The notes below the pieces were generated by a model, which ran no database searches, was not told the DNA's origin, and saw only the letters and a program-made list of their open reading frames with translations. From Amphiscolops sp. MND2022 (Eukaryota): 64,000 nucleotides of DNA. Both the position numbers and the translations under genes were made by a program. The stretch lies in the NCBI GenBank assembly GCA_964187785.1, contig OZ076409.1, forward strand, positions 7,690,001 to 7,754,000, in the 5' to 3' direction. This document shows positions 1 through 64,000 of this stretch, one piece after another (positions within the stretch are counted from its first letter, which is position 1; the number at the start of each line of letters is the position of its first letter).

Positions 1-2660
1 CGTCTGTCATCAATGCAATTTGATTGTTTGGAATCGGTTGTTGTAGTGCCAAGTCGCAGCATTTGCTTAGTGCTCGATTGATTTCTTCAAATTGCTGGAC
101 CACTTCTTCCGATACCAGGACTTTTTCGTCGCTCTTCAGCATCTTGCAGAATGGAGCAAGGCGTTCGGAAAGTCTTGGGACGTAGTTTCTGTAGTAGTTC
201 AAGAATCCCAAATATCATTGCCAGGCTTTTTTCGACTTCGGAAATTTGTTTTTTTTTTCAAGAAAGTTTTGAACATTGTGCCTCTGGGTTTGACGCCTTG
301 TGGGGTAATTGTTCGTCCAAGGAAATCGGTCTCTCTAGCATTGAAATGGCATTTGGGCATTGTCAATTTATGACCTGCTTCCTGAATGCATTTGAAGGTT
401 GCCCCCTGGTTAGCGATGAGATGATCAGCGTCGTTGGCGGCTGCGATGCCGATATCGTCCACGTACTGGGCACACTGGTCCGCTTTGATAACTTTATTAA
501 GGTATTCTCGCATGAAACAGGAGAACGCGGATAGCGCCCGACTGAGGCCTTGTGCCAAACGTCTGTAGGTAAATGTGCGGCTTGCAAAGTTGAAGGCTAA
601 CAATTCAATAGATCATTGGTCAGCCATCTGGAGGCAATGGTACGCCTGTGAGCAATCTAATTTGCAAAAGAGCTTTTTTCCTGCCATGTTTTGGGCGGCA
701 TCAACTAGGGTACTGACGGGATCAATATTGTTTATATAATCATCGGAAATTAGGTTTTTGATTTTTCTCAACGAGTCGGAGTTTCCCATTTGGCTTCTTT
801 TGCGCAAATATCGTGCTGGCGTATTTCGAAAATGGTACGTTAGTGATGATTCCATTTTTATGCAACATGGCTAGTTCGACTAGGATGTCATCCTTTAAGT
901 TTATTGGTGCTGGGTGGCTCTGACTATTGGCTGGGGAATCGTCCTTAGGTGTCAATTTCACCTTGAATTCCTCATTCATGAAATCTGTGTCTGGCGAAAA
1001 TATCATGGAATTCCACTAGTAGTTCTTCAATTTTTGCTTTTTCGTCCTTAATTAAATTGGAATCCTTGCAATCAAAAATTTCTTGGAATTGTGCCCCAGA
1101 TTCTTCATCTTTAGTCGGGTCTAGAGTCTCCAGGTCCTGTAGGGCCTGTGGTTCCCGTAGTATTCGTTTGTGGATTGGCGTGTGTTCCTCCGGGTTACCT
1201 GGATTTTCGGGAGTTGGGAACCATTAATTTTCTGTTTTCTGTTGACTTTTATTGGTTTTTATGAGACTGCTAACATAATGGACTGCCTGCTCTTGGTCAT
1301 TTTGTAAGAGATGCCAAGTTGATGCCAGATCGACCGGTTTGACGTACTTCATTTGTTCTGGCGTCATGACAGAGAAACTGGCAATATGAAGTCCTTTCTT
1401 GAGTTTGTAGGGGTGATCTGTGAAGTTGTTCACAGGAATCGATAAATTGCCATCGTTCAGCGTGACCAAAGCTGGGCAAAAGGTAAGGTCGCCTTTTTCG
1501 TGTAGGAGGTCACTTGTTTGCAGTATGCCAGTGACAGTGTTCTCAGGGTAGCGTAAGGAATTTGTCTTGATTAGGACTCTGTCATTTGGTGGAATTGTGA
1601 TTTCAGTTGGGTTGAGGATTGGCTCCAAAACATTGGAGGATTGATGATCAGCTGTTTTGAGCTGCATTGGAAAGAACGGAAAATTCAAAATTCCTTGCCT
1701 CATGTCCAAAACTGTATGGTTTCTCTGACGGAACATTAGCCCAATGATTGGTACCGTCAAATTCTCCATTACTATGAAGATTTCATGGAATTCGATATCA
1801 CCTACCTCAAATGTGAGCTCTATGGTACTTTTAGGAGTTTCTAATTGTCCATTTGCGACCATGATTTGAAAGTTCGGACCGGACCTTCCCGGATAACGGA
1901 CCGTGGTGAAAGGAGTCGTATTTTCCGGAGGTCCATTTCAGGAATTGCACTGGATAATGTCCCAGTGTCTATTAGGCAATCTTGGTCAATTCCCCAAAGT
2001 CCATTGGGAAGTACAACATACGCTTCTTGCATTTGAGGTTTATATTGGTTGACAGTGGTATGAAGTCTGGCTCACCTTCTTTGGTGATGAGAACGTTTTG
2101 GAATTGTTTCTCGTCTAGCAGTGGTTGTGGAGTCGTTTCATCTGTGTTTTCAGGATTCTCGGTTCCCAAGGGGTTTGGGAACACTGGGTGGTTGGTACCG
2201 TCATTCATCTGCCAATTTTCAATCAGCGCTCTTGTTTTCTTGTTATGAGTTATTGGAGGCTTTTCGTGGACTGTCGTATTATAGTGCTCAAGGTCGTCTA
2301 AGACATATTGGAATTGGAGTAGGTCCTGTTTATAGAACTCAGTGTCCCAATAGGGATCTCTGCCATAGTCTGGGTCGATATATGTTGGATTGTAGTCGTC
2401 AAATAAAGGAATGGGCCTAAATCGGGTAGTGAAGGTTATTGTGTAATCGGGATCCCAAGCAGGAATGAGTTTTTGAAACAAATGAGTGTTATTATAAGTA
2501 ATAATGATAATTTTTTCCATCTGCTGCTGCCAGACAACAGATAGAAGGGTAACCCATCAATTGTTGTTTGTAATGTAGAAACATTTAGTTGGAGAGTCCG
2601 ATTTGATGTATTGCCGGACAGACACTCGTTGGTCGTATTGGAGTCGTGGCGAAGCTAATT
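1..2660 (-). pseudogene. pol: pol remnant of element A (protease, dUTPase-like insert, RT)
   Basis: ORF pieces 1972-2520, 1841-2032 (LIDTGTLSSAI), 1224-1862, 740-1006, 613-855 and 199-603 (QYVDDIGIAA) are collinear with element D Pol. Boundaries approximate. Confidence 0.9.
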
Positions 2661-4353
2661 TTTTTATTCGTCTTTCTTGGATGAAGATTGAGAGATGGAC
2701 GATGTTGGGTTATGGTTGGGCTTTGAGGCTTTTGAGTCGGGATCGTTATCAGACGAGTCCTCAGGTCTGGTGCGCTTAGGTTTAAGATGTGCCCCGGCAC
2801 CTTGCCAACATCGTTCCTCTGGGTGGTTGGTTTTGCTGCAAAACCCGCATTTGGGAGAGGTTTTCTTCTGAGTAGTTTTGCCTTAATGGGCATCTTTTTC
2901 TTTCTTCTTTTTGAGTTTTTCACAGTCTTTGACCATATGGCCCTCTTCCTTGCAGTAATTGCAGGTTTTAGGGCTTAGATTGGCAGTTTTAGGCTTAGAT
3001 GATGAGGCTTAGATGATGGTCATCGTTGCCATGGGTACGTCATCTGACTCCTCAAGGGCGTTAAGCTCTAGTTCTCTCTCTAAATGAGCAAAGATTTCGT
3101 CATTTGAGCCATTTTCTAATCTGGCCATGTTGACTGATCGCTTCAATTTCGGCGGCACTTTCGCGTATAGGAGACTGTCAATCATTTTTAGGGCGTTGTC
3201 TCCAAACGCATTTTCTGCGCCTTGGTTTAATTCCTCAAGGAAGTCTGGTAGCTTCATTGTCTTAGGGTCAAAAACCAAGCGGTGACATTTGTGTTTGGCA
3301 GTCGTTTGCGATTCAGACTTGAGGTATTTTCGTCTAAATATGACTAATACGTCTCAAGAGTTTGTCTATTAGCCGTGCTGATGTTCTTGAATGTTTGCAG
3401 AGCGTTCTTTCTCAATAGTGAATGAAAATGGGTAATTGTCATCTGCTCAGACATCTCAGGTTGCATCTTGATCATGAAGAGATCTTCGAACAGCTCAAAT
3501 TTCTCACTTTTCCCGTCAAAGGTCATTGTACTAGAGTTGACCGGGCGTATAGTGAGTTGTTGGGCCGCTGGCCGATTCTGCATACTTGTCAAGACGTCTG
3601 CTAGTCGGCTAATGGGGTCTGATTCTACAACCGGGCGGGTCTGTCTTGTGCTGGGATCGTCGTGTAAAGATTCAGATCATCGTAAGATTGGTTGAGATGA
3701 TTCCTTGATGGCATTCGTCCTGTGAGAAACTCAGGAACGTGGATTGGAGATTCGTTTTCTCCTGTCACCATGTTGTAAGCACGCGTCTGAGGTTGACTTA
3801 CATTTTGATAATCAACACGCTGCTCACTCCTAGCATTCTTCTTGGCCTTCTCGCCATAGGTTTCTTCGGAGCTAACTCCCGGTCTCTGAGACGGAACGTT
3901 CCACCTGTTTTGTGTCAAGTGTCCTGACCCGGCATTCAGGGCGGTTTGAATCTGGGGCAATATCTGATTACTTGATGCATCACTGATAGCCCTTTGGATC
4001 TGGGCGTTAACACTGCCCATCATCTCATCTAATTCTCTTGATAACCTCGAGTTCAATTCGCTTGACAGTCTGTTTATCGCAGCACTAGAATCAGCAGTGG
4101 CTGAATTATGATCAAACTGGGTGCAATTACCAGAGTTAATAACTCTTGGGTGTACATGAATGTTTTCCTGATCGTTTTCAAAACCATTACTAATGGTACT
4201 TCCCGGCCTTCTAGCTAAGTTGCTATTTAAGCTCTCCCCTTTTTCGCTTGTACCAAAGTGGTCTCCTCCTAACATAACATATAGATTTTTGATGTCCGAT
4301 AACATTTCGAGTCCCTTGATTTTCTAGCTTTCTTTTGATTTCTAGTAGTAGGC
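2660..4353 (-). pseudogene. gag: gag remnant of element A
   Basis: ORF pieces 3625-4305, 3344-3592 and 3009-3278 (KLPDFLEELNQGAE...HLERELELNALE) align by eye with element D Gag. Boundaries approximate. Confidence 0.85.
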
Positions 4354-4413
4354 CTTGAAGAAAATCCAAGCAAAATAATAAATTGTCTTGATTGGAAAAC
4401 GTGAATTTTACCA

Positions 4414-5196
4414 TGTACTTCTAATGAATAATTTAGCAAACTGAACAGTGGATAGCAAACTCAGACCTAATTCTCCCTCAAGAAAACATTGGTTTATATA
4501 CTCCTGAGAGGGTGACAATCACATTTTTCACATATAACACGGGTAAAAATAATATACCTAAGAGCATAACATTGCACATTTCCTCTAAAGCAAACAATCC
4601 TTGGGAATTACAACAACGACATTTCATTGAATATCAGAATATTAGCCGCAACTACAAACAAATTAACGTACATCAACAAATCTACTCATTTCAAGAATGT
4701 AAACAAATACTTGATACTACGAAAGGAATGCAACATTGGCACGTTTCCCCACGTGCGCTTTATCAAATCAAGTTAAGTTTCAAAGTATATGATTACATGC
4801 GTGAGCTTTTATAAGGCCCCAGTTCATCCAGATAAGTTCAATACTGCGCTGGACAAAGTAGATCATAAAAAAACATTTTAGCATAAGGAAGACAACATTT
4901 TACACAATTGAGCCTGAATAGTCCAATTACCTCAATGTCAAGTAAGCGTCATCAAAGATAGGTCAAACGTCCTTAATCGTCTCAAGGTATCAATTCAAGG
5001 CAGTGAAAGTTAGCCTTTCATCAGAGTGGATATACAGTACTAGAGTACTAGTTTTAATCAATCAAAGGAATAGCTGGTACTAGAGCACCGAATACATGAA
5101 GTGGCCGGAATCGGCCGTTTGACTAAGGTACCAGCTACGCGCTGTGTGATTACGTCAAAGAACCTTATTAGGCCATTAATTAAGTATATTCCAACA
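4414..5196 (-). repeat. Probable 5' LTR of element A (~783 bp)
   Basis: On the minus strand it begins TGTTGG and ends AGTACA, followed directly by TGG (PBS-like start) just upstream of gag. TATA-like boxes inside. The partner LTR is outside the window, so the ends are unverified. Confidence 0.55.
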
Positions 5197-5804
5197 CAAC
5201 AAACACGGCATTTTGATTGGCTAAGGCTACGTGCTCAAGTGACGCTTCCGGACTAGTGCGTTGCGTCACTTGAACTCGTTTCCTTTACTGCCGTATTGTT
5301 GTACTTTGCTAGCATTGCATCAATTCATACACAGCATCTAATCACCAAACTTCAACACTTTGATTTGGCTAATCGAACAGTACTTTTTAACAGACTAATA
5401 ACAACTGTATGTAAAACAAAACATGATTCGGAACAGAATTACTACCAAAACTTTTGGTCTAGCTCGGTGTACTCTTCTCCAGAAAACCGCTATCGCTTCT
5501 CAATAAAATTTTCCTCTATTCCGTTGTACAGCCGGTCCTTGGTTTCCAGAATTCGATTCAAAGTTGAAATGATTGATTATTTCCATTGAGCAACATTTTT
5601 TATATTTTCTTCAGGGTGTATCATTGATCTCATCATAGCATTTGACAAGAGCCAGTTTTCCATCCATTGTACGTTGCGCTCTCATTGAATTTGTGGGAGC
5701 CATTACTTCAACATAGACAGTATTGTTTGCTATGTGAAAAAACTGAATTTGCACAAGTTTGTAGCATGTGGTACAGTACAAGTATTTGAGATGATTACGC
5801 AATA

Positions 5805-6610
5805 CCGAGATTTTCGATCTATGCGAATCTGTGTAGATCTGCAGGATTTTTGCAGAACTTTGCAGGTATGTGCAGATTCGAAGAAAATGACCTACTCAGA
5901 AACACAAAAAAAACCACAGTGATATCCAACAAATAAAAACAATGTTCAAAACTGGTGACAAGTCTCATTTATGTACAAATGATGAATCATTTTTCTGCTG
6001 CAATCTGTACAGATCTGTAGAGACTACAGATCTTGACAGAGCCAAACAAGGACCAATAAATTACTATAACGTATTCCGAATCCCACCAATTACTAAAATT
6101 ACTCCAACAAATCATGTTCCCGAATTATCACAACAACAACGTTTTATCAACACATACAGCAACCCAGAAGGTTGCCAGATGTCAAATTTCATCCGTCAAA
6201 ACGAAGTCAAAATGGCAAACGAGCCTCTCAAAGTTCAACAACCACTACTAGAATGTTCAGGTGAAATGGATAAATTACAGTGTATAACCAATACCGCATA
6301 TTCTCCAGTCACCAAAATTACCATCATAGGGACAAACTGTCCTTCTCGTTCTCGAACGTTTTCAGTGACGGATAGTTTCAACTTACTGAACCTTGGTCTG
6401 CTAAAATACTTAACAAATGAGTTAAGAAGTCCAAAAATGCAGTATACTGGTTCCTTAGAAGCTGCAGAAAATTTTATTTCTGCAAAAACTTCTGTGTAAA
6501 GATTCTGCAGATCTGTATGGTTTTTCAAGTTTTCGTGCAACGATCTTTGCAGAACCCTGCAGAAAAAATTCTGCAAATCTGCAAAGATTTGCAAAGGTCG
6601 AAAACCTGGG
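5805..6610. mobile_element. Non-autonomous TIR DNA transposon with TGCAG-rich imperfect TIRs, flanked by TA
   Basis: Left end CCGAGATTTTCGATCTATGCGAATCTGTGTAGATCTGCAGG matches the reverse complement of the right end, CCCAGGTTTTCGACCTTTGCAAATCTTTGCAGATTTGCAGA. TA on both sides. Confidence 0.65.
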
Positions 6611-6990
6611 TAGTGAGTAAATCTAACAAGTTTTATGTTCAAAAGAGACCTTCGTTTATGGTACGCATTAGAGAGAATTACTCTATGTTGAGGTTACGCA
6701 ATAGTGGGTAAATTTCAGTAAATAACCGAGCAAATATTGCTTAAGGATTTTATTCAACTATGCAGTATAGAGAATTACGAGAAGTACCGATAGAATACAA
6801 AACCGAGGTCCAACTGTATCGTTAACTTCTGTTTCTAGCTGTTGACGGTAGCGTTCTGTTAATTCCTTGTCGGGTGTCTTTTCCGTCAGGCCAATATGAC
6901 GTGTCATCTTCACATATTGCTAGAAGCGCTTTCACCTGGTTTTTGAACTCGTGCTGTCCAGTTTTTTTTAAGGTACAGAATTGATTTTTT

Positions 6991-7431
6991 TTTAGTTTAC
7001 GCATTTTAAGAAAACGAGCCCGACTATTACAGTGGCACGTTTTTTTTCTTTTTTTTCTTTTTTTTTTTCGTCAGGTAACAGAATGTATGCGGAGCTCCAC
7101 TAGTGGACACTTTTTCTACAACTACTAAACTATACTGGACCGTCAAGCGGAAATCCATCTAAGTTAGTGCAAAGGGTCCCCCCTTTGGTGTACTCAATTT
7201 TTAACGTAAGATACAAAACCGGACAGGACAACAGAGTCCCCCTTTGATTTTTTTCGGCACTGTGCGACTTGTTTTTCGATTTTTTTTTGTGGCCGAAGGG
7301 TCCCACCTTCAATCAATTTTTTTGATATTTTGCCACCAACTGGATATTCAAAAAGTCGGAAAAAGTTCCCCCTTTTACGATTTTAAAAACTTTGCGCTTT
7401 TTCAGCCTTAGATATAGCGCCGACTTTAGAC
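6991..7431 (+). mobile_element. DINE-1/HINE-like interspersed repeat, copy 1 (3'-truncated)
   Basis: Shares GAGCCCGACTATTACAGTGG, GGGTCCCC blocks and AGATATAGCGCCGACTTTAGAC with the copy at 10330-10742. Confidence 0.6.
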
Positions 7432-7439
7432 ACGCTGGC

Positions 7440-8300
7440 ACGCGCCTAAACCTATGAGCATCAATTTCCATTAGACAACTGTTGTATTCGAATTGACTGC
7501 TAAATGTTTATCAGAGAATATTGCTTTTTACTTCATCTACTATACTAAATTGTTGCAAGAGACAATTCGGAGAGACCTCAAGAACCGGTTTTTGAAAGAG
7601 AAGGTCAGATGATATCACCAAGTTCGCGTATCTCAATGTTATGTGTTGCCTGAAATATTGGAAAATTTTAAAAATCAAAATGGTTCAAAATGATAACAAA
7701 TGACCTGAAAAAAGACAATATTGAAATTACAATAAATACAGACAATACGATCGTTCTCCATTATTGTTTCCAAAATCTTTCGCTAAACGTCGGCACGAAA
7801 TCAAAGGATAGTATATTCCTATCAAAGGAAGGAATATCAAAGGATTTCCTTAACTCTAGTCTGATAAACTTATCGTGCATTCCAAGGATAGCCAAAACAG
7901 CGCATTGGCAAAACATTGATACGAACGTTCTAGACATGTATGTCAGAAAATTATGGAATAATAGGCAACTCCATCGACAAAAACGTCCTTCGACAAAAAT
8001 TACATCTACCTCTTTATTATGAACGCTTACCTTAATAAACAAGAAAAATGGCTCAAAAACTTGGTACCTCACCCCCTTTGTTTTGCATGTGAAAAAGAGT
8101 TTGAAAGTTGGCAACATCTTTTCTTTAGTTGCGAAAAAACCCAAAATATTAAATGTTTTCTTAACCTACGAAATTGGAAAGACATATGGTTAAACAAAAA
8201 CTCACTAGCACAGAAACTAGTTGTAGCACTACTTCTTTCATCATGGTCGGAATATGAAGGAAAATATTTGAAATATATCAAAGCTCGATGCCAAGTATAA
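7440..8300 (+). pseudogene. 3' remnant of a non-LTR retrotransposon ORF2 (L1/Tx1-like C-terminal CCHC zinc finger)
   Basis: ORF 8019-8300 contains CFACEKEFESWQHLFFSC...W, the CxxC-x-E-xx-HLFxxC motif typical of LINE ORF2 C-termini. Upstream ORF 7690-8022 is probably its frameshifted continuation. No RT motifs seen. Confidence 0.6.
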
Positions 8301-8647
8301 ATTTCGACCGATTACTTCACACAAAGCGATGATGCTATTCCTTTCAAGTAATTCTTTTCAATCTTTCACTCATCTTCTTTGCTATTATAATCTCACCAAT
8401 TTACACTCACCTTTTTCATGAAACTGACCAACCATGTTTATCTTATAACCGTGCTAATTTTTGTAGCTGTAGTGTAAAGTGTTTTTGATGTCTATATCGA
8501 GAAAGGTTAATTCAATTCTTTAGAAGCCTGAAATATTGGAAACACTATTACATAAGTAGAGGGTGGCTGGAATCGATTAGTGAATTGAATACTTAATGTA
8601 ACGTTGCATTTGGTACTTGTGAAACGGTAGCATATACTCATAGCAGG

Positions 8648-9104
8648 CAGGGGTGTTCAATTAATTGTTGCATAGCACAATTATTGCAAATAAACGATTA
8701 CAATAATTGATTTAACGACTCTCTTTTCCAACAATTATTGATTGCGCGTAATCCTGCGGGAAATTAATAATTGTAACATTTTTCCTGGATTCCGCCTACT
8801 TCGAGTGTGGCAGAGCGACTTTTTAGTCGAGCGAAATTTATGATGACTGATCATAGAAAAAAAATTCGCCAAGCATTTTTGAGTCTCAAATGTTTTTGAT
8901 GATAAGTAGAGTATTTGAACTCGTTTTGAGGTACAAGAAATTTTGTAAATTCAAGTTTCTTCATCCGTTTGTTCTCGAGCACAATAGTTTCAATTATTGA
9001 TTTTTCAGAAGTGAAAAATTAAATTATTGATTTTTGTCGACTTAGATTTAAATATATTGATTATTTTGAGTCAATATATAACAATATAATAATGAACACC
9101 CCTG
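8648..9104. mobile_element. hAT-type MITE (457 bp)
   Basis: Perfect 12-bp TIRs CAGGGGTGTTCA/TGAACACCCCTG. Perfect 8-bp TSD ATAGCAGG at 8640-8647 and 9105-9112. No ORF. Confidence 0.9.
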
Positions 9105-10329
9105 ATAGCAGGTCTTGAATTGACCTGATCTCGCTACGAAAGGTTTGATAGTGCCCCGAGGGTCAACCTAAACGGATAGTCGTGTCTTTAATGGCCACAT
9201 GCAATTAACGAGGTAATTATAGTGAGGCTTTTTATACAGAAAACTCGGACGTTTAGAAACTTCAGGGAATTTTCACATCTTGGGTCGCTTTCCACGCAAT
9301 CTCCATGAATTGTAATTTCCCGAGCACAATTTCGCAAAATATCAAAAGTCAAAAATGAGCAGCATTTTTAACTTTCGAGATATTCGTTCGATTTGAAATT
9401 TAAAACTATCGGTTTAGTTGTGATCGAATTTTCAGGGGTTTTGATCTCAAAACCTTTTTGTTAAATGATAAGCAACGTTTTTTGCGATTTCAAATTTTTC
9501 ATCGAAATCGATGAGATTTCGGTACCCTAATGCATCGTATAATTTCATGTTTGTTCAGCCGGTTTAAGCTTATGCAGTATTTTCTGATTGAATAAAATCA
9601 TCATCTTGTTTTTTTCATTGACATATTTGATTTTGTCTTGTTGATGGTTTTGGGTGGTTTATGGCTCAAAAGCAAAAGCATCAAAACTAATCTTGATTGC
9701 GTGAACAAGCATGCCGGGGAAAGTTCAGATAACGCTTTTAGAAGCGATTTCCAGAAAACAGCCAAAACAGGAATGTAATTTGTATTGGTGATAAGATTTG
9801 AATCACGGAAAACTATTAGCGCAAAAATATTTACAATTACTTATCTTTTCTAATTTTTATCTACTGATTCGCAATTGAAGTTGATTGATGGTTCTATAAA
9901 AGGTATGACAGCTATCCTAAAGGTCACCGACTCACGATTGCTTGTTCAGCGTTCGCCCCGAGAAATTTTCACTTCAATTATTGTATCCAACAGTAGCGTT
10001 CTAAAAAAATTAAATTTCTAATTTTTAATATCTAACAAACAAAAATCTAACGCTTAATGTAAAATGCCCAACGCCTGACTCCTATTCTTCAACCCCTAAT
10101 ATTTTACTCATCAGATTCACTGTCTTGTGGTTGACGCCAAAAATTTAAAAAAAAAACAAATTTCTCTGAGCAAAATCTGAATTTTCAATTTTTGCCGCTG
10201 TTCCCTCGCCCAGAATTTTACTTCGTTTTTATTCCGGTTTTGGTATCAAAAGGTGAATTTCTGTTGTTTTTAATGTTGTCTTGTCCTGTTGCATTATCGT
10301 TATCTGTGATCGGTATCTTTTCCTGGTTT

Positions 10330-10742
10330 TTAGTCGGCGTTTTTCTAGTGAAAAGAGCCCGACTATTACAGTGGCCAGTTTTTTTCTTTTTTTCCGTCAG
10401 ACCACAGACCTCTTGGTGAATGTACCGCTTTTTAGTACAAACTTTACTCGGTTTACGGTGAACCCAGCGGTCACGGGTTCGAGTCCTTGTTTTAGCCAGA
10501 AACTTTTTCGAGCATTTGTGAAAGCGGACGAGACTGAAGGGTCCCCTCTTTCATTTTTTCGGCACAGTGCGAATTTTTGAATTTTTTTGTATCCAAAGGG
10601 TCGGTCCCCCTTCAATTTGTTTGATATTTTGCAACAAACTGGATTTTCAAAAAGCCCGAAGGGTCCCCCTTCTACAGTTTTAAAAACTTCGCGCTTTTTG
10701 AGCATTAGATATAGCGCCGACTTTAGACGTTCCCTTCTTGTT
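10330..10742 (+). mobile_element. DINE-1/HINE-like (non-autonomous Helentron-like) repeat, copy 2
   Basis: 5' TAGTCGGCG with a nearby partial inverted copy CCCGACTA. Subterminal CGCCGACT, a short 3' hairpin-like stretch and terminal CTTGTT. T-rich flanks, no clear TSD. Confidence 0.6.
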
Positions 10743-10976
10743 ATTATTTAGTTGATCTTGATTTTTGCTGAGTAGTGTTAGTTTTTCGTTTTCGTTTTTT
10801 CTTTTTTATGTGTTGTATTTTTTTGGACGACGCGTACTGAGACGAAACGTTAATAGTTTTAATTCAACTGTTTCCAGACGTGTTAACCGAAAAGTGACTT
10901 ACATATTAAACACGACTAGGTAATGATCCCTGAAATACAAAACTGCGTGGTTTCTTTCAACAAGGAAAGTCGGTTA

Positions 10977-11459
10977 TGCGGCATAGCGCTCATATCAAGC
11001 GACAACTCATATCAATTCAAAAATGCGACAACTCATATCAAGCGATTACTCGTATCAATTTGGAAAAAATGACAACTCATATCAAGTTTGTCTATAGGTT
11101 ACAAATACCTAAATTGTAATAATACCTAATTGTAATAATTTATACTTAACTACAATTAGAAATTCTAAAGAATATTTGAACTTACTTTCAATTATTTTCT
11201 CTGCAACTTTTTAATGAAGTCGTGATAAGAGAGTGATTATCCATAATTATTCTAATAATTATTCATCAATTAAATAACTTTCTCTAATTATCTAAGTAAA
11301 TATTTACATTGAATTTTCCCATGTAGACTTTGACTTTCTGATATGAGTTTTGATTGAAATATGTCGCTTGATATGAGTTTTCGCTTGATATGAATTGTTG
11401 TCGCTTGATATGAGTTGTCGCTTGATATGAGTTGTCGCTTTATACGAGTTGTCGCCGTA
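10977..11459. mobile_element. Foldback-type element with tandem ~17-bp subrepeats in long inverted arms
   Basis: Left arm repeats GCGACAACTCATATCAA and right arm repeats TTGATATGAGTTGTCGC around an AT-rich core. Ends approximate. Confidence 0.7.
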
Positions 11460-11624
11460 CGGTTTATGCATCCTCAGAATCTTGTTTCCAGCTACAGATC
11501 ATGGAATGACTTCTATATCTCTCAAAAAAACCTAAAATATTTGGCTCCGAATCTCCCGATGAGTCGTCTGTGTAATTTGTTTTCCATGTTCTGTGAGTAC
11601 GCCCTTGTAAATGTCTTTCTTTCC

Positions 11625-11960
11625 GAACTTATTGCAGCTCGCATTAATGCGAGAAGTTTTTGTACCGGGCTCCAATTTGTTGAGTTGCAAAATCAAGTTG
11701 GTCGAGTACTGTTGATTTTGCTTTTTTCGCTTGTGTTCCGTTTTTTTTTTTTGCCATTTCATGTAATTATCTCATTTGGTTTTATTCGCCAAATTTAATG
11801 CAACCGGCCTTGTTTTCTCTTCTTTTGTTCTTCATTCCAAGGTGCTCTACTTTATCAATTCGATTTGTTTTTCGACCCCATAATTTACAAATGGGGGCGG
11901 AAAATCATGATCTGTGATGAGTTTTTTTTCCAAATTTTGCCAAATCTCCACAATCTCCAC
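11625..11960 (+). repeat. Uninterrupted paralogue of the element B insertion site
   Basis: Matches 13198-13326 joined directly to 31652-~31866, with no LTR at the T-run. Confidence 0.85.
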
Positions 11961-12010
11961 CTTTTGACTACTTGACTATTCCTTGACTCGATGAACATAA
12001 TTCAAGTATT

Positions 12011-12058
12011 CTCTGTCTCTCTCTCACTTTCTCTCTCTCTCTCACTCTCTCTCTCTCT
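12011..12058. repeat. Imperfect (CT)n microsatellite
   Basis: ctctgtctctctctcactttctctctctctctcactctctctctctct. Confidence 0.85.
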
Positions 12059-12070
12059 TAAAGTAAAAAT

Positions 12071-12185
12071 GGGAATAAGATCTAAAGGGAATAAGATCTA
12101 AAATTTCAGGACGGGAATAGTATATGAACGGAATAAGATCTAAAATCACTATGTTTCAGATCTTATTCTTTAGATCCTATTCCCC
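12071..12185. repeat. Small inverted-repeat element built from GGAATAAGATCTAAA units
   Basis: GGGAATAAGATCTAAAGGGAATAAGATCT pairs with AGATCTTATTCTTTAGATCCTATTCCC. The left part recurs at ~13152-13198. Confidence 0.6.
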
Positions 12186-12507
12186 ACTCCCAAAATAGCT
12201 ATGGCTCAGTTGGTGAAGGCGGACAGGGCGGAAAATATCCCGGTGCTTAGCGGGCGTCTTGTTTTTATTCTTTCCAGTGTTTCGTTTCTTTATTTTGGCC
12301 AGTATTTCTTGTCGATAAATTCAGTCATAATTTTGGACAGAAGTTTTGTCGCTGATATCGTTGTGGTAATGCATTCTCTTTCTGTTTCAATTAATCTTCG
12401 GCAGAAAAAAACTAGCGTTTCAAATTCTGTCTCGTTTGCACAGAAGAAACCTCCAGTTTTTTCCTTTAGTTTTCGTTTTGGTAGATAGTCTTCTCTGGAT
12501 ATTTTGA

Positions 12508-13145
12508 TCAGTTCGCTTTTTCCTTCTTTTCATGAACTTCGTGAATTTCTGTTTCTTTCCTGGTTTGTCTGGTATCTGGCATGTCTTCCCGTTTTATCAG
12601 CAGGTTATTATTCATTTTTTGTTCTCTTATTGCGAATTGTCGTTCGTATTTCTCAAAGATGATTAGTTCAAAATAATTGATGTTAAATGAGGTAAGATCT
12701 CTGTAGTGTTCATGTTTGTTTTTATTACTAATTATGAATTGTAAAAATTCAGTTTCCGTTAGTACTTGAGCAAAGTTGACGTAAGCGTTTTGATCTTGTT
12801 GTTCCCATACTAATTGGTAAAAATATCTGAAGAATTTTAATAGAAAGTGTGAAAAGATTTTTATTTGTGGTACTGTATCTTCATTTAATATAATGTTCTG
12901 GAAGAATCTGTATTGGAAATGTTTAATTTGTAATATATCTTGTTGCAACCAATAGTGAGGGTTATCATGTCGCTGTATTTTTGTTTCAAGATCTGGTACT
13001 TCAAAGAAATCATGTTTTTCTTTGAGATTTTCGAGATGAGAAGGAAGATAATATTGTGTGTCTAGATTTTAATTGTGTTCTATAAGTTTGTCCAAATAAG
13101 TAATGAAAACATCTTGTATAGAAAGATTTATATTTTGTGGGTGAA
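12508..13145 (-). pseudogene. Fragment of an element-B-related ORF (pre-gag region) in antisense orientation
   Basis: QQDILQIKHFQYRFFQNIILNEDTVPQIKIFSHFLLKFFRYFYQLVW...DQNAY aligns with the element B translation at ~15975-16210 (QTNIIQIQSFSYHYLKDITLNEQSISQIKLISLFLRKVFRFNHQIIW...DQAAF). Confidence 0.75.
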
Positions 13146-13326
13146 TCATAACTCTCTCTCTTAAAGTAAAAATGGGAATAAGATCTAAGGGGAATAAGAA
13201 CTTATTGCAGTTCGCATTGATGCGAGACGTTTTTGTACCGGGCTCCAATTTGTTGAGTTGCAAAATCAAGTTATGTTGGTCGAGTACTGTTGATTTTGCT
13301 TTTTTCGCTTGTATTTCGTTTTTTTT

Positions 13327-13609
13327 TGTACTGACCTACATTAACAACCAATAGTATTTAGATGTTTATAGAATGTTCTAGAATGTACATTTATTTAATA
13401 TTGAATGACTGTAAAACTCTACTCCTTCAGCGAGAGGAAACTATTATTCAGTATTTAGTCGACTTCCTTTCTTCCTTTTTTCAGACCTCCAAGTTTTATT
13501 AGTGTTAGCTAGCTAGCATTGATCTGAGTAGTCTTGTCTTAAAACTTAGACCTGTACCATCTAGTTACAAGACCATCAACGTAAAAATTCAACTCTAAAA
13601 AGCAGCACA
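13327..13609 (+). repeat. 5' LTR of element B
   Basis: Direct repeat of 31369-31651, same length, with scattered substitutions; TG...CA ends. Confidence 0.95.
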
Positions 13610-13612
13610 ATT

Positions 13613-13630
13613 TGGTGCGACTTGTAAAAA
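13613..13630 (+). promoter_or_regulatory. Putative primer-binding site of element B
   Basis: TGG start 3 nt after the LTR end; cognate tRNA not identified. Confidence 0.5.
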
Positions 13631-13934
13631 ATCTCTTTTTCGCTGAATGATTTCTCTTTTCTCATCAAAACACAAACTACCACATCTTTTCTTGGAAATT
13701 CTTTCTGATTGCAGTGATATTTTTCTAGATTTCCTAGAAAACATATTCTGTACCTTTCTGAATTGCTTCAAAAAATACATCCTTGTTAGACAAAAATTTT
13801 CTCCATCTGAAGTATAATAAATATTCATCAACACCGGTTTATCACGTTTTTCTATAAACGTCGACTCGGTTCTCCTTCTGTTCTCTTCTTTGCCGGTTTA
13901 TCACGTTTTCTAACACGTTGATACGGTACATTTT

Positions 13935-14075
13935 CAGACTGATTCATCCACAGTGACACAGTTCTGCTCTTCTTTCAGACTGCTTTATCCACCACAGTGA
14001 CACAGTTCTGCTCCTTTTCCAGACTGATTTATCCATAGCGACACAGTTCTGTTCTCCATACTGATTTATCACAGC
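13935..14075 (+). repeat. Tandem ~40-bp repeats in the element B leader
   Basis: CAGACTGATT(C/T)ATCCACAGTGACACAGTTCTGCTC repeated 3-4 times. CCGGTTTATCACGTTTT repeats nearby at 13834 and 13893. Confidence 0.8.
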
Positions 14076-15483
14076 TATCCGGAAGCTCGTTGAAACAGTT
14101 TTTCTTCTGTCCGGTTTGTCAAGGTTTTCTAACACCTTTGACACGACAATAACTTCTTCAATCCTGCTATCTTGAACGTCAGGTGGACTCCTGGTGTAAT
14201 AGTTGGCTGAGTGCATGCCAGACTCACCTCACCTATAAGCACATACGTTCCAAGATTAACTTCGTGTTGGCAAAAAACCTGGATTTTCTACTCTTACGTT
14301 TCGGATCCATTTTCTAAAAAAATCTTCAAACAATTCTACATTCAGAATTAGCCTCTGAAACTCATAAACAGAAACCAAGTCTTTTAATACTTCTTTCGTA
14401 ACTTGTCTCTGTTAACAATACCAATACCATCCAATATTTTTAACAATCCAAAAAACATTTTAGTGAACAAAGCAAGCATACAATTTTAACGCAACTCTTT
14501 TGCCCTAAAATCTAAACTAAGACATGCAAATAAAACAGACACTGTAAAAATAGTTTTATACTCTCAGGCACCCGCAATTCCTGTTCCCTCCCGTAAGACT
14601 TAAACAATCAGATTCTAGCTTCTAGCTTCAACATCTGATTTTAAGGCTGACTAAACACCTTAGTTAAGTTTAAACGTCATTAAGGAGAATCTAGAGGACA
14701 CCGAACTACGTTCGAATCTTCGAAATTCTCAGGAAGTAAAAGTAAAAGTAAAAGCACAGAAGATCAATATTTGATCTTGATCAGTATTGATCAGTCTTTG
14801 GATAGTGGACGGTGATTGTTCAGAGTTCCACTCCCTTAGTCTTGAAAAACATACAACCCACTTAAAATTAAAACCTCCTTAGCTTTTCTGGACGTGCCAA
14901 TAACCTTATGTTAGACACCTTAATTGAAGTCCAGCTCTAAAAATACAACTCTCACTGGACGTGTCAGTGACCTTATGTCAGACACTTAACTCCAGACTAC
15001 AATCATAAGGTGATTCTGTTAACAATCCTTGAGGTTGAATACAGATTCATTTGCATCCGCTTTCTCTTCTCTATCTTTAACAACAAAACCCTACACAACC
15101 AAAATTTATGAATTCAAACACACATAATCGATCCTTGAATAATTCAACTCCTTTAAATCCACACTACGAACAATATTTTTTCTATATTCTGAACCAACAA
15201 CAAACTCACTCAAGATCACGAACTCAATATCTTCACAAAAAATTATTCCATACTACTACATCTCTACTTTTACCTTTTTAAATACCTCTTCAATTTTAAT
15301 CTAGAATATTGTAACCAAAAGCCACAATAAAAGTAACAACAAACCCCAATATTAAACTTAGACATCATTACATGTGGGAAAAGGTTACCACAATATTTCT
15401 TATCACCACATATACATTTTGCGTTCTTTTCCTCTTTTGCATATTGTTGGAAAAGTTACTCACATCAAAAAATAATCTTTAAT

Positions 15484-18400
15484 ATGAAATCTTCAAAATC
15501 GTCCCCTTCCCCTTTTGAAATACTTAACATTAAAAACACAAAAGTAGTAAAAACAGAAATGAAACCATTTCTAAACAATATTGTTTATAATTATACAAAA
15601 CCACTGTCATTTGAAAATGAACCCTACAGCCTTGAAACAATTCCTCTTATTAGAGAACATCTGGATACATATCTCTTCTATATTAGACATAGATCTACAA
15701 CTATATCTACAGAATTTCCAGCTTTTCAGATTACTTTCCCTCAACAAGAAACTTCTTCAACCCAAACATATAGAAGAACAATTAACCCAATTAATTTCAA
15801 GTTCATATTAAAGACGTTTTTTATGCCTTTTCAAACCAAGTAAGAGAATTCAATTTATCACTCGAAAATCCAAAAAATAGCCCAAATGCACTTCAAGAAA
15901 TTGAACGATACATACACAATTTTGAAGTAGAAGATATAGAAAGAATAGTTATATCTCAAGATAATCCTCATCATTGGTTACAAACAAACATAATACAAAT
16001 ACAAAGTTTCTCATATCATTATCTCAAAGACATAACATTGAACGAACAATCAATATCTCAAATCAAATTAATATCTTTATTCCTTAGAAAAGTTTTCAGA
16101 TTCAATCATCAAATAATATGGGCAGGAAAAGATCAAGCTGCGTTCACAGCATTCACAAATCATTTTACATCTGATGAATGTCTACCATTCATGATAAATA
16201 AAAAGAATGAACACCCTTATTTTTTCAAACCAGATAAAATAACAAAAGAAACCATTGACCTTGTATCTTTTGATCCTCGTTTGATTACAGAAAACAATCT
16301 TATTGATGATAACAGACCCTACCGTTATGAACAAAATAGTAAAAAAACAACAAAGTTTATTCACTAAAAATGAAAACTACAATGAAAACGATAACAATAA
16401 TGAAGAATACACTCTCGAAAATCAAAAATAAAAAACCGTAATGAAGCTATGGTACATCACATAAATGAAAATACTAGTGAATATACTACCCCAGAATCTA
16501 CTACTTCGGCACAAGATGCATCACAAGCTGGGACCTCAACAAACAATCACATTGTTAGAATTCCAACTAGAGTTGTTAGTCCAAGACCAATTACGTATGA
16601 TCCACAATCATATTCAGATACTTCTCCACGACGCAACATTACCTTCAACTTTCCCTCTAATTCAGATGATGAGATACAAGAGGAAACTCAAAATATAACC
16701 TCATACCGTATTACTTCTGTTGATGTCTCGTCACCTACAAGAACTAACCTCGATAATACACAAAATATAAAAACTACACAAAATATAACTCGATCTATGT
16801 ACGATGCTTCATCGCTTCCTTCTACATTTAAATATCCAAACAAAACAATTCGATCTGAAAATAATAATAATCAACAAACTTCTTCCAGTCGATATTATAA
16901 CCCATTCAACTATTCCTTTTGTCCACAATCTAATACAAATATTCAATCGAATAATGATCAAAATTCTTTTCAATCTAACAATAATCCAAATTTGTTAACA
17001 CATCACTCATTCCCACAGCCATTACCAACAAATTCCACACAAACAAACTCTTTCTCACAAAACCAAAGAATACCATATTCTAACATTGTACAATCTTCTC
17101 AAAGACGATTTCAAAATCCTCCACTTTCACATATATCTACCGACCCCTTATATCAAATGAATCAACATACAATTTACAACCCTACTCAAATTTCATCAAC
17201 TGTAAACATGGCACAATCCAATCTGTAACTCCTCCACCCCAGTATATACCGATACAACAAGATACATTCATAAATACTTCAGCTTCAATAACAGAACCTA
17301 TGAAACCTTTTGACGGTTTAGATAATTCGTACACCCCAGAAGAATATTTACAACAAGTGGAAGCAAGATTAACCTTTGCCATAGGTGAAGAACCTCAAAA
17401 TAATCCTGTAAAGTACAGATCATGGCATAATAGACGCATGGCATATATACAATGTTCTTTAATAGGAACAGCCCTTGACTGGTACACTAATCTTCACATA
17501 TCATATAAACAACAATGGAATCCATTTGTACAATTATTTAAAAAACAATTTTCTCAAAAAACAGCTTTTTACGCACAAGTAGAAGCTATGTCACTCATGA
17601 AAAAAGACAATGAGACAGTACGTCATTTCGCTCTTAGAGTACCACAGTTAGTTAAAAAGGGATGGTGTAATGAAAATGCAGCCACTATAAACTTCAAAAA
17701 TAATGAATTTTTTACAGAAGGATTACCTAAAAAGTTGAAGGATTTTGAACACAAAAGACAAGTTAAACACGTATCAACATTAATTGAACCGTCAAATCCA
17801 TTTCACACACGTGTTCGACATGTTGATTCTGAAGATATTGCTAACGAAAAAATCAGAACCATTGATTTAGCCTTAGAAATAAACAAAATATCCATTGACA
17901 ACGACATAAATGACAAGAAAGTAGAACATGACCATATAATTGGTTACTCAGCCTGGAGACCCAAATAACAAGGGTAAACCAGCTTATAAAAAATAATTCA
18001 CTTATTGTCATAAAAACAATCACGGTGTTTCGAATTGTTACCAAAAACAACGTGATGAAGAACACCAAAAATATAGAAATCCGAGACCAAGAACTCCCCA
18101 ACAATCGTTCGTACAAAACTTCCGTAGTAAACCTAGCAATTCTCAAGATAACCGAACTGAAAATAAAACTGATTATTCTTCTAGAGATAATGATTGTAGT
18201 AGATATAGCCAAAACTACTACCATAATGATAGATATAGAAATCATGATAGATACCGAAGTAACCTTAGAGATTATTCAAAAACAATTATATATCTAATTC
18301 TCGACAAAGATACTACATTAGATCTCAAAGTCCATATTCATCCAGATCTAGATATGACAACCATTATCAAAGAAGAACTCCATCCAGATCTCCATATAGA

Positions 18401-18540
18401 TCACCATACAGAAATATCTCTAATTACTGATATAATTCTCGATCAAGATATAGATCTCGTTCTCAATCACAAGGAAATTCCTTTAAACGATATAATTACC
18501 CATATAGATTTCCATCTAAACCAAGAGATAACAGATCACT
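15484..18540 (+). pseudogene. gag: Element B gag with long N-terminal extension, disrupted
   Basis: ORF 17300-17968 (MKPFDGLD...EEYLQQVEAR...LIGTALDWY...W..FVQLF) is a retrotransposon capsid-type domain. Partial Zn knuckle YCHKNNHGVSNC at ~18003-18038, then an Arg/Ser-rich tail. Upstream ORF pieces 15484-17228. Start uncertain. Confidence 0.75.
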
Positions 18541-21500
18541 GAAGTAAATCATCAAAATCGATCTTTCAATATTGAATTTGCAGTAGCATCAAATATAATA
18601 TTCTTGGAGCACCCTTCTTCAAGAAAAATATTCAAAATATAGACTTTCAACAAAATATTATGACTTATAAAAAACAACATCCAAAACTTCCACATTTTTC
18701 GACATTCACAGAAAAAGACTACCCATATATTTCGTACATTTATACCATCAATTGTAAAGAACCAATTCATTGTAAACCGGGGTCAGGAAAGACTATACAT
18801 TTCCCGATCAAAAATTATCTCAACTTACACTTTGAACTTGAAGATAATACTAAATTGTACCCATCAATTCCATATACATACTTTTTACAAAAATTTAAAG
18901 ATATTTTTCATTTCTTAGATATGATCATAAATGAAAAAAATAAAGACTCATGCTCAACAGTAATTCAAAATTTTACATCTCATCCAGCTACACTACCACG
19001 AGGAATTATTGGATACATAGAGATCCCTATTATTCAAACAACACCTCCTTGTTATAGAGTTCAAGACGTAAACTCACTCATTCATTCAGTAATACATACC
19101 TATCATCCTGATACTACTCTTCCAATTAAACAAAATGATTATACAGATATGAAATTATGTACTCAAGTAATTCCACAATCTTTATCAGAAAATAATAATA
19201 TGGAAATTAATGACAAAACACTTCAATTACCTATACATTCTGTCACAGGAAACCTTCGACCTTCAGATAAAATTAGAAAAGATTTTCCTCTCCTTCCATA
19301 TACTGCAGAAAATCAGCAATTTATAAAAAATTTAACTTCGAATACTCTGATTTGACCGATACTGAATTTGTAAATCTATGCAATATTCTTATGAATAATC
19401 AACATTGTTACGCTAAACACAAAAACGACGAAGGAAAAACATACCCCTTTCAGAATCAGAATTAAAGAAAACTGTAAACTGCAAACGCAAAGACCTTCCC
19501 TTCTAAGGTACCACTTCACTACAGAGATAGATTAAACAAACTCTTAACAGAACTTGAAAAATATAATATAATAAAACAAATTGGCTCTTCATCAGATGAG
19601 AAGCATACCACTGGAACAACATTTAATCTAAACCCAATAATTATTATCCCTAAAGGAGATTCAATAAAAGTTGTTCTAGATGCAAGACATTTAAATTCAA
19701 ACGCAAACCAAGAACTTGAATCTTGGCCCATTGAACCTTTAGCCCCTCAATTAGCCAGAGCTAATAAGAAATACAAATCAACCATTGACTTAATGTACGC
19801 ATATGCGCATACTCCATTAGATGAAAAAACAATCAAACTCACAGGATTTTCATCCGGAGACAAATTATATACCTTTATCCGTGGATTCTGTGGATTAAAA
19901 GGACTCCAATCTTTTTCACAAAACGGATGTCAACTTTCTTTCGATCACTCATAGATAAACGCTCTGCACTTGTGTATATTGATGATATAATATCACTAGC
20001 AGATGAAAAGCAAGAAATGTTTGAACTCATCAAAGAACTTCATAAAATAGCAACAAAAGAAAATCTCCAACTTGCACCTGAAAAATCATTCTACATGTTA
20101 CTTAAAGTAAAATTCCATGGACATGAAGTAGGAAATAACACCATTAAACCAATCCAATCAAAAATTGAAGCCATTAAAAAAGTCCCATCACCAAAAGATA
20201 AAAAAGGATGTTGTGCAGTTTTTAGGAAGTGTAAACTTCTATTCAAAATTCATTGAAAAACTTCATATAAATCTCAAACCGCTATATACCTTATTACACG
20301 ACGATGTAAAATTCCAATGGACACCTGAACTAGAAAAAATATTCCAAGATGTTAAAAATTCAATGACAGCACACTCCGAATTAACTATACCCAATACAAA
20401 ACATCCATTTTTCATAACAGTTGATGCTTCCTTAGTTGGCTTAGCCGCAGTCCTATTCCAAATGAATGAAGAAAATAAAATGAAAGTTACTTCTTATAAC
20501 TCTCGAATCCTCAACACCCAAGAACAAAACTTTCTACATTAGACCGAGAACTTCTTGCAATAGTCTATGCATTACAAATATATGAATTTCTCATCATTGG
20601 ATCTCCTCATCCAATATATATAATTACCGATCATAAACCTTCATTACACTGTTTTGCCAAAAAAGGAAACCTTAGCCCAAGATTTTATAGAGCACAAATG
20701 CAACTCACAAAATTCTCAAAACTCAAGATCATTCACACCCCTGGAAAAAATTTAACTGTAGCAGATATGCTTTCAAGAACTTTCACCAAAGAACAACTTC
20801 AAATACATCAACTACGACATAAACAACTGCCACCTCAAATCTATTTTTCTAATGAGAAAGACGATCAACTCAAACCTGTAAGTTTTTAGGAAAACAAGAA
20901 GAAATAAAATACAATCGAAAACATTATTGCCATCCAATTCTTGCAGACTATGGAGAAGACCAATTTTCCATTCGAATAAACAACAGAGGAGAAGATATTC
21001 ATATGAAACCTTTGGATTCATTTTCTTTTCAATCGATTGTTCCATTTGAATCTGAATACAAAAGACCCACAAAAAATAAAACAAAATCACTTCTACAACA
21101 ATCAACTATCCTTAACAACACTGATATTCTGAAGATGAAATTAATCATTCACAAGATACAAAAGATCAAAACACAACTACATTAAGAACAAACTCTTGCA
21201 ATACAATATCCTACCAAATCTGATTATTGCAATCAACAAGTTCCTTTTTTCGACCCATCATTTATTAAGTATAAAAAACACTTTAATTAATTCTTCCTCC
21301 CAGAAGGTACCCCACTAACAATCGAAACTAAAAAATCACAACAAAAACACGATCCCGTTCTACAAAGAAATTATCATTGGTTACAAAATAACGAAAAACC
21401 TTTACAAATAGATCCAACAATAGCAACTAACAATAACAACTAACTCTTTTTTATCACAAACTTTATTTTTATACTACAAACTTTTCCACCAACTGTACAT

Positions 21501-23130
21501 AAACCATGAAACAAAAATCATCCGCATAAAATATTCCAATATACATGACTCAAACCCTAATCCAAACGACAAAATATGTTTACCATTTAAACTCTTTCAT
21601 GCAGCTTTCAATACACTCCATGCACATGGACACTCAGGAATTAAAACTTCCATAAAAATTATTAATCAATTTTTTTATACCATTTTTAAATGAATGGATG
21701 TCAATATTCATTCATGATTGCATTGCATGTCAACAAAACAAACATATTATCCAAAAAATTCAAACTGCAACAATACAAACATTTTCAGAAAATGCTTCAT
21801 ATTTTAACTATCGAAAATCAATGAATACAAAAGGCCCAATAAACCCACCAACCCACCATCTAATCAAAACTCGTATATTCATGTGATAGTAGATGCTTTT
21901 ACCCACTTTGTAGTAAGAGTACATATTAAACAAAACAATGACTAAAACGCTGTCAACTTCTTACTACATCATTGGATCACCAAATTTGGACCTCCAGTAT
22001 GTTTAGTTACAGATCGTTGTTCAGAATATATTAATTCTGAACTTGCAAATCTTTGCACTACAATGGGAATTAGACATTCACCAAGAACACCTTACGCACC
22101 ATGGACAAATGGTTTAGTAGGAAACCAAAATAAAAATCTTGGAACCCATCTTCGACTTTTCTTACATAATACACCAGAAAACTGGTCTACTCAAGTCCAT
22201 ATGTACGCTTATGCACATAATTCACAACCACTCTCTGGAATAAATCTTTCGCAATACGAAATAGTATTTCACACTATACCGAGAATCCCCATCAATTTTG
22301 AACTCATCCTCCAACGAGACACTTATAGAAACTGCACATCTCAATTTTGTCAAAATCTACCACTACACACACATGATAAATCAAACTTAAATCCCTTCTT
22401 CCATAAAATCTTATCAAAACCAATTCCACAATGGATTTTAGCTACGGAAACAGCTATGATACAAATTTACCATACAGTATTTGAAAATACAAAAAGAAAA
22501 AATAAGTCATTTGTTTATTTCAACAAAACATATAATAATGCAAGACCCTTAGACATCGGCACTTTTGTATTAAAAAGAAATTTTCTCCATGTTCATTTTT
22601 CAGACAAACTGAAACCACTTAGAATTGGACCATTTAAAATCATCTATAAAATTTCTGACATTACATATGAAATTGTTAATCAAGATGGTTATACTTCTCA
22701 TATACATAGAAACCATTTAGTTCCTTACTATCCAAAAGAACCACTCATTTTTCCTTTCATACAAAATTTCAACCCACATTCCTCTGACAATAATACTGAT
22801 AATAATAATTCAAGTACGAAAGACTCGATAAATCCTTTTATATCTTTTTCAGATGAAGAACATTTAGTTGAAGATGAAATTACAAATTCTAATAAAGAAA
22901 CGGAAATACCATCCACAATTGACTTCCAACCAGAATCATTTAGCAAATACGCCTCAATTCCATATAAACAAAATAAACAGCAAAATAGTTACACAGACTC
23001 TGAAGACCAATCTAATATCCACGACTATGACAATTATATTAACCCCTGAAGACACACCCATGACAGATACCATTTCGGCCCACAACCACGAAAAGACTAT
23101 CAACTTTTCCTTGGTGAAAAGGACATAAGT
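18541..23130 (+). pseudogene. pol: Element B pol (protease C-terminal remnant, RT, RNase H, integrase), disrupted
   Basis: NILGAPFF (protease C-terminus; DTG part not found). RT motifs VLDARHLN, IDLMYAY and YIDD (~19975). RNase H ITVDAS. Integrase CIACQ, PWTNGLV and IGPFKI. Many frameshifts. Confidence 0.92.
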
Positions 23131-23373
23131 TCATTTTCTCAAAATTCCTGCTGAATGAAAGTTGAATGAAAAAGTAAGAAATAAGTAAAGGTAAATAGTA
23201 ACCCGAAGAAAGAACACTAAAAAGAAGATTGCATTAGTGAAGCTTATGATTAAAAAGGTGAACAATAATACTTCAAGATTGATAGCCATACAACTTCACC
23301 TTCTTCAACTAGAAACAATTCATCATCTAGTTCAACTCATTCATTCCAAACATTACCCGAATAAACAGCATAT

Positions 23374-24671
23374 TTGAATTCAGATACAGACATACTGGAT
23401 TCCTCACCCTCAAATCCTAGTCCTACCGCTCCATATTCTCCCGATAGAATAACAACAACACCTAATAATACTCCAATACTTCAAACTCAAACAACAACAG
23501 CTCAATCACAAAATTTACCGTTCCTAGAAACTAATTCACCTGCAAGTGACTCATGTGATGAATCGCTTACCTCTAATGTGCAAGATACGTCAAGTATCAT
23601 AAATAGACCCCCTCTTCCACCAATTCCTACTACGCGTACTTTACATATTCCTGAGCCTGATTCAGATCTTCAATACAATAGCTCCTGTTCACACAGAATA
23701 CCAACTGCCACAAAAACAATTAGAAAAACTCCTATTCCAACACTACCAAAAAACACTCCTATACCATCAACAAGTCAAACTCCAATTAAAATTATACCAG
23801 AACATACAACTAATTCACCATCTGATATAAGTTCATTTTCATTCTCTCAATTATATCCAAAACTAGAACGTCTAAAATCAAGCACCAACTCATCTTTAAC
23901 AGATTTATACCATAAAGATAAAGACTCTGATTCAACAGCTAGTACCCGAGTACCAAGTCACAGTTATAACCTTAGGTCTCAACCACGAAAACTTTCTCAA
24001 GAATTATCATCTTTAACTAGTTCTAGTACAAATTCAAGACTAGTTAGACAACAAGCACAACCCAGATCAAATATTCTTTTTCTTTCCTCATCTCACCTCA
24101 CAATACCATCATCCTTATCAATACCATTTCAAGTCACATCAGGATTTGAATCAGCATCTCTCATTTCAGAAGATCCCCTTACTATATCAGATAGCGCCGC
24201 AAATTTCTCACGAGTTTATTCTCCTAGCTCAATATTATCTGATTCATCAATACAATTACCTGAATACTTCTTAGAAGTATTTTCGAGACCTCCTACACCA
24301 AACCCACACGAATATCCCATCCGTGTTAACTCAACGATTATTCGTACTCTTAACGAAGACCCTCGATATACAGTACTCCCTCTTAGATTTATAAATAATA
24401 GCTCTCTCTCTCAAACTCACGAAAACAAAGGGAACTACAAAGACTAAAAGAAACTCAATTAACATTAAAATTTGAAGTCGAAGTTACATTCAACTCTTTA
24501 AACCTTCATCCATTTTCTCTTTCAACAAGAGTAGCACATAAAACAACTTCTTCACCATTCATAGTCTCTTCAATCTCTTATCTTTGTGACGCCGAACTAC
24601 CAGAAATTAGAACTGGACACATAAACTTCTTTAATCCCTATTCAGGACTTAATTATAGAACTATTATTTAA
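23374..24671 (+). pseudogene. Extra ORF of element B: Ser/Thr/Pro-rich protein with a probable frameshifted globular C-terminus; function unknown
   Basis: 357-aa low-complexity ORF 23374-24447 between integrase and env. Coding-like sequence continues in another frame to just before the env ATG. Confidence 0.5.
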
Positions 24672-24673
24672 AT

Positions 24674-27198
24674 ATGATAGACATACTTTTCATTACATAT
24701 ATCGTATATCTAATACACCTAACTAATACGACGTCAGTTCCAAAAGCTGATACAACAAATCCGGAAAACCATATTTCACCACAAGACCCAAACATAACAA
24801 ACCTCATGGTATCTCATTATGACTGTGCAAAACAAAATAACTTAAGACAATTTAGTTTACTAAATGTTGAACCATATAAACAAGCACCCTCAGATATACA
24901 ACATTCAAAAACACAAGCAACAGTTTATGTTAGAGTAAAAGCAAAAAGAATCAAAGCTTTCAAATGCAAAGCATTTGGAAAAACAGAAAAAGTTTGGTGT
25001 TCCCAAACATTTTCATCCAGCAGACGATATGATCGTTTACAATGGGGACAGAATACATTAGAACTTCCAAAAATACTATAACCTATTGAATGTAAAATAT
25101 GATAAGATTTTTAAACGCAACCGATAGTAATGAATTAAACAATTACAACATACAAAGTTCCTTCTCATTTTTTGTCCAACAACCATTTAGAATAAACGAT
25201 GTAAATGCTTGGCAAATTGGACCATTCGTATATGATGAACGTCACCAAGACTGGATAGTTAATTTTACACAAAATCATTATTCAAGATGTAGAAGCGACA
25301 GAGAACATTTAATAACCCGACAAAGTTGGAAACTTAGAATAACCAATGCTGAAATAACCTATGATGATAAAAATAACCAACTGATTCATGATGGATACAT
25401 ACTACCATGTTATCACTCCGACGTATTTTGTAAACCCACTACAAGAACTCTATATATACTAACATGGTTTGATGAAAAATTTTGTCTCATATTTAGATTA
25501 CAGGAATTCATTGGAAGAATGACAAGAATCAAAGACCGTTATCGGATAGAAACAGATAATTTTATCGATTCCTCAAATATTACAAAACACCTTCAGACTG
25601 AAGGATCAAAAGGAACAAAATATCCCAATGTCAAAACACCACAATCAACTGTAGACAACCCAAGTCTTTCTCGAATTGAAATATATCCCATTGCACAAAC
25701 TTTTTGTGGAAAACTAGAACCACTATTTTCAACACAATACGAAGACATTTTTGTTACCTATTCAGACGGCTTTGATATGAACACTGGACAACCAAAACCA
25801 CATTCAATAATAGACCAAAATATAAGTGAAAAATACAGTTTGATAATTCTAATAAAAAATATATATTCCCTGCATTAAATAAATCAAATAATTTTGCGAC
25901 AATAAATTAGGATGCTCATATTAATACCAAAATTGATTTCACAATTAATCACGTATTTAAATCAATGACAGTACAAGAACTAAACACTCTCCACACAGTA
26001 TGTGAACTAGAAAGAACACAATTGTTAACAATCTTAGCTATGTCAGTTAAGAACCCTCAATTAGCCGGTTTCCTTTTAACAGGAAATCGCAGTAACTTTC
26101 ACAATGTAGAAGGATCTACAGCATGGCTGTATGATTGCCCTCATTTAATATCGCCATTATACAAAGCAGACAAATGCTTTGATAGAATCCCTATACATTA
26201 TAGAGAAACTATCATCTATGTAGACCCCATAACAAGACAAACTTTTAATTATGCTACACCAATAGAATGTGGAAATAATCACAAAATATTATTGAATTAG
26301 ACCCAGATGCAGACGACGGAGATTTCTATGTGTTAACACCAGACCCGCTGAAAAGGGAACCACCACAAATGTTTAAACCAACTCAGATAAAGACAACAAT
26401 AACACCCAATACATTCACAGCTCAAGACGCCGGTATTTACTCAAATGGAATGCAAAATTGGATCAATTCTGGAATAGAGTATTATTCGCTAATTATTCAG
26501 ATACAACTCTCCAATTACTTGGAAAATCATTAAGTTACGATTTCATTACAATGCACAATGAACAACATTCCCACACCGAATCAAAGCCTTATAATCATTT
26601 AAGGATTGGATTACATGATCATTTGTTATATTTATTACCATGTTTTAACCCTAATTGGTTCAGTCAAGCATTCATTAATATATTTGGATATCCATGTTAT
26701 ATTTTAACACAATGTGGAATTTATCTATCTACCTTTCTTTTTATAAGAGAAGTTTTAACTTTCCTTCTCAGATTTTACAGGACAAATAGTATAAAACATA
26801 AACTCCAAAGCAACATCTCCATTTTGAGTTCAATAGCCCATGGATTTTTTAAAATAGTCACATCGGAAATGGTTACCGATTTAAATAATACAGGAAAACG
26901 CAAACGGATAAACACTAAACACAAAATTACAACAAGTGAAAATGATCATATCCTGTTATCCGAAAAAGAAACAACCAGTGAAATAAGAAGATACTCTGAT
27001 AATGACTCCCCTTATTTACCTCCTAAATATACAAGTAAAAATTCAACCTTTCAATCACCAAAAAAGACACACCCAAACAACATTAATGATATTAAAACAT
27101 CTCAAAATTCCCAAGATTATGACGCCTTAGTAAAAGATGTAATAGCTTCACCGGAAAGCCCCGCAAAAGTTTTCATAAAATTTAATTCCTCCCATTAA
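24674..27198 (+). pseudogene. env: env-like glycoprotein of element B (chuvirus-G/gB-type class III fusion protein-like), frameshifted
   Basis: N-terminal hydrophobic signal (MIDILFITYIVYLIHL), SHYDC...FSLLNVE, CELERTQLL...NPQLAGFLL...EG...DC...CFDRIPI...VDPITR...C, AGIYS, a C-terminal hydrophobic segment and a tail. Spread over ORFs 24674-25081, 25099-25878, 25965-26300, 26330-26533 and 26458-27198. Confidence 0.8.
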
Positions 27199-27853
27199 GA
27201 AAACATAATAAACAAAAGGAAAGGATAATAACCAAATAAAACAAATGAAGCTCTAAAAAAGTTCACAAAATTGACAACGAATGACCTCACAAATTAACTT
27301 TCATTCTACCCAAAACTTCTCACTTGGACAGTTGCTCAGCTCAACTCAACCCAACAACTTCACTTGGAACGATCCTCCGCTCCCTCTAAACAGCGAAATT
27401 ACAGAAGTCTCTATTCCGGGAATAGATGCCACTGTGATTGTTGATGTTTTGAACTCACAACTGACCAACAAACATTCCAATATTGTAAATACAATTTAAA
27501 CCTCAATTTTATAAAAACTCAAAATAAAAGAACAAAAACTCCTCAGTAATTTAAACTTAACCATAATATGTGGTAAAAATAAGTATTTTAGCGCTACAAA
27601 ATCACGCAAGTTAAAATGGAATCCTTGCCTGAAATTGATGTAGTTAACTCTAGTCCCTCTGAATTGCTTGCATCCCCTTTGAATATAACTATTCAACAAA
27701 ATGTTAACGAAGATAATAATTCATCTTCACAAATCCAAGAACCTATGGAAACATTCCAGTTGAACAAATTGATCATATAAACGCGAAATCTCAAAAACGA
27801 AAATACCCCGACATAACCGCAGATAAACCTTTTATGGAATCTGGCGCTTGTCC

Positions 27854-28595
27854 TCCTTTCATGAAACCATCAAAACAAGATGAAGATCAAGATTGTGATT
27901 TAATTCCTATTTTATCTTCAAGACAATTTACATTTCAATCTCATTTAACTTCTTTTTATATGATTCCAACAAAATACAAAGTCATCATCAGGGAATATCA
28001 AAACGACTATCATACTTCAATTGCCTCAAAATTAGTTACCCCCATATGATTAGCGGTTAAATAAAAAAGTGAAAATTTTCTCTCTTCAATATAATTTCCT
28101 CAGACCATCTCCGTATGATCTCAGAACTGAAGAGAATGATGCTAATTTCTTGCCATACCAAATAAATGAATAGAATTCTAATAGATTTATGTCCGAAACT
28201 AGTATGTAGATATTTATGTAGGAAGATATCAAATCTGAATGAACCACAGAACATCTTTTTAGTCGGCACTTTTACTGAAGTCTTCCTTTCATGAAACCAT
28301 CAAAACAAGATGAAGATCAAGATTGTGATTTAATTCCTATTTAATCTTCAAGACAATTTACATTTCAATCTCTTTTAACTTCTTTATATATGATTCCAAC
28401 AAAATACAAAGTCATCATCAGAGAATATAAAAACGACTATCATACTTCAATTACCTCAAAATTAGTTACCCCCATATGATTGGCGGTTAAATAAAAAGTG
28501 AAAAGTTTCTCTGTTCAATATAATTTCATCAGACCATCTCCGTATGATCTCAGAACGGAAGAGAATGATGCTAATTTCTTGCCATAACAAATAAA
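27854..28595 (+). repeat. Direct ~312-bp duplication (27854-28166 and 28284-28595) separated by a ~115-bp foreign insert
   Basis: Both copies run TCCTTTCATGAAACCATC...TGCCATA(C/A)CAAATAAA. The spacer matches 32243-32355. Confidence 0.9.
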
Positions 28596-31368
28596 GAAAT
28601 CTCACCATGTTACCTACCAAAAATTTCTTCAATACAAAGAACCTGAAAACTATCTTTTCTTCAATTCAAAATGTACATCGCCTTTCACTTTAAACGCTGA
28701 ATACCTAATAGATCACACAAAAAGAAAAGGAAAATTAGGAAATTACGATCCATTGAAACAAAATTTTCTCTTCCTTCCAAATGAAAAACCAAAACCAATT
28801 ATAGTACAACAAGAATATCTCATTCTAAATGATGATTCGTTGTTACAAGAAGATATACCCAAAGGTATATCTGACACTCTTCCTCCAATTCAACCCATTT
28901 CCTACCAACCTCTTGGAGATTGTGAAAAATCTTATTATTACGCCATAGCAAAGAAGGGATATTCAAATAATGAATTATTATTCATTATTTCGCATCTTAT
29001 TTCAATGCTTACAAAAGGAAATATGAAAGAAAAAGAACAAATCAAGAACCTTCAAAGAAACCAACAAATGACATTCCTAAACCAGAAAGCTTCCCTCCTA
29101 CCGAAGAAATACACAAATACAAACAATTAATGGACATTTCAAAACCATATCATAACCCCAAAAAAGATATACTCATTACTGTTACTGATATAGTAAATAC
29201 ACTCGAACAAGCCCGAGACCTATTGGAAAATATGACATTTGATACGACAAGAATTAGCCAATCAGCTTCGTATGTACGAACATCCTTGGATGAAATCAAC
29301 TACATATCTTAGTAGACGTAAAAACTCCAACAATCTTAACTGGTAATTATGGATAATAGCTTTAATAATTTTAACACTTGACTCTTAATCCCGTAACAAC
29401 CTGTCGAAACTAGCTAGTACTTACTCAATAATACTCGCTGAACATATTCACAGCCTATATTAACCAATAAAATACAGCTCTAAAATGAAATCATATATTG
29501 TTTTAAAATGGGACATAAAAAGTTTTTAAAAAACGCTTCAAATGCTCCTCCTTTTAATGAACCGATTTTAACGAATAAGGCCTCAAATGAACGATATTTA
29601 ATTGCGCTTCAAAAGACTTCCAAAATACACTAACTTGATCTAAAAATTAAAAAGATATAACACAATAAAATATATCAAGAAAATGTCAACGATAAAAATC
29701 TAAATTTAAAGGGAATTCAAATGTAAACAAACTAATCTATTTCAGTTGCATATCTTCAAACTTCGTCTTCACCTCTTCCTTTTTATCTCAAACCCAGTCT
29801 CAACGTCCTTCCACTTCGAAAATTTGCAATTACCATTTCACCTCTCCCATCACGATGACTTCAAACAATTCCATGCAGCCCCCAATTGCTTCAACCCGCC
29901 TTCGGTCTCTTATTCTGAAAAAACATTTATCCACGTTATATACACAAAAGACCCAAGAAAATAAGGCAGATCCACAACTAACAAAGATGATTCTCTTCAA
30001 TATATTCCAAATTTTCCAAATAAATAAAATAAATTTTCAGCAATACCTTATATTGCATAATCATCCCGATACTTTCATTCACAAATGTGATTCCACTACT
30101 CAAACGGATTATACTACCATCCGTCCAAAAGCCTTTTCCAGAAACCTCTCCAATAGAACCTGTACCTCATTGGAAAAAGAAAAAGTAGTATCTTACTGGC
30201 CATCGGATGACAATGATTCTACCGATGACGAACTTCAAAAAGATCCCTCTGAAGCGACATTAGACGAGAGTTCTCCACATAAAACATATACGTACATCAC
30301 ATTCTGCAGTTCACCGAAGATCACAACAGCACTCGCATATAGCCCATCATCAACTGTTTAGACCCACTGATCGCCGCCCATCAACACCAAAGGAATTGCA
30401 GTTGCAGCAGAAGTCCAACATCATTCCGCACTGACGATCCCAAATTGCCGCTTGCAGACCCAAAATTGCCGCTTTTCTCCAACTGGCCCATCATCGACCC
30501 AGCGAATTCAGAAGTCAAGAAGACCCATGAGATGATAATACGAACAATAATATAATTTGAAAACAAAACCATGACAGAAAACATTGTACTTGATTAAAAT
30601 CTTAAACTTTTCTTCAAATAAATTTGTATTAATTTATTAGTAATTTATACAACACCCACCCATATTTATTCGCCCATTTCTAACTTTTATTCAACCAACC
30701 GGACAATTATTTGCTCGTTTTTAAAGAATAATTCTTTATTTTTTTTCGGTGCATTTCAATCCCAAAAGAAATTTAATTATATGTAAACAAATTCTTTTCA
30801 GAATTTCAACAAAAACTAGCTCAAAAATTGATCAAGCACATTGTTCAATTTCAATTCGAATAATGAGAAGCCAACTTTTTTAAAGTTTTCAACATTTCTT
30901 ACATAACACACCCGCCAAAGTTGAAAACAACCTGAAATCTTTTCAGACAGTTTTCATACTTTAAACGATAAAATTGTCAACAAAACATTTTCTTTGACTC
31001 TTTGAAATTTAGCTCATATGATGTTTTGCTCACGTTTGTTAAATGCAAAGTTAATTCAGAACTTCAACAGAGGCATAAAATAGAGCCGCTACCAGTTCAA
31101 AAACAAGGCCTGAAAGCATAGTGAAACAGACCACTTTGATGCCTTTGAACTATAGTCGCACATATGAGGTCTAAGTTGTCACATTTTGATAGACAACTCG
31201 AGGTCTACCATTGAGTCGAACTTACACCAATCTAAAAATAGACTTATGCCAATCAACCATCAAAATGAAATTTGAACTAACGTTCAGTTAATGCTTAAAA
31301 CATTTACACAAAATTTTTTTTTATTAATGTGATATAAAATTTTTATTTTATTTGAAAACCGGGATGGA

Positions 31369-31651
31369 TGTACTGACCTACATTAATAACCAATAGTATT
31401 TAGATGTTTATAGAATGTTCTAGAATGTACATTTGTTTAATATTGAATGACTGTAAAACTCTACTCCTTCAGAGAGAGAAAACTAATAATCAGTATTTAG
31501 TCGAATTCCTTTCTTCCTTCTCTGAGACCTGCAAGTTTTATTAGAATTAGTTAGCTAGCATCGATCTAAGCAGTCTTGTCTTGAAACTTAGATCTGTACC
31601 ATCTAGATACAATACCACTAACGTAAAAATACAACTCTAAAAAGCAGCACA
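31369..31651 (+). repeat. 3' LTR of element B
   Basis: Direct repeat of 13327-13609, preceded by the PPT-like GAAAACCGGGATGGA. Confidence 0.95.
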
Positions 31652-32334
31652 TTTTGCCATTGCATGTAATTTTCTCATTTGGCTTTTTTCGCCAAATTTA
31701 TTGCAACCGGCATTGTTTTCTCTTCTTTTTGTTCTTCATTCCAAGGTGCGCTACTTTATCAATTCGATTTGTTTTTCGACCCCATATTTTACAAATTGGG
31801 GCGGAAAATAATGATCTGTGATGTGTTTTTTTCCCCAAATTTTGCCAAATCTCCACAATCTCCCACAAATTCTGTCTGGTTTGCACAGAAGAAACCTCCA
31901 GTTTTTTTTATTATCCATTTTATGTTCTCCTTTTGCGAATTGTCGTTCGTATTTCTCACTATTTTTCGCTGTGATCAATGAATTATTTTCCGTGTTATCT
32001 TGTGGTGTCTATGTTTAGCACAGGTGATTTTCTGGCATCTTCGGTTGTTTGTATAATTGGTTCGGTGTTGTTACTAATAGTTAACGATAATAAAAAATGT
32101 CTGACTGGACCATGTTGTATTTTTATAATTGTATTGATGAAAAAAAATTTGGATCCTAAGAACTTTTCTATAATATCTGCATGGTTTCAGCAAAAAGATT
32201 ATCTATTATTGAGTCCGTCGTATGATAGTGATCTATTGGTTGTGAATAGAGTTCTAATAGATTTATGTCCGAAACTAGTATGTAGATATATATGTAGGAA
32301 GATATCAATTCTGTATGAACCACAGAACATCTTT

Positions 32335-32811
32335 TTAGTCGGCACTTTTCCTGAAAAGAGCTGACTATAGTCATGGCTTCTCGTCAGTGTTTTTTTAAGA
32401 CCACCGGAAGTGACCAAAATAGTTCTACCAAAAGTTCTACAAAATTTTGAGAAGACGCCAAAACGTACCTGTTGGCCCAAGGAACTGAACAAGAAGGTTT
32501 TCCGCGTAACATACAATACCGGACGAGACCAAAGGGTCCCCCTTCAGATTTTTTTCGGCAATGTGCGACTTTTTTCAATTTTTTTCCACCAAAGGCCTTA
32601 ATTTTTTTTGGAGTTTTGCAATAGAATGGATGTTGAAAAATCCTAAATGGTCCTCCCTTTCAGTTTTTTTCAGTTTTTTTTCGGCATTGTGAGACTTTAA
32701 AATTGTTTTTCCATAAAAGGTTCCAAATTCATCAATACTTTGACATTTTGAACTCCTTTTGCAATTTTTAGCCTTAGATATGGCGCCGACTTGGGCTGTT
32801 CCCGGCTTGTT
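32335..32811 (+). mobile_element. DINE-1/HINE-like repeat, copy 3
   Basis: TAGTCGGCAC...GAGCTGACTATAG at the 5' end, a GGGTCCCC block, and AGATATGGCGCCGACTTGGGCTGTTCCCGGCTTGTT at the 3' end. Confidence 0.55.
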
Positions 32812-33189
32812 TGTTCTTTAAGTGTCAAACCAGCTGTAGAGACAACGGTGTGAGCGTTTGTAACCAAATGAAATCTTTTATTCGTAGAAAACATTAAAAT
32901 GTTTCAATCATGAAAGTGTATTGAGGGGGGGGGGGGGTTGTTGGTCAATTGGTGCGAAATGGTCCAAAAAGAGTTGATACAACTGTCGGTTACATGTTGC
33001 TTTACACCAATTTTACTTCAAATGAAGCATCTTTACACATCAAGAAAATCGACCGAAAAAAGTGAATCGTATTCTAACCATAGGTTTGCATTTAATTTCC
33101 ATATTGAGTCATTGAGTGAAATAATATCGCTTTAAGTGAGCTCTAGACTGCAAATGAAGGGTAACGAGGCAACACAATTTCAGTTCAAA

Positions 33190-33908
33190 TGTAACGTCCG
33201 CCTCTGGCATGACAAATTTCGATGAAAAATTCGAAATGTGCGACATCGCAATTCAGCAAAAAAGATGGCCGACCTAACAGGAGCGGAAATAAAGAAAAAC
33301 AAAAAAAGAAAAGAGAGAGCACGCTGAAGAGAGCAAAAAAGAAAGGAACCAGAAAGCAGAACGACTATTGACATGAAGATTCGCACAGTGCCGAATGTGA
33401 CGAGTGCATACCGGTGTTATGCCATCCCTCTGGGAGAGAATGCAAAACCGTTCCAGAATGGCATGACTGGATCCCCGAAAACCTACAAGCAGTAACTGTA
33501 CTCCCCTTTGGGGCTCATCCCCCTTAATTTGTTGATTTGTAATGTATTTTGCTGTTTCGCTTATGCCTGACCTTCTAGATCAGCATTTCATATCCTTAAC
33601 TGTCAAAATGGTACTTTTTGGATAAACACTTTTGGACCTCGGAAGTATGTAGGAAGTCGTAGGAAGGCTTGGGATTATGTAGGAACGTTTTTACAGGCTT
33701 GTGGGGCGTGTCCGGACTTTGAGAGTGCCGGCACGTCGCCTCGGAGCTCTAACTAGAGGAGCCTCCTTAGACGTTAGAAAAGTCCCCCATGGAGACCATT
33801 TTGGGAGAAAAGCCAGTGTCTAGGAGTGTAGTAAGACAACGGTCTCCTGTTTAAGCACCCTAGGCATTGTCCCACTTCCGGGATGTGCGCCGCTAGCCGG
33901 ACGTTACA
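33190..33908 (+). repeat. 5' LTR of element C
   Basis: Matches 51753-52472 with only a handful of differences seen by eye. Confidence 0.96.
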
Positions 33909-33924
33909 TCTGGAATAGTTTTTA

Positions 33925-33942
33925 TGGCGACCACAGAGGGAT
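33925..33942 (+). promoter_or_regulatory. Putative primer-binding site (tRNA-Arg-like) of element C
   Basis: TGGCGACCACAGAGGGA resembles the complement of animal tRNA-Arg 3' ends (recalled as TGGCGACCACGAAGGGA). It lies 16 nt downstream of the LTR end. Confidence 0.5.
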
Positions 33943-36900
33943 ATTTTTCCCTACCGCGTCCTGCGAGGAGCAACTCCTGCTTTCCGGCCCTGTAAGGTCC
34001 GGATCTAGGAGAAGCTTTTGGGAGGGTCCTAGATTGTTTTTACTGCCTTTTTCTAGCCCTTTGGGCCTTGTATTAGAGTTTTTCCTGCGTTTCCTGCATG
34101 TTTCCGAGGTCTCCAGCCTGAAAAAGACAGTTTGAAACAGTGTACCCCCTTGCACCTTATCTGTACTTGTTAAAAGAGCTATTCCGGCCTATCCGGAACG
34201 TGTTTTAACGGGTTTTCCAGCTTCTTTTCAGCTAATCGGCAATGTACAGGGACTGCGAGGACGGTTCGTGAAGACCCGAGCTAGCTGAGTGCAGGACTAC
34301 AGGTGCTTCACGTCATAGCCTCTTCCTCCCCACCTGGTGCCGATTCACCAAAGACAGCTGGGTTATTTCGTTCCCTTTACGTTTTATAGCCCCAAATTAG
34401 TATTCCCAGCTCTGTTTTTGCATAAACTAACTGAGAAAAATACCCACAGGGTGTTTGCATCAGTTATTTTAAAGTTTGAGCTCGAAAACATCGAAAATAA
34501 TACTAATAATAGCTCAAATATCGAATTTTCCCGTTTTGGAAGCCAGAATTTTGTAGAATTGTATACGGCCTATGGGAATACCTGAAAAACGTTCTGTCAG
34601 ACCTACCAGGTCGAGAACAAAATTTTTTGTTGGGCTGTTTTTTTTTGAAAAACTTGAAAAATTCAGCAATTTTTGTTTAAAAATCGGCAAAATTGGCCAT
34701 TTTGACCGATTTTGGTAAGGGCAAAGCCTTGGGCGTTTGTTCCCAAGCCTCTTGAACGGCCCAAAAATTTTGGTGTTGAGCTTGGTAGTACGCAATACTA
34801 CTACCAAGACGGTTTTTGACTGCCCCTAATATAAATTGAAGTTTTAACATCACTTTTCTTTCATTAAAATAGACCTGAGTGAAGGACCCCCATAGACCTG
34901 AGTGTTATTGAAATCAAATTAATTATTGCAACTACCCCAGCCCCCTGAATAAAGTTATTACGTGTCCTAACTCTACTGATAAAACCAAACGGAACACCAG
35001 AGAACCGAAAAAACATCGGGTTATTGACGAAAACACGTATTTTCAGTACTGTTCCGAGGGTGTAAAAAGTGCAATCGGAAAATTTTGTGAGAGACCTTGT
35101 TTGAAACCTACCAGGTTTTGCTTGCCTATTTACAGTTAATAGAGAGCGTAACGTTGCAAACGCCGAAAACCGCAAGCATTTCTGAGCAGTGGTTGTTGAG
35201 AAATAGTCGAAAACGCACAATTTTTGCGTCAATTTCGGAATTCGGCAACCTCGTATTTTCAACAAGTCGAAATCTCTCCTAACAGGAAGAGCTAAAAACG
35301 GATTGCACCGTCGTGTAGAGCGCAAAAAGTTACGCTAGTAGCGTGATTTTGATAGCCCTACTGTGAATACCCGCAGAGATAACTTAGCCGCAGTTTTGTT
35401 CAGAAAGTGTACCAAATTGCCGAAAAATCGAAAATTTGATTGAGCCTGGTGTGATATCTCCGGGATATCCCGGCACCCTAATTTTCCTATTTTCGTCCTC
35501 GGGGTACCAAATCCCGACGATTTGTGCAATTTGAGCAGCCGACTACCAGCCGAAGCTGAGAAATTGACATTTTTGTGATTTTTGACCCGAAAAAGTGGTA
35601 CCTCTGGTACATCAAGGTTTTGTCACTTCGGATCGCCCGATATTAATCCAGGCACCTCGCCGCCAGACTTTTCTGTTGCGTGAGCATAAGTTACGCTCGC
35701 ATGCGAAATTTCGGGTAGCTGGGACGCCTAGGACGCGAGTTACACCACTTTTTGCGAATTTCACGACATAGTCAATTTTTCGGTAAACATTGTTAAGTGG
35801 CCGCAACACCCATTGGGTCACTTTTGGCGCAATCGGAGATTAATTCCCCACGATTTAGCCAGTATAATAGACGGTGTGAAATTTTCAGGTCGCTAGCAGC
35901 ACTAGAAGTGATTTTCACCTTCCCCGGAGGTGCTACTTGACGAGAAAAACAGCGTTTCGGATGAATTTTGACTGAAAACCCGCGCACTTCTAGTCCTGAC
36001 GTGCCTCACTCAGGGCTGAAACGACCTGTTTAGCGCATCAAGCAAATCCCACACGGCTCACTGAACTTACAAAATCCGCGTAGGGTTGGCCCCAAGACCA
36101 GCGACCTCCCACTAAACACTCTACGAGACTAAGAGACGGTAACCCTAAAAACCGAAATTCGTTTCTTGCCCGCCACCAAAGTCGCCTAGGTGCAATTTGC
36201 TCGCTATAACCACATGTACTCTGCGCCTCGTGTACCCTGAGGATGCGAGAGTGTGCCCGGGAGCACCAAAGCAGTCACAGACCAGGTTTGCGGGACGCGT
36301 AGAGAAAGTAGAACAAGTACGGAAGAGACCACCCATATCGTTGTAAACTCTTTTACCCACGAGCCGTGAGGCCATAGACCAGGGTACCACTCAATACTCA
36401 ACCCCCACGTTCCCAATCAATCCCCAGATCATTCCCCGTCCATCGCCCATCCATTGTTCCCGAATCAACCTCGTCGTACAAGCGTATAAAACAACCTAAA
36501 GTGACCCCCACTGCGCTCTGCGCGGGGGATACAAAAAGAAATCTCCGCCGACGAGTTTGAAGCTAACCCAATAGTTTTCAGTTAACGGTAACAGCAAGGC
36601 CTGCGGTCACCTAAAAGTAGAAGTCAATTTGGCGTGTAGTAATCTGTAGTTGTGATCGCCAAAAAAAAACTGAAAAATTTTTGCTAAGAAAGCCAAACCT
36701 TCTCTTAAGTGAGGGAAAAGCAAACGAAATTTTAGTTAAACCAACCAGCGATAGTGTGCCTAGTGCACTCCGAGAGTGCAGGAAGGAGTTCAAGCCCACA
36801 TAGTAGGTCTCAACCTCAATACACAAGAGACCGGCCACTCCGAGCGGCTAGGCACGCCGAATAGCTTAGTAGGTTAGTTAGTTAGTGCAGTTTAGATAGT

Positions 36901-37066
36901 ACCCCTTGAGTCATTCAGCCAAAGCAAACCCTTCTCACTCCATCATTTACCACTTGTTTTGCGGGGGAAGGGAGTAGAGAGAAATCAAAAAAAAAATTTT
37001 TTGCTTGTTGCGTGCCGCGTGGAAACTTCGTACGCAGCGCGAGCTACAATATCTCATCCCGTGGCC

Positions 37067-39601
37067 ATGGAACGACGCGAAGCTAACGCTACCATAAGCG
37101 ACCTCCACGCCACCAATCCTTTCAGAAGGGGAACGGAAGCCACGACCGAACAAAACGAATGTAGACTAGATTCCGCCATAGCAGCCATGTTTTCAGAAGT
37201 CATGTCTGACTACGTACCGAGCCAGGAGCAAAACGCGGAGATAGCCGTTGCCACCAGCCAGCCTAACTCCTCGCGAGCCTCCCCCGACAGCACCAATCCA
37301 CAGGATGGTGCTGAAACCACCATGCAAAGAAACACATGGCCTCCGCTGGAAGTCACTGACTACAGCTTGGAAAATTGGCCAAACTACAACCAAGGGCCCA
37401 CACGTGAGCCCAGCACTGCTGACAACCCCATTGAACAAAATGACACTCTAACGACTCCACAGGCGGACCCACGGACGGCGGTTGTCGAGAGGGACCCCTC
37501 GGGTTCCCAGGAGATGACCAATAGCATAGGCGGGAATCCCTTTCGGAGCGGATATGCGCTACCGGGAGCACCGGCGAAAGCGTCGAGTAGGCCGGCGGAG
37601 AATTTGAAAACAACCGTGACAGAGAATCCGTTAAGATACGTTTTTCGAACGCCACCCTCGGCGGGTCCAAAGGTTAACTACGCGAATGCGAGCCGAGCAT
37701 CCCACACGCCAAGCTCTCAAGCCAGCGCCGACACCAATAGTGACTCAACGATAACCAAAGCAAGAAAGGAAGCGCAAGCAATTCGAGAAGACTTTCAGAG
37801 TAGCCTAGCTCAGCTAGCCCAAGTCCAGACGAAGCTGGCGCGGGAAAACAACGAACATGAAATGCGCGCCGACATGATAATGAGGGACATGGACGAGCTG
37901 CGAAGAGGTCTTCTGGAAATTCAAGCGGAAGGACGACAGAATCAGGGCCGACTGGAGGCGTCTATGGCGTCTCTCAACAATCTGATTAAACAGAGAGAGA
38001 CCACGGCGGATGCCCGCATGGCTGAGATGTCTGCAGTAATGAGAGAAAGAGACCGCCAGGCCGACGAACGCATGAAGGCAATGACGAACACAATGCAGCG
38101 CCGCAACATGGACTCCAATGTCCGCATGGCGGACTTGATGATGGCAATGCAAGATTTGACGCTAGGCGTGAAAGCAATTGTGTCGCAGACCCCAGCACCG
38201 CAGGCACAGACAGCGCCACGGGCGCCCCAAAAATACCAGCAAGCCGATATGCCCTCTACATGTGCAGCTCCCCAACCTCCCTACCGGAGGGTAGCACAGC
38301 ACACAGTGGAGCCTGCTAGGCCCCCAAAACTAGTGCCACCCGCGACGTACAGGCGTGACCCGTCGAAAGCTAGTAAAATGGCTAAGGTAGCCCACGCAGA
38401 GTCACGAGACGCCGGCACAGACCCCATGACTGACCCGCCGTCGTTCGACCAGTACGCCCGCGGGGCATCGACCTCGGGCGATTTCCACTCCGTTGCCGAC
38501 GAAATGAACACCCACAGGACCAGCTATTATACGGCCGATTCCAGCGCGGCATTCCGCCTACCTGCGCGAACGCAGACGTTCAGGGACTTTGTTCCGCGGC
38601 CAGTGGCCACCAGCACGCAGCGCAAGGTGACAACCAAGCGGAACATAGAACAAAGCAAAGGCGAACATGCCGACCTGGAAGAGATGCCCTCGGTGGCAGA
38701 AGAGGCCCCGGACACGCCGAGGACTACCCAACGACAGGCACTAGCAGAAGCAATATCCACAGCCATGTCTAAAGGCTTGGAGCCGTTGCTCGCCGTCAAA
38801 GAGTCTAAAAACAAACCCACGAAGTACAGAGGAACCCGAGACGGAAATGCAGATGGGTGGATGATGCTGATGAAACGCCACTTGGAAAAAGCACACCCGA
38901 AGGCGACCCCCCTTGACAAAGCATGGACGATAATTGAGTATCTGGAGCATGAAGCCAGAGACTACATCACGAACAAGTCCAAGGCCGAGAGGGACACGGA
39001 TGAGAAAGTGTTCGCGCTGTTGGCGCGTCGCTTTGGGACCGCCTCCAGCAAAATCCACATCCAGCAGCAATTCAGAACCCGCAATCAGAATAGCGAAGAG
39101 GACTACATGCAATACCTTGATGCCCTCGAGGGCTTGCGTAGCCAGGGTTACCCTAATGAGGAGGTAACGATTCGTCGATACGAAATCATGCAAAGATTCA
39201 TCGAGGGAGTACGCAACTTTGAATTGAAAAGAAACCTCGCGCTGATGTACGCACCGGAGCAATACGTGGAGGCTCCGCCGACAGTGGAAGCCCTTCGCTT
39301 CACGGTACAACAATATTTACGCATGCGCGGCTCCGCTCGCTCGGACAACTACCCAATGATACCCCCTCCACAACAACAGGCCAACCTCCCACAACCTAAT
39401 CAGTCTCCGGCAGCACCCCTGCCGGCCCAAAAAATGCAGCAGCAGCAGCCCCCCCAACCAGCGGCATACCAACAACAACCTGCGCCACCGGCAGCCTACC
39501 GACAGCAACCCCAACGGGCGTGCTTCAATTGCGGAGATCCGTCGCACTTCGTGGTGGACTGCCCACGGACCGCGCACGGAAGCCGGTGCAACAGCAAGTG
39601 A
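37067..39601 (+). CDS. gag: Element C Gag (capsid-like domain, coiled coil, CCHC zinc knuckle)
   Basis: ATG in strong Kozak context GCCATGG at 37067. KPTKYRG...ADGWM...LEHEARDY...RRFG capsid-type motif. CFNCGDPSHFVVDC knuckle. Confidence 0.88.
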   Translation: MERREANATISDLHATNPFRRGTEATTEQNECRLDSAIAAMFSEVMSDYVPSQEQNAEIAVATSQPNSSRASPDSTNPQDGAETTMQRNTWPPLEVTDYSLENWPNYNQGPTREPSTADNPIEQNDTLTTPQADPRTAVVERDPSGSQEMTNSIGGNPFRSGYALPGAPAKASSRPAENLKTTVTENPLRYVFRTPPSAGPKVNYANASRASHTPSSQASADTNSDSTITKARKEAQAIREDFQSSLAQLAQVQTKLARENNEHEMRADMIMRDMDELRRGLLEIQAEGRQNQGRLEASMASLNNLIKQRETTADARMAEMSAVMRERDRQADERMKAMTNTMQRRNMDSNVRMADLMMAMQDLTLGVKAIVSQTPAPQAQTAPRAPQKYQQADMPSTCAAPQPPYRRVAQHTVEPARPPKLVPPATYRRDPSKASKMAKVAHAESRDAGTDPMTDPPSFDQYARGASTSGDFHSVADEMNTHRTSYYTADSSAAFRLPARTQTFRDFVPRPVATSTQRKVTTKRNIEQSKGEHADLEEMPSVAEEAPDTPRTTQRQALAEAISTAMSKGLEPLLAVKESKNKPTKYRGTRDGNADGWMMLMKRHLEKAHPKATPLDKAWTIIEYLEHEARDYITNKSKAERDTDEKVFALLARRFGTASSKIHIQQQFRTRNQNSEEDYMQYLDALEGLRSQGYPNEEVTIRRYEIMQRFIEGVRNFELKRNLALMYAPEQYVEAPPTVEALRFTVQQYLRMRGSARSDNYPMIPPPQQQANLPQPNQSPAAPLPAQKMQQQQPPQPAAYQQQPAPPAAYRQQPQRACFNCGDPSHFVVDCPRTAHGSRCNSK

Positions 39602-42032
39602 ACTCCTGTCACACGAACCCGTCCGGCAGTTGGATGTGCCCCTCTCAGCCACATGGCTTGAACTATGATGTTTTCCCAGCATCCCTACCAACCCAAGGCA
39701 CAGTTGCCTTCTGCATCAATTGCGGCCGTACCGAGCACTCGGCGTCGGAATGCATGGCCCCGGAGCACATGAGCCACGAAGAGCAAATCCGTGCAGCGTG
39801 GTATGCTCCTTCGCCAAGTCAGTTCGACGGCCTGGGCCAAGACGACCAGGTCCGGGTAATATCGATAGCGGAAGATGGAGGCCCCTCCCGACCGGTGGTA
39901 GTCACCTGTGGCGAGAAGCAGGTACTCACCACGCTGGAGGCACCCACCCCAGATTGCACAGAAACACTTATCTCGATACACCTACTTCTCTCGGCCGAGC
40001 AGAAGTCGCGGCCCACACTGACCTTTACGAAGCTGAAAGAGGAGTTATGCAGAAACGTGAAATATACGATCGCCGCGCGACAGCTTCCGCATTTTGCAAG
40101 GGAAGACGAAACGAAACTGGCCCCAATACAGAAAGTCAAAACTATCTCTCCGGTGCCGGTAGTCATCAACGTCGACGGTGTAGACATGAAGTTCGACGCT
40201 ATCGTAGTCCTAGAAGGTCACTTCCCTCAGGGATTGTACTTGGGCCCCCAGGAGTTGCGGTGTTACAACATCGGGGTGCAAGATGCCCAGGGGGAGGCTC
40301 GCATAGATGAACGGGCATCCTTGGTGGTTGCCTTTGGCAACACGATCCAGGAGCCAATACCCTTGTACGGGATGGTTGACACCGGCTCGGGTGTTTCCAT
40401 CCTCTCCCTCAAGGCCTATCAAAAGATTGCAGCAGCCCACACCTTGAGCCTCCTGCCTTATGACATCCAGCTGTATGCTGCCAATGGCAAAACGATCAAC
40501 ACCATCGGCATTGCCGAAGATGTCAGCTTCCAGTTGGGCGGACATACCCTTCGAACCAACTTTATAGTCATTTCCGATCACCTAGGTGCGGAGGACTTTT
40601 TGCTCGGCAGAAACTTCTTGCGCACTTACAACGTCCTCGTGGACTTGACGGCCATGAGGGTCACCATACGAGACCCCAAAGCGCCACGCCACTTCAAACC
40701 CGTCCATGAGGTAAGTGACCACGAGCCATCCTTAGTGATATCCACCGAAAAGGTAGTCCTAGGCCCCTATGAGCGTAAGCTGGTGCGAGCCCATATTATT
40801 TCTCAAAAGCACAATGAGTACCACTTCCGGAACGTAATGATTCGCCCCCTGGGGGTGCATAAACGGTGCCCCTTTGTTTCAGAAGATACATTGACGTCTG
40901 TTGGAGACGAGGGCATTGTTTTCATAGCCGTACGAAACACTGCCGCCTTCGAAAACGTAACTATTCGAACCAAAACTGTCCTTGGTAAGGCAGAACCTAC
41001 AAACTTTGTGTTGCAACCTGTGGCTGCCGATACGGCAACCGAAATTGATAAATCTTTGTTTGAACAAGTTAATAGAGTTTATACAGATGAGTGGTTGAGC
41101 GAAACGAGTTCGGAATTCAGTTCTTTTGCTCAAAACTTTTTGTCCTCTACTGAGATGTCCGAGGAAGGGTTGTCGGAAAGTGAGAAGCATGCTAGGACAG
41201 ACCCACAGTTACTAAAACCTATACCAGGTCCAGACCTCTCTTCCGTCCTTTCTTCATGGGGGGAGGGGCGAGAGATCAACTAGCAAGCGTCTTGAGTGAG
41301 TACGATGATCTTTTCATGAAGCACAAGGCTGACATAGGGAGATGCAAAATAGCGAAACATCGCATAGAACTAGAGCCAGAGGCTATCTCGCACAGAGAAG
41401 GCGCTCGGCGCATGTCCCCTGATAAGGCGGCGAAGGCCAACCAAGAGGTGCAGAACTTGTTGGCCCTTGTCCTAATTCAACCCTCCTACTCGCCGTGGGC
41501 AAGCGGGATATTCATGGTCAAGAAGAAAACAGGCGAACTTCGCTTCTGCTGTGACTTCCGGCCGCTCAACGACGTGACGGTCAAGGACGCGTTCCCATTG
41601 CCCAGGATCGATGAAAGTCTATCCCGGATTGGCAATGCGAAGATCTTTACAAGTATCGACCTAGCGTGGGCCTTCTGGCAGATACCGCTAAAGAAACGCG
41701 ATAGGAGGAAAACGGCGTTTGCCTGCGAACTGGGCTTATTCGAATGGCAGCGCATGCCCTTTGGGATGTGCAACGCTTCAGCCACATTCCAGCGCTCCAT
41801 TACGCGAGCCCTGCAACGGATCCAGCAGCGACACGGGAGTGTCGTCATGGCTTACATTGACGACATCGTCATCGCCACGGAAACCATAGAAGAACATATC
41901 GCACGAATCACTCCGAGAGGCTGGATTCAAGATGCGTGCCGAGAAATGCGACTTCATGCGCACGGAGACAAAGTACCTGGGACGGGTGGTATCCTCAGAA
42001 GGCATCAAGCCAGACCCCGAGGCAGTGATTAA
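39520..42032 (+). pseudogene. pol: Element C pol 5' part (second knuckle, protease, dUTPase-like insert, RT), with frameshifts near 39570, 41265 and 41910
   Basis: CINCGRTEHSASEC; MVDTGSG...LLGRNFL protease; RT motifs FCCDFRPLN, FPLPRID, IDLAWAFWQI, MPFG and YIDD. Confidence 0.93.
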
Positions 42033-45000
42033 AATCCAGGAATGGATGCCCTCGAGAAGCAGAGAGGAGCTTCAGAGCTTCCTGGGGTTCGCGAACTACT
42101 ACCGGGACTTTGTGCCGTTTCATGCAGCCAAGGTGCAACCCCTGCAGGAGTTGCTCAAGAAGAATCAGCATTTTCACTGGGAAGTGAAACACCAAGAGGC
42201 CTTCGATGCCGCGAAAGAGGCCCTAGCAAACGCGCCCGCTTTGGCAGCCCCAAACGAAGACGGACGGTTCGTGCTCGATACCGATGCTAGCGCGGTAGCA
42301 ATAGCTGGAATCCTGCACCAGGAACAAGAACACAATGGGAAAACCGTCCTACGGCCAATAGTCTTCGGAAGCAAGTCCCTGACCAAGACGCAACTGAATT
42401 ATGGAGCGCCCAAGTTGGAAATGTATGCAGTGTTTTACTTCATCGAGAAGTTCCATTCGTACCTCGCAGGCCGAGAGTTCACGCTCCGCGTGGACAACCA
42501 GGCCCTATCATGGCTTAAAACATACTCCATGGACCAAGCCATGATAGGCCGCTGGATAGCGCGTCTGGATCAGTACAACTTCAAGACGATCCACCGACCT
42601 CGCGCGCAGCACCGGAATGTGGACGGCCTCAGCAAACGGACTAACGACTATGTGCACCGAGAGAAAATCCTTGAGAAGTTGCCGGAAGTGAGCGAGGGGT
42701 TCAACTTCATGACCCAGAAGGACTATGAAGCGCTCCCCGCCGTGCCATACTTCGATAAACACGGACGCCTGATACCAGACCACCCCGAGCTTCCACCGGA
42801 AGCTCGAGCCCAACTCCCACTACTGTATATCTTGGGGAAGGGGCCCAAAAGGAGCTTGCAAGAGCCCTCGGCGAGTGATGCCCCGTGGTACCCTCAAGTA
42901 CAGTGGGAAACGACGCCCACCATCGATGAGGATCACCGACCAAATCACATCCTCAGCATCGCAACCGGAGTGCCACCGGCACGCCTAGACACTGGAGAAC
43001 CTGACCCTGCGCTTGAAGGGATGCCACCCGAGTGCCAAAGACAAGCCCATGCCCTCAGGACTGTCGGGACAGAGCTGCAAGAACACTTTCTAACTAGGCG
43101 CGGCCTCAAAGATCTGCACTTAGCGCAGAGTAGGGACGTGCACCTCTTGGCGCTGAGGAAACTCATGAAAGGCGAACCATTGGAGGACGCCATGTTCCCC
43201 GAAGACGTGCAGGACTTCGCTCGGCGCTACTTCCACCAAAAGAAAGACCTGCTCTTCCTGAATCCGGACGACAACCTCTGCGTCAACTACGTTCCGCAAA
43301 AGCGTGCGCTGCACGTGCGACCGTGCATGATAGTCATGCCCCAACTATACCAACACGAGATCTTGTATAGGGCGCACGACGAATCGGGACATCAGGGCGT
43401 AGGGAAGGTGCTAGCAAGAGTACAAGAGCGGCACACTTGGCCGGGCATCAAGCGTGACATAGTCAATCACATTAAGCACTGCCTAACCTGCCAGCAAACC
43501 AAACACCCTGCCGGAAACCCCTGCTACCCCCTGCAGAACATCAACAGCAGCAACTTCAACGACCTGGTGCAATTTGACCATCTGAAACTGTGCAAAACCG
43601 AGTCGGGTAACACCGGTCTCTTGGTCATAATAGACCACTTCACGAAATTCGCCGAGGCTATCCCGTGTGCCCACGACGAATATGATGCCCAAACCACTGC
43701 CAAGATTATCCTCAATAAATGGTTTGCTAGGCACGGCACTCCAGCCCGTATGCAGTCGGACAATGCCACGAATTTCACAGCTGAAATCGCGCAGGAGTTA
43801 ATGAAGGCATCACAGGTGACAAAGGTGACATCCACACCGGCGCATCCCCGAGGAAATGGACTTGTGGAGAGACAGAACCGAACACTGCTTACGCTGCTCC
43901 GAGTCTACACGTCGCGGCGAATGCAGGATTGGGACGAGCACATCGATGGAATCCTTGGTGCCTACAACTCTACTAGGCATGCCACCACGGGTTTCTCTCC
44001 CTACATTCTCCAACATGGAGCCGAAAAGTCCATTCCCTTGTCATTCATCTACCCGGAGTTTGCTGCGCGAGGATTCAACTCCAAGGAAGAATTCGTAGAA
44101 CACCTTCTAGCCAGGCAACAAGAAATCCATGAACTAGTTAGAAGAAACACGCACCAAGCACAGCTAAGGCAAAAGCTAAAGTTTGACCGCCACCTCAAGG
44201 CCAAAGCGCACGCCGTAGGCGATGCGGTGTGGGTGTTCTGCCATATCATACCCAAGGGTGGCACCCGCAAGCTGATCCGCGCATGGCGTGGACCCCACAA
44301 GGTGACTGATGTGTTGCAGGACGGACGACTATATGTGCTGGACACCGGTCAAAAGGTCCATTACGAAAGATTGAAAAGACACGTGCCCGCCCCCTGGGAC
44401 TGGGCTGCACACCAGCCCTTTGGGCTGGACCAGAATGTAGCCATTATTGCCGATCCGTACGTAGAGGAAAGCAACGAGGAGATAACATCGGACATCTCTC
44501 GAGACTCTTTCCTACCAGAACAACTTCCGGAAGCGTCGTTCGAAATGGAGCCGACAGGATCGGTCCCACCCCGCACCATTCAGACTCGTACGCAAACGGC
44601 CCTCGAGCAAGGAATACCCCGAAGAAGATTCAGCCACTTCGGATATCCCTCCGACTCGGACTCAGAAAGGGAAGAGAATGAACCGACGGTCCAGAACCCA
44701 GCACCGCCAGCGGTGTTCCCCGACCTGGACGACCTAGAGCCACTGTACTCCGACCAGGAGGAAGTTCAGCCAGCCGCACCTCCAAGTCTGATACCATCTC
44801 CCTCAGGGACCTCGGCCCCGCTACTATCTAATCCGTCTCTGACGGATACCCTAAGCAACTTTCCCCTGTTTGGCCCCCGATCGGAGGACCCAATCAGTCC
44901 CGTGGAAATAAAACCACCGTCAGGAACCGAGGGCGAGGAGGAGATGGTCCATCGAAGTCCAGTCCAGTGCTCAACACAACCCGGTACCACCAACCGCAGA

Positions 45001-46713
45001 GGACGGCCTCGAGGCCGACCACCAGGTCGAGGACGACCCCGCGCCATACCATCCAGTAAGACCACAACATCTTCGCGAACACAAACCACGCGATCCAGAA
45101 GAGGCCCTAGGACAAGGGTAAGCACTCGTACACCCCCTCGAATACTGGACCGAGCCATGACTCTACCAGAGATACCCGAGACCCAATCACCACCGGAAAA
45201 CCAGAACTCTGAGCTGGGACCGTCATCGCAAACATTACGATATCAACTGCGAGCTAATAGAGCACCGCGGTACAAGTGTGGAACCTGTGGTTCCCGCAAC
45301 TGTAGTTGCGTCAAGCGACTGGCCTGCGACTCGCCGGACCACCGATTGGCCCGGGGAGCGGTCATCCCTGCAAGGGAACTGTCAATGGCCAGGGCACCAT
45401 ATCATCCACAACAGGAGATCCTGACCGTGCAAGCCCAGCGAGAAAAAGTTGAGACCCCTCCGCTGGTACACCACCTAGTCATCACGGTAGAGAAAACATT
45501 CACTAGTGTAGAGCGAGAAGTGATACCACCGCTGGAAGAAACGCTCAGAGCAATGCACGCGACATCTCCCTCCGACTGCCCCACTTACCGATTCAAGGAG
45601 TGGACACCACCTCACCGAGGCGGTCTGGAGTTCACTCTCCATGCCATCATACCGCCCTTGCCACCCTCAATAACGTTCGGCGAGCTAGCGGAAGAGGATA
45701 GCAGCCCGGAGATGGTTCGCTGTATCACCGCACACCAACTGTGGGAGAAATACCGCATTGCCTCCCCGCCGGGAGATATATACCAGCCCACCAAAGGATG
45801 GTGGCTACTCATCACCTCTCTCGACGCAACGACGTTGGTGTCTCACAAAACGCTGTTGATGTGCTTAGAGAGCTTGCGCACTGTAACGGAACCTGAGAGT
45901 ACACTCTGTTTCCACCTGGCCGACATCCATCGCGGCAAGTTCCTAAGCCAACATTGGCTACAATTGATTGCGGTCATCTTCTGCCGACAGGCGAAGATAT
46001 ACTTCTTGGATCGGCAATCTTATACGCCGGAAAAAACTGTCACGGTCAACGAAGCACTCTCCATAGCACACGATTGGTCATCCACCAACATGGGAGGTAG
46101 ACCGCTACGCCGCACCGTCTGGGAGGACCGCAAAGCGATCTTACAGCATCTAGCACCCCAACCTGATGGTGACCAGAGCAATACCACTGGTAAATGGCTC
46201 ATAACTCAGCCCAAGACCAGGCCGAACTACCTACCTTGGATAACTTATGCCAATACAGATATCCTGCAGGCCCCTGGCACTGTGATACTGTGTTGCCCTG
46301 CAGATTTGCTCTCCTACTCTGCCACCACCCGTTATGTTATTCGCGAATACGGTCAGGAAAACATATTTCGCCTAAGGCCGGCAGTTGGCACCGCAATTCG
46401 TTTAGTCCGCTCGCCAACTGCACCTTGGAATAACGAAATTTTCCTTCTATGTACCCGAGCATCGAATAAACACCCACTCTTACATGAAGTACTCCATGCG
46501 TGTTTGACGAATTTGATACTCCAGCTCCATCGAAACCGAATTACCAGAATCCACTTGCCCATGTATGATCCCGAGCGGTCGATGAACCTCCTACCAGCCT
46601 GGTACGCCACGCTACGCGATCACTTTGCAGACCAGAATATTGCGATAATCTTGCACGATCGCGTCTATGTCTCGATAGCATCGGTGACGTCAGTCGATTT
46701 TGGCAGTAGTTAG
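41932..46713 (+). CDS. pol: Element C pol 3' part: RT thumb, RNase H, integrase, disordered linker, Cys cluster, tandem macrodomain-like module
   Basis: 1593-aa open frame. LDTDAS RNase H; H-x4-H/CLTC zinc finger; DDE core (FDH, SDN, ERQNR); WRGPH; then ~780 further residues. Confidence 0.93.
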   Translation: MRAEKCDFMRTETKYLGRVVSSEGIKPDPEAVIKIQEWMPSRSREELQSFLGFANYYRDFVPFHAAKVQPLQELLKKNQHFHWEVKHQEAFDAAKEALANAPALAAPNEDGRFVLDTDASAVAIAGILHQEQEHNGKTVLRPIVFGSKSLTKTQLNYGAPKLEMYAVFYFIEKFHSYLAGREFTLRVDNQALSWLKTYSMDQAMIGRWIARLDQYNFKTIHRPRAQHRNVDGLSKRTNDYVHREKILEKLPEVSEGFNFMTQKDYEALPAVPYFDKHGRLIPDHPELPPEARAQLPLLYILGKGPKRSLQEPSASDAPWYPQVQWETTPTIDEDHRPNHILSIATGVPPARLDTGEPDPALEGMPPECQRQAHALRTVGTELQEHFLTRRGLKDLHLAQSRDVHLLALRKLMKGEPLEDAMFPEDVQDFARRYFHQKKDLLFLNPDDNLCVNYVPQKRALHVRPCMIVMPQLYQHEILYRAHDESGHQGVGKVLARVQERHTWPGIKRDIVNHIKHCLTCQQTKHPAGNPCYPLQNINSSNFNDLVQFDHLKLCKTESGNTGLLVIIDHFTKFAEAIPCAHDEYDAQTTAKIILNKWFARHGTPARMQSDNATNFTAEIAQELMKASQVTKVTSTPAHPRGNGLVERQNRTLLTLLRVYTSRRMQDWDEHIDGILGAYNSTRHATTGFSPYILQHGAEKSIPLSFIYPEFAARGFNSKEEFVEHLLARQQEIHELVRRNTHQAQLRQKLKFDRHLKAKAHAVGDAVWVFCHIIPKGGTRKLIRAWRGPHKVTDVLQDGRLYVLDTGQKVHYERLKRHVPAPWDWAAHQPFGLDQNVAIIADPYVEESNEEITSDISRDSFLPEQLPEASFEMEPTGSVPPRTIQTRTQTALEQGIPRRRFSHFGYPSDSDSEREENEPTVQNPAPPAVFPDLDDLEPLYSDQEEVQPAAPPSLIPSPSGTSAPLLSNPSLTDTLSNFPLFGPRSEDPISPVEIKPPSGTEGEEEMVHRSPVQCSTQPGTTNRRGRPRGRPPGRGRPRAIPSSKTTTSSRTQTTRSRRGPRTRVSTRTPPRILDRAMTLPEIPETQSPPENQNSELGPSSQTLRYQLRANRAPRYKCGTCGSRNCSCVKRLACDSPDHRLARGAVIPARELSMARAPYHPQQEILTVQAQREKVETPPLVHHLVITVEKTFTSVEREVIPPLEETLRAMHATSPSDCPTYRFKEWTPPHRGGLEFTLHAIIPPLPPSITFGELAEEDSSPEMVRCITAHQLWEKYRIASPPGDIYQPTKGWWLLITSLDATTLVSHKTLLMCLESLRTVTEPESTLCFHLADIHRGKFLSQHWLQLIAVIFCRQAKIYFLDRQSYTPEKTVTVNEALSIAHDWSSTNMGGRPLRRTVWEDRKAILQHLAPQPDGDQSNTTGKWLITQPKTRPNYLPWITYANTDILQAPGTVILCCPADLLSYSATTRYVIREYGQENIFRLRPAVGTAIRLVRSPTAPWNNEIFLLCTRASNKHPLLHEVLHACLTNLILQLHRNRITRIHLPMYDPERSMNLLPAWYATLRDHFADQNIAIILHDRVYVSIASVTSVDFGSS
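45667..46659 (+). other. Two tandem TARG1/OARD1 (Poa1p-like) macrodomains at the Pol C-terminus (~45667-46011 and ~46240-46659)
   Basis: ITYANTDIL / ILCCPADL / VIREYG / VGTAI / IFLLCTR / HEVLHACLTNL / RITRIHLP / LRDHFADQNIAIILH follow, in order, the recalled TARG1 motifs ITYVKGDLF / AHCISED / FKKKFG / SGEVA / IYYLITK / YENLQKSLEAM / GVTDLSMP / IEEVFEATDIKITV. The first copy is more degenerate. Confidence 0.72.
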
Positions 46714-47044
46714 GAACACGTTTCGCTCTTTTCTTGGCAAATCAGGCCACTGGCCTTTTGTATTGCCTTTTGTAACTTGGAAAGCACTTTAGGTTTTAAC
46801 AAAAATGCACCGGTGAGTGCAAGTTTTAGTAATAACCACATGAACTTTTTAGCCTAATGTTTTGTGTGTTCGTCCTAAAAAGTTTGAGTGACCATCCGTT
46901 TGCGTGACGTTTTAACCCCAACTGTGACCTGTTTTTCAGTTTTGTCCTGTTGCTTCGCCTCTGCGCGGCTTCCCCAGTTATCACACCAAATCAGTCTTGC
47001 CATCACAATCTTCGGTGCTAAACACTCCTTTATCATCATTTCCA

Positions 47045-50000
47045 ATGGACGCATCTGCGCGAAACCGCCTGCCTGCACCCCAAAACGCTGCGCGTGCCCA
47101 ACAAACCACAAGGAGCGATGCACCTCCAATGATGAGCGAAATAGATGGTCGAGTCGACCAGCTAGCTCTCGTTCAAGACACTCTACTAAACGGAGCGACA
47201 CCCACAATGATCGCTGGCTTTGCCATGATCATCGCCCAAATCCAAGCCCAGGCGGCGTACCCTGATGTCAGTCTCACCATCACCAGCCGGGTCGGCCCGA
47301 TAGAGCGCCCTGCCATCTTTCGCGATGGTGCCTGGCACGGGTACGACTTGACCCACAGCCTGATTGATCCCCGCTCCCACTTAGTCTTTGGAGAGCCTAC
47401 TAGGCCTCCCATGGACCAGGAGCGATCACTGCGCATTTCGCAATCGGCAGTGCAGACACCAACTACAACCCCGTTGCCCTCACCACACCCTGTACGATTC
47501 AGCTGCACACTGCCAATGGTGCCACCCCCAGTGCTAACACCGCCCATGCCTCTGGCATCGGACGGCATCCGACTACTGACAACCCAGACATCCAACTTCA
47601 TGCTTCCATCTGCCTTTCAGGGGGAAGGGGTGCAAGTAGGCAACACAACAAGCACCACCCTGAGCGAGGAACAGCCCAGAGAGAGCCGCCCCGCGAGAAC
47701 AGTGACGTTTAAGGACTCGTATGAAGAATTGATCCAGTCGTCCTCCAGAACCGAACCACAAGTCTCGGAACCAGCCAGCCTAGTAGGCTTCCAGATGGAC
47801 CCACAATTGCGAGAACGCCAACGAGATCAGCAGAAAGCTGAGAGCAAGGCGGCCAGCACCGTGGTAGACCTCCGGGAGAAGATTAACGCTGGAAAGCGAG
47901 CTAGAGAGGCGGCCGAACAGGCTGGGCAATCGAGCTCGACCACTACCCCGCAACCCCCCGCTGCATCGCCCACACAACCAGAGGCCAGGAGACCGAGAGT
48001 AACGCGCGAGCTCCTCACACATGCAGAAAAACGGCAGCTGGACATCACTGCACGCGACGCACTGCGTCTCCAGCGGGAAGTGCCAACCACAACGTCAGCA
48101 GAAGACCCACTACGACAGAAGTTCGAGGTCGCTACTGGAACAGGGGACCTCGCCACTAGGCAGAAAATAGAGAAAGCCACAGTGGGAGTACTCTACAATC
48201 GCCCCGTCAAGAAACCCGTGTTCACTCGGGACGGATGCCCCCCATGGTTCAACCGCATGCGGGCAGAACTGGAGAGAAAGAACTCAACGTACATGCGTGT
48301 TCCCGACAGCTTCCTCCGACAGCGCCCTGGCCGCTTTGACGAAGACCGCCTGCGAACCAAGAACTATGCGCGGAACCCTGTTACAATCTTGCCCATGGAA
48401 AAGGACCTCCTACAGAAAACTAGGATAGCCTTCTTCGTCGACTCGACGATGAAGTCTTCCTTCAATTCCCACAACACCCTCATGGATGTCAGAATACTGA
48501 ATATGCCTTGTACCACACTGAATGAGATGGCAGAGGTGACTGACAAAATGTTCACCCAAGCGGGAGCAGAGACCATCCCACTTCCTCCGTTGTTGGTGTA
48601 TTCGAACGTGATAGACCACCTCGCTGTGCGGGGCACCCTGGAATTCTTCCGGCCGGACCATGAGAGGTTCACCGAGGGGTTCGTCACTGACGAGGTAACT
48701 AACTATGTGGAGACCATGGCCAACATTGTCCAAGCCATGCGCAGAAAGAAAGCCACAACTGGGACGGTGTTTATGTCACCTCCAGGCTACGTATACCTTC
48801 CCCGGACCCTTCAACAATTCTTGTACTTAGTGACGGAGGCCGCATATGCAAGAGATCTGCCTTTCTACATTGTGGCGCCCAACCTACGCATCAATAACAA
48901 TAGTTGGCGTCCCTGCGAAGCCTCATACCCGGCCTTCATCGCCGAAGTCCCCAAGGCCCTCCAGTCATACGTTGGTTACCGCGGCAATTCCCAAATGATA
49001 ATATATGAGGCCACAGCGTTCGACTATGGCATGGAAAGGCCCGTCGATCAATGAACGAGCGCGGAGACCGGGTAGTAAATGACCCAAACGAGAACGAGCG
49101 TGATAACCTGGTGGATAACCTCTGGTTTGAACGCCGGGATGAATCCACCCTGGATGAAAAGACGCACGAACCCAAATTCCACAAAGAACTCACGAGCCTG
49201 ATGAAGAAAACTGAAACGATTCAAGGCGATTGGAAGAACTCGTCCATCTTCCCTATAGCGCAAGTGTCGTTGGACGCTGAACCTGGGCTAAGATCACCCG
49301 CCTTAGCCATGCTGTCAATACTGGCCCAAGATATCGTACGAAGGAATACTCGAGAGCCAACACACACGTACCAAACATGGCACGACCAACTGCGGGAACC
49401 TCTAAGCCAAGTCGCGGAGCGGCTAGGCATACCATTTCCTGTGTTCCTTCATAACATCTCTCCCTTCTGGCTTCCCTCCTAGTACAGGCCGAGTAAGGCC
49501 TAGATGAGCAGCGGATGCGCTTGTACATGGACGCCATGGAAAGAGCCACCATCAGCGAAATGCTAGCATATTTGATGGCCGTGGGGTTGACTATGATGTA
49601 CCGAGGACCGTCATCCCTCATACAGAAACTCGTGCTTAACAAAGGAGGCTCAGCCCTGTTCAGCTTCTTGGTCTTTTCGCAATATTAAAGGAGCTGGATA
49701 TATGCGCTCATTGAAACTCTGGACCCGGTGGGTTCCTTGAAGTTGAAAGCGCAACTAGATTTGAACATTCAAGCTCTCCTGGTGTGGATTTATTCCACCT
49801 GGGTCAATGTTGCTGGCATCATGCATCCTCTGGATGAGTGCCCGGCTATCAACCGAGACCCCAGTCAGCTTCCAGGGTTCCTGTTCCCGACACAAATGGC
49901 AACATTGATGCTCGTGGAAACAGAGGACCTGATCCCACTCATCGCTCCTGTAATCTGGCCCATCTTCGTCGCAGTTATGGCCTTGCGGTATCCCACGCAG

Positions 50001-51158
50001 GGCTTGCGAGTGGCTGCAGTAGCCCCATCGCTCTCAATTCTGCACTTCGTGACCTCCAATGGGCCCCTTCAGGGTCCCACCTATCAATCAATAATTCGCA
50101 GCTTCGCCAACTTGCGACCTCCCATGGCATACACCATAATCAAAGACCGCCAGCAGGTGGAGCACAACTACCTAATGATGATCAAAGCGCGAGCACGCAG
50201 CTCGCTCCCACTGCCAATGGAAATCCACCCGGTCGCTTGGCTACATGCCCCCCTTAACCCAAACAATGGAACAGTGGCAACTTTTGATGGGTGGGACGTG
50301 CCAGTTGTCTTGCGCATCTTGAGCACGATTATCCAAAGATTGGGTGGTCGCCGGAAAGGAGAGGAGCCCACTGGGTTGTTATATCCCTATGCATGCGACA
50401 TTTCCAGGGTATACTGTGCGAGAGCGGAGCCCCGTGATCATACCGCCAGAATTCTAAATACCATCACGTGCTGGGCCCAGCCGGAGCTCGTAGACCTCGC
50501 CATCCACCAGACTTTTCAACAGCTGCTAACGACTGTTCCAACTGTAGCGAGAGAACCCAACAGGAAGGACCTGCCCGTGAGCACAGACGTTCCCAGTAAC
50601 CCGCGCATTGCGCTAGAGATATTCATGCGCCTGCATGGTCTCCAGCGAGAACAGACTCGAGCTGTAGGAGAAGAGTACGCTAGGGGAATACAAACATTCA
50701 AGCAGCTATTCACCCAGCATGGTCATCAAGAACTGGCGGACGGACTGCCAAACCTGGAGCCAACCGAAGCTATCCCGGGAATTAGCGGGTTGGGCGAAGC
50801 TGCCTCTGACAGCCCCCAGACCGTCCCTCCCACATCCCACCTCACTCAAGACACCGATGAGTCATTGATGGAAGGGGTACAAGACGATATCTCAAACGTC
50901 ATGCCACCATCAGAGGAGCCCATGACCGACAATAATTTCACACTCTCTGATGCCGCTACCCCTGTAAGAGACGAAGCGGAGACTGGTATCTCAAACATGG
51001 AGGCGGCGGATATAGAGTCGGAACTTAACAACCTACTGACTATGGATGAGGAATCATCGCCCCCCTCCGAGGCGCCCGATTCGGCCGTCCAAAATACAGT
51101 GAACACCATGGCCAGCACTTCCACGCAGGAAGCCCCACAAGATCAGCTGTTGGAGTAA
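47045..51158 (+). pseudogene. Element C ORF3 (~1370 aa when repaired) with a central degenerate SGNH/GDSL-hydrolase-like domain
   Basis: ORFs 46997-49054, 49051-49482 and 49728-51158 join across two frameshifts and two stops. SGNH-like blocks IAFFVDS, ILNMPCTT, PLLVYSNVIDHL, VFMSPP and RPCEASY at ~48420-48960. Acidic disordered tail. Confidence 0.7.
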
Positions 51159-51752
51159 AGGAGTCCTCTGGACCCTCCAAGACCACTGGAATACTGTAAA
51201 GCACAGAAGACCTTATCGTCAAAACATTGGTGCAAACTTTTGGTTTTAGTTATGCTACGCTATCTCACTGGTGCTGAAAACTTTCGGTGCAATAAAGTTT
51301 GATTTCGAATTTTTTTTTGTTTGATATTTATTTTACTATGCTACCAATGCAACAATACGATATAGCTACGTCCTCTGGGCGGGTCCCGGTTCGGTGCCCT
51401 CCCGTTTTGATTTGAATTTAAAACTTCTACTAAGCCCAAAAGCTGTTGTTACTCACCTGGCCGCGCAGGGGCCCAATTTTAGAAAAAGAAATTTTAACTT
51501 GGACTGAGTGATTAGTGAAAAAGTTTCTTTTTTTAAAGAGCCGACTGTAGAGTTTTTAACCTCGAAACTAGTGCTTTTTGAATTTGATGGCTTTGGAGTG
51601 CTAAACATGCAGTAACGAAACGAAAAGAATAGTAATGTGAGATCAATTTAGTTCAGCTCTGATGTAAGATTTTTTGTGTAAATCTCAGAGTACCCTTTGG
51701 GTGCGAGCATCCTCTCGTTTGCCGAGGACGACAAACTATGGCCCGGGGAGGA

Positions 51753-52472
51753 TGTAACGTCCGCCTCTGGCATGACAAAATTTCGATGAAAAAATCGAAA
51801 TGTGCGACATCGCAATTCAGCAAAAAAGATGGCCGACCTAACAGGAGCGGAAATAAAGAAAAACAAAAAAAGAAAAGAGAGAGCACGCTGAAGAGAGCAA
51901 AAAAGAAAGGAACCAGAAAGCAGAACGACTATTGACATGAAGATTCGCACAGTGCCGAATGTGACGAGTGCTACCCGGTGTTATGCCATCCCTCTGGGAG
52001 AGAATGCAAAACCGTTCCAGAATGGCATGACTGGATCTCCGAAAACCTACAAGCAGTAACTGTACTCCCCTTTGGGGCTCATCCCCCTTAATTTGTTGAT
52101 TTGTAATGTATTTTGCTGTTTCGCTTATGCCTGACCTTCTAGATCAGCATTTCATATCCTTAACTGTCAAAATGGTACTTTTTGGATAAACACTTTTGGA
52201 CCTCGGAAGTATGTAGGAAGTCGTAGGAAGGCTTGGGATTATGTAGGAACGTTTTTACAGGCTTGTGGGGCGTGTCCGGACTTTGAGAGTGCCGGCACGT
52301 CGCCTCGGAGCTCTAACTAGAGGAGCCTCCTTAGACGTTAGAAAAGTCCCCCATGGAGACCATTTTGGGAGAAAAGCCAGTGTCTAGGAGTGTAGTAAGA
52401 CAACGGTCTCCTGTTTAAGCACCCTAGGCATTGTCCCACTTCCGGGATGTGCGCCGCTAGCCGGACGTTACA
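51753..52472 (+). repeat. 3' LTR of element C
   Basis: Direct repeat of 33190-33908, preceded by PPT GGGGAGGA. Confidence 0.96.
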
Positions 52473-53984
52473 AAATGAATTAAATTCCAATTTGAATGAA
52501 TCAATCGCTGAGAATATGCACTTTCACTAACAGTGTTGAGCAAACCTTTTGCGATCAACAACAGCTACGTTTGTTTTCATTCTGCAATATTCATTCAAAG
52601 CGATTCTCTATTCATTTCAAATTGAGATTGAGTTGGCTGAACTTTTGATGGGCTTCCGAAAGTTTGTTAAATCTTCACTAGGTTCACTTGAAATATAATT
52701 TGCTTCACTTATTTTGGAATTGAATTGCTTTTGTTTTGAGTCGTTTTTAATTGGTTGTCAACGCCACTTCGATATTCAACTAAATTGGAATGCTCTTCAT
52801 GTCAATTAAAAATTGGTGTATTTATACTTTATTTATTTTTTTTTGTTTTAACTTATATTTGAACTCTGATTCACTGAAATAACCCTATTGGAGGCTTTCC
52901 AATGTCAAATAGCGAGGTTTATATAAAAATTGTCTAATATCAGCCTAATATTTTGTTCAAAACATGCGTGAATTTTCAAATAAACTTTTGTTGACAATAG
53001 GCATGCTGTTTTTCTTTAAAAAACTTCAAAATAGTGGCTTTTGAATTTCTCACTGATTTCAAACCCTGAGAAATTGTCATTATAATTGTTCATTATAAAC
53101 CGCTCTTCGTTTCATGTTTTAATTGAAATTACTCAGCGTGTTTCATATATTTTGCTTTAAAAAATCCAAATTTCGTCATTATTTGACTTTCGGGTCATCT
53201 AACATTTTTTAAACTCTCTTCCGCTTTTTTGTTCCGTAAAACCGTTTTTCTAAAGCAATCCGATTTTCACGAGTTTTGTACGTTTCCCCTGTGAGATAGC
53301 GGAATGCCTTTGCGGTGTTAAAAATATTTCTTCACTTGTGACAACTCTGACTCAGTGAAGATCTAATCAAGGAAATCGGCGCTTTTTTCATCGAATCTTG
53401 AAACCGTAAATGGAAAAGATGAACGTAGGCGTCAAACTAAAACACGTGAAGATAATTAGCCTAACTATTTCCCGGGCACAATGAAAAAAACAGCGGATTG
53501 TGAGAAGCTGAAAAGCCTCTAATTTTTCATTCCCATAATTATATCAACCTCTGCAACAAAAAGTACAAAGCTCTTTCAAATATCTATCGCAGAAATTGAA
53601 AGGAGTTTAAACGAGATATTTGAAGAGGCTATTTAATGCGATCAAGGCTTTTGTTCTACCTCTTTCGTTGCCTTTTTCTTTGTTTTATCGCGGGTGGAAT
53701 TACGATTTTTATTGTGACGCACCGTTTTTTTCGTTAGGCTATATTGGAATAAATTTTGAATAGTTTTGTCACCAAAAACTTCTCATTGTTCGGCTAGGGG
53801 TTCACAAAAATGGAAAGTTCTTTTGTAAATTGTATCCATTTACAGGAATAATAGGAAATCTTCCTGAATGCAAAATAACTTCACTGTTGGCAATTTATCA
53901 CATCGTCCGTTTACAAGGGGGCAAATGGTTTTGATACAGTCACAATGAACTTTTTACAATCACAAACGTTTTAGACGAGCTTGA

Positions 53985-54117
53985 CCTCTGAACAAAAACT
54001 CCTCACAGATTATTCGCTGTTTTTAATAGTCGCTTTCAGTTATAACTATATGTAGTTATAACTAAAAGCTCCGACTAAAAACGGCAAAACTTTTGTGAGG
54101 AGTTTTTAGCTCAGAGG
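53985..54117. repeat. ~133-bp imperfect palindrome (MITE-like)
   Basis: CCTCTGAACAAAAACTCCTCACA...AGTTATAACTA tatg TAGTTATAACT...TGTGAGGAGTTTTTAGCTCAGAGG. Confidence 0.8.
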
Positions 54118-54895
54118 CTATAGCCAAAATCGTGATTAACAAAATCGCCCGACTATTACCATGGTATGCGGAAAATTCGTCGAAAACAACTAATCGAAAT
54201 TAAAGCGCGGCAAACTGGTCGAAAATTAACTCGTCGAACCGAAATTGAGTGCAAACTCGTCGAATAATCACAGATTACCCACAGGGACTACCCAGTGTTG
54301 ATTATAGATCAATTTTCCATAATTGAAGCGTGAAATTTTCAGTTTTACGCATGATCTAACTTTATAAATTATATATTTGCTTGAAATGTTTTATTTTTAT
54401 AGTTTATAGTGCAATACTTACTTCGTAGTAATGTAGAACTTTATAAGAAAATACGGTCACAAAGTTAGCACTGAATTTGTCTGAGATTGTTTTCTGTTCT
54501 AGCGACAAGTTTTTTGCCGAAAATTTTTTGACCAGTTCTTTTCGATGATTTTTCCTAGATGTTTTCAATCACTTCTCTTTTATTCACGACAGAGATGCAA
54601 TGAAAACCGATAGGGCGTCATATATGGCTTTGATGTTTTTCCTCAATTTAACGACTGAGGCTCCTCAATTCTGAGCTGTTCTCGGCTTGTTTTTGAAAAA
54701 CTTCCAAAGGTTTCAAGAGGAACCTCTGCCACTTCTAGCTGCCGAGATAGCACGTTTTCCAAAAGAATCGAAATTCGATGAAAATTGAGTAGAGTTGCCT
54801 TTCCAAAGTCGAAGTACTTATAACCGAAAGATTCAGAGTCGACTTATTTAGGATTGAATTATCATGCTTGAAAATGATAAGTGTAATATAAATTT

Positions 54896-55202
54896 AACAA
54901 TCCGGGAACGGCCCAAGTCGGCGCTATACCTAAGGCTCAAATTATGTGAAACTATGGGAAAAATCGGAAAAAAAATCTCTGGGGAAAAATGAAAACGTTA
55001 TATCCAAACTTTGAAAACCTTATGTCTGAACTTTGAAAACGTTGCATCCGAACTTTGAAACGTTATATCCGAACTAAAATATCTAGGCAAAAATGTTGAA
55101 CAAATGAACAAAAAAGGACCATTCAGAGTAAACTGAATAATAAAAGAACTACCCACTGTAATAGTCGGGCTTTTTTCCTTAAGGGAAAAGGCGCTGACTA
55201 AA
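54896..55202 (-). mobile_element. DINE-1/HINE-like repeat, copy 4 (reverse orientation)
   Basis: AACAATCCGGGAACGGCCCAAGTCGGCGCTATA and CCACTGTAATAGTCGGGC...GCGCTGACTAAA are reverse complements of the ends of copies 2 and 3. Confidence 0.6.
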
Positions 55203-56023
55203 AACCAATATTAGTTGAATGACTCAGCCTTCCTCCTTCCGGGGCTCTTCGCCCCTCCCTCCAGGTTGACTTCCGTAAACACCTGGTGTTGGTCAAGTAG
55301 TGGCACGTCGCTCCTCTTCGCTTCTCTCCTGCAATTAGAGGTATGACGTAATGTTAATAAAATGTCTGAAAAAACTCTATGAAAATCAAAACTCGATTTT
55401 AGGTAGGTTTGCCTTTTGTCTTTTCGAGCCTTTTTAGTTCGAGTTAACACAACAATCTCTAATTTTAAACGTCAATCATTATAAAACACGAAAAACTTTT
55501 TTAGTCTCATTTTTTAGCCTTTTTTAGTCTCACCTATGTTACGGCATCTTTCGTTCGGTAATAATTTGAAAGCTTGTTAATCATAGTTGAGGGGAGAGAT
55601 TAAACTTCCCAGTGATAAATTCATACAATAGTGATATCGTGTCGAAATACTTATCGACAAAAAGTTTGTGCTTACTGAACTTTAGTTGAAAAACACAGAA
55701 AGTGTGTCACTTTAACTGAGAAATATATTTGAGCATGAGAAATGAAAACTTGGATTTACCGTTGCCGTAAGATTTTATTCACGCGTTTATGATAAAAAAA
55801 CAACAGCAAGACTGAAAAAAAAACGTTTCATAGGAAATAGAATTCAAAATTTTTTCAACAGTTCTTGTCAAAAATCCCGGCACTGATGGCATGAATCTAA
55901 AAAAGTATGAAGAGTTCTTGTCTGTCGCGGCCACAGCGTTGCGATGGGTCCGGTGTGCACCAGTAAGAAAACAAACAACGCTTGTTAAAAACTTCCAAAA
56001 CCCAAGGACTCATTTGCAAGTCA

Positions 56024-56786
56024 TGTAGTTTGTTTGTTTTGTAAATATTTGTTGTAATCAGGGTCATTTAGTTGATTTATTTTGTAAAACTGATGTCTTA
56101 AAATGATTTGCCAAACCTTAAGAGGATTTAATGATGTTTTTAGTTACTCCTGATGATCTTAATGCAGTGCTAGTAGTTCATTTTAATCAAGCAGTACCAA
56201 TTGTATACGACATTGTGCGTTTTGAGTGCTAATGAGTATGCGGTACTATGCGCATATGCATCTTTCTGACTTTCACTATACGTCACTATGCGGTTTGAGC
56301 AGTGACATTTACTCGACACTATGCATCTTTCTAACTTTCATTATACGTCACCATGCGGTTTGAGCGGTGACATTTACTCAACACTATGCATTTTTCATTA
56401 TACGTCATCCTGCGGTTTGAGGAACAATGAGTACTCGGTACAATACGTTTTTCGCTATGCTTGCTTTAATATGAAGAATTAACTTTGCTTTTCCATATAC
56501 AGTAGTATAAGTCCATGATATATCGTTGTTTAACACCTTTCTAGGGTCTTATAAGCCTCGTTATCATTTCTGAATGTCATGGAAAATGACTCATGAGATA
56601 TAAATAGGATGACGGTATTCTGACGAAGTGCTATTATTAGTTTTCCTAGGAATGATGCTTGTAAAATTGCGTGTCATCTTTTTGTGATTTTGTACTTTCT
56701 AGAGGAATAAAGGAGCGAACACAACTGATATAACTTTCTTCAGAACCAGTTTGTTCTCTGATAACTATTGCAACCTTTGTTCTACA
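56024..56786 (+). repeat. Probable 5' LTR of element D (763 bp) with internal ~63-bp tandem repeats
   Basis: TGTAG...CTACA inverted termini. TATAAA at ~56599, AATAAA at ~56706, TGG 3 nt downstream. Repeats of CACTATGCGGTTTGAG...ACACTATGCAT at 56245-56420. Partner LTR not in window. Confidence 0.65.
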
Positions 56787-56884
56787 TTTTGGGATCTTTG
56801 AACATTTCAAATTGATTTCCTTTGACTATTTGTCTTCAATTCAAATTCTTGACCCTGCAAATCGATCGTTTTCACTTGAGAAAG

Positions 56885-58582
56885 ATGGGGAATAAGAGAA
56901 ACAGGAGATCTAGAAGGCTAGAAACACCGTCTCCAGACAGAAACCCAATTGGGGCACAAGTAGATACGTCAGCTCAAGGTAATGAGACTTTGACTAATTT
57001 TAACTCAGTTTTACAGGAGAATTTAGGTGAAAACGTCTCAGAAAACCCAATGGTTGAACCAAGCCAAATTAGTAATGAAATCCAAGCTTGGACTCAGATT
57101 ATAGAACAAAAGAATAATGATAGAATCGAGAGAATGAGAGAAGAAATAGACAACAAGTTTGAAGCAATTCTGAAAGAAATCAAGTCAAACAAAAGTGCAT
57201 CGACAGTAACAAACCCAAGATCAGAGCTTAATGAAAATCAGGAACCCCAAGCGTCGGGGTCTAAAACTAACAAGTCTATAGGAGTTCACGCATCATTAAA
57301 CGAAAATTCAGATTCAGAAAATGAAGATCATCCTCTAAGAGCTTCTAAAATGAAAGACTTGAGACTTCCTGCTAAGCCTATGTTTCGGGCTGAATCAGAT
57401 GTAGATGTAACAATACACTCAGACGAAGAATCTGATGCAGAGTCCTTAGAGGATTATCACATGGTGACAGGTGCTAACCGACAACTCCATAGACAGAGTT
57501 CGCAAAACCCACAGTCTCTAAACGACACAACAGGATCCCACGCAGCCCAGAACACAACAACTTCATCCGCAACACCCCTTGACCCAGTCAATCAAATTGC
57601 CCTGGCAATAGAAAAATTAGCAAACAAAAATGAATCACAAACATTCTTTCACCCAAAAAAAACACTCACATTTAATGGAAAAAATGAGAAAAATGAAAAA
57701 TTTGAGTATTTTGAGGACTTGTTCCACACAACACTCAGAATGCAACCGAATCTTACAGAAGACATGAAAATCAATCATTTCCACGCCCACCTGAGAGGTC
57801 TGGCACTGAAAACGTTTAAAAACATACAAAGAACGCCCACAACAACCTTAGAAGACATTCTCAAAGTTTTCCGACGAAAATACGTAAAACCGGAGTCCAG
57901 CGCATCTGCCAAACACAGATTCAATAGACTCTTCTTTGACCCCGAAAATCAAAAACTCCCGGATTTCCTTGAAGAACTTGAGGAAAGCGCTGAAAAAGCG
58001 TTCGGGACTAATGCGCACCAAATGATAGAGAATTTACTCTACGCTAAAATGCCTCCCCACCTCAAAAAGTCCATTAATCAAGCATACCTTGAAAACGGCA
58101 CATACAGCCAAATTGTCAAACATCTCGAACGAGAGATGGAACTCAATGGATTGGAATCCGATGAATCGCTGGTCAAAACACAGATGACCGCAACTAAAAA
58201 AGAACACAAAACAGACAACACTAACAAAAAACAAACAGACAAAACCAAATCACAAACGCCAAAATCAGTCCCAAACAAGACCCTCAAAGATGGCCAATGC
58301 CGTTATTGTAAAGAAGAGGGCCATATGATGACTGATTGCCCCAAATTAGCCAAACGACGTAAACTTCAGGAAGATCCAGATGCAGACAAATGCGAAAATT
58401 GTAACACCCCCGGACACACTGAAGAAAATTGCTACTTTGGCGAGAATATGGAAAATCGCCCACCCAAATGGAATCTCACAGACGCCCAGAAAAAAGTAAT
58501 CGAAAATTACAAACAAGCCAAAAAACCCATCAAACCTAAAATGGAACAACTCCAACAATCCTCTTCGAAGGATTTAAACTAG
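56885..58582 (+). CDS. gag: Element D Gag with two CCHC zinc knuckles
   Basis: Intact ORF from ATG 56885 (MGNKRNRRSRR). Knuckles CRYCKEEGHMMTDC and CENCNTPGHTEENC. Confidence 0.92.
   Translation: MGNKRNRRSRRLETPSPDRNPIGAQVDTSAQGNETLTNFNSVLQENLGENVSENPMVEPSQISNEIQAWTQIIEQKNNDRIERMREEIDNKFEAILKEIKSNKSASTVTNPRSELNENQEPQASGSKTNKSIGVHASLNENSDSENEDHPLRASKMKDLRLPAKPMFRAESDVDVTIHSDEESDAESLEDYHMVTGANRQLHRQSSQNPQSLNDTTGSHAAQNTTTSSATPLDPVNQIALAIEKLANKNESQTFFHPKKTLTFNGKNEKNEKFEYFEDLFHTTLRMQPNLTEDMKINHFHAHLRGLALKTFKNIQRTPTTTLEDILKVFRRKYVKPESSASAKHRFNRLFFDPENQKLPDFLEELEESAEKAFGTNAHQMIENLLYAKMPPHLKKSINQAYLENGTYSQIVKHLEREMELNGLESDESLVKTQMTATKKEHKTDNTNKKQTDKTKSQTPKSVPNKTLKDGQCRYCKEEGHMMTDCPKLAKRRKLQEDPDADKCENCNTPGHTEENCYFGENMENRPPKWNLTDAQKKVIENYKQAKKPIKPKMEQLQQSSSKDLN
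58573..58579 (+). promoter_or_regulatory. -1 ribosomal frameshift slippery site UUUAAAC
   Basis: T TTA AAC directly before the gag TAG. The -1 frame from 58573 is open and in frame with pol. Confidence 0.8.
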
Positions 58583-61500
58583 AAACGCCACGCCTTAACA
58601 ACACAAACGCCGAAATAAAACCACAAGATGACTGGCAGCATCAAGTGGAAACAATAAATATTCAACTTAAACGACTGACTACTGAACCTGAATCTACTCC
58701 TCCAACTCCTGTTCAATCGGAAACTCCCAGCACCTCTCCAGATCAATACTACGAACTCTTGAGAGATGCACCAGACAACTACTTCACAAAACAACAAACC
58801 CATCCTGAAATTGACCCAGACCTCAATATTCACCACGATTCACCTATTAAAAATCATGTCACTATCAAAACTTCTTGCAATGATCAAAAACAACCCCTTC
58901 TAAATGAAGACCTAGCTGAACACCTACAATTTGACAAGGAACGCAACTTGTCATACCTACCAATTTCAACATCCTTGACATTGAAGCGCAAACGACACAT
59001 GTACTACATTCCAATGGACTTCCAAAACCTCACACTTGATGGTCTTATTGACACAGGAGCTCTCACAAGTGCAATCTCCGAACAAGACCTCAACAAAATC
59101 AAATTGCTCGCAAACGATGCGATAAAAGAAACTGGTCCTCCACCAAACTTTCAAATTATGGTGGCAAATGGACAACTAGAAGTCCCCATTGGTACAGTAT
59201 TACTAGAGTTCGAAGTCGCAGACTTCATGTTAAAGGAAAACTTCATCATCATGAAAACTCTACCAAACCCGCTCATCGGATTGTGTTTCCTTCGCCGAAA
59301 CAATGCAATTTTCGATGTCACACAAGGAATCTTAACCTTTTCTTACCTCTCAATGCAACTGAAACCCGATACCCAAACAGCAATACGGCAAGCAACACCA
59401 TTGTTTGCAGAAAATACCTACACACTCAGGCCAGGCGAAACACTCGCTATAGCAAGCAAAATGCCTCACCTGATGGACCATAATGCAACCGGAATAGTCA
59501 CTCCATCACAACAATTTGAAAACCACGATAGTATTTTTATTACAGCATCACTTAGCACAGTTAATAATAATGCTATCGGCTACCAGATCATCAATTTTTC
59601 AGAATTGCCATATACAATAACCATTGACACCCATTTAGCGGATTTCAAAATTCTGACCCCAGAACAAATCAAACACATCCAACCAGTAGACCCAGCAGTA
59701 CTATCGTTTATGATACAACATGAAGAAACCACCGAAGTCTACATCAACGAACTCCTCAAAGTACCACAACCAAATTCTGAACAAGAATCGTACTGGTTTC
59801 CTACCCCAGACGACCCAGGCGATCCCGCAACATATACTCCAATACAACAACGTATATACAATGAACTTCTTGAGTTAAAAGAACTCGAAAAACTGAATCC
59901 ACATGATAATGAAACATCCAGGAAAACATTCCTCTCAAATTTCGACTGGACAGATACAACACTTAGTTCAGAAGAACGACAAGAGATTGAAGAGATTCTG
60001 GTCGAACTCCACGACATTTTTGCCAGACATCGCTTTGATATCGGTATAAACCGCGAATTCAAAGTCAAATTAACACCCAACGACGACAGACCAGCTTACA
60101 GCCAGAGTCTGCCAACTCCAATCAACCTCAAAGATGACATCACAGTAGAACTTGCGCTTCTACACAAGTACGGTATAATCACAACTCTACCGTTTTCCAA
60201 ATATGCAAGCCCGATTTTTGCACAACGCAAACCAAACGGGCGCCTTAGACTCCTAGTTGACCTCCGGAAAATCAATAATCTTATCACTGAAGATTACGCC
60301 AATAATAACCACCCGGTAAGCACCCTATCTGATGCAGCCCAACACATGGCAGGAAAAAAGCTTTTCTGCAAACTGGATTGCTCCCAGGTTTACCACTGCC
60401 TCCAAATGGCCGACTACCAATCTATCCAGATGCTCGCGTTTAACTTTGCAAGCAGAACATTTGCTTATCGACGCCTTGCCCAGGGTCTCAGTCGATCTCT
60501 CTCCGCATTTTCAAGCTTCATGAGAGAATACCTAGACAGAGCAATTAAAGCAGATCAATGTGCCCAATATGTCGATGATATCGGCATAGCAGCAAACGAC
60601 ACAAGACAATTGTGTATAAACATCAAAACTGTTTTTGAATGCATCCAGAATGCCGGACTGAAACTCTCCATGTCGAAATGTCATTTTGGAGTTAAACAAG
60701 TCGACTTTTTGGGACGCACAATCACACCAAATGGAGTTGCCCCTCAAGCTGACAAAGTGAAAGATTTTTTGGCAAAACTCAAATTCCCAAAATCGAAAAA
60801 GGCACTACAAAGTTATATCGGATTCTTGAATTATTACCGAAACTATATACCTCGCCTTTCAGAACGACTCACCCCGTTTTTCAAACTCCTCAAAGAAACC
60901 TCCAAATTTTATGTTCCTACAAACTTTGTTGAAGACTTTACAAACCTCAATCAACTTTTGGAAAATTCCTGCCAACTCGCGTTGAAACAACCCTTGAAAG
61001 ACAAACAACTCATAGTCATGTCCGATGCAAGCTTCACAGCTGCAGGATATGCCGTCATGATTGAAGACGATCCCAATCAGAAGCTTCAATCCAAACGAAA
61101 AACCTACGCACCCATTGCGTTTGGATCAAAAACGTTCAATCCAACACAAACGAAAATGTCAATCTATGCAAAAGAATTCCTCTCAATATATTTTGCATTC
61201 GTAGAGTTTGGACACCTCATGTGGGGGAGTACCTTCCCTGTCATCGTGTTCACGGATAATCGGTCTGTAACCCGGTTTTTTCAAACGAAAATGATTCCTC
61301 CAGCGCTTTGGAATGCATGCGATTATGTATTACAATACAATTTTGTAATCGCCCATGTAGCTGGATCGATGAACACAGCCGCCGATTTCTTATCTAGAAC
61401 CGAAAGTAACCCAACCGAGAAGCTCGAAATGACAATTCGCAACGATATTCACACAAAAGCAATTGAAGTGAATATACAATCAACTGGAATTGTCGAAGAA

Positions 61501-63471
61501 GAACAAATTTACATCCTTCCTGATGAAGAAATCGATGAAAATCAACTTTGGGAAGAAAAACAAAACACTCGCAATCAAGCACAAAACGAAACTCACAATG
61601 ACCCAGAGAACGACGTCTCTGAATTACAGCAATTTCACAAACCCACATCCGGATTGATCTCCTGCTCCTCTGGACACTTCAAGGACAATGCGAGGATACG
61701 CCTTGAACAGAACAATGACATAGTCCTTCGAAACCTGAGAGCCAAAATAGAAGGCGAACCGTTTGATGAAAACGAATTAGCTTCCGATTTCAGATATCAA
61801 CACTACTTACAAAACATAACACGAATCGAGATTAAACACGAAGTTCTCACACGCAAATACTATACAGATACAGGAATGATCTCGCATTATCAAATCCTCT
61901 TACCAATCCAACTTCTTGAAGAACTACTTCAAGCCCTCCATGGACATAACTCAAACCATCCAGGAATTACCAAGATGATTCAAGAAACACGTCAAAATTA
62001 TTACTACCCATGTATGGCCAAATACATAAAGAAATGGGTCAGTAATTGTCAGATTTGTATACAAACAAAACGTATCAACAATGATCTCCTCAGAACCGAA
62101 CTACTTAATTGTCCCGAATGGGACCTTGGACCGGAAGACATCTTACAGATGGATATTTTGCCAAACCTCCCCCCAAGCGGAGGCTACGATCACATCATCA
62201 CAGCAATAGATGTCTTCTCAAGGTATTTGTTTGCCTATCCTGCGACTCGAATTACCGCAACAGCAGTTTCAAAAGTCATAATGGATATCTTATGCAAACA
62301 CACCTACCTTCCAACAACTATAATCACGGATCTAGGCACTCAATTCAACGCACAAGTCACTCATGAAATTGCAGCAGTGCTTGGAATCGAAATGAAACAT
62401 GCCACAATGAAACATGCACAAACCATAGGACTCTTAGAAAGAACCCATGCCTCAGTTAAAACACACCTAAAAGCCGCCACAGGCGAATTCAGGAACAACT
62501 GGCACAAATATCTTCCTCTAGCAGTCCTTAATCATAACACAACATACCATGCATCACTCGGTTGTGAACCCTCACGAGTTTTCCATGGCCGCATACCACA
62601 CAATATCCTTGACTACAAACTTGGATACAATCCAAATCCGAGGTATCAACCACAAACTGACATTGCAGAAGAAATTCAAAAGCGCATGAGAACACTTTTA
62701 GACCAAACCAAAAAGAATATCATGCAATCTTACCTTAAATACAAGGCCTACTACGATAGAAAAGCAAAAGCAGCCCCGTTGGAGACAACAGATTACTGCT
62801 ATATTCTTAATCCAAAAGCCGATACACAAGCAACGAAAATACCATTCCGAGAATTCAGATAGTGTGGACCTTATAAAGTTGAAAAAGTGCTCCCTAACAA
62901 TAACTACATTGTGAGGAGACTTGGCACAAATAAAACTCAACTACTACATCGGATTCGTTTGCGGAAATTCACACCGCAGGCCCCTTTAGCAGACATTTTT
63001 GTTCGCGAAACCGACTGGCAAAAAGATGATCAAATGACTATAGCAAATGATGATCTATATGCCCAATCATGGAACACGAATTTTGGAGCAAATCCGTTTG
63101 ATGACATTCCCTCAGATGCAATACACAATACTGAGGATACCGAATATGTCCCAATGCAAATACCCGACAATAGCCGCCCATCCTCCCCAGTATCTTCAAA
63201 AAATAGTGGGGGGAGCCCAGTGGATCAGACCACTGAACCAGATCAAAATCACGGAAATCATGCTGATGAAAACCCACAACAATCAAATGATGATAATAAT
63301 ACCCAAAAAACCCGAAAAGATGTAAATAACGCAACAGACAATGATAATCAAAAAACCCCAGAAAACTCCCAAAATACCCCATTGCAAGAAGAACCCATAA
63401 ATACCCGTGGTGAAAAATACCACCTATGTCCTAACCCCAACCCAAATTACTCTGACACTTATAGATACTAA
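58573..63471 (+). CDS. pol: Element D Pol (protease, dUTPase-like insert, RT, RNase H, integrase) with one in-frame TAG at 62860-62862
   Basis: LIDTGA, YVDD, MSDAS, HGHNSNHPG/CQIC and DDE core. R*CGPY sits where W-x-GPY is expected. ORF 62887-63471 continues in the same frame. Confidence 0.95.
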
Positions 63472-63689
63472 AAACAACTGACAATCCCTGACTCATCACT
63501 AGTACTCAGAAAACAAATACAGAAGAAACTCTCTTTTTTATCCTTCCTTTTTCAAATCAGCACTACGAGTGCGTTTCTTCATCCTGTTCTCCGATTCCTT
63601 TAACAAATAAATACACAGGATACAGAGTAACTCAACAATCAGAAAACTAAAAGAAGATTATAAATACAACAAGATAATGCAAACAACAG

Positions 63690-64000
63690 TCAGTTTTTCT
63701 TGCTTTTCGGAGCTTTAGCAACCACTCTCTTTGAAGTGCCCTCTTGGGTCGGCTCTGAGCAACGACTAAGACTAACATTAAGTGTACCCAATGAAGGATC
63801 AGGGGACGGGGAACTATGTACACTGCTGCGGCGACTCACACTTGGAGTTGTTGAAGTAGAGGAAACGGTAGGTTTCCCAGCACGTAGCACAGCTTGTCGG
63901 TAACCAGTTTCCAATTTACCTTGGAGAGAAGTTTTCCGGGCATTGCTTCCCTTCAGGAAATTCCAAACCGAGAACTTTTTGTCCAATAACAAATCAGTCC
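63690..64000 (-). CDS. Possible 3' end of an antisense ORF downstream of element D pol; product unknown
   Basis: The frame is open from the window edge to the stop at 63690; Ser-rich with a basic C-terminus. Only ~100 codons visible. Confidence 0.35.
   Translation of the reverse strand, partial: TDLLLDKKFSVWNFLKGSNARKTSLQGKLETGYRQAVLRAGKPTVSSTSTTPSVSRRSSVHSSPSPDPSLGTLNVSLSRCSEPTQEGTSKRVVAKAPKSKKN

Follow-up and report, generated by a model that had tools for sequence, protein, structure and literature searches.

A predicted class III envelope pseudogene in an old 18.3-kb Ty3/Gypsy-type element of Amphiscolops sp.

Analysis of the window, i.e., the whole 64,000-nucleotide stretch of Amphiscolops sp. 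MND2022 studied here (contig OZ076409.1, positions 7,690,001 to 7,754,000), showed the presence of an LTR element of 18.3 kb at 13327-31651, with the gene order gag-PR-RT-RNaseH-IN, ORFx, env, ORF-A, ORF-B (Table 1). The LTRs are about 91% identical (about 9% diverged). The ends of the element are fixed by a paralogous 'empty site', which joins its left and right flanks; the target duplication lies within a T run and is not countable. The PBS-like stretch is identical in the window and a copy designated C13, and its core is common to a second lineage. The gag-pol remnant contains matches to the Pfam families Retrotrans_gag, RVT_1, RT_RNaseH_2, RT_RNaseH, Integrase_H2C2, rve and SH3_Tf2-1. The ORFx remnant is 70-88% identical to intact ORFx in tblastn, and the ORF-A remnant carries an internal duplication (27850-28166 and 28280-28595, 95.6% identical). 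The window copy shares about 79% DNA identity with young copies and is a member of an older sublineage. Rfam and tRNA scans across the window found nothing.

Table 1. Features of the element and its flanks, in window coordinates
Feature	Position	Strand	Basis or remark
Paralogous 'empty site'	11625-11958	.	flanks as at 13198-13326 and 31652-31863, contiguous
5' LTR (TGTACTG...GCAGCACA)	13327-13609	+	direct repeat of 31369-31651; TG...CA ends from alignment
PBS-like stretch, core TGGTGCGAC	13610-13630	+	directly 3' of the 5' LTR
gag-pol remnant	15592-23151	+	at least 10 frame changes; tblastn with the intact 2620-aa gag-pol of the C13 copy
gag-pol remnant, capsid-like domain	~17447-17656	+	Pfam
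gag-pol remnant, RT	~19906-20130	+	Pfam
gag-pol remnant, RNase H	~20318-20715	+	Pfam
gag-pol remnant, integrase	~21589-22722	+	Pfam
ORFx remnant, Ser/Thr/Pro-rich, between pol and env	23272-24671	+	frame change near 24405-24429
env pseudogene, predicted class III (gB/chuvirus-G-like)	24674-27198	+	motif reading, PF24664 match, tblastn
env, signal-like segment (ILFITYIVYLI)	24683-24715	+	hydrophobic N-terminus
env, YDC	24818-24826	+	
env, FSLLNVE	24851-24871	+	
env, PF24664 core	25917-26273	+	Pfam
env, CELER	26001-26015	+	
env, CFDRIPI	26175-26195	+	
env, DPITR	26223-26237	+	
env, GIYS	26432-26443	+	
env, TM-like segment	26713-26769	+	
env, tail	to 27195; stop 27196-27198	+	
ORF-A remnant	27616-29303	+	tblastn
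ORF-B remnant	29885-30301	+	tblastn, 62% identity
3' LTR	31369-31651	+	direct repeat and alignment

The env pseudogene begins with an ATG at 24674, next to which the hydrophobic N-terminus is encoded. All motifs named in an earlier note on this DNA were found where it placed them, although the spacer between the C of YDC and the F of FSLLNVE is 8 residues rather than 7. The gene is readable as five pieces in frames 2, 1, 0, 2 and 1, with frame changes near 25079-25096, 25827-25833, 26279-26282 and 26449 and one in-frame stop at 25908-25910. Since env is spread over five pieces in changing frames, the earlier count of at least four frameshifts is correct, and the tblastn reading, in which the env frames are broken, bears out that this copy is dead. 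The 129-aa core piece matches PF24664 with an E-value of 5.1e-13 (48.3 bits; gathering cut-off 27), and 55 of the 150 scored copies or hits elsewhere in the genome have an env frame open over 860 codons or more; the reading in the window is therefore not due to chance. The gene does lie after pol and inside the LTR pair, as had been noted, with the 1.4-kb ORFx remnant separating it from pol.

In intact env copies, PF24664 (Monjiviricetes_fusion) is matched with E-values of 1e-21 to 6e-26 (76.7-96.1 bits). The same family is matched by 24 of the 24 aligned env relatives, with no other fusogen family among them, and a profile search for env relatives returned only PF24664 proteins, mostly from the family in this genome. 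None of the viral contigs searched encodes a relative, and cluster look-ups of the relatives gave no informative names, with one 'hypothetical protein'. In the ESM Atlas, env lies closest to PF24664 clusters, with gB next and rhabdovirus G after it. The protein layout is represented by a hydrophobic N-terminus, an ectodomain of about 650 aa, a moderately hydrophobic anchor and a tail of about 130 aa; Kyte-Doolittle values of the signal and anchor segments are modest (1.4-1.6). By sequence, the env alignment profile found no PDB chain at E<=10.

The fold was searched with an AlphaFold2 (AF2) model of a natural intact 858-aa env copy, not of the broken window copy. The model is of moderate confidence (mean pLDDT 62.6, pTM 0.38) and contains a long central helix (residues 437-481) and long beta hairpins (88-122). 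Foldseek against the PDB gave 103 matches at E<=0.001, all listed rows being herpesvirus gB (best 2.7e-12). Against BFVD it gave 184 such matches, the best being Soybean thrips chu-like virus 4 (2.7e-29), with Tacheng Tick Virus 4 and Wenling crustacean virus 14 also in the top ten; these three are glycoproteins from negative-strand RNA viruses that are chu-like or related to such viruses. In VIA-align the top 31 rows were gB (Z 10.7, 428 residues aligned), followed by rabies virus G at Z 8.1; the tool carries its own warning that Z 7-8 is common background. The domain arrangement is not reproduced by the model, since TM-scores against gB are low (0.14-0.34) and the rmsd is 13-17 A. The rows listed by Foldseek and VIA contain no class I, class II or cellular folds, the matches that would have spoken against the assignment. 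The order of chu-like glycoproteins, herpesvirus gB and rhabdovirus G thus agrees with the proposal of a chuvirus-G/gB-like class III envelope, and env is a predicted class III fusogen of this kind by family matches and modelled fold.

The carrier had been named as a Gypsy element. The intact 2620-aa gag-pol contains, in order, Retrotrans_gag, RVT_1 (residues 1503-1628), RT_RNaseH_2/RT_RNaseH (RNase H, 1691-1823), Integrase_H2C2 (integrase zinc domain, 2110-2158), rve (2179-2274), SH3_Tf2-1 and Integrase_p58_C. The integrase follows the RT, and the same pol order was found in the window remnants and in the second lineage; SH3_Tf2-1 and Integrase_p58_C are families of the Ty3/Tf2 type. Among solved PDB chains, the closest relatives of pol are Ty3 Gag-Pol (7q5b, E 1.8e-53) and Ty3 RT (4ol8, E 3.9e-37), ranked ahead of caulimovirus and foamy virus. 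BEL/Pao elements are typified by the protease, gag and integrase families Peptidase_A17, DUF1758/1759 and DUF5641; a search of the full polyprotein, that of the second lineage included, matched no BEL/Pao-specific Pfam family at E<=0.01. No protease Pfam family was matched in the ORFs of the element family itself, gag-asp_proteas being matched solely in a relative, contig L022, and NCBIfam gave only generic transposase-type integrase matches, all under the cut-off. The LTR traits of Ty3/Gypsy elements, namely TG...CA ends, a PBS-like site by the 5' LTR and, in sister copies, 4-bp target duplications, are present. By its domains and closest solved relatives the element carrying env is assigned to the Ty3/Gypsy type, and its RT probably groups with Ty3.

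Intact ORFx (1.6 kb) contains no ATG codon. In a codon-shuffle test, 1, 3 and 1 ATG were observed in ORFx against 7-9 expected, and the observed count was reached in 3, 74 and 13 per 5000 trials, while the same test found no ATG avoidance in env, ORF-A or IN. The env AUG lies 0-30 nt past the ORFx stop. A sequence, P0077, considered as an ORFx-env fusion, turned out to be a rearranged env duplicate. For ORF-A, no PDB chain was found by sequence at E<=1, the ESM Atlas gave no usable match, the AF2 model has a mean pLDDT of 38.8, and hhalign with downstream ORFs of metagenomic relatives gave a probability of 0.06; the best 120 of its 447 homologues are all unnamed proteins, 68-100% identical. 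The 708-aa ORF of a neighbouring element gave only chance-level rows against the PDB. For the primer, a tRNA pattern derived from the PBS gave matches at control level. A second PBS pattern gave 18 matches versus 2 in the control; at 4 loci matching it ARAGORN found no tRNA, and one such locus has only a T-arm-like piece. The PBS partner ...GTCGCACCA is absent from the 190 tRNA ends listed in PMC13524379.

A first look at the genome gave 6568 candidates of the env family, and a very high copy number is also compatible with purely intracellular retrotransposition. The search for intact copies recommended earlier yielded many open env frames. Two C13 copies are 99.7% identical and have different 4-bp target duplications (TTTA and AGCT); in one of them the LTRs are identical at 238 of 238 positions. 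The second lineage, 18.8 kb in size, has the same architecture and identical LTRs (340/340), and is 55% identical to the first in env and up to 54% in pol. The many open env frames and the identical LTRs of some copies show recent activity of the family. In multiple intact copies, one LTR pair encloses gag, pol and env, the env ORF having an ectodomain flanked by signal and TM segments. No RNA dataset was listed as holding a match to the env of the C13 copy.

Between two sublineages, env has a dN/dS of 0.07-0.09 at dS 0.31, and the values for ORFx, ORF-A, ORF-B and IN are 0.12, 0.09, 0.16 and 0.04, respectively. These ratios indicate that env and the three extra ORFs are under purifying selection between sublineages, which, for env, argues for its use by the element.

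Ty3/gypsy elements with gB-type env were described across metazoans by Chary and Hayashi (eLife 2026, PMC13524379; bioRxiv 10.1101/2023.10.26.564294), who listed 114 Gypsy elements with a Chuviridae-like glycoprotein and argued for an ancient env-pol association; the novelty implied by the earlier note thus falls away. The statement that insect errantivirus Env is F-related is true in part, but gB-type env also occurs within insect errantivirus clades (PMC13524379). The bridge region is a 'mini' domain in ancient clades and a 'pseudo' RNase H in insect clades (PMC13524379). The same work comprises 1512 elements and distinguishes the cysteine-bridge types C1-C3. Similar to the family studied here, the HSV/gB-type errantiviruses of that work have an LTR-gag-pol-env organisation, a Ty3/Gypsy pol, a class III Env resembling gB, an env co-diverging with pol and, in each genome, multiple intact copies that are nearly identical. 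They measure about 8-9 kb in the available part of that source, versus 18.3-18.8 kb here, where an ATG-free ORFx of 1.6 kb stands between pol and env and two more conserved ORFs follow env. The filters of the published census (regions of at most 10 kb, with a POL-ENV gap of up to 0.5-1 kb) would exclude the present family by both size and gap. Since the sequences in the eLife supplement comprise domains I-II only, env motif searches in it are uninformative.

Among other enveloped elements, Drosophila gypsy, ZAM and Idefix are likewise Ty3/Gypsy elements with env 3' of pol, about 7 kb in size with three ORFs, for which a soma-to-germline logic similar to that proposed here applies. Their Env is F-type, class I-like and related to baculovirus F and paramyxovirus F (PMC13524379), whereas a class III Env is predicted here. 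Anakin and other mosquito elements with a chuvirus-derived glycoprotein share the Chuviridae-like, gB-like env family within an LTR retroelement, but their carrier is BEL/Pao, as far as the accessible text of Dezordi et al. (2020, PMC7642597) goes. The present host, moreover, is devoid of arthropod marker families. Glycoproteins of Jingchuvirales (chuviruses) and other Monjiviricetes share PF24664 and the predicted fold (best BFVD E 1e-24 to 3e-29), but come from exogenous negative-strand RNA viruses, with 11-15% identity to env in structural alignment; chuvirus G has itself been modelled as gB-like, according to the portion available of bioRxiv 10.64898/2026.08.30.748148. Herpesvirus gB resembles the env model in predicted fold over residues ~55-655 (Foldseek probability 1.00; VIA Z as above), but with 9-12% identity and no detectable sequence match, and it has gH/gL-type partners, of which there is no evidence here.

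Taken together, the region is, with a probability of about 0.9, env from an endogenous retrovirus-like element of the Ty3/Gypsy type, a giant of 18.3 kb whose copy in the window is old and inactivated. How env came to the element was suggested earlier to be an independent envelope capture. In the form that a Gypsy lineage of the host recently acquired env, with an exogenous RNA virus akin to chuviruses as the donor, this is quite improbable. The closest structural neighbours of env are indeed exogenous chu-like virus glycoproteins, most of the ESM Atlas clusters nearest to it are viral, and the available text of a 2023 survey (PMC10084718) reports no clear Gypsy capture in arthropods. However, among 1.8 billion representatives searched, no env relative outside the family of this genome exceeds about 34% identity. 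Metagenomic contigs carry env 22-31% identical next to Gypsy pol 33-34% identical, and the two lineages of this genome share the six-ORF layout at similar env and pol divergence, so env and pol have long travelled together, in agreement with the ancient association argued in PMC13524379. Because distant relatives keep env next to a similarly diverged Gypsy pol, the data lend no support to a capture that was recent and independent.

It is very improbable that env is foreign to the Gypsy element, i.e., an Anakin-like BEL/Pao env, a nested insertion or a free-standing EVE between LTRs. BEL/Pao elements were the first to which a Chuviridae-like glycoprotein was linked, and EVEs often have flanking LTR fragments, to judge from the accessible portions of PMC7642597 and PMC10084718, but the colinear order of pol, ORFx, env, ORF-A, ORF-B and LTR is repeated in the window, a C7 copy, the two C13 copies, a C3 copy and contig L022, the polyprotein has no match to BEL/Pao-specific families, and no internal LTRs surround env in the window.

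For intact members of this Ty3/Gypsy-type family, a life cycle may be proposed in which the 5' LTR would drive genomic RNA yielding Gag-Pol, and reverse transcription primed by a tRNA would be followed by integrase-mediated insertion. The ATG counts suggest that Env would be translated from a subgenomic mRNA, probably a product of splicing, on which ribosomes would pass the ATG-depleted stretch of ORFx to arrive at the env AUG. Putative Env trimers on Gag particles could then permit passage between cells, e.g., from soma to germline, by analogy with Drosophila gypsy and ZAM. The window copy itself is capable of none of these steps. That Env is conserved yet not for cell-to-cell infection, the element spreading only by intracellular retrotransposition and Env serving some other end, e.g., superinfection exclusion or a host-beneficial role, is unlikely: the thousands of copies are typical of retrotransposon bursts and the env anchor is weakly hydrophobic, but the purifying selection acts on element-borne env copies of two sublineages rather than on one host locus, and the signal-ectodomain-anchor-tail layout and predicted class III fold are kept.

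The finding confirms the published pattern that Gypsy elements carrying a class III envelope of the gB/chuvirus kind occur widely among invertebrates; the family is among its more extreme cases, with copies that number in the thousands, fall into several sublineages and in many cases keep the env frame open. Tentatively, several features may be joined in one reading, which as a whole is possible but somewhat doubtful: the 18-19 kb elements would constitute a clade, so far undescribed, of enveloped Ty3/Gypsy retroviruses of a 'complex' kind in a non-arthropod invertebrate, with six conserved genes (gag, pol, ORFx, env, ORF-A, ORF-B) instead of three; the ATG-free ORFx would double as a scanning leader or termination-reinitiation platform controlling Env translation; and the clade, very recently active to judge from LTRs without differences and the many env frames still open, would be missing from the published census because of the 10-kb size and 1-kb gap limits. 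Three further conserved genes stand beside env with a function not assigned by comparison, the ATG-free stretch 5' of env offers a testable mode of Env expression, and size-limited screens can overlook large enveloped retroelements.

G-to-A hypermutation of the window copy was considered and rejected, window-specific G>A changes numbering 164 versus 253 A>G. A G-poor composition is common to all copies, the window copy included.

The region at 24.6–27.2 kb, read from stop to stop, encodes one protein in five consecutive pieces, in frames 2, 1, 0, 2 and 1. With an intact relative as the tblastn query, frame changes were placed near 25079–25096, 25827–25833, 26279–26282 and 26449, and an in-frame stop was found at 25908–25910. 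The core piece, 25911–26297, matches the Pfam family PF24664, Monjiviricetes_fusion (E 5.1e-13, 48 bits, cut-off 27). All env motifs quoted in the earlier note were located in this gene, the spacing from C to F in YDC...FSLLNVE being 8 residues instead of the 7 given there; both the observation of an env gene and its identification were right.

The env pseudogene lies in an 18.3-kb unit bounded by an LTR pair (see table). At a paralogous empty site, 1.5 kb upstream of the insertion site, both flanks are joined, which fixes the ends of the element. In its interior, Pfam detected what is left of gag (Retrotrans_gag), RT, RNase H and integrase, and tblastn showed at least 10 frame changes in gag-pol; the integrase is followed by a Ser/Thr/Pro-rich ORFx, env and two more ORF remnants (tblastn). 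A minus-strand ORF between the empty site and the element (12511–13068) resembles, by eye, the N-terminal gag region of the element and may represent nested remains of this family.

Features of the window and related loci (bare coordinates refer to the window; L021 is a related locus, L022 and L028 are metagenomic contigs; L041 is a place on contig C3 of the same genome)
Feature	Location	Description
LTR pair of the window element	13327–13609 and 31369–31651	direct repeat, ~91% identical, ends TGTACTG...GCAGCACA
Paralogous empty site	11625–11958	left and right flanks of the window element joined
ORFx	23272–24671; L021:842–2308; L041:942–2372 (minus strand)	between pol and env
env pseudogene	24674–27198
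ORF-A and ORF-B	27616–30301; L021:5366–6670, L021:7070–7666	3' of env
Second giant Gypsy element	33189–52472	19.3 kb; LTRs of 720 nt, 99.2% identical; GC-rich interior (50–58%)
Third Gypsy element	56816–63468	open gag (588 aa) and pol (1440 aa); reaches the end of the window
Second-lineage copy	C3:82488001–82514000 region	18.8 kb; LTRs identical at 340/340
Env relative	L022	gag, PR-RT-RNaseH, IN, env, two ORFs paralogous to each other
Env relative	L028	RNaseH-IN, two ORFs (295 and 1032 aa), env, one ORF

The assignment of the carrier to Gypsy, as proposed in the earlier note, is supported by the intact polyprotein of the family, in which Pfam domains follow the order Retrotrans_gag, RVT_1, RT_RNaseH_2/RT_RNaseH, Integrase_H2C2, rve, SH3_Tf2-1 and Integrase_p58_C, with no match to a BEL/Pao-type family. 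Its best solved-structure matches are Ty3 Gag-Pol 7q5b (1.8e-53) and Ty3 RT 4ol8 (3.9e-37), below which caulimovirus, foamy virus and other retroviral chains are found.

By sequence, the env-alignment profile gave no match in the PDB. An AlphaFold2 model was obtained for a natural Env copy of 858 aa from an alignment with 23 relatives (mean pLDDT 62.6, pTM 0.38); its features are a central helix of 45 residues, long beta hairpins and a helical anchor at the C-terminus. Foldseek returned 103 PDB matches at E<=0.001, with herpesvirus gB throughout the matches listed and HSV-1 gB 9e5v as the best (2.7e-12). Among 184 BFVD matches at the same threshold, the top rows include glycoproteins of chu-like or related negative-strand viruses, namely Soybean thrips chu-like virus 4 (2.7e-29), dermapteran chu-related virus 142, Tacheng Tick Virus 4 and Wenling crustacean virus 14, followed by rhabdovirus G and gB. 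VIA-align aligned 428 residues with gB at Z 10.7 and placed gB in the first 31 rows, then rabies and Mokola virus G at about Z 8. TM-scores were low (0.14–0.34) and rmsd large, which supports shared domains and not a reproduced conformation. Neighbours in the ESM Atlas, first PF24664 clusters, then gB, then rhabdovirus G, agree with the fold searches. Hydrophobicity peaks at residues 4–26 and 706–724, both only moderate, fit a signal and an anchor. On the predicted model, the Env is a class III fusogen of the chuvirus-G/gB-like kind, as the earlier note had claimed. Modelling of a chuvirus G as gB-like is described in a 2026 preprint (10.64898/2026.08.30.748148).

The further claim of an independent envelope capture by this Gypsy lineage is not supported, because relatives of the env already sit after Gypsy pol in other elements. 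A search for env relatives among sequence representatives gave 1958 at E<=0.001, none of them above ~34% identity outside the window-element family. Eight metagenomic contigs encode env relatives (identity 22–32%); two, L022 and L028, are long enough for the env–pol neighbourhood to be read, and in both env lies downstream of Gypsy pol. Their pol is 33–34% and their env 22–31% identical to those of the window-element family, and no homology of their extra ORFs to ORF-A was detected. Env beside a similarly diverged Gypsy pol parallels the published co-divergence of env and pol, which is the conclusion of PMC13524379 in the sections considered. There, 1512 Ty3/gypsy elements with env are reported across metazoans, with ENV of F-type or HSV/gB-type, so that the novelty implied in the note was also not upheld. 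The screen described in those sections was limited to a region of <=10 kb in which the POL–ENV gap did not exceed 500 or 1000 nt, whereas the window-element family spans ~12 kb from gag to env, with a 1.6-kb gap; its PBS partner is absent from the 190 tRNA ends listed in that part of the source. In the portions of the other sources used, no clear Gypsy capture was found in arthropods (PMC10084718), and the captures listed are those of errantivirus and Anakin only (PMC12440569).

The genome (1.07 Gb) contains many copies of the family. With the 129-aa env core as query, first-look candidates numbered 6568; of 150 hits that were scored, every one has E<1e-77 and 55 have at least 860 open codons. 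Env of natural copies is 856–858 aa long. In intact copies, gag-pol forms a single ORF of ~2650 codons and is accompanied by ORFx (489 codons), env, ORF-A (435 aa) and ORF-B (~200 codons). A pair of copies on contig C13 shares 99.7% identity across 18.3 kb, yet the two differ in their 4-bp target duplications, and the LTRs of one are identical at 238/238. The flanks of the C13 copies and of that on contig C7 are copies of one repeat. Intact copies share 88% DNA identity with each other and ~79% with the window copy, the nearest database relatives of which are truncated ORFs (85–89% amino-acid identity); accordingly, the window copy belongs to an older, decayed sublineage. It is the relic of a family whose activity is ongoing or ended only very recently.

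Between the sublineages with env of 863 and 870 codons, dS is 0.31, dN 0.027 and dN/dS 0.07–0.09. ORFx (0.12), ORF-A (0.09), ORF-B (0.16) and integrase (0.04) are constrained like env; these low ratios indicate a need for env and for the three extra ORFs during the divergence of the lineages. Inside one sublineage the env ratio is higher (0.26–0.65), as expected for post-insertion decay. ORF-A and ORF-B match no Pfam family, and ORF-A gave nothing in the PDB, the ESM Atlas or with a fold model.

ATG codons are absent from ORFx, both in the 489 codons of a C13 copy and in the 477 codons of the C3 copy. In three diverged copies, the three frames together contain 1, 3 and 1 ATG, against shuffle means of 7–9; codon shuffles fell to the observed count in 3, 74 and 13 of 5000 cases. 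The same test revealed no ATG avoidance in env, ORF-A or integrase. In all four copies seen, 0–30 nt separate the ORFx stop from the env ATG. ORFx may serve as a leader through which ribosomes, scanning or reinitiating, would arrive at the env AUG; for its own translation it would need either a non-AUG start or an AUG that splicing supplies from an upstream exon.

A second lineage carries an env (P0019 type) only 54–55% identical to that of the first family, with 12555 first-look candidates in the genome and no stop in 31 of 50 scored hits. Its copy on C3 repeats the six-ORF layout of the first family: gag, pol in a different frame that overlaps gag, an ORFx-like ORF of 477 codons, env, a relative of ORF-A (35% identity) and a further ORF. 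Complementary to the PBS of this lineage is TTCGAGCCTCACTGGTCGCA, with 18 hits to its pattern and 2 in the control. This sequence and its close variants (L043, a place on C3, C3:85600639–85600658, and 17 other places) resemble the T-arm and acceptor end of a tRNA; ARAGORN called no tRNA at four such loci.

The host genome yielded neither an insect odorant-receptor domain nor an arthropod cuticle domain. Mitochondrial COX1 contains 11 in-frame TGA codons, with AGR at Ser, ATA at Met and AAA at Lys positions of presumed COX1 motifs in the translations compared; together these point to the invertebrate mitochondrial code, and hence to a host among the non-arthropod bilaterian invertebrates.

The rest of the window is crowded with other Gypsy elements, and no host gene was seen in it. 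The second giant element contains ORFs of 708 and 489 aa 3' of pol, both without a Pfam match; the former has no PDB match by sequence, and the latter has one strongly hydrophobic segment. An inverted fragment at the window start (159–1031) is 69% identical to 59986–60869 of the third element. The coding strand of the window, C7, C13 and C3 copies of the env-carrying elements is extreme in composition (G 9–11%, A 30–39%); window-specific G-to-A hypermutation was rejected as its source, since every copy has the same composition.

Follow-up and report, generated by a model that had tools for sequence, protein, structure and literature searches.

Human TARG1/OARD1 (C6orf130; PDB 4J5R/4J5S/2LGR) is the best structural match of the two domains described here, although TARG1 is a free 152-aa enzyme, whereas these domains form a tandem module fused to a retroelement integrase. 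Lys84 is a catalytic residue of TARG1, and the TARG1/ALC1-like class acts on ADP-ribosylated DNA or protein (PMC9411070, cited here and below for selected passages). According to the same passages, macrodomains usually hold the diphosphate and the distal ribose between their two glycine-containing loops, and SCO6735, from the same macrodomain class, is active without both TARG1 catalytic residues, with Gln85 at the Lys position. The DarG antitoxin macrodomain, Poa1p, and SCO6735 (ALC1-like class) are enzymes with intact phosphate loops, in contrast to the rewritten loops of the module. Macro folds are also embedded in viral polyproteins, as in alphavirus nsP3, coronavirus Mac1, and the macrodomains of virga-like viruses. 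The macrodomains of positive-strand RNA viruses are MacroD-type and are mostly active ADP-ribosylhydrolases.

In retroelements, add-ons to the C terminus of integrase, such as chromodomains, determine the landing sites. The chromovirus chromodomain, a captured reader fold by which the integrase tail tethers integration, is a functional analogy only, and its fold differs from that of the module. Transposable elements are described as capturing chromatin readers (bioRxiv 10.1101/2021.11.30.470311, cited for this point). A precedent for macrodomain genes in retroelements is provided by fish epsilon-like endogenous retroviruses, which carry macro-domain ORFs (Basta et al. 2009, as cited in PMC4977317, used for this statement); these are additional retroviral ORFs, whereas at the locus described here two tandem domains that Pfam does not see are fused to the integrase of a Gypsy element. 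This mention was the only one that our literature search, which had most subscription journals outside its scope, yielded for a macrodomain in LTR/Gypsy elements.

A Ty3/Gypsy element with an extended Pol tail

The window, which is the whole stretch of 64,000 nucleotides analyzed, contains a 19.3-kb Ty3/Gypsy LTR retrotransposon at 33190-52472. As in other Ty3/Gypsy elements (Metaviridae), LTRs with TG...CA ends surround gag and pol, and the domains follow the order PR-RT-RNase H-IN. The two LTRs are 99.3% identical over 722 columns (blastn of the element ends, about 33189-33908 versus 51752-52472). As for the flanks, AAA is the sole sequence common to both, and no clear target-site duplication was seen. 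The features of the element outside the Pol tail are as follows.

33190..33908, + strand: 5' LTR (TG...CA ends; blastn of element ends)
33925..33940, + strand: putative primer-binding-site-like TGG... stretch, 17 nt past the 5' LTR (sequence read)
36896..39601, + strand: Gag-like frame with a zinc knuckle near its end (ORF; Pfam)
39400..41283, + strand: protease frame (ORF; gag-asp_proteas, E 2.8e-6)
41196..42032, + strand: reverse transcriptase frame (RVT_1, E 3.5e-27)
42178..42576, + strand: RNase H (RT_RNaseH_2, E 9.3e-27; RT_RNaseH, E 6.8e-25; Pfam, P0002 97-229)
43339..43977, + strand: integrase zinc-binding domain and catalytic core (Pfam, P0002 484-696; zinc domain 484-539, core 557-696)
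46928..49054, + strand: ORF3, 708 codons (ORF call)
49689..51158, + strand: ORF4, 489 codons, one hydrophobic segment (ORF call; hydropathy)
51753..52472, + strand: 3' LTR, preceded by a purine-rich tract (blastn, ends read)

The Gag-like frame matched zf-CCHC (E 0.002) and PNMA (E 0.033), both below the Pfam cut-offs, and the integrase matched Integrase_H2C2 (E 1.2e-16), rve (E 4.5e-8), and rve_3 (E 2.3e-4, below its cut-off). In the window copy, a frame break splits protease from gag and the RT frame is bounded by frame breaks on either side; in other copies, single open frames reach 3294 aa. The Chromo family, the mark of chromoviruses, was not found in the 1607-aa Pol frame (Pfam, E up to 1). 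Neither ORF3 nor ORF4 had a Pfam match. ORF3 lies 3' of pol in 10 of 10 loci of the window's family, and it has relatives at 32-39% identity in 11 loci of more distant families (both by tblastn).

The Pol frame (41890-46713, + strand; P0002) comprises 1607 open codons with a TAG stop at 46711-46713, and its 491-aa tail is referred to as P0001. The integrase is followed by a linker that is rich in P/S/T/E/R and contains an AT-hook-like motif, then by a basic four-Cys cluster and a C-terminal module of ~420 aa. The preliminary description of this DNA had placed the integrase core, a linker, the CGTCGSRNCSC cluster, and two repeats in one open Pol frame, and the ORF and Pfam coordinates agree with that layout.

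44392..45237, + strand: P/S/T/E/R-rich linker from integrase to module (composition of P0002 835-1116, 282 residues)
44995..45042, + strand: AT-hook-like GRP repeats (position in sequence)
45277..45309, + strand: four-Cys cluster C-x2-C-x4-C-x-C in a basic segment (CGTCGSRNCSC, P0001 14-24)
45463..45657, + strand: beta-rich N-terminal extension of domain 1 (conserved motifs; strands in the domain-1 model)
45658..46023, + strand: macro-like domain 1, predicted diverged TARG1-like fold (P0001 141-259; predicted structure)
46024..46233, + strand: helical/interdomain segment (helices at domain-1 model residues 201-216 and 225-236)
46234..46662, + strand: macrodomain 2, predicted TARG1-like fold with the catalytic dyad replaced (P0001 333-475; predicted structure)

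The linker, which aligns poorly between families, is probably disordered. Within it, the Pfam AT_hook model matched 8 of 22 family members, weakly (best E 0.2), and the GRGRPP core is retained in the 38% identity tier. The four-Cys cluster, a putative zinc knuckle, had no Pfam match; it is conserved across identity tiers, and its segment carries a net charge of +5 to +8 per 30 residues in all four sequences that cover it. In contrast to this basic segment, both macro domains are neutral to acidic, and generic nucleic-acid binding by the macro domains is disfavored on that account. The N-terminal extension of domain 1 contains invariant EKT, RFKEW, and GLEFTL motifs and falls outside the stretch structurally matched to TARG1, and in the interdomain segment, residues 304-327 of the whole-tail model have low confidence.

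A TARG1-like macro fold in the predicted structures of both domains

AlphaFold models of the tail show a macro fold of the TARG1/DarG/Poa1p type in both domains, with the three alpha/beta/alpha layers and the central mixed sheet of the macrodomain superfamily. Domain 2 superposes on TARG1 (4j5r_A) with 137 of 141 residues aligned, an rmsd of 2.1 Å, and a VIA Z of 18.2, which greatly exceeds the Z 7-8 that the tool states as background; the next structural matches are DarG (Z 15.2) and then Poa1p (Z 13.1), and Foldseek also retrieves TARG1 (E 3.9e-9, TMt 0.83). The whole-tail model has a pLDDT of 64.4 overall, with block means of 67-95 over domain 2. Domain 1, when modeled alone (pLDDT 88.3, pTM 0.84), matches TARG1 (2lgr) at VIA Z 11.4 and rmsd 3.3 Å with 118 residues aligned (model residues 72-190), and at Foldseek E 7.3e-5. 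In a search independent of Foldseek, TARG1 ranked first for domain 1 among 48,161 chains, only five of which reached Z ≥ 8, namely TARG1 (11.4), 2afc (10.6), DarG (10.3), Poa1p (9.4), and DarTG (9.1). Two tandem TARG1-like macrodomains on the integrase tail, as originally proposed, are thus what Foldseek and VIA retrieve from the models, with TARG1 at the top for both.

Macrodomains of positive-strand RNA viruses match less well than TARG1 (Z ~11-12 for domain 2 and ~7 for domain 1), and a viral library likewise yields RNA-virus macrodomains together with an entomopoxvirus protein. With TARG1, DarG, and Poa1p nearer than the MacroD and PARG types, the module belongs to the TARG1/ALC1-like class, a placement for which the profile support of domain 1 is weak (41%).

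At the sequence level, the module shares 14-18% identity with TARG1, without a sequence-level match. Pfam placed no family on P0001 at E up to 1, none of 22 family members matched Macro (PF01661) even with E allowed up to 10, its curated cut-off of 22 bits not being reached by the module, and searches of PDB sequences with a single sequence and with a profile gave 0 matches at E up to 10. Because no curated model or solved chain matches by sequence, the macro assignment rests on predicted structures and a small home-made profile. ESM Atlas features, taken as a lead only, gave ~150-aa phage proteins as the nearest clusters (scores 0.88-0.91), with Macro annotated on 14-15% of the members of one of them.

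It could be argued that the macrodomain likeness was produced by the modeling or is a coincidental resemblance within a widespread alpha/beta sandwich architecture, since the module is invisible to every curated sequence model and the Atlas scores are at chance-prone levels. We regard this as highly improbable, given (i) the near-complete, high-scoring superposition of domain 2, (ii) the independent all-against-representatives search, which ranks TARG1, DarG, and Poa1p at the top for domain 1, (iii) a 95% profile-profile match of domain 2 to TARG1-like sequences, and (iv) a motif order that agrees with TARG1, in which loop 1, a T-[K/R] strand, and loop 2 follow one another in the same way.

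Relationship to other Gypsy macrodomains

Two further Gypsy families of the same genome, L035 and L036, carry one macrodomain each inside Pol, as a single copy, unlike the pair in the window. In L035 it is C-terminal, past the integrase, as in the window element; in L036, unlike the window element, it lies between RNase H and integrase. Pfam Macro recognizes both of them, at 23.3 and 25.8 bits, unlike the module, and both have intact TARG1 motifs, with L035 matching human TARG1 at phmmer E 1.4e-27; their Pol proteins are just 23-35% identical to that of the window. The initial statement that macrodomains occur in some retroelements holds for these two families and for the fish retroviral precedent. 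The tandem pair on the integrase tail, likewise first noted there, is retained, but a macrodomain in that position is not unique to this element, as L035 shows.

A profile of domain 2 aligned with six canonical macrodomains from these two families at an hhalign probability of 95.2% (E 2.6e-8, 127 columns), and BLASTP gave 34% identity over 44 residues (E 0.003); by these alignments, domain 2 is homologous to genuine TARG1-like macrodomains of other Gypsy families in the same genome. The domain 1 profile gave weaker hhalign values, with 41% against the canonical macrodomains and, against domain 2, 46% (E 2.1e-4 over 111 columns), and domain 1 lacks part of the helix-1 region when aligned to domain 2. 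An H-L-(x)-x-D-x-x-R motif is common to both domains and, on the strength of this one motif, we infer that the pair goes back to one TARG1-type macrodomain that was captured and whose cleft would have been remodeled before duplication produced the tandem pair on the integrase.

Protein databases, searched for named or fused relatives, gave 181 matches, 453 at E up to 0.001, and 22 long ones, none with a precomputed Macro domain; RT or integrase Pfam domains are present on 19 of the 22 long relatives. The matches listed for the 181 and for the 22 long proteins are all unnamed 'ena' entries. Two relatives are assigned to other genomes, because their best matches in this genome reach only 33-36%. 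For the canonical macrodomain of L035, only three 'jgi' matches were found among long proteins, one of them with a viral methyltransferase domain.

Replacement of active-site and ligand-loop residues

Active-site residues were placed by transitive alignment, from TARG1 to the canonical Gypsy macrodomains and from these to domain 2, and motifs were counted in 54 non-redundant sequences for domain 2 and 58 for domain 1. In domain 2, TARG1 Lys84 corresponds to Arg407, with Arg in 51/54 sequences and Lys in 1/54, the latter a relative from another genome. Asp125, the catalytic Asp of the G-C-G-L-D loop, corresponds to position 448, which is Ser in 28/54 and Pro in 18/54. The G-x-G motif is aligned with Y-S-A, while G-C-G of the second glycine loop is replaced by D444 (51/54), P445 (44/54), and E446 (49/54), so that this loop reads D-P-E-R-[S/P] and is family-specific. 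In domain 1, Ser or Ala occupies the Lys position in 53/58 sequences, and loop 2 reads D-x-Y-R-G-K, with D-x-Y-R-G opposite G-C-G-L-D. The preliminary description had reported the catalytic Lys and the GCGLD loop as altered; the alignments and motif counts bear this out in both domains, the motifs concerned lying on P0001 at 406-408 (TRA) and 193-195 (TSL), with the altered loops at 443-448 and 228-234.

In the aligned sequences, family-specific and nearly invariant motifs thus replace the Lys84 and Asp125 positions and the glycine loops of both domains, and neither domain retains the Lys84 and Asp125 of a TARG1-type hydrolase. The cleft loops of domain 2 hold D356, R407, H439, D444, E446, and R447, each present in 46-51 of 54 sequences. 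A loss of activity would nevertheless be only an extrapolation, because SCO6735 is active without the Lys/Asp dyad and one relative has Lys at 407.

One or both domains could still be enzymes that remove ADP-ribose from protein or DNA by a mechanism unlike the TARG1 Lys/Asp dyad, thereby shielding element proteins or cDNA from host ADP-ribosylation. In favor of such an activity, reversal of thymidine-linked DNA ADP-ribosylation is presented as the unifying function of the TARG1/ALC1-like class and SCO6735 dispenses with both TARG1 catalytic residues (PMC9411070), the nearly invariant polar cluster of domain 2 falls exactly within the cleft loops, and the canonical TARG1 motifs of the two other Gypsy families suggest selection for such an activity in the retroelements of this host. 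Further, L1 elements are reportedly silenced by host mono-ADP-ribosylation (PMC4695847, cited for this point). We consider an enzymatic role unlikely, however, as both diphosphate-holding glycine loops are replaced, partly by acidic residues in domain 2, and in domain 1 neither a basic nor an amide residue occupies the Lys position, while part of the helix-1 region is missing.

The two macro folds could also serve as pure scaffolds for integrase multimerization, particle assembly, or host-protein binding, with the link to ADP-ribose gone. Alternative uses of the fold, taken from entry titles, do occur among the domain 1 matches: a complex of SARS-CoV macrodomain II with human Paip1 (6yxj, Z 6.7), the SARS-unique domain (8ufm, Z 7.1), and leucine aminopeptidase N-terminal domains (Z ~6-7.5). 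The loss of the classical phosphate loops points in the same direction, whereas the near invariance of the three tabulated motif stretches of domain 2 (ligand loops and Lys site, the count covering those stretches only) is more consistent with a retained pocket than with a generic surface, and we find a purely structural role quite improbable.

Purifying selection on the module

All diverged sister families that were examined have the module, down to 28-40% identity, with relatives at 65%, 40%, 38%, and 28% identity all encoded in this genome in open frames of up to ~3300 aa, and of the 87 copies scored in the window's family, 73 have no stop in it. The module superfamily comprises thousands of first-look candidates across the 1.07-Gb genome. 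Pooled over six loci of the 38% family, dN/dS was 0.05 for domain 1, 0.08 for domain 2, and 0.23 for the upstream 500 codons; all dN/dS values given here are within-family only, as comparisons of the window family with the 65% or 38% families run into saturation of the synonymous sites. Domain 2 ranged from 0.06 to 0.08 and both domains together from 0.05 to 0.08 (for the L023/L026 pair, omega 0.08 at dS 0.81), compared with 0.23-0.46 across the 500 codons upstream of the module. Values were 0.13-0.16 for the four-Cys cluster, 0.07-0.24 for the N-terminal extension, and 0.12-0.39 for the helical/interdomain segment. These ratios indicate strong purifying selection on the module in all sister families examined, and the prediction that it would be kept and constrained in sister copies is borne out. 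A module that remains alignable down to 28-40% identity at dN/dS of 0.05-0.08 lies far beyond chance.

Proposed function and implications

The module is functional and probably non-hydrolytic, and we favor, as the likelier reading, an integrase-fused accessory module for ligand or protein binding that is no longer a TARG1-type hydrolase. Within the intasome, the macro pair would then bind a ligand or a protein, contact with DNA would fall to the AT hook and the basic knuckle, and the remodeled macro clefts may recognize an ADP-ribose-related or other host mark, recognition of which could place integration or blunt ADP-ribosylation-based control. The initial proposal was that the pair may steer integration to PARylated chromatin or shield the integration complex from host ADP-ribosylation. 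Reading of ADP-ribose by the module is plausible, although the case for a simple ADP-ribose reader is weakened because both glycine-containing ligand loops are rewritten, and acidic residues at the site of the glycine loop speak against diphosphate binding of the classical kind.

More doubtful is the proposal that the pair is a new targeting or counter-defense module of retroelements, which would read an ADP-ribose-type mark not with glycine loops but through its Arg/Asp/Glu/His cleft, possibly with the assistance of a metal. The marks concerned would be poly- or mono-ADP-ribose, located at chromatin or at DNA breaks, or DNA that is itself ADP-ribosylated. The module, if it does read them, would represent one side of a conflict between host and retroelements over ADP-ribosylation, with three or more unrelated Gypsy lineages of a single genome carrying TARG1-type macrodomains at differing positions within Pol.

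Conflict over ADP-ribosylation has so far been discussed mainly for RNA viruses. Since two other Gypsy families carry canonical TARG1-like macrodomains besides the abundant module superfamily, our findings suggest that ADP-ribosylation is a recurrent battleground or landmark for the retroelements of this host. A conserved pair of pseudo-enzymes derived from an ADP-ribose hydrolase would differ from the chromodomain solution. Curated sequence models miss such domains entirely, so macro-type modules in transposable elements may be under-counted. The module described here is a candidate link between retroelement integration and host ADP-ribose signaling.

Architecture of the element and its Pol tail

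The Pol tail lies within a single LTR retroelement of 19,283 bp, which spans window positions 33190-52472 and has a G+C content of 49-58%, versus 31-43% in the flanking DNA. Its features, in window coordinates, are as follows.

33190-33908: 5' LTR, TG...CA ends
17 nt past the 5' LTR: primer-binding-like stretch with a TGG start
44995-45042: GRP repeats of AT-hook type, within the linker
45658-46023 (+): macro domain 1
46234-46662 (+): macro domain 2
46928-49054: first ORF 3' of pol, between pol and the 3' LTR
49689-51158: second ORF 3' of pol, between pol and the 3' LTR
Directly 5' of the 3' LTR: purine-rich tract
51753-52472: 3' LTR, TG...CA ends

The sequences flanking the LTRs share only AAA and show no clear target-site duplication. 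Pfam matches follow the Ty3/Gypsy order, namely a gag-like part (with a weak zinc knuckle match), aspartic protease, reverse transcriptase, RNase H, integrase zinc domain, and integrase core. Despite LTRs that are 99.3% identical (722 aligned columns), the gag-pol frames of this copy are split (36896-42032), and its coding region comprises four overlapping frames (36896-39601, 39400-41283, 41196-42032, and 41890-46713); elsewhere in the genome, copies have a single open frame of up to 3294 aa, many being of ~3100-3300 aa. The two frames 3' of pol are without a Pfam match. The first probably represents a genuine additional gene, since it has counterparts after pol in more distant sister-family loci (32-39% identity), and the second contains one hydrophobic, membrane-like segment. 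Elsewhere in the window, the minus strand carries an RT fragment at 44-1865, and an AT-rich region (14000-31000; 31-34% G+C) whose strands are strongly asymmetric (GC skew about -0.3) holds pieces of another Gypsy element, recognized by matches to gag, to RT-like sequence, and to the integrase C-terminus.

The last Pol frame has 1607 open codons and ends with a stop at 46711-46713. Its integrase core (residues 557-696; Pfam) is followed by an SH3-like stretch and then by a 282-residue linker rich in P, S, T, E, and R, which contains the GRP repeats; Pfam AT_hook matched 8 of 22 family members, always weakly (E 0.2 or worse). The Cys cluster reported after this linker in a preliminary description is present at residues 14-24 of P0001, the 491-aa Pol tail (45238-46713), within a segment of net charge +8. 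In the four sequences that cover it, this putative basic Cys knuckle segment carries a net charge of +5 to +8, while the macro domains are neutral to acidic. A beta-rich extension of 65 residues (45463-45657) precedes domain 1; its EKT, RFKEW, and GLEFTL motifs are invariant, its dN/dS is 0.07-0.24, and no structural match covers any of these residues.

Two tandem macro folds related to TARG1

Sequence searches with P0001 returned 0 Pfam families at E up to 1 and 0 PDB matches at E up to 10, the latter both for P0001 alone and for a 22-sequence profile. An AlphaFold2 model of the tail, computed on a 22-sequence alignment, had a mean pLDDT of 64.4 with two confident blocks, and its top eight Foldseek matches in the PDB were all TARG1 (C6orf130; E 3.9e-9 to 1.8e-7, TM-score to target 0.76-0.85), followed by a PARP14 tandem-macro entry and DarG. 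In VIA-align, the macro matches of this model fell on P0001 residues 333-475, i.e. domain 2, which superposed on TARG1 (4j5r_A) with a Z of 18.2 and an rmsd of 2.1 A over 137 of 141 residues at 18% identity, DarG (Z 15.2) and Poa1p (Z 13.1) being next best. Domain 1 was modeled separately (P0001 70-310, 60-sequence alignment; pLDDT 88.3, pTM 0.84), and Foldseek again ranked TARG1 first (E 7.3e-5). In a comparison independent of Foldseek, only five of 48,161 representative chains reached a Z of at least 8, namely TARG1 2lgr (Z 11.4, rmsd 3.3 A, 118 aligned), the Bacteroides protein 2afc (10.6), DarG (10.3), Poa1p (9.4), and DarTG (9.1). All five lie on model residues 71-191 (P0001 140-260), leaving the first 70 residues (the conserved beta-rich extension) and two C-terminal helices outside these top matches. 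A search of a viral structure library returned macrodomains too.

The models thus bear out the proposed pair of TARG1-like macrodomains: the tail is predicted to form two tandem macro folds, with TARG1/DarG/Poa1p as the nearest group, TARG1 as the best match for both, and domain 2 modeled as much better preserved than domain 1. An artefactual macro resemblance would fit the empty sequence searches, and the separate structural comparisons of both domains speak against it; we consider it most improbable, and hold the macro fold and TARG1 ancestry with high confidence.

Canonical macrodomains in other Gypsy families

A Pfam Macro search of the 1.07-Gb genome from which the window comes found three host-like macro genes and many matches inside long retroelement frames. 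The latter belong to two Gypsy families other than that of the window, whose Pols share only 23% (L035) and 35% (L036) identity with its Pol over the aligned parts.

L035, 2438-8212 on contig C12 (also loci L014-L016 and L018): single canonical TARG1-like macrodomain at the Pol end
L036, 2199-5750 on contig C1 (also loci L019-L022): TARG1-like macrodomain between RNase H and integrase

The L035 Pol (1925 aa) comprises protease, a weak dUTPase match after the protease (E 0.0029, under the cut-off), RT, RNase H, integrase, and, at its C-terminal end, the Macro domain (residues 1744-1847; 23.3 bits). This macrodomain matches human TARG1 with a phmmer E of 1.4e-27, and the alignment pairs identical residues at the Lys of T-K-K and the Asp of G-C-G-L-D, which correspond to Lys84 and Asp125 by counting along it. 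The L036 domain (25.8 bits) has largely canonical motifs (H-C-V-S-A-D, I-T-K, and G-C-G-V-D). Among long database proteins, only the metagenome polyproteins P0291-P0293 (35-40% identity) resemble the L035 macrodomain; one of them carries a viral methyltransferase domain (PF01660), which hints at kinship with RNA-virus macrodomains. The window also holds a further Gypsy element (56816-63036; gag frame with zinc knuckle, 1440-aa Pol) that, across Pol residues 73-1456, shares ~35% identity with the L035 family; the window stops before any macrodomain position. A 65-bp tandem repeat (2.2 copies, 56255-56396) lies just upstream of it.

Remodeling of the active site

The two glycine loops of macrodomains usually hold the diphosphate and distal ribose between them, and TARG1 catalysis proceeds via Lys84 and Asp125 (PMC9411070). 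The domain 2 profile aligned with a profile of six canonical retroelement sequences from two families (hhalign 95.2%, E 2.6e-8, 127 columns), and BLASTP aligned domain 2 with a canonical macrodomain over 44 residues (34% identity, E 0.003). Mapped transitively through two alignments, Lys84 falls on Arg407, Asp125 on position 448, G-C-G on D444-P445-E446, and the G-x-G of loop 1 on Y-S-A. Of 54 sequences covering domain 2 (thinned to <90% identity), 51 have R at position 407 and one has K; loop 2 has D444 in 51, P445 in 44, E446 in 49, and R447 in 49; and position 448 is occupied by S in 28 sequences and by P in 18. In domain 1, S or A follows the conserved Thr in 53/58 sequences, and loop 2 retains D229 (49/58), Y231 (44/58), R232 (51/58), G233 (53/58), and K234 (52/58). 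These alignments and counts agree with the earlier observation that the catalytic Lys and the GCGLD loop are altered, both being replaced in both domains; by alignment, the module has other residues in place of the TARG1 dyad and of the two glycine loops.

For domain 1, the alignments with domain 2 (hhalign E 2.1e-4, 111 columns, probability 46%) and with the canonical set (E 2.8e-4, 74 columns, 41%) suggest homology, though not strongly. At the TARG1 glycine-loop position, the two domains share H-L-(x)-x-D-x-x-R, which hints that the duplication came later than the cleft remodeling.

The TARG1 class undoes ADP-ribosylation of protein and, when thymidine-linked, of DNA, and SCO6735 of this class is active without Lys84- and Asp125-type residues (PMC9411070). 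A divergent hydrolase would thus have a precedent, and would here have to act with the dyad and both loops replaced; we regard it as unlikely, and suggest that the macro pair is no longer a TARG1-type hydrolase.

Retention and constraint

The initial protein search returned 181 relatives, which fall into tiers of ~98, 88, 65, and 38-40% identity; searching with a profile yielded 453 (E up to 0.001), most of which are fragments. With six relatives of the tail as queries, P0013, P0086, P0093, and P0155 (65%, 40%, 38%, and 28% identical to the window's tail) proved to be encoded at 100% in the same genome, with many copies in open frames of 3100-3310 aa; P0165 and P0152 come from other genomes, as their best matches here reach only 33% and 35-36%. 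The module superfamily is very abundant, since each own-genome search gave 3,445-5,428 first-look candidates, of which 80-137 places were scored; these counts are lower bounds, and the candidate sets of different queries probably overlap. Of the 87 copies scored for the window's own family, 73 carry a module free of stops.

dN/dS ratios (Nei-Gojobori, codon alignments of fetched loci), in the order: module residues 76-475; domain 1; domain 2; upstream 500 codons
38% family, 6 loci, pooled pairs: 0.08; 0.05; 0.08; 0.23
Pair L023/L026 (dS 0.81): 0.08; 0.05; 0.06; 0.25
65% family, 6 loci: 0.09; 0.05; 0.22; 0.37
Window's young family, 10 loci: 0.27; 0.25; 0.25; 0.46

The module is therefore present in sister copies, where its low dN/dS speaks against neutral evolution. 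In the young family, neutral decay since insertion is expected to account for much of the divergence, and no between-family ratio is given because synonymous sites are saturated. That the module is a pure scaffold or protein adaptor we think quite improbable; the near-invariance of the residues aligned with the cleft loops and with the Lys position points to a pocket that has been kept but re-specified.

Proposed role and relation to known systems

The module is a strongly constrained, integrase-fused unit of two modeled macro folds with TARG1 ancestry. It is not categorically new, because its fold and ancestry are familiar, because the L035 family of the same genome has a single canonical macrodomain at the same Pol position, and because a new function is so far only proposed. 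Macro-domain ORFs of fish epsilon-like endogenous retroviruses are a precedent for retroelement macrodomains (review PMC4977317), and transposable elements have captured the Chromo and PHD chromatin readers (bioRxiv 10.1101/2021.11.30.470311). A full-text literature search of a library with few subscription journals found no TARG1-type macrodomain in a Gypsy Pol and no tandem degenerate pair, and the database relatives with a known source are all unnamed 'ena' predictions, none with a precomputed Macro domain.

DNA contacts are likelier to be made by the AT-hook-like motif and the basic Cys knuckle than by the macro domains, because of their difference in charge. Loss of TARG1-type hydrolysis, retention of a pocket, and DNA contacts elsewhere would together favor a binding role within the intasome, in integration placement or in blunting host control based on ADP-ribosylation. 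We consider the whole statement (fold, ancestry, and intasome binding role) moderately probable; that the module is a non-catalytic binder of an ADP-ribose-related mark we hold at less than even odds. Host mono-ADP-ribosylation reportedly contributes to L1 silencing (PMC4695847), which makes a host-retroelement conflict over ADP-ribosylation plausible without bearing directly on this element.
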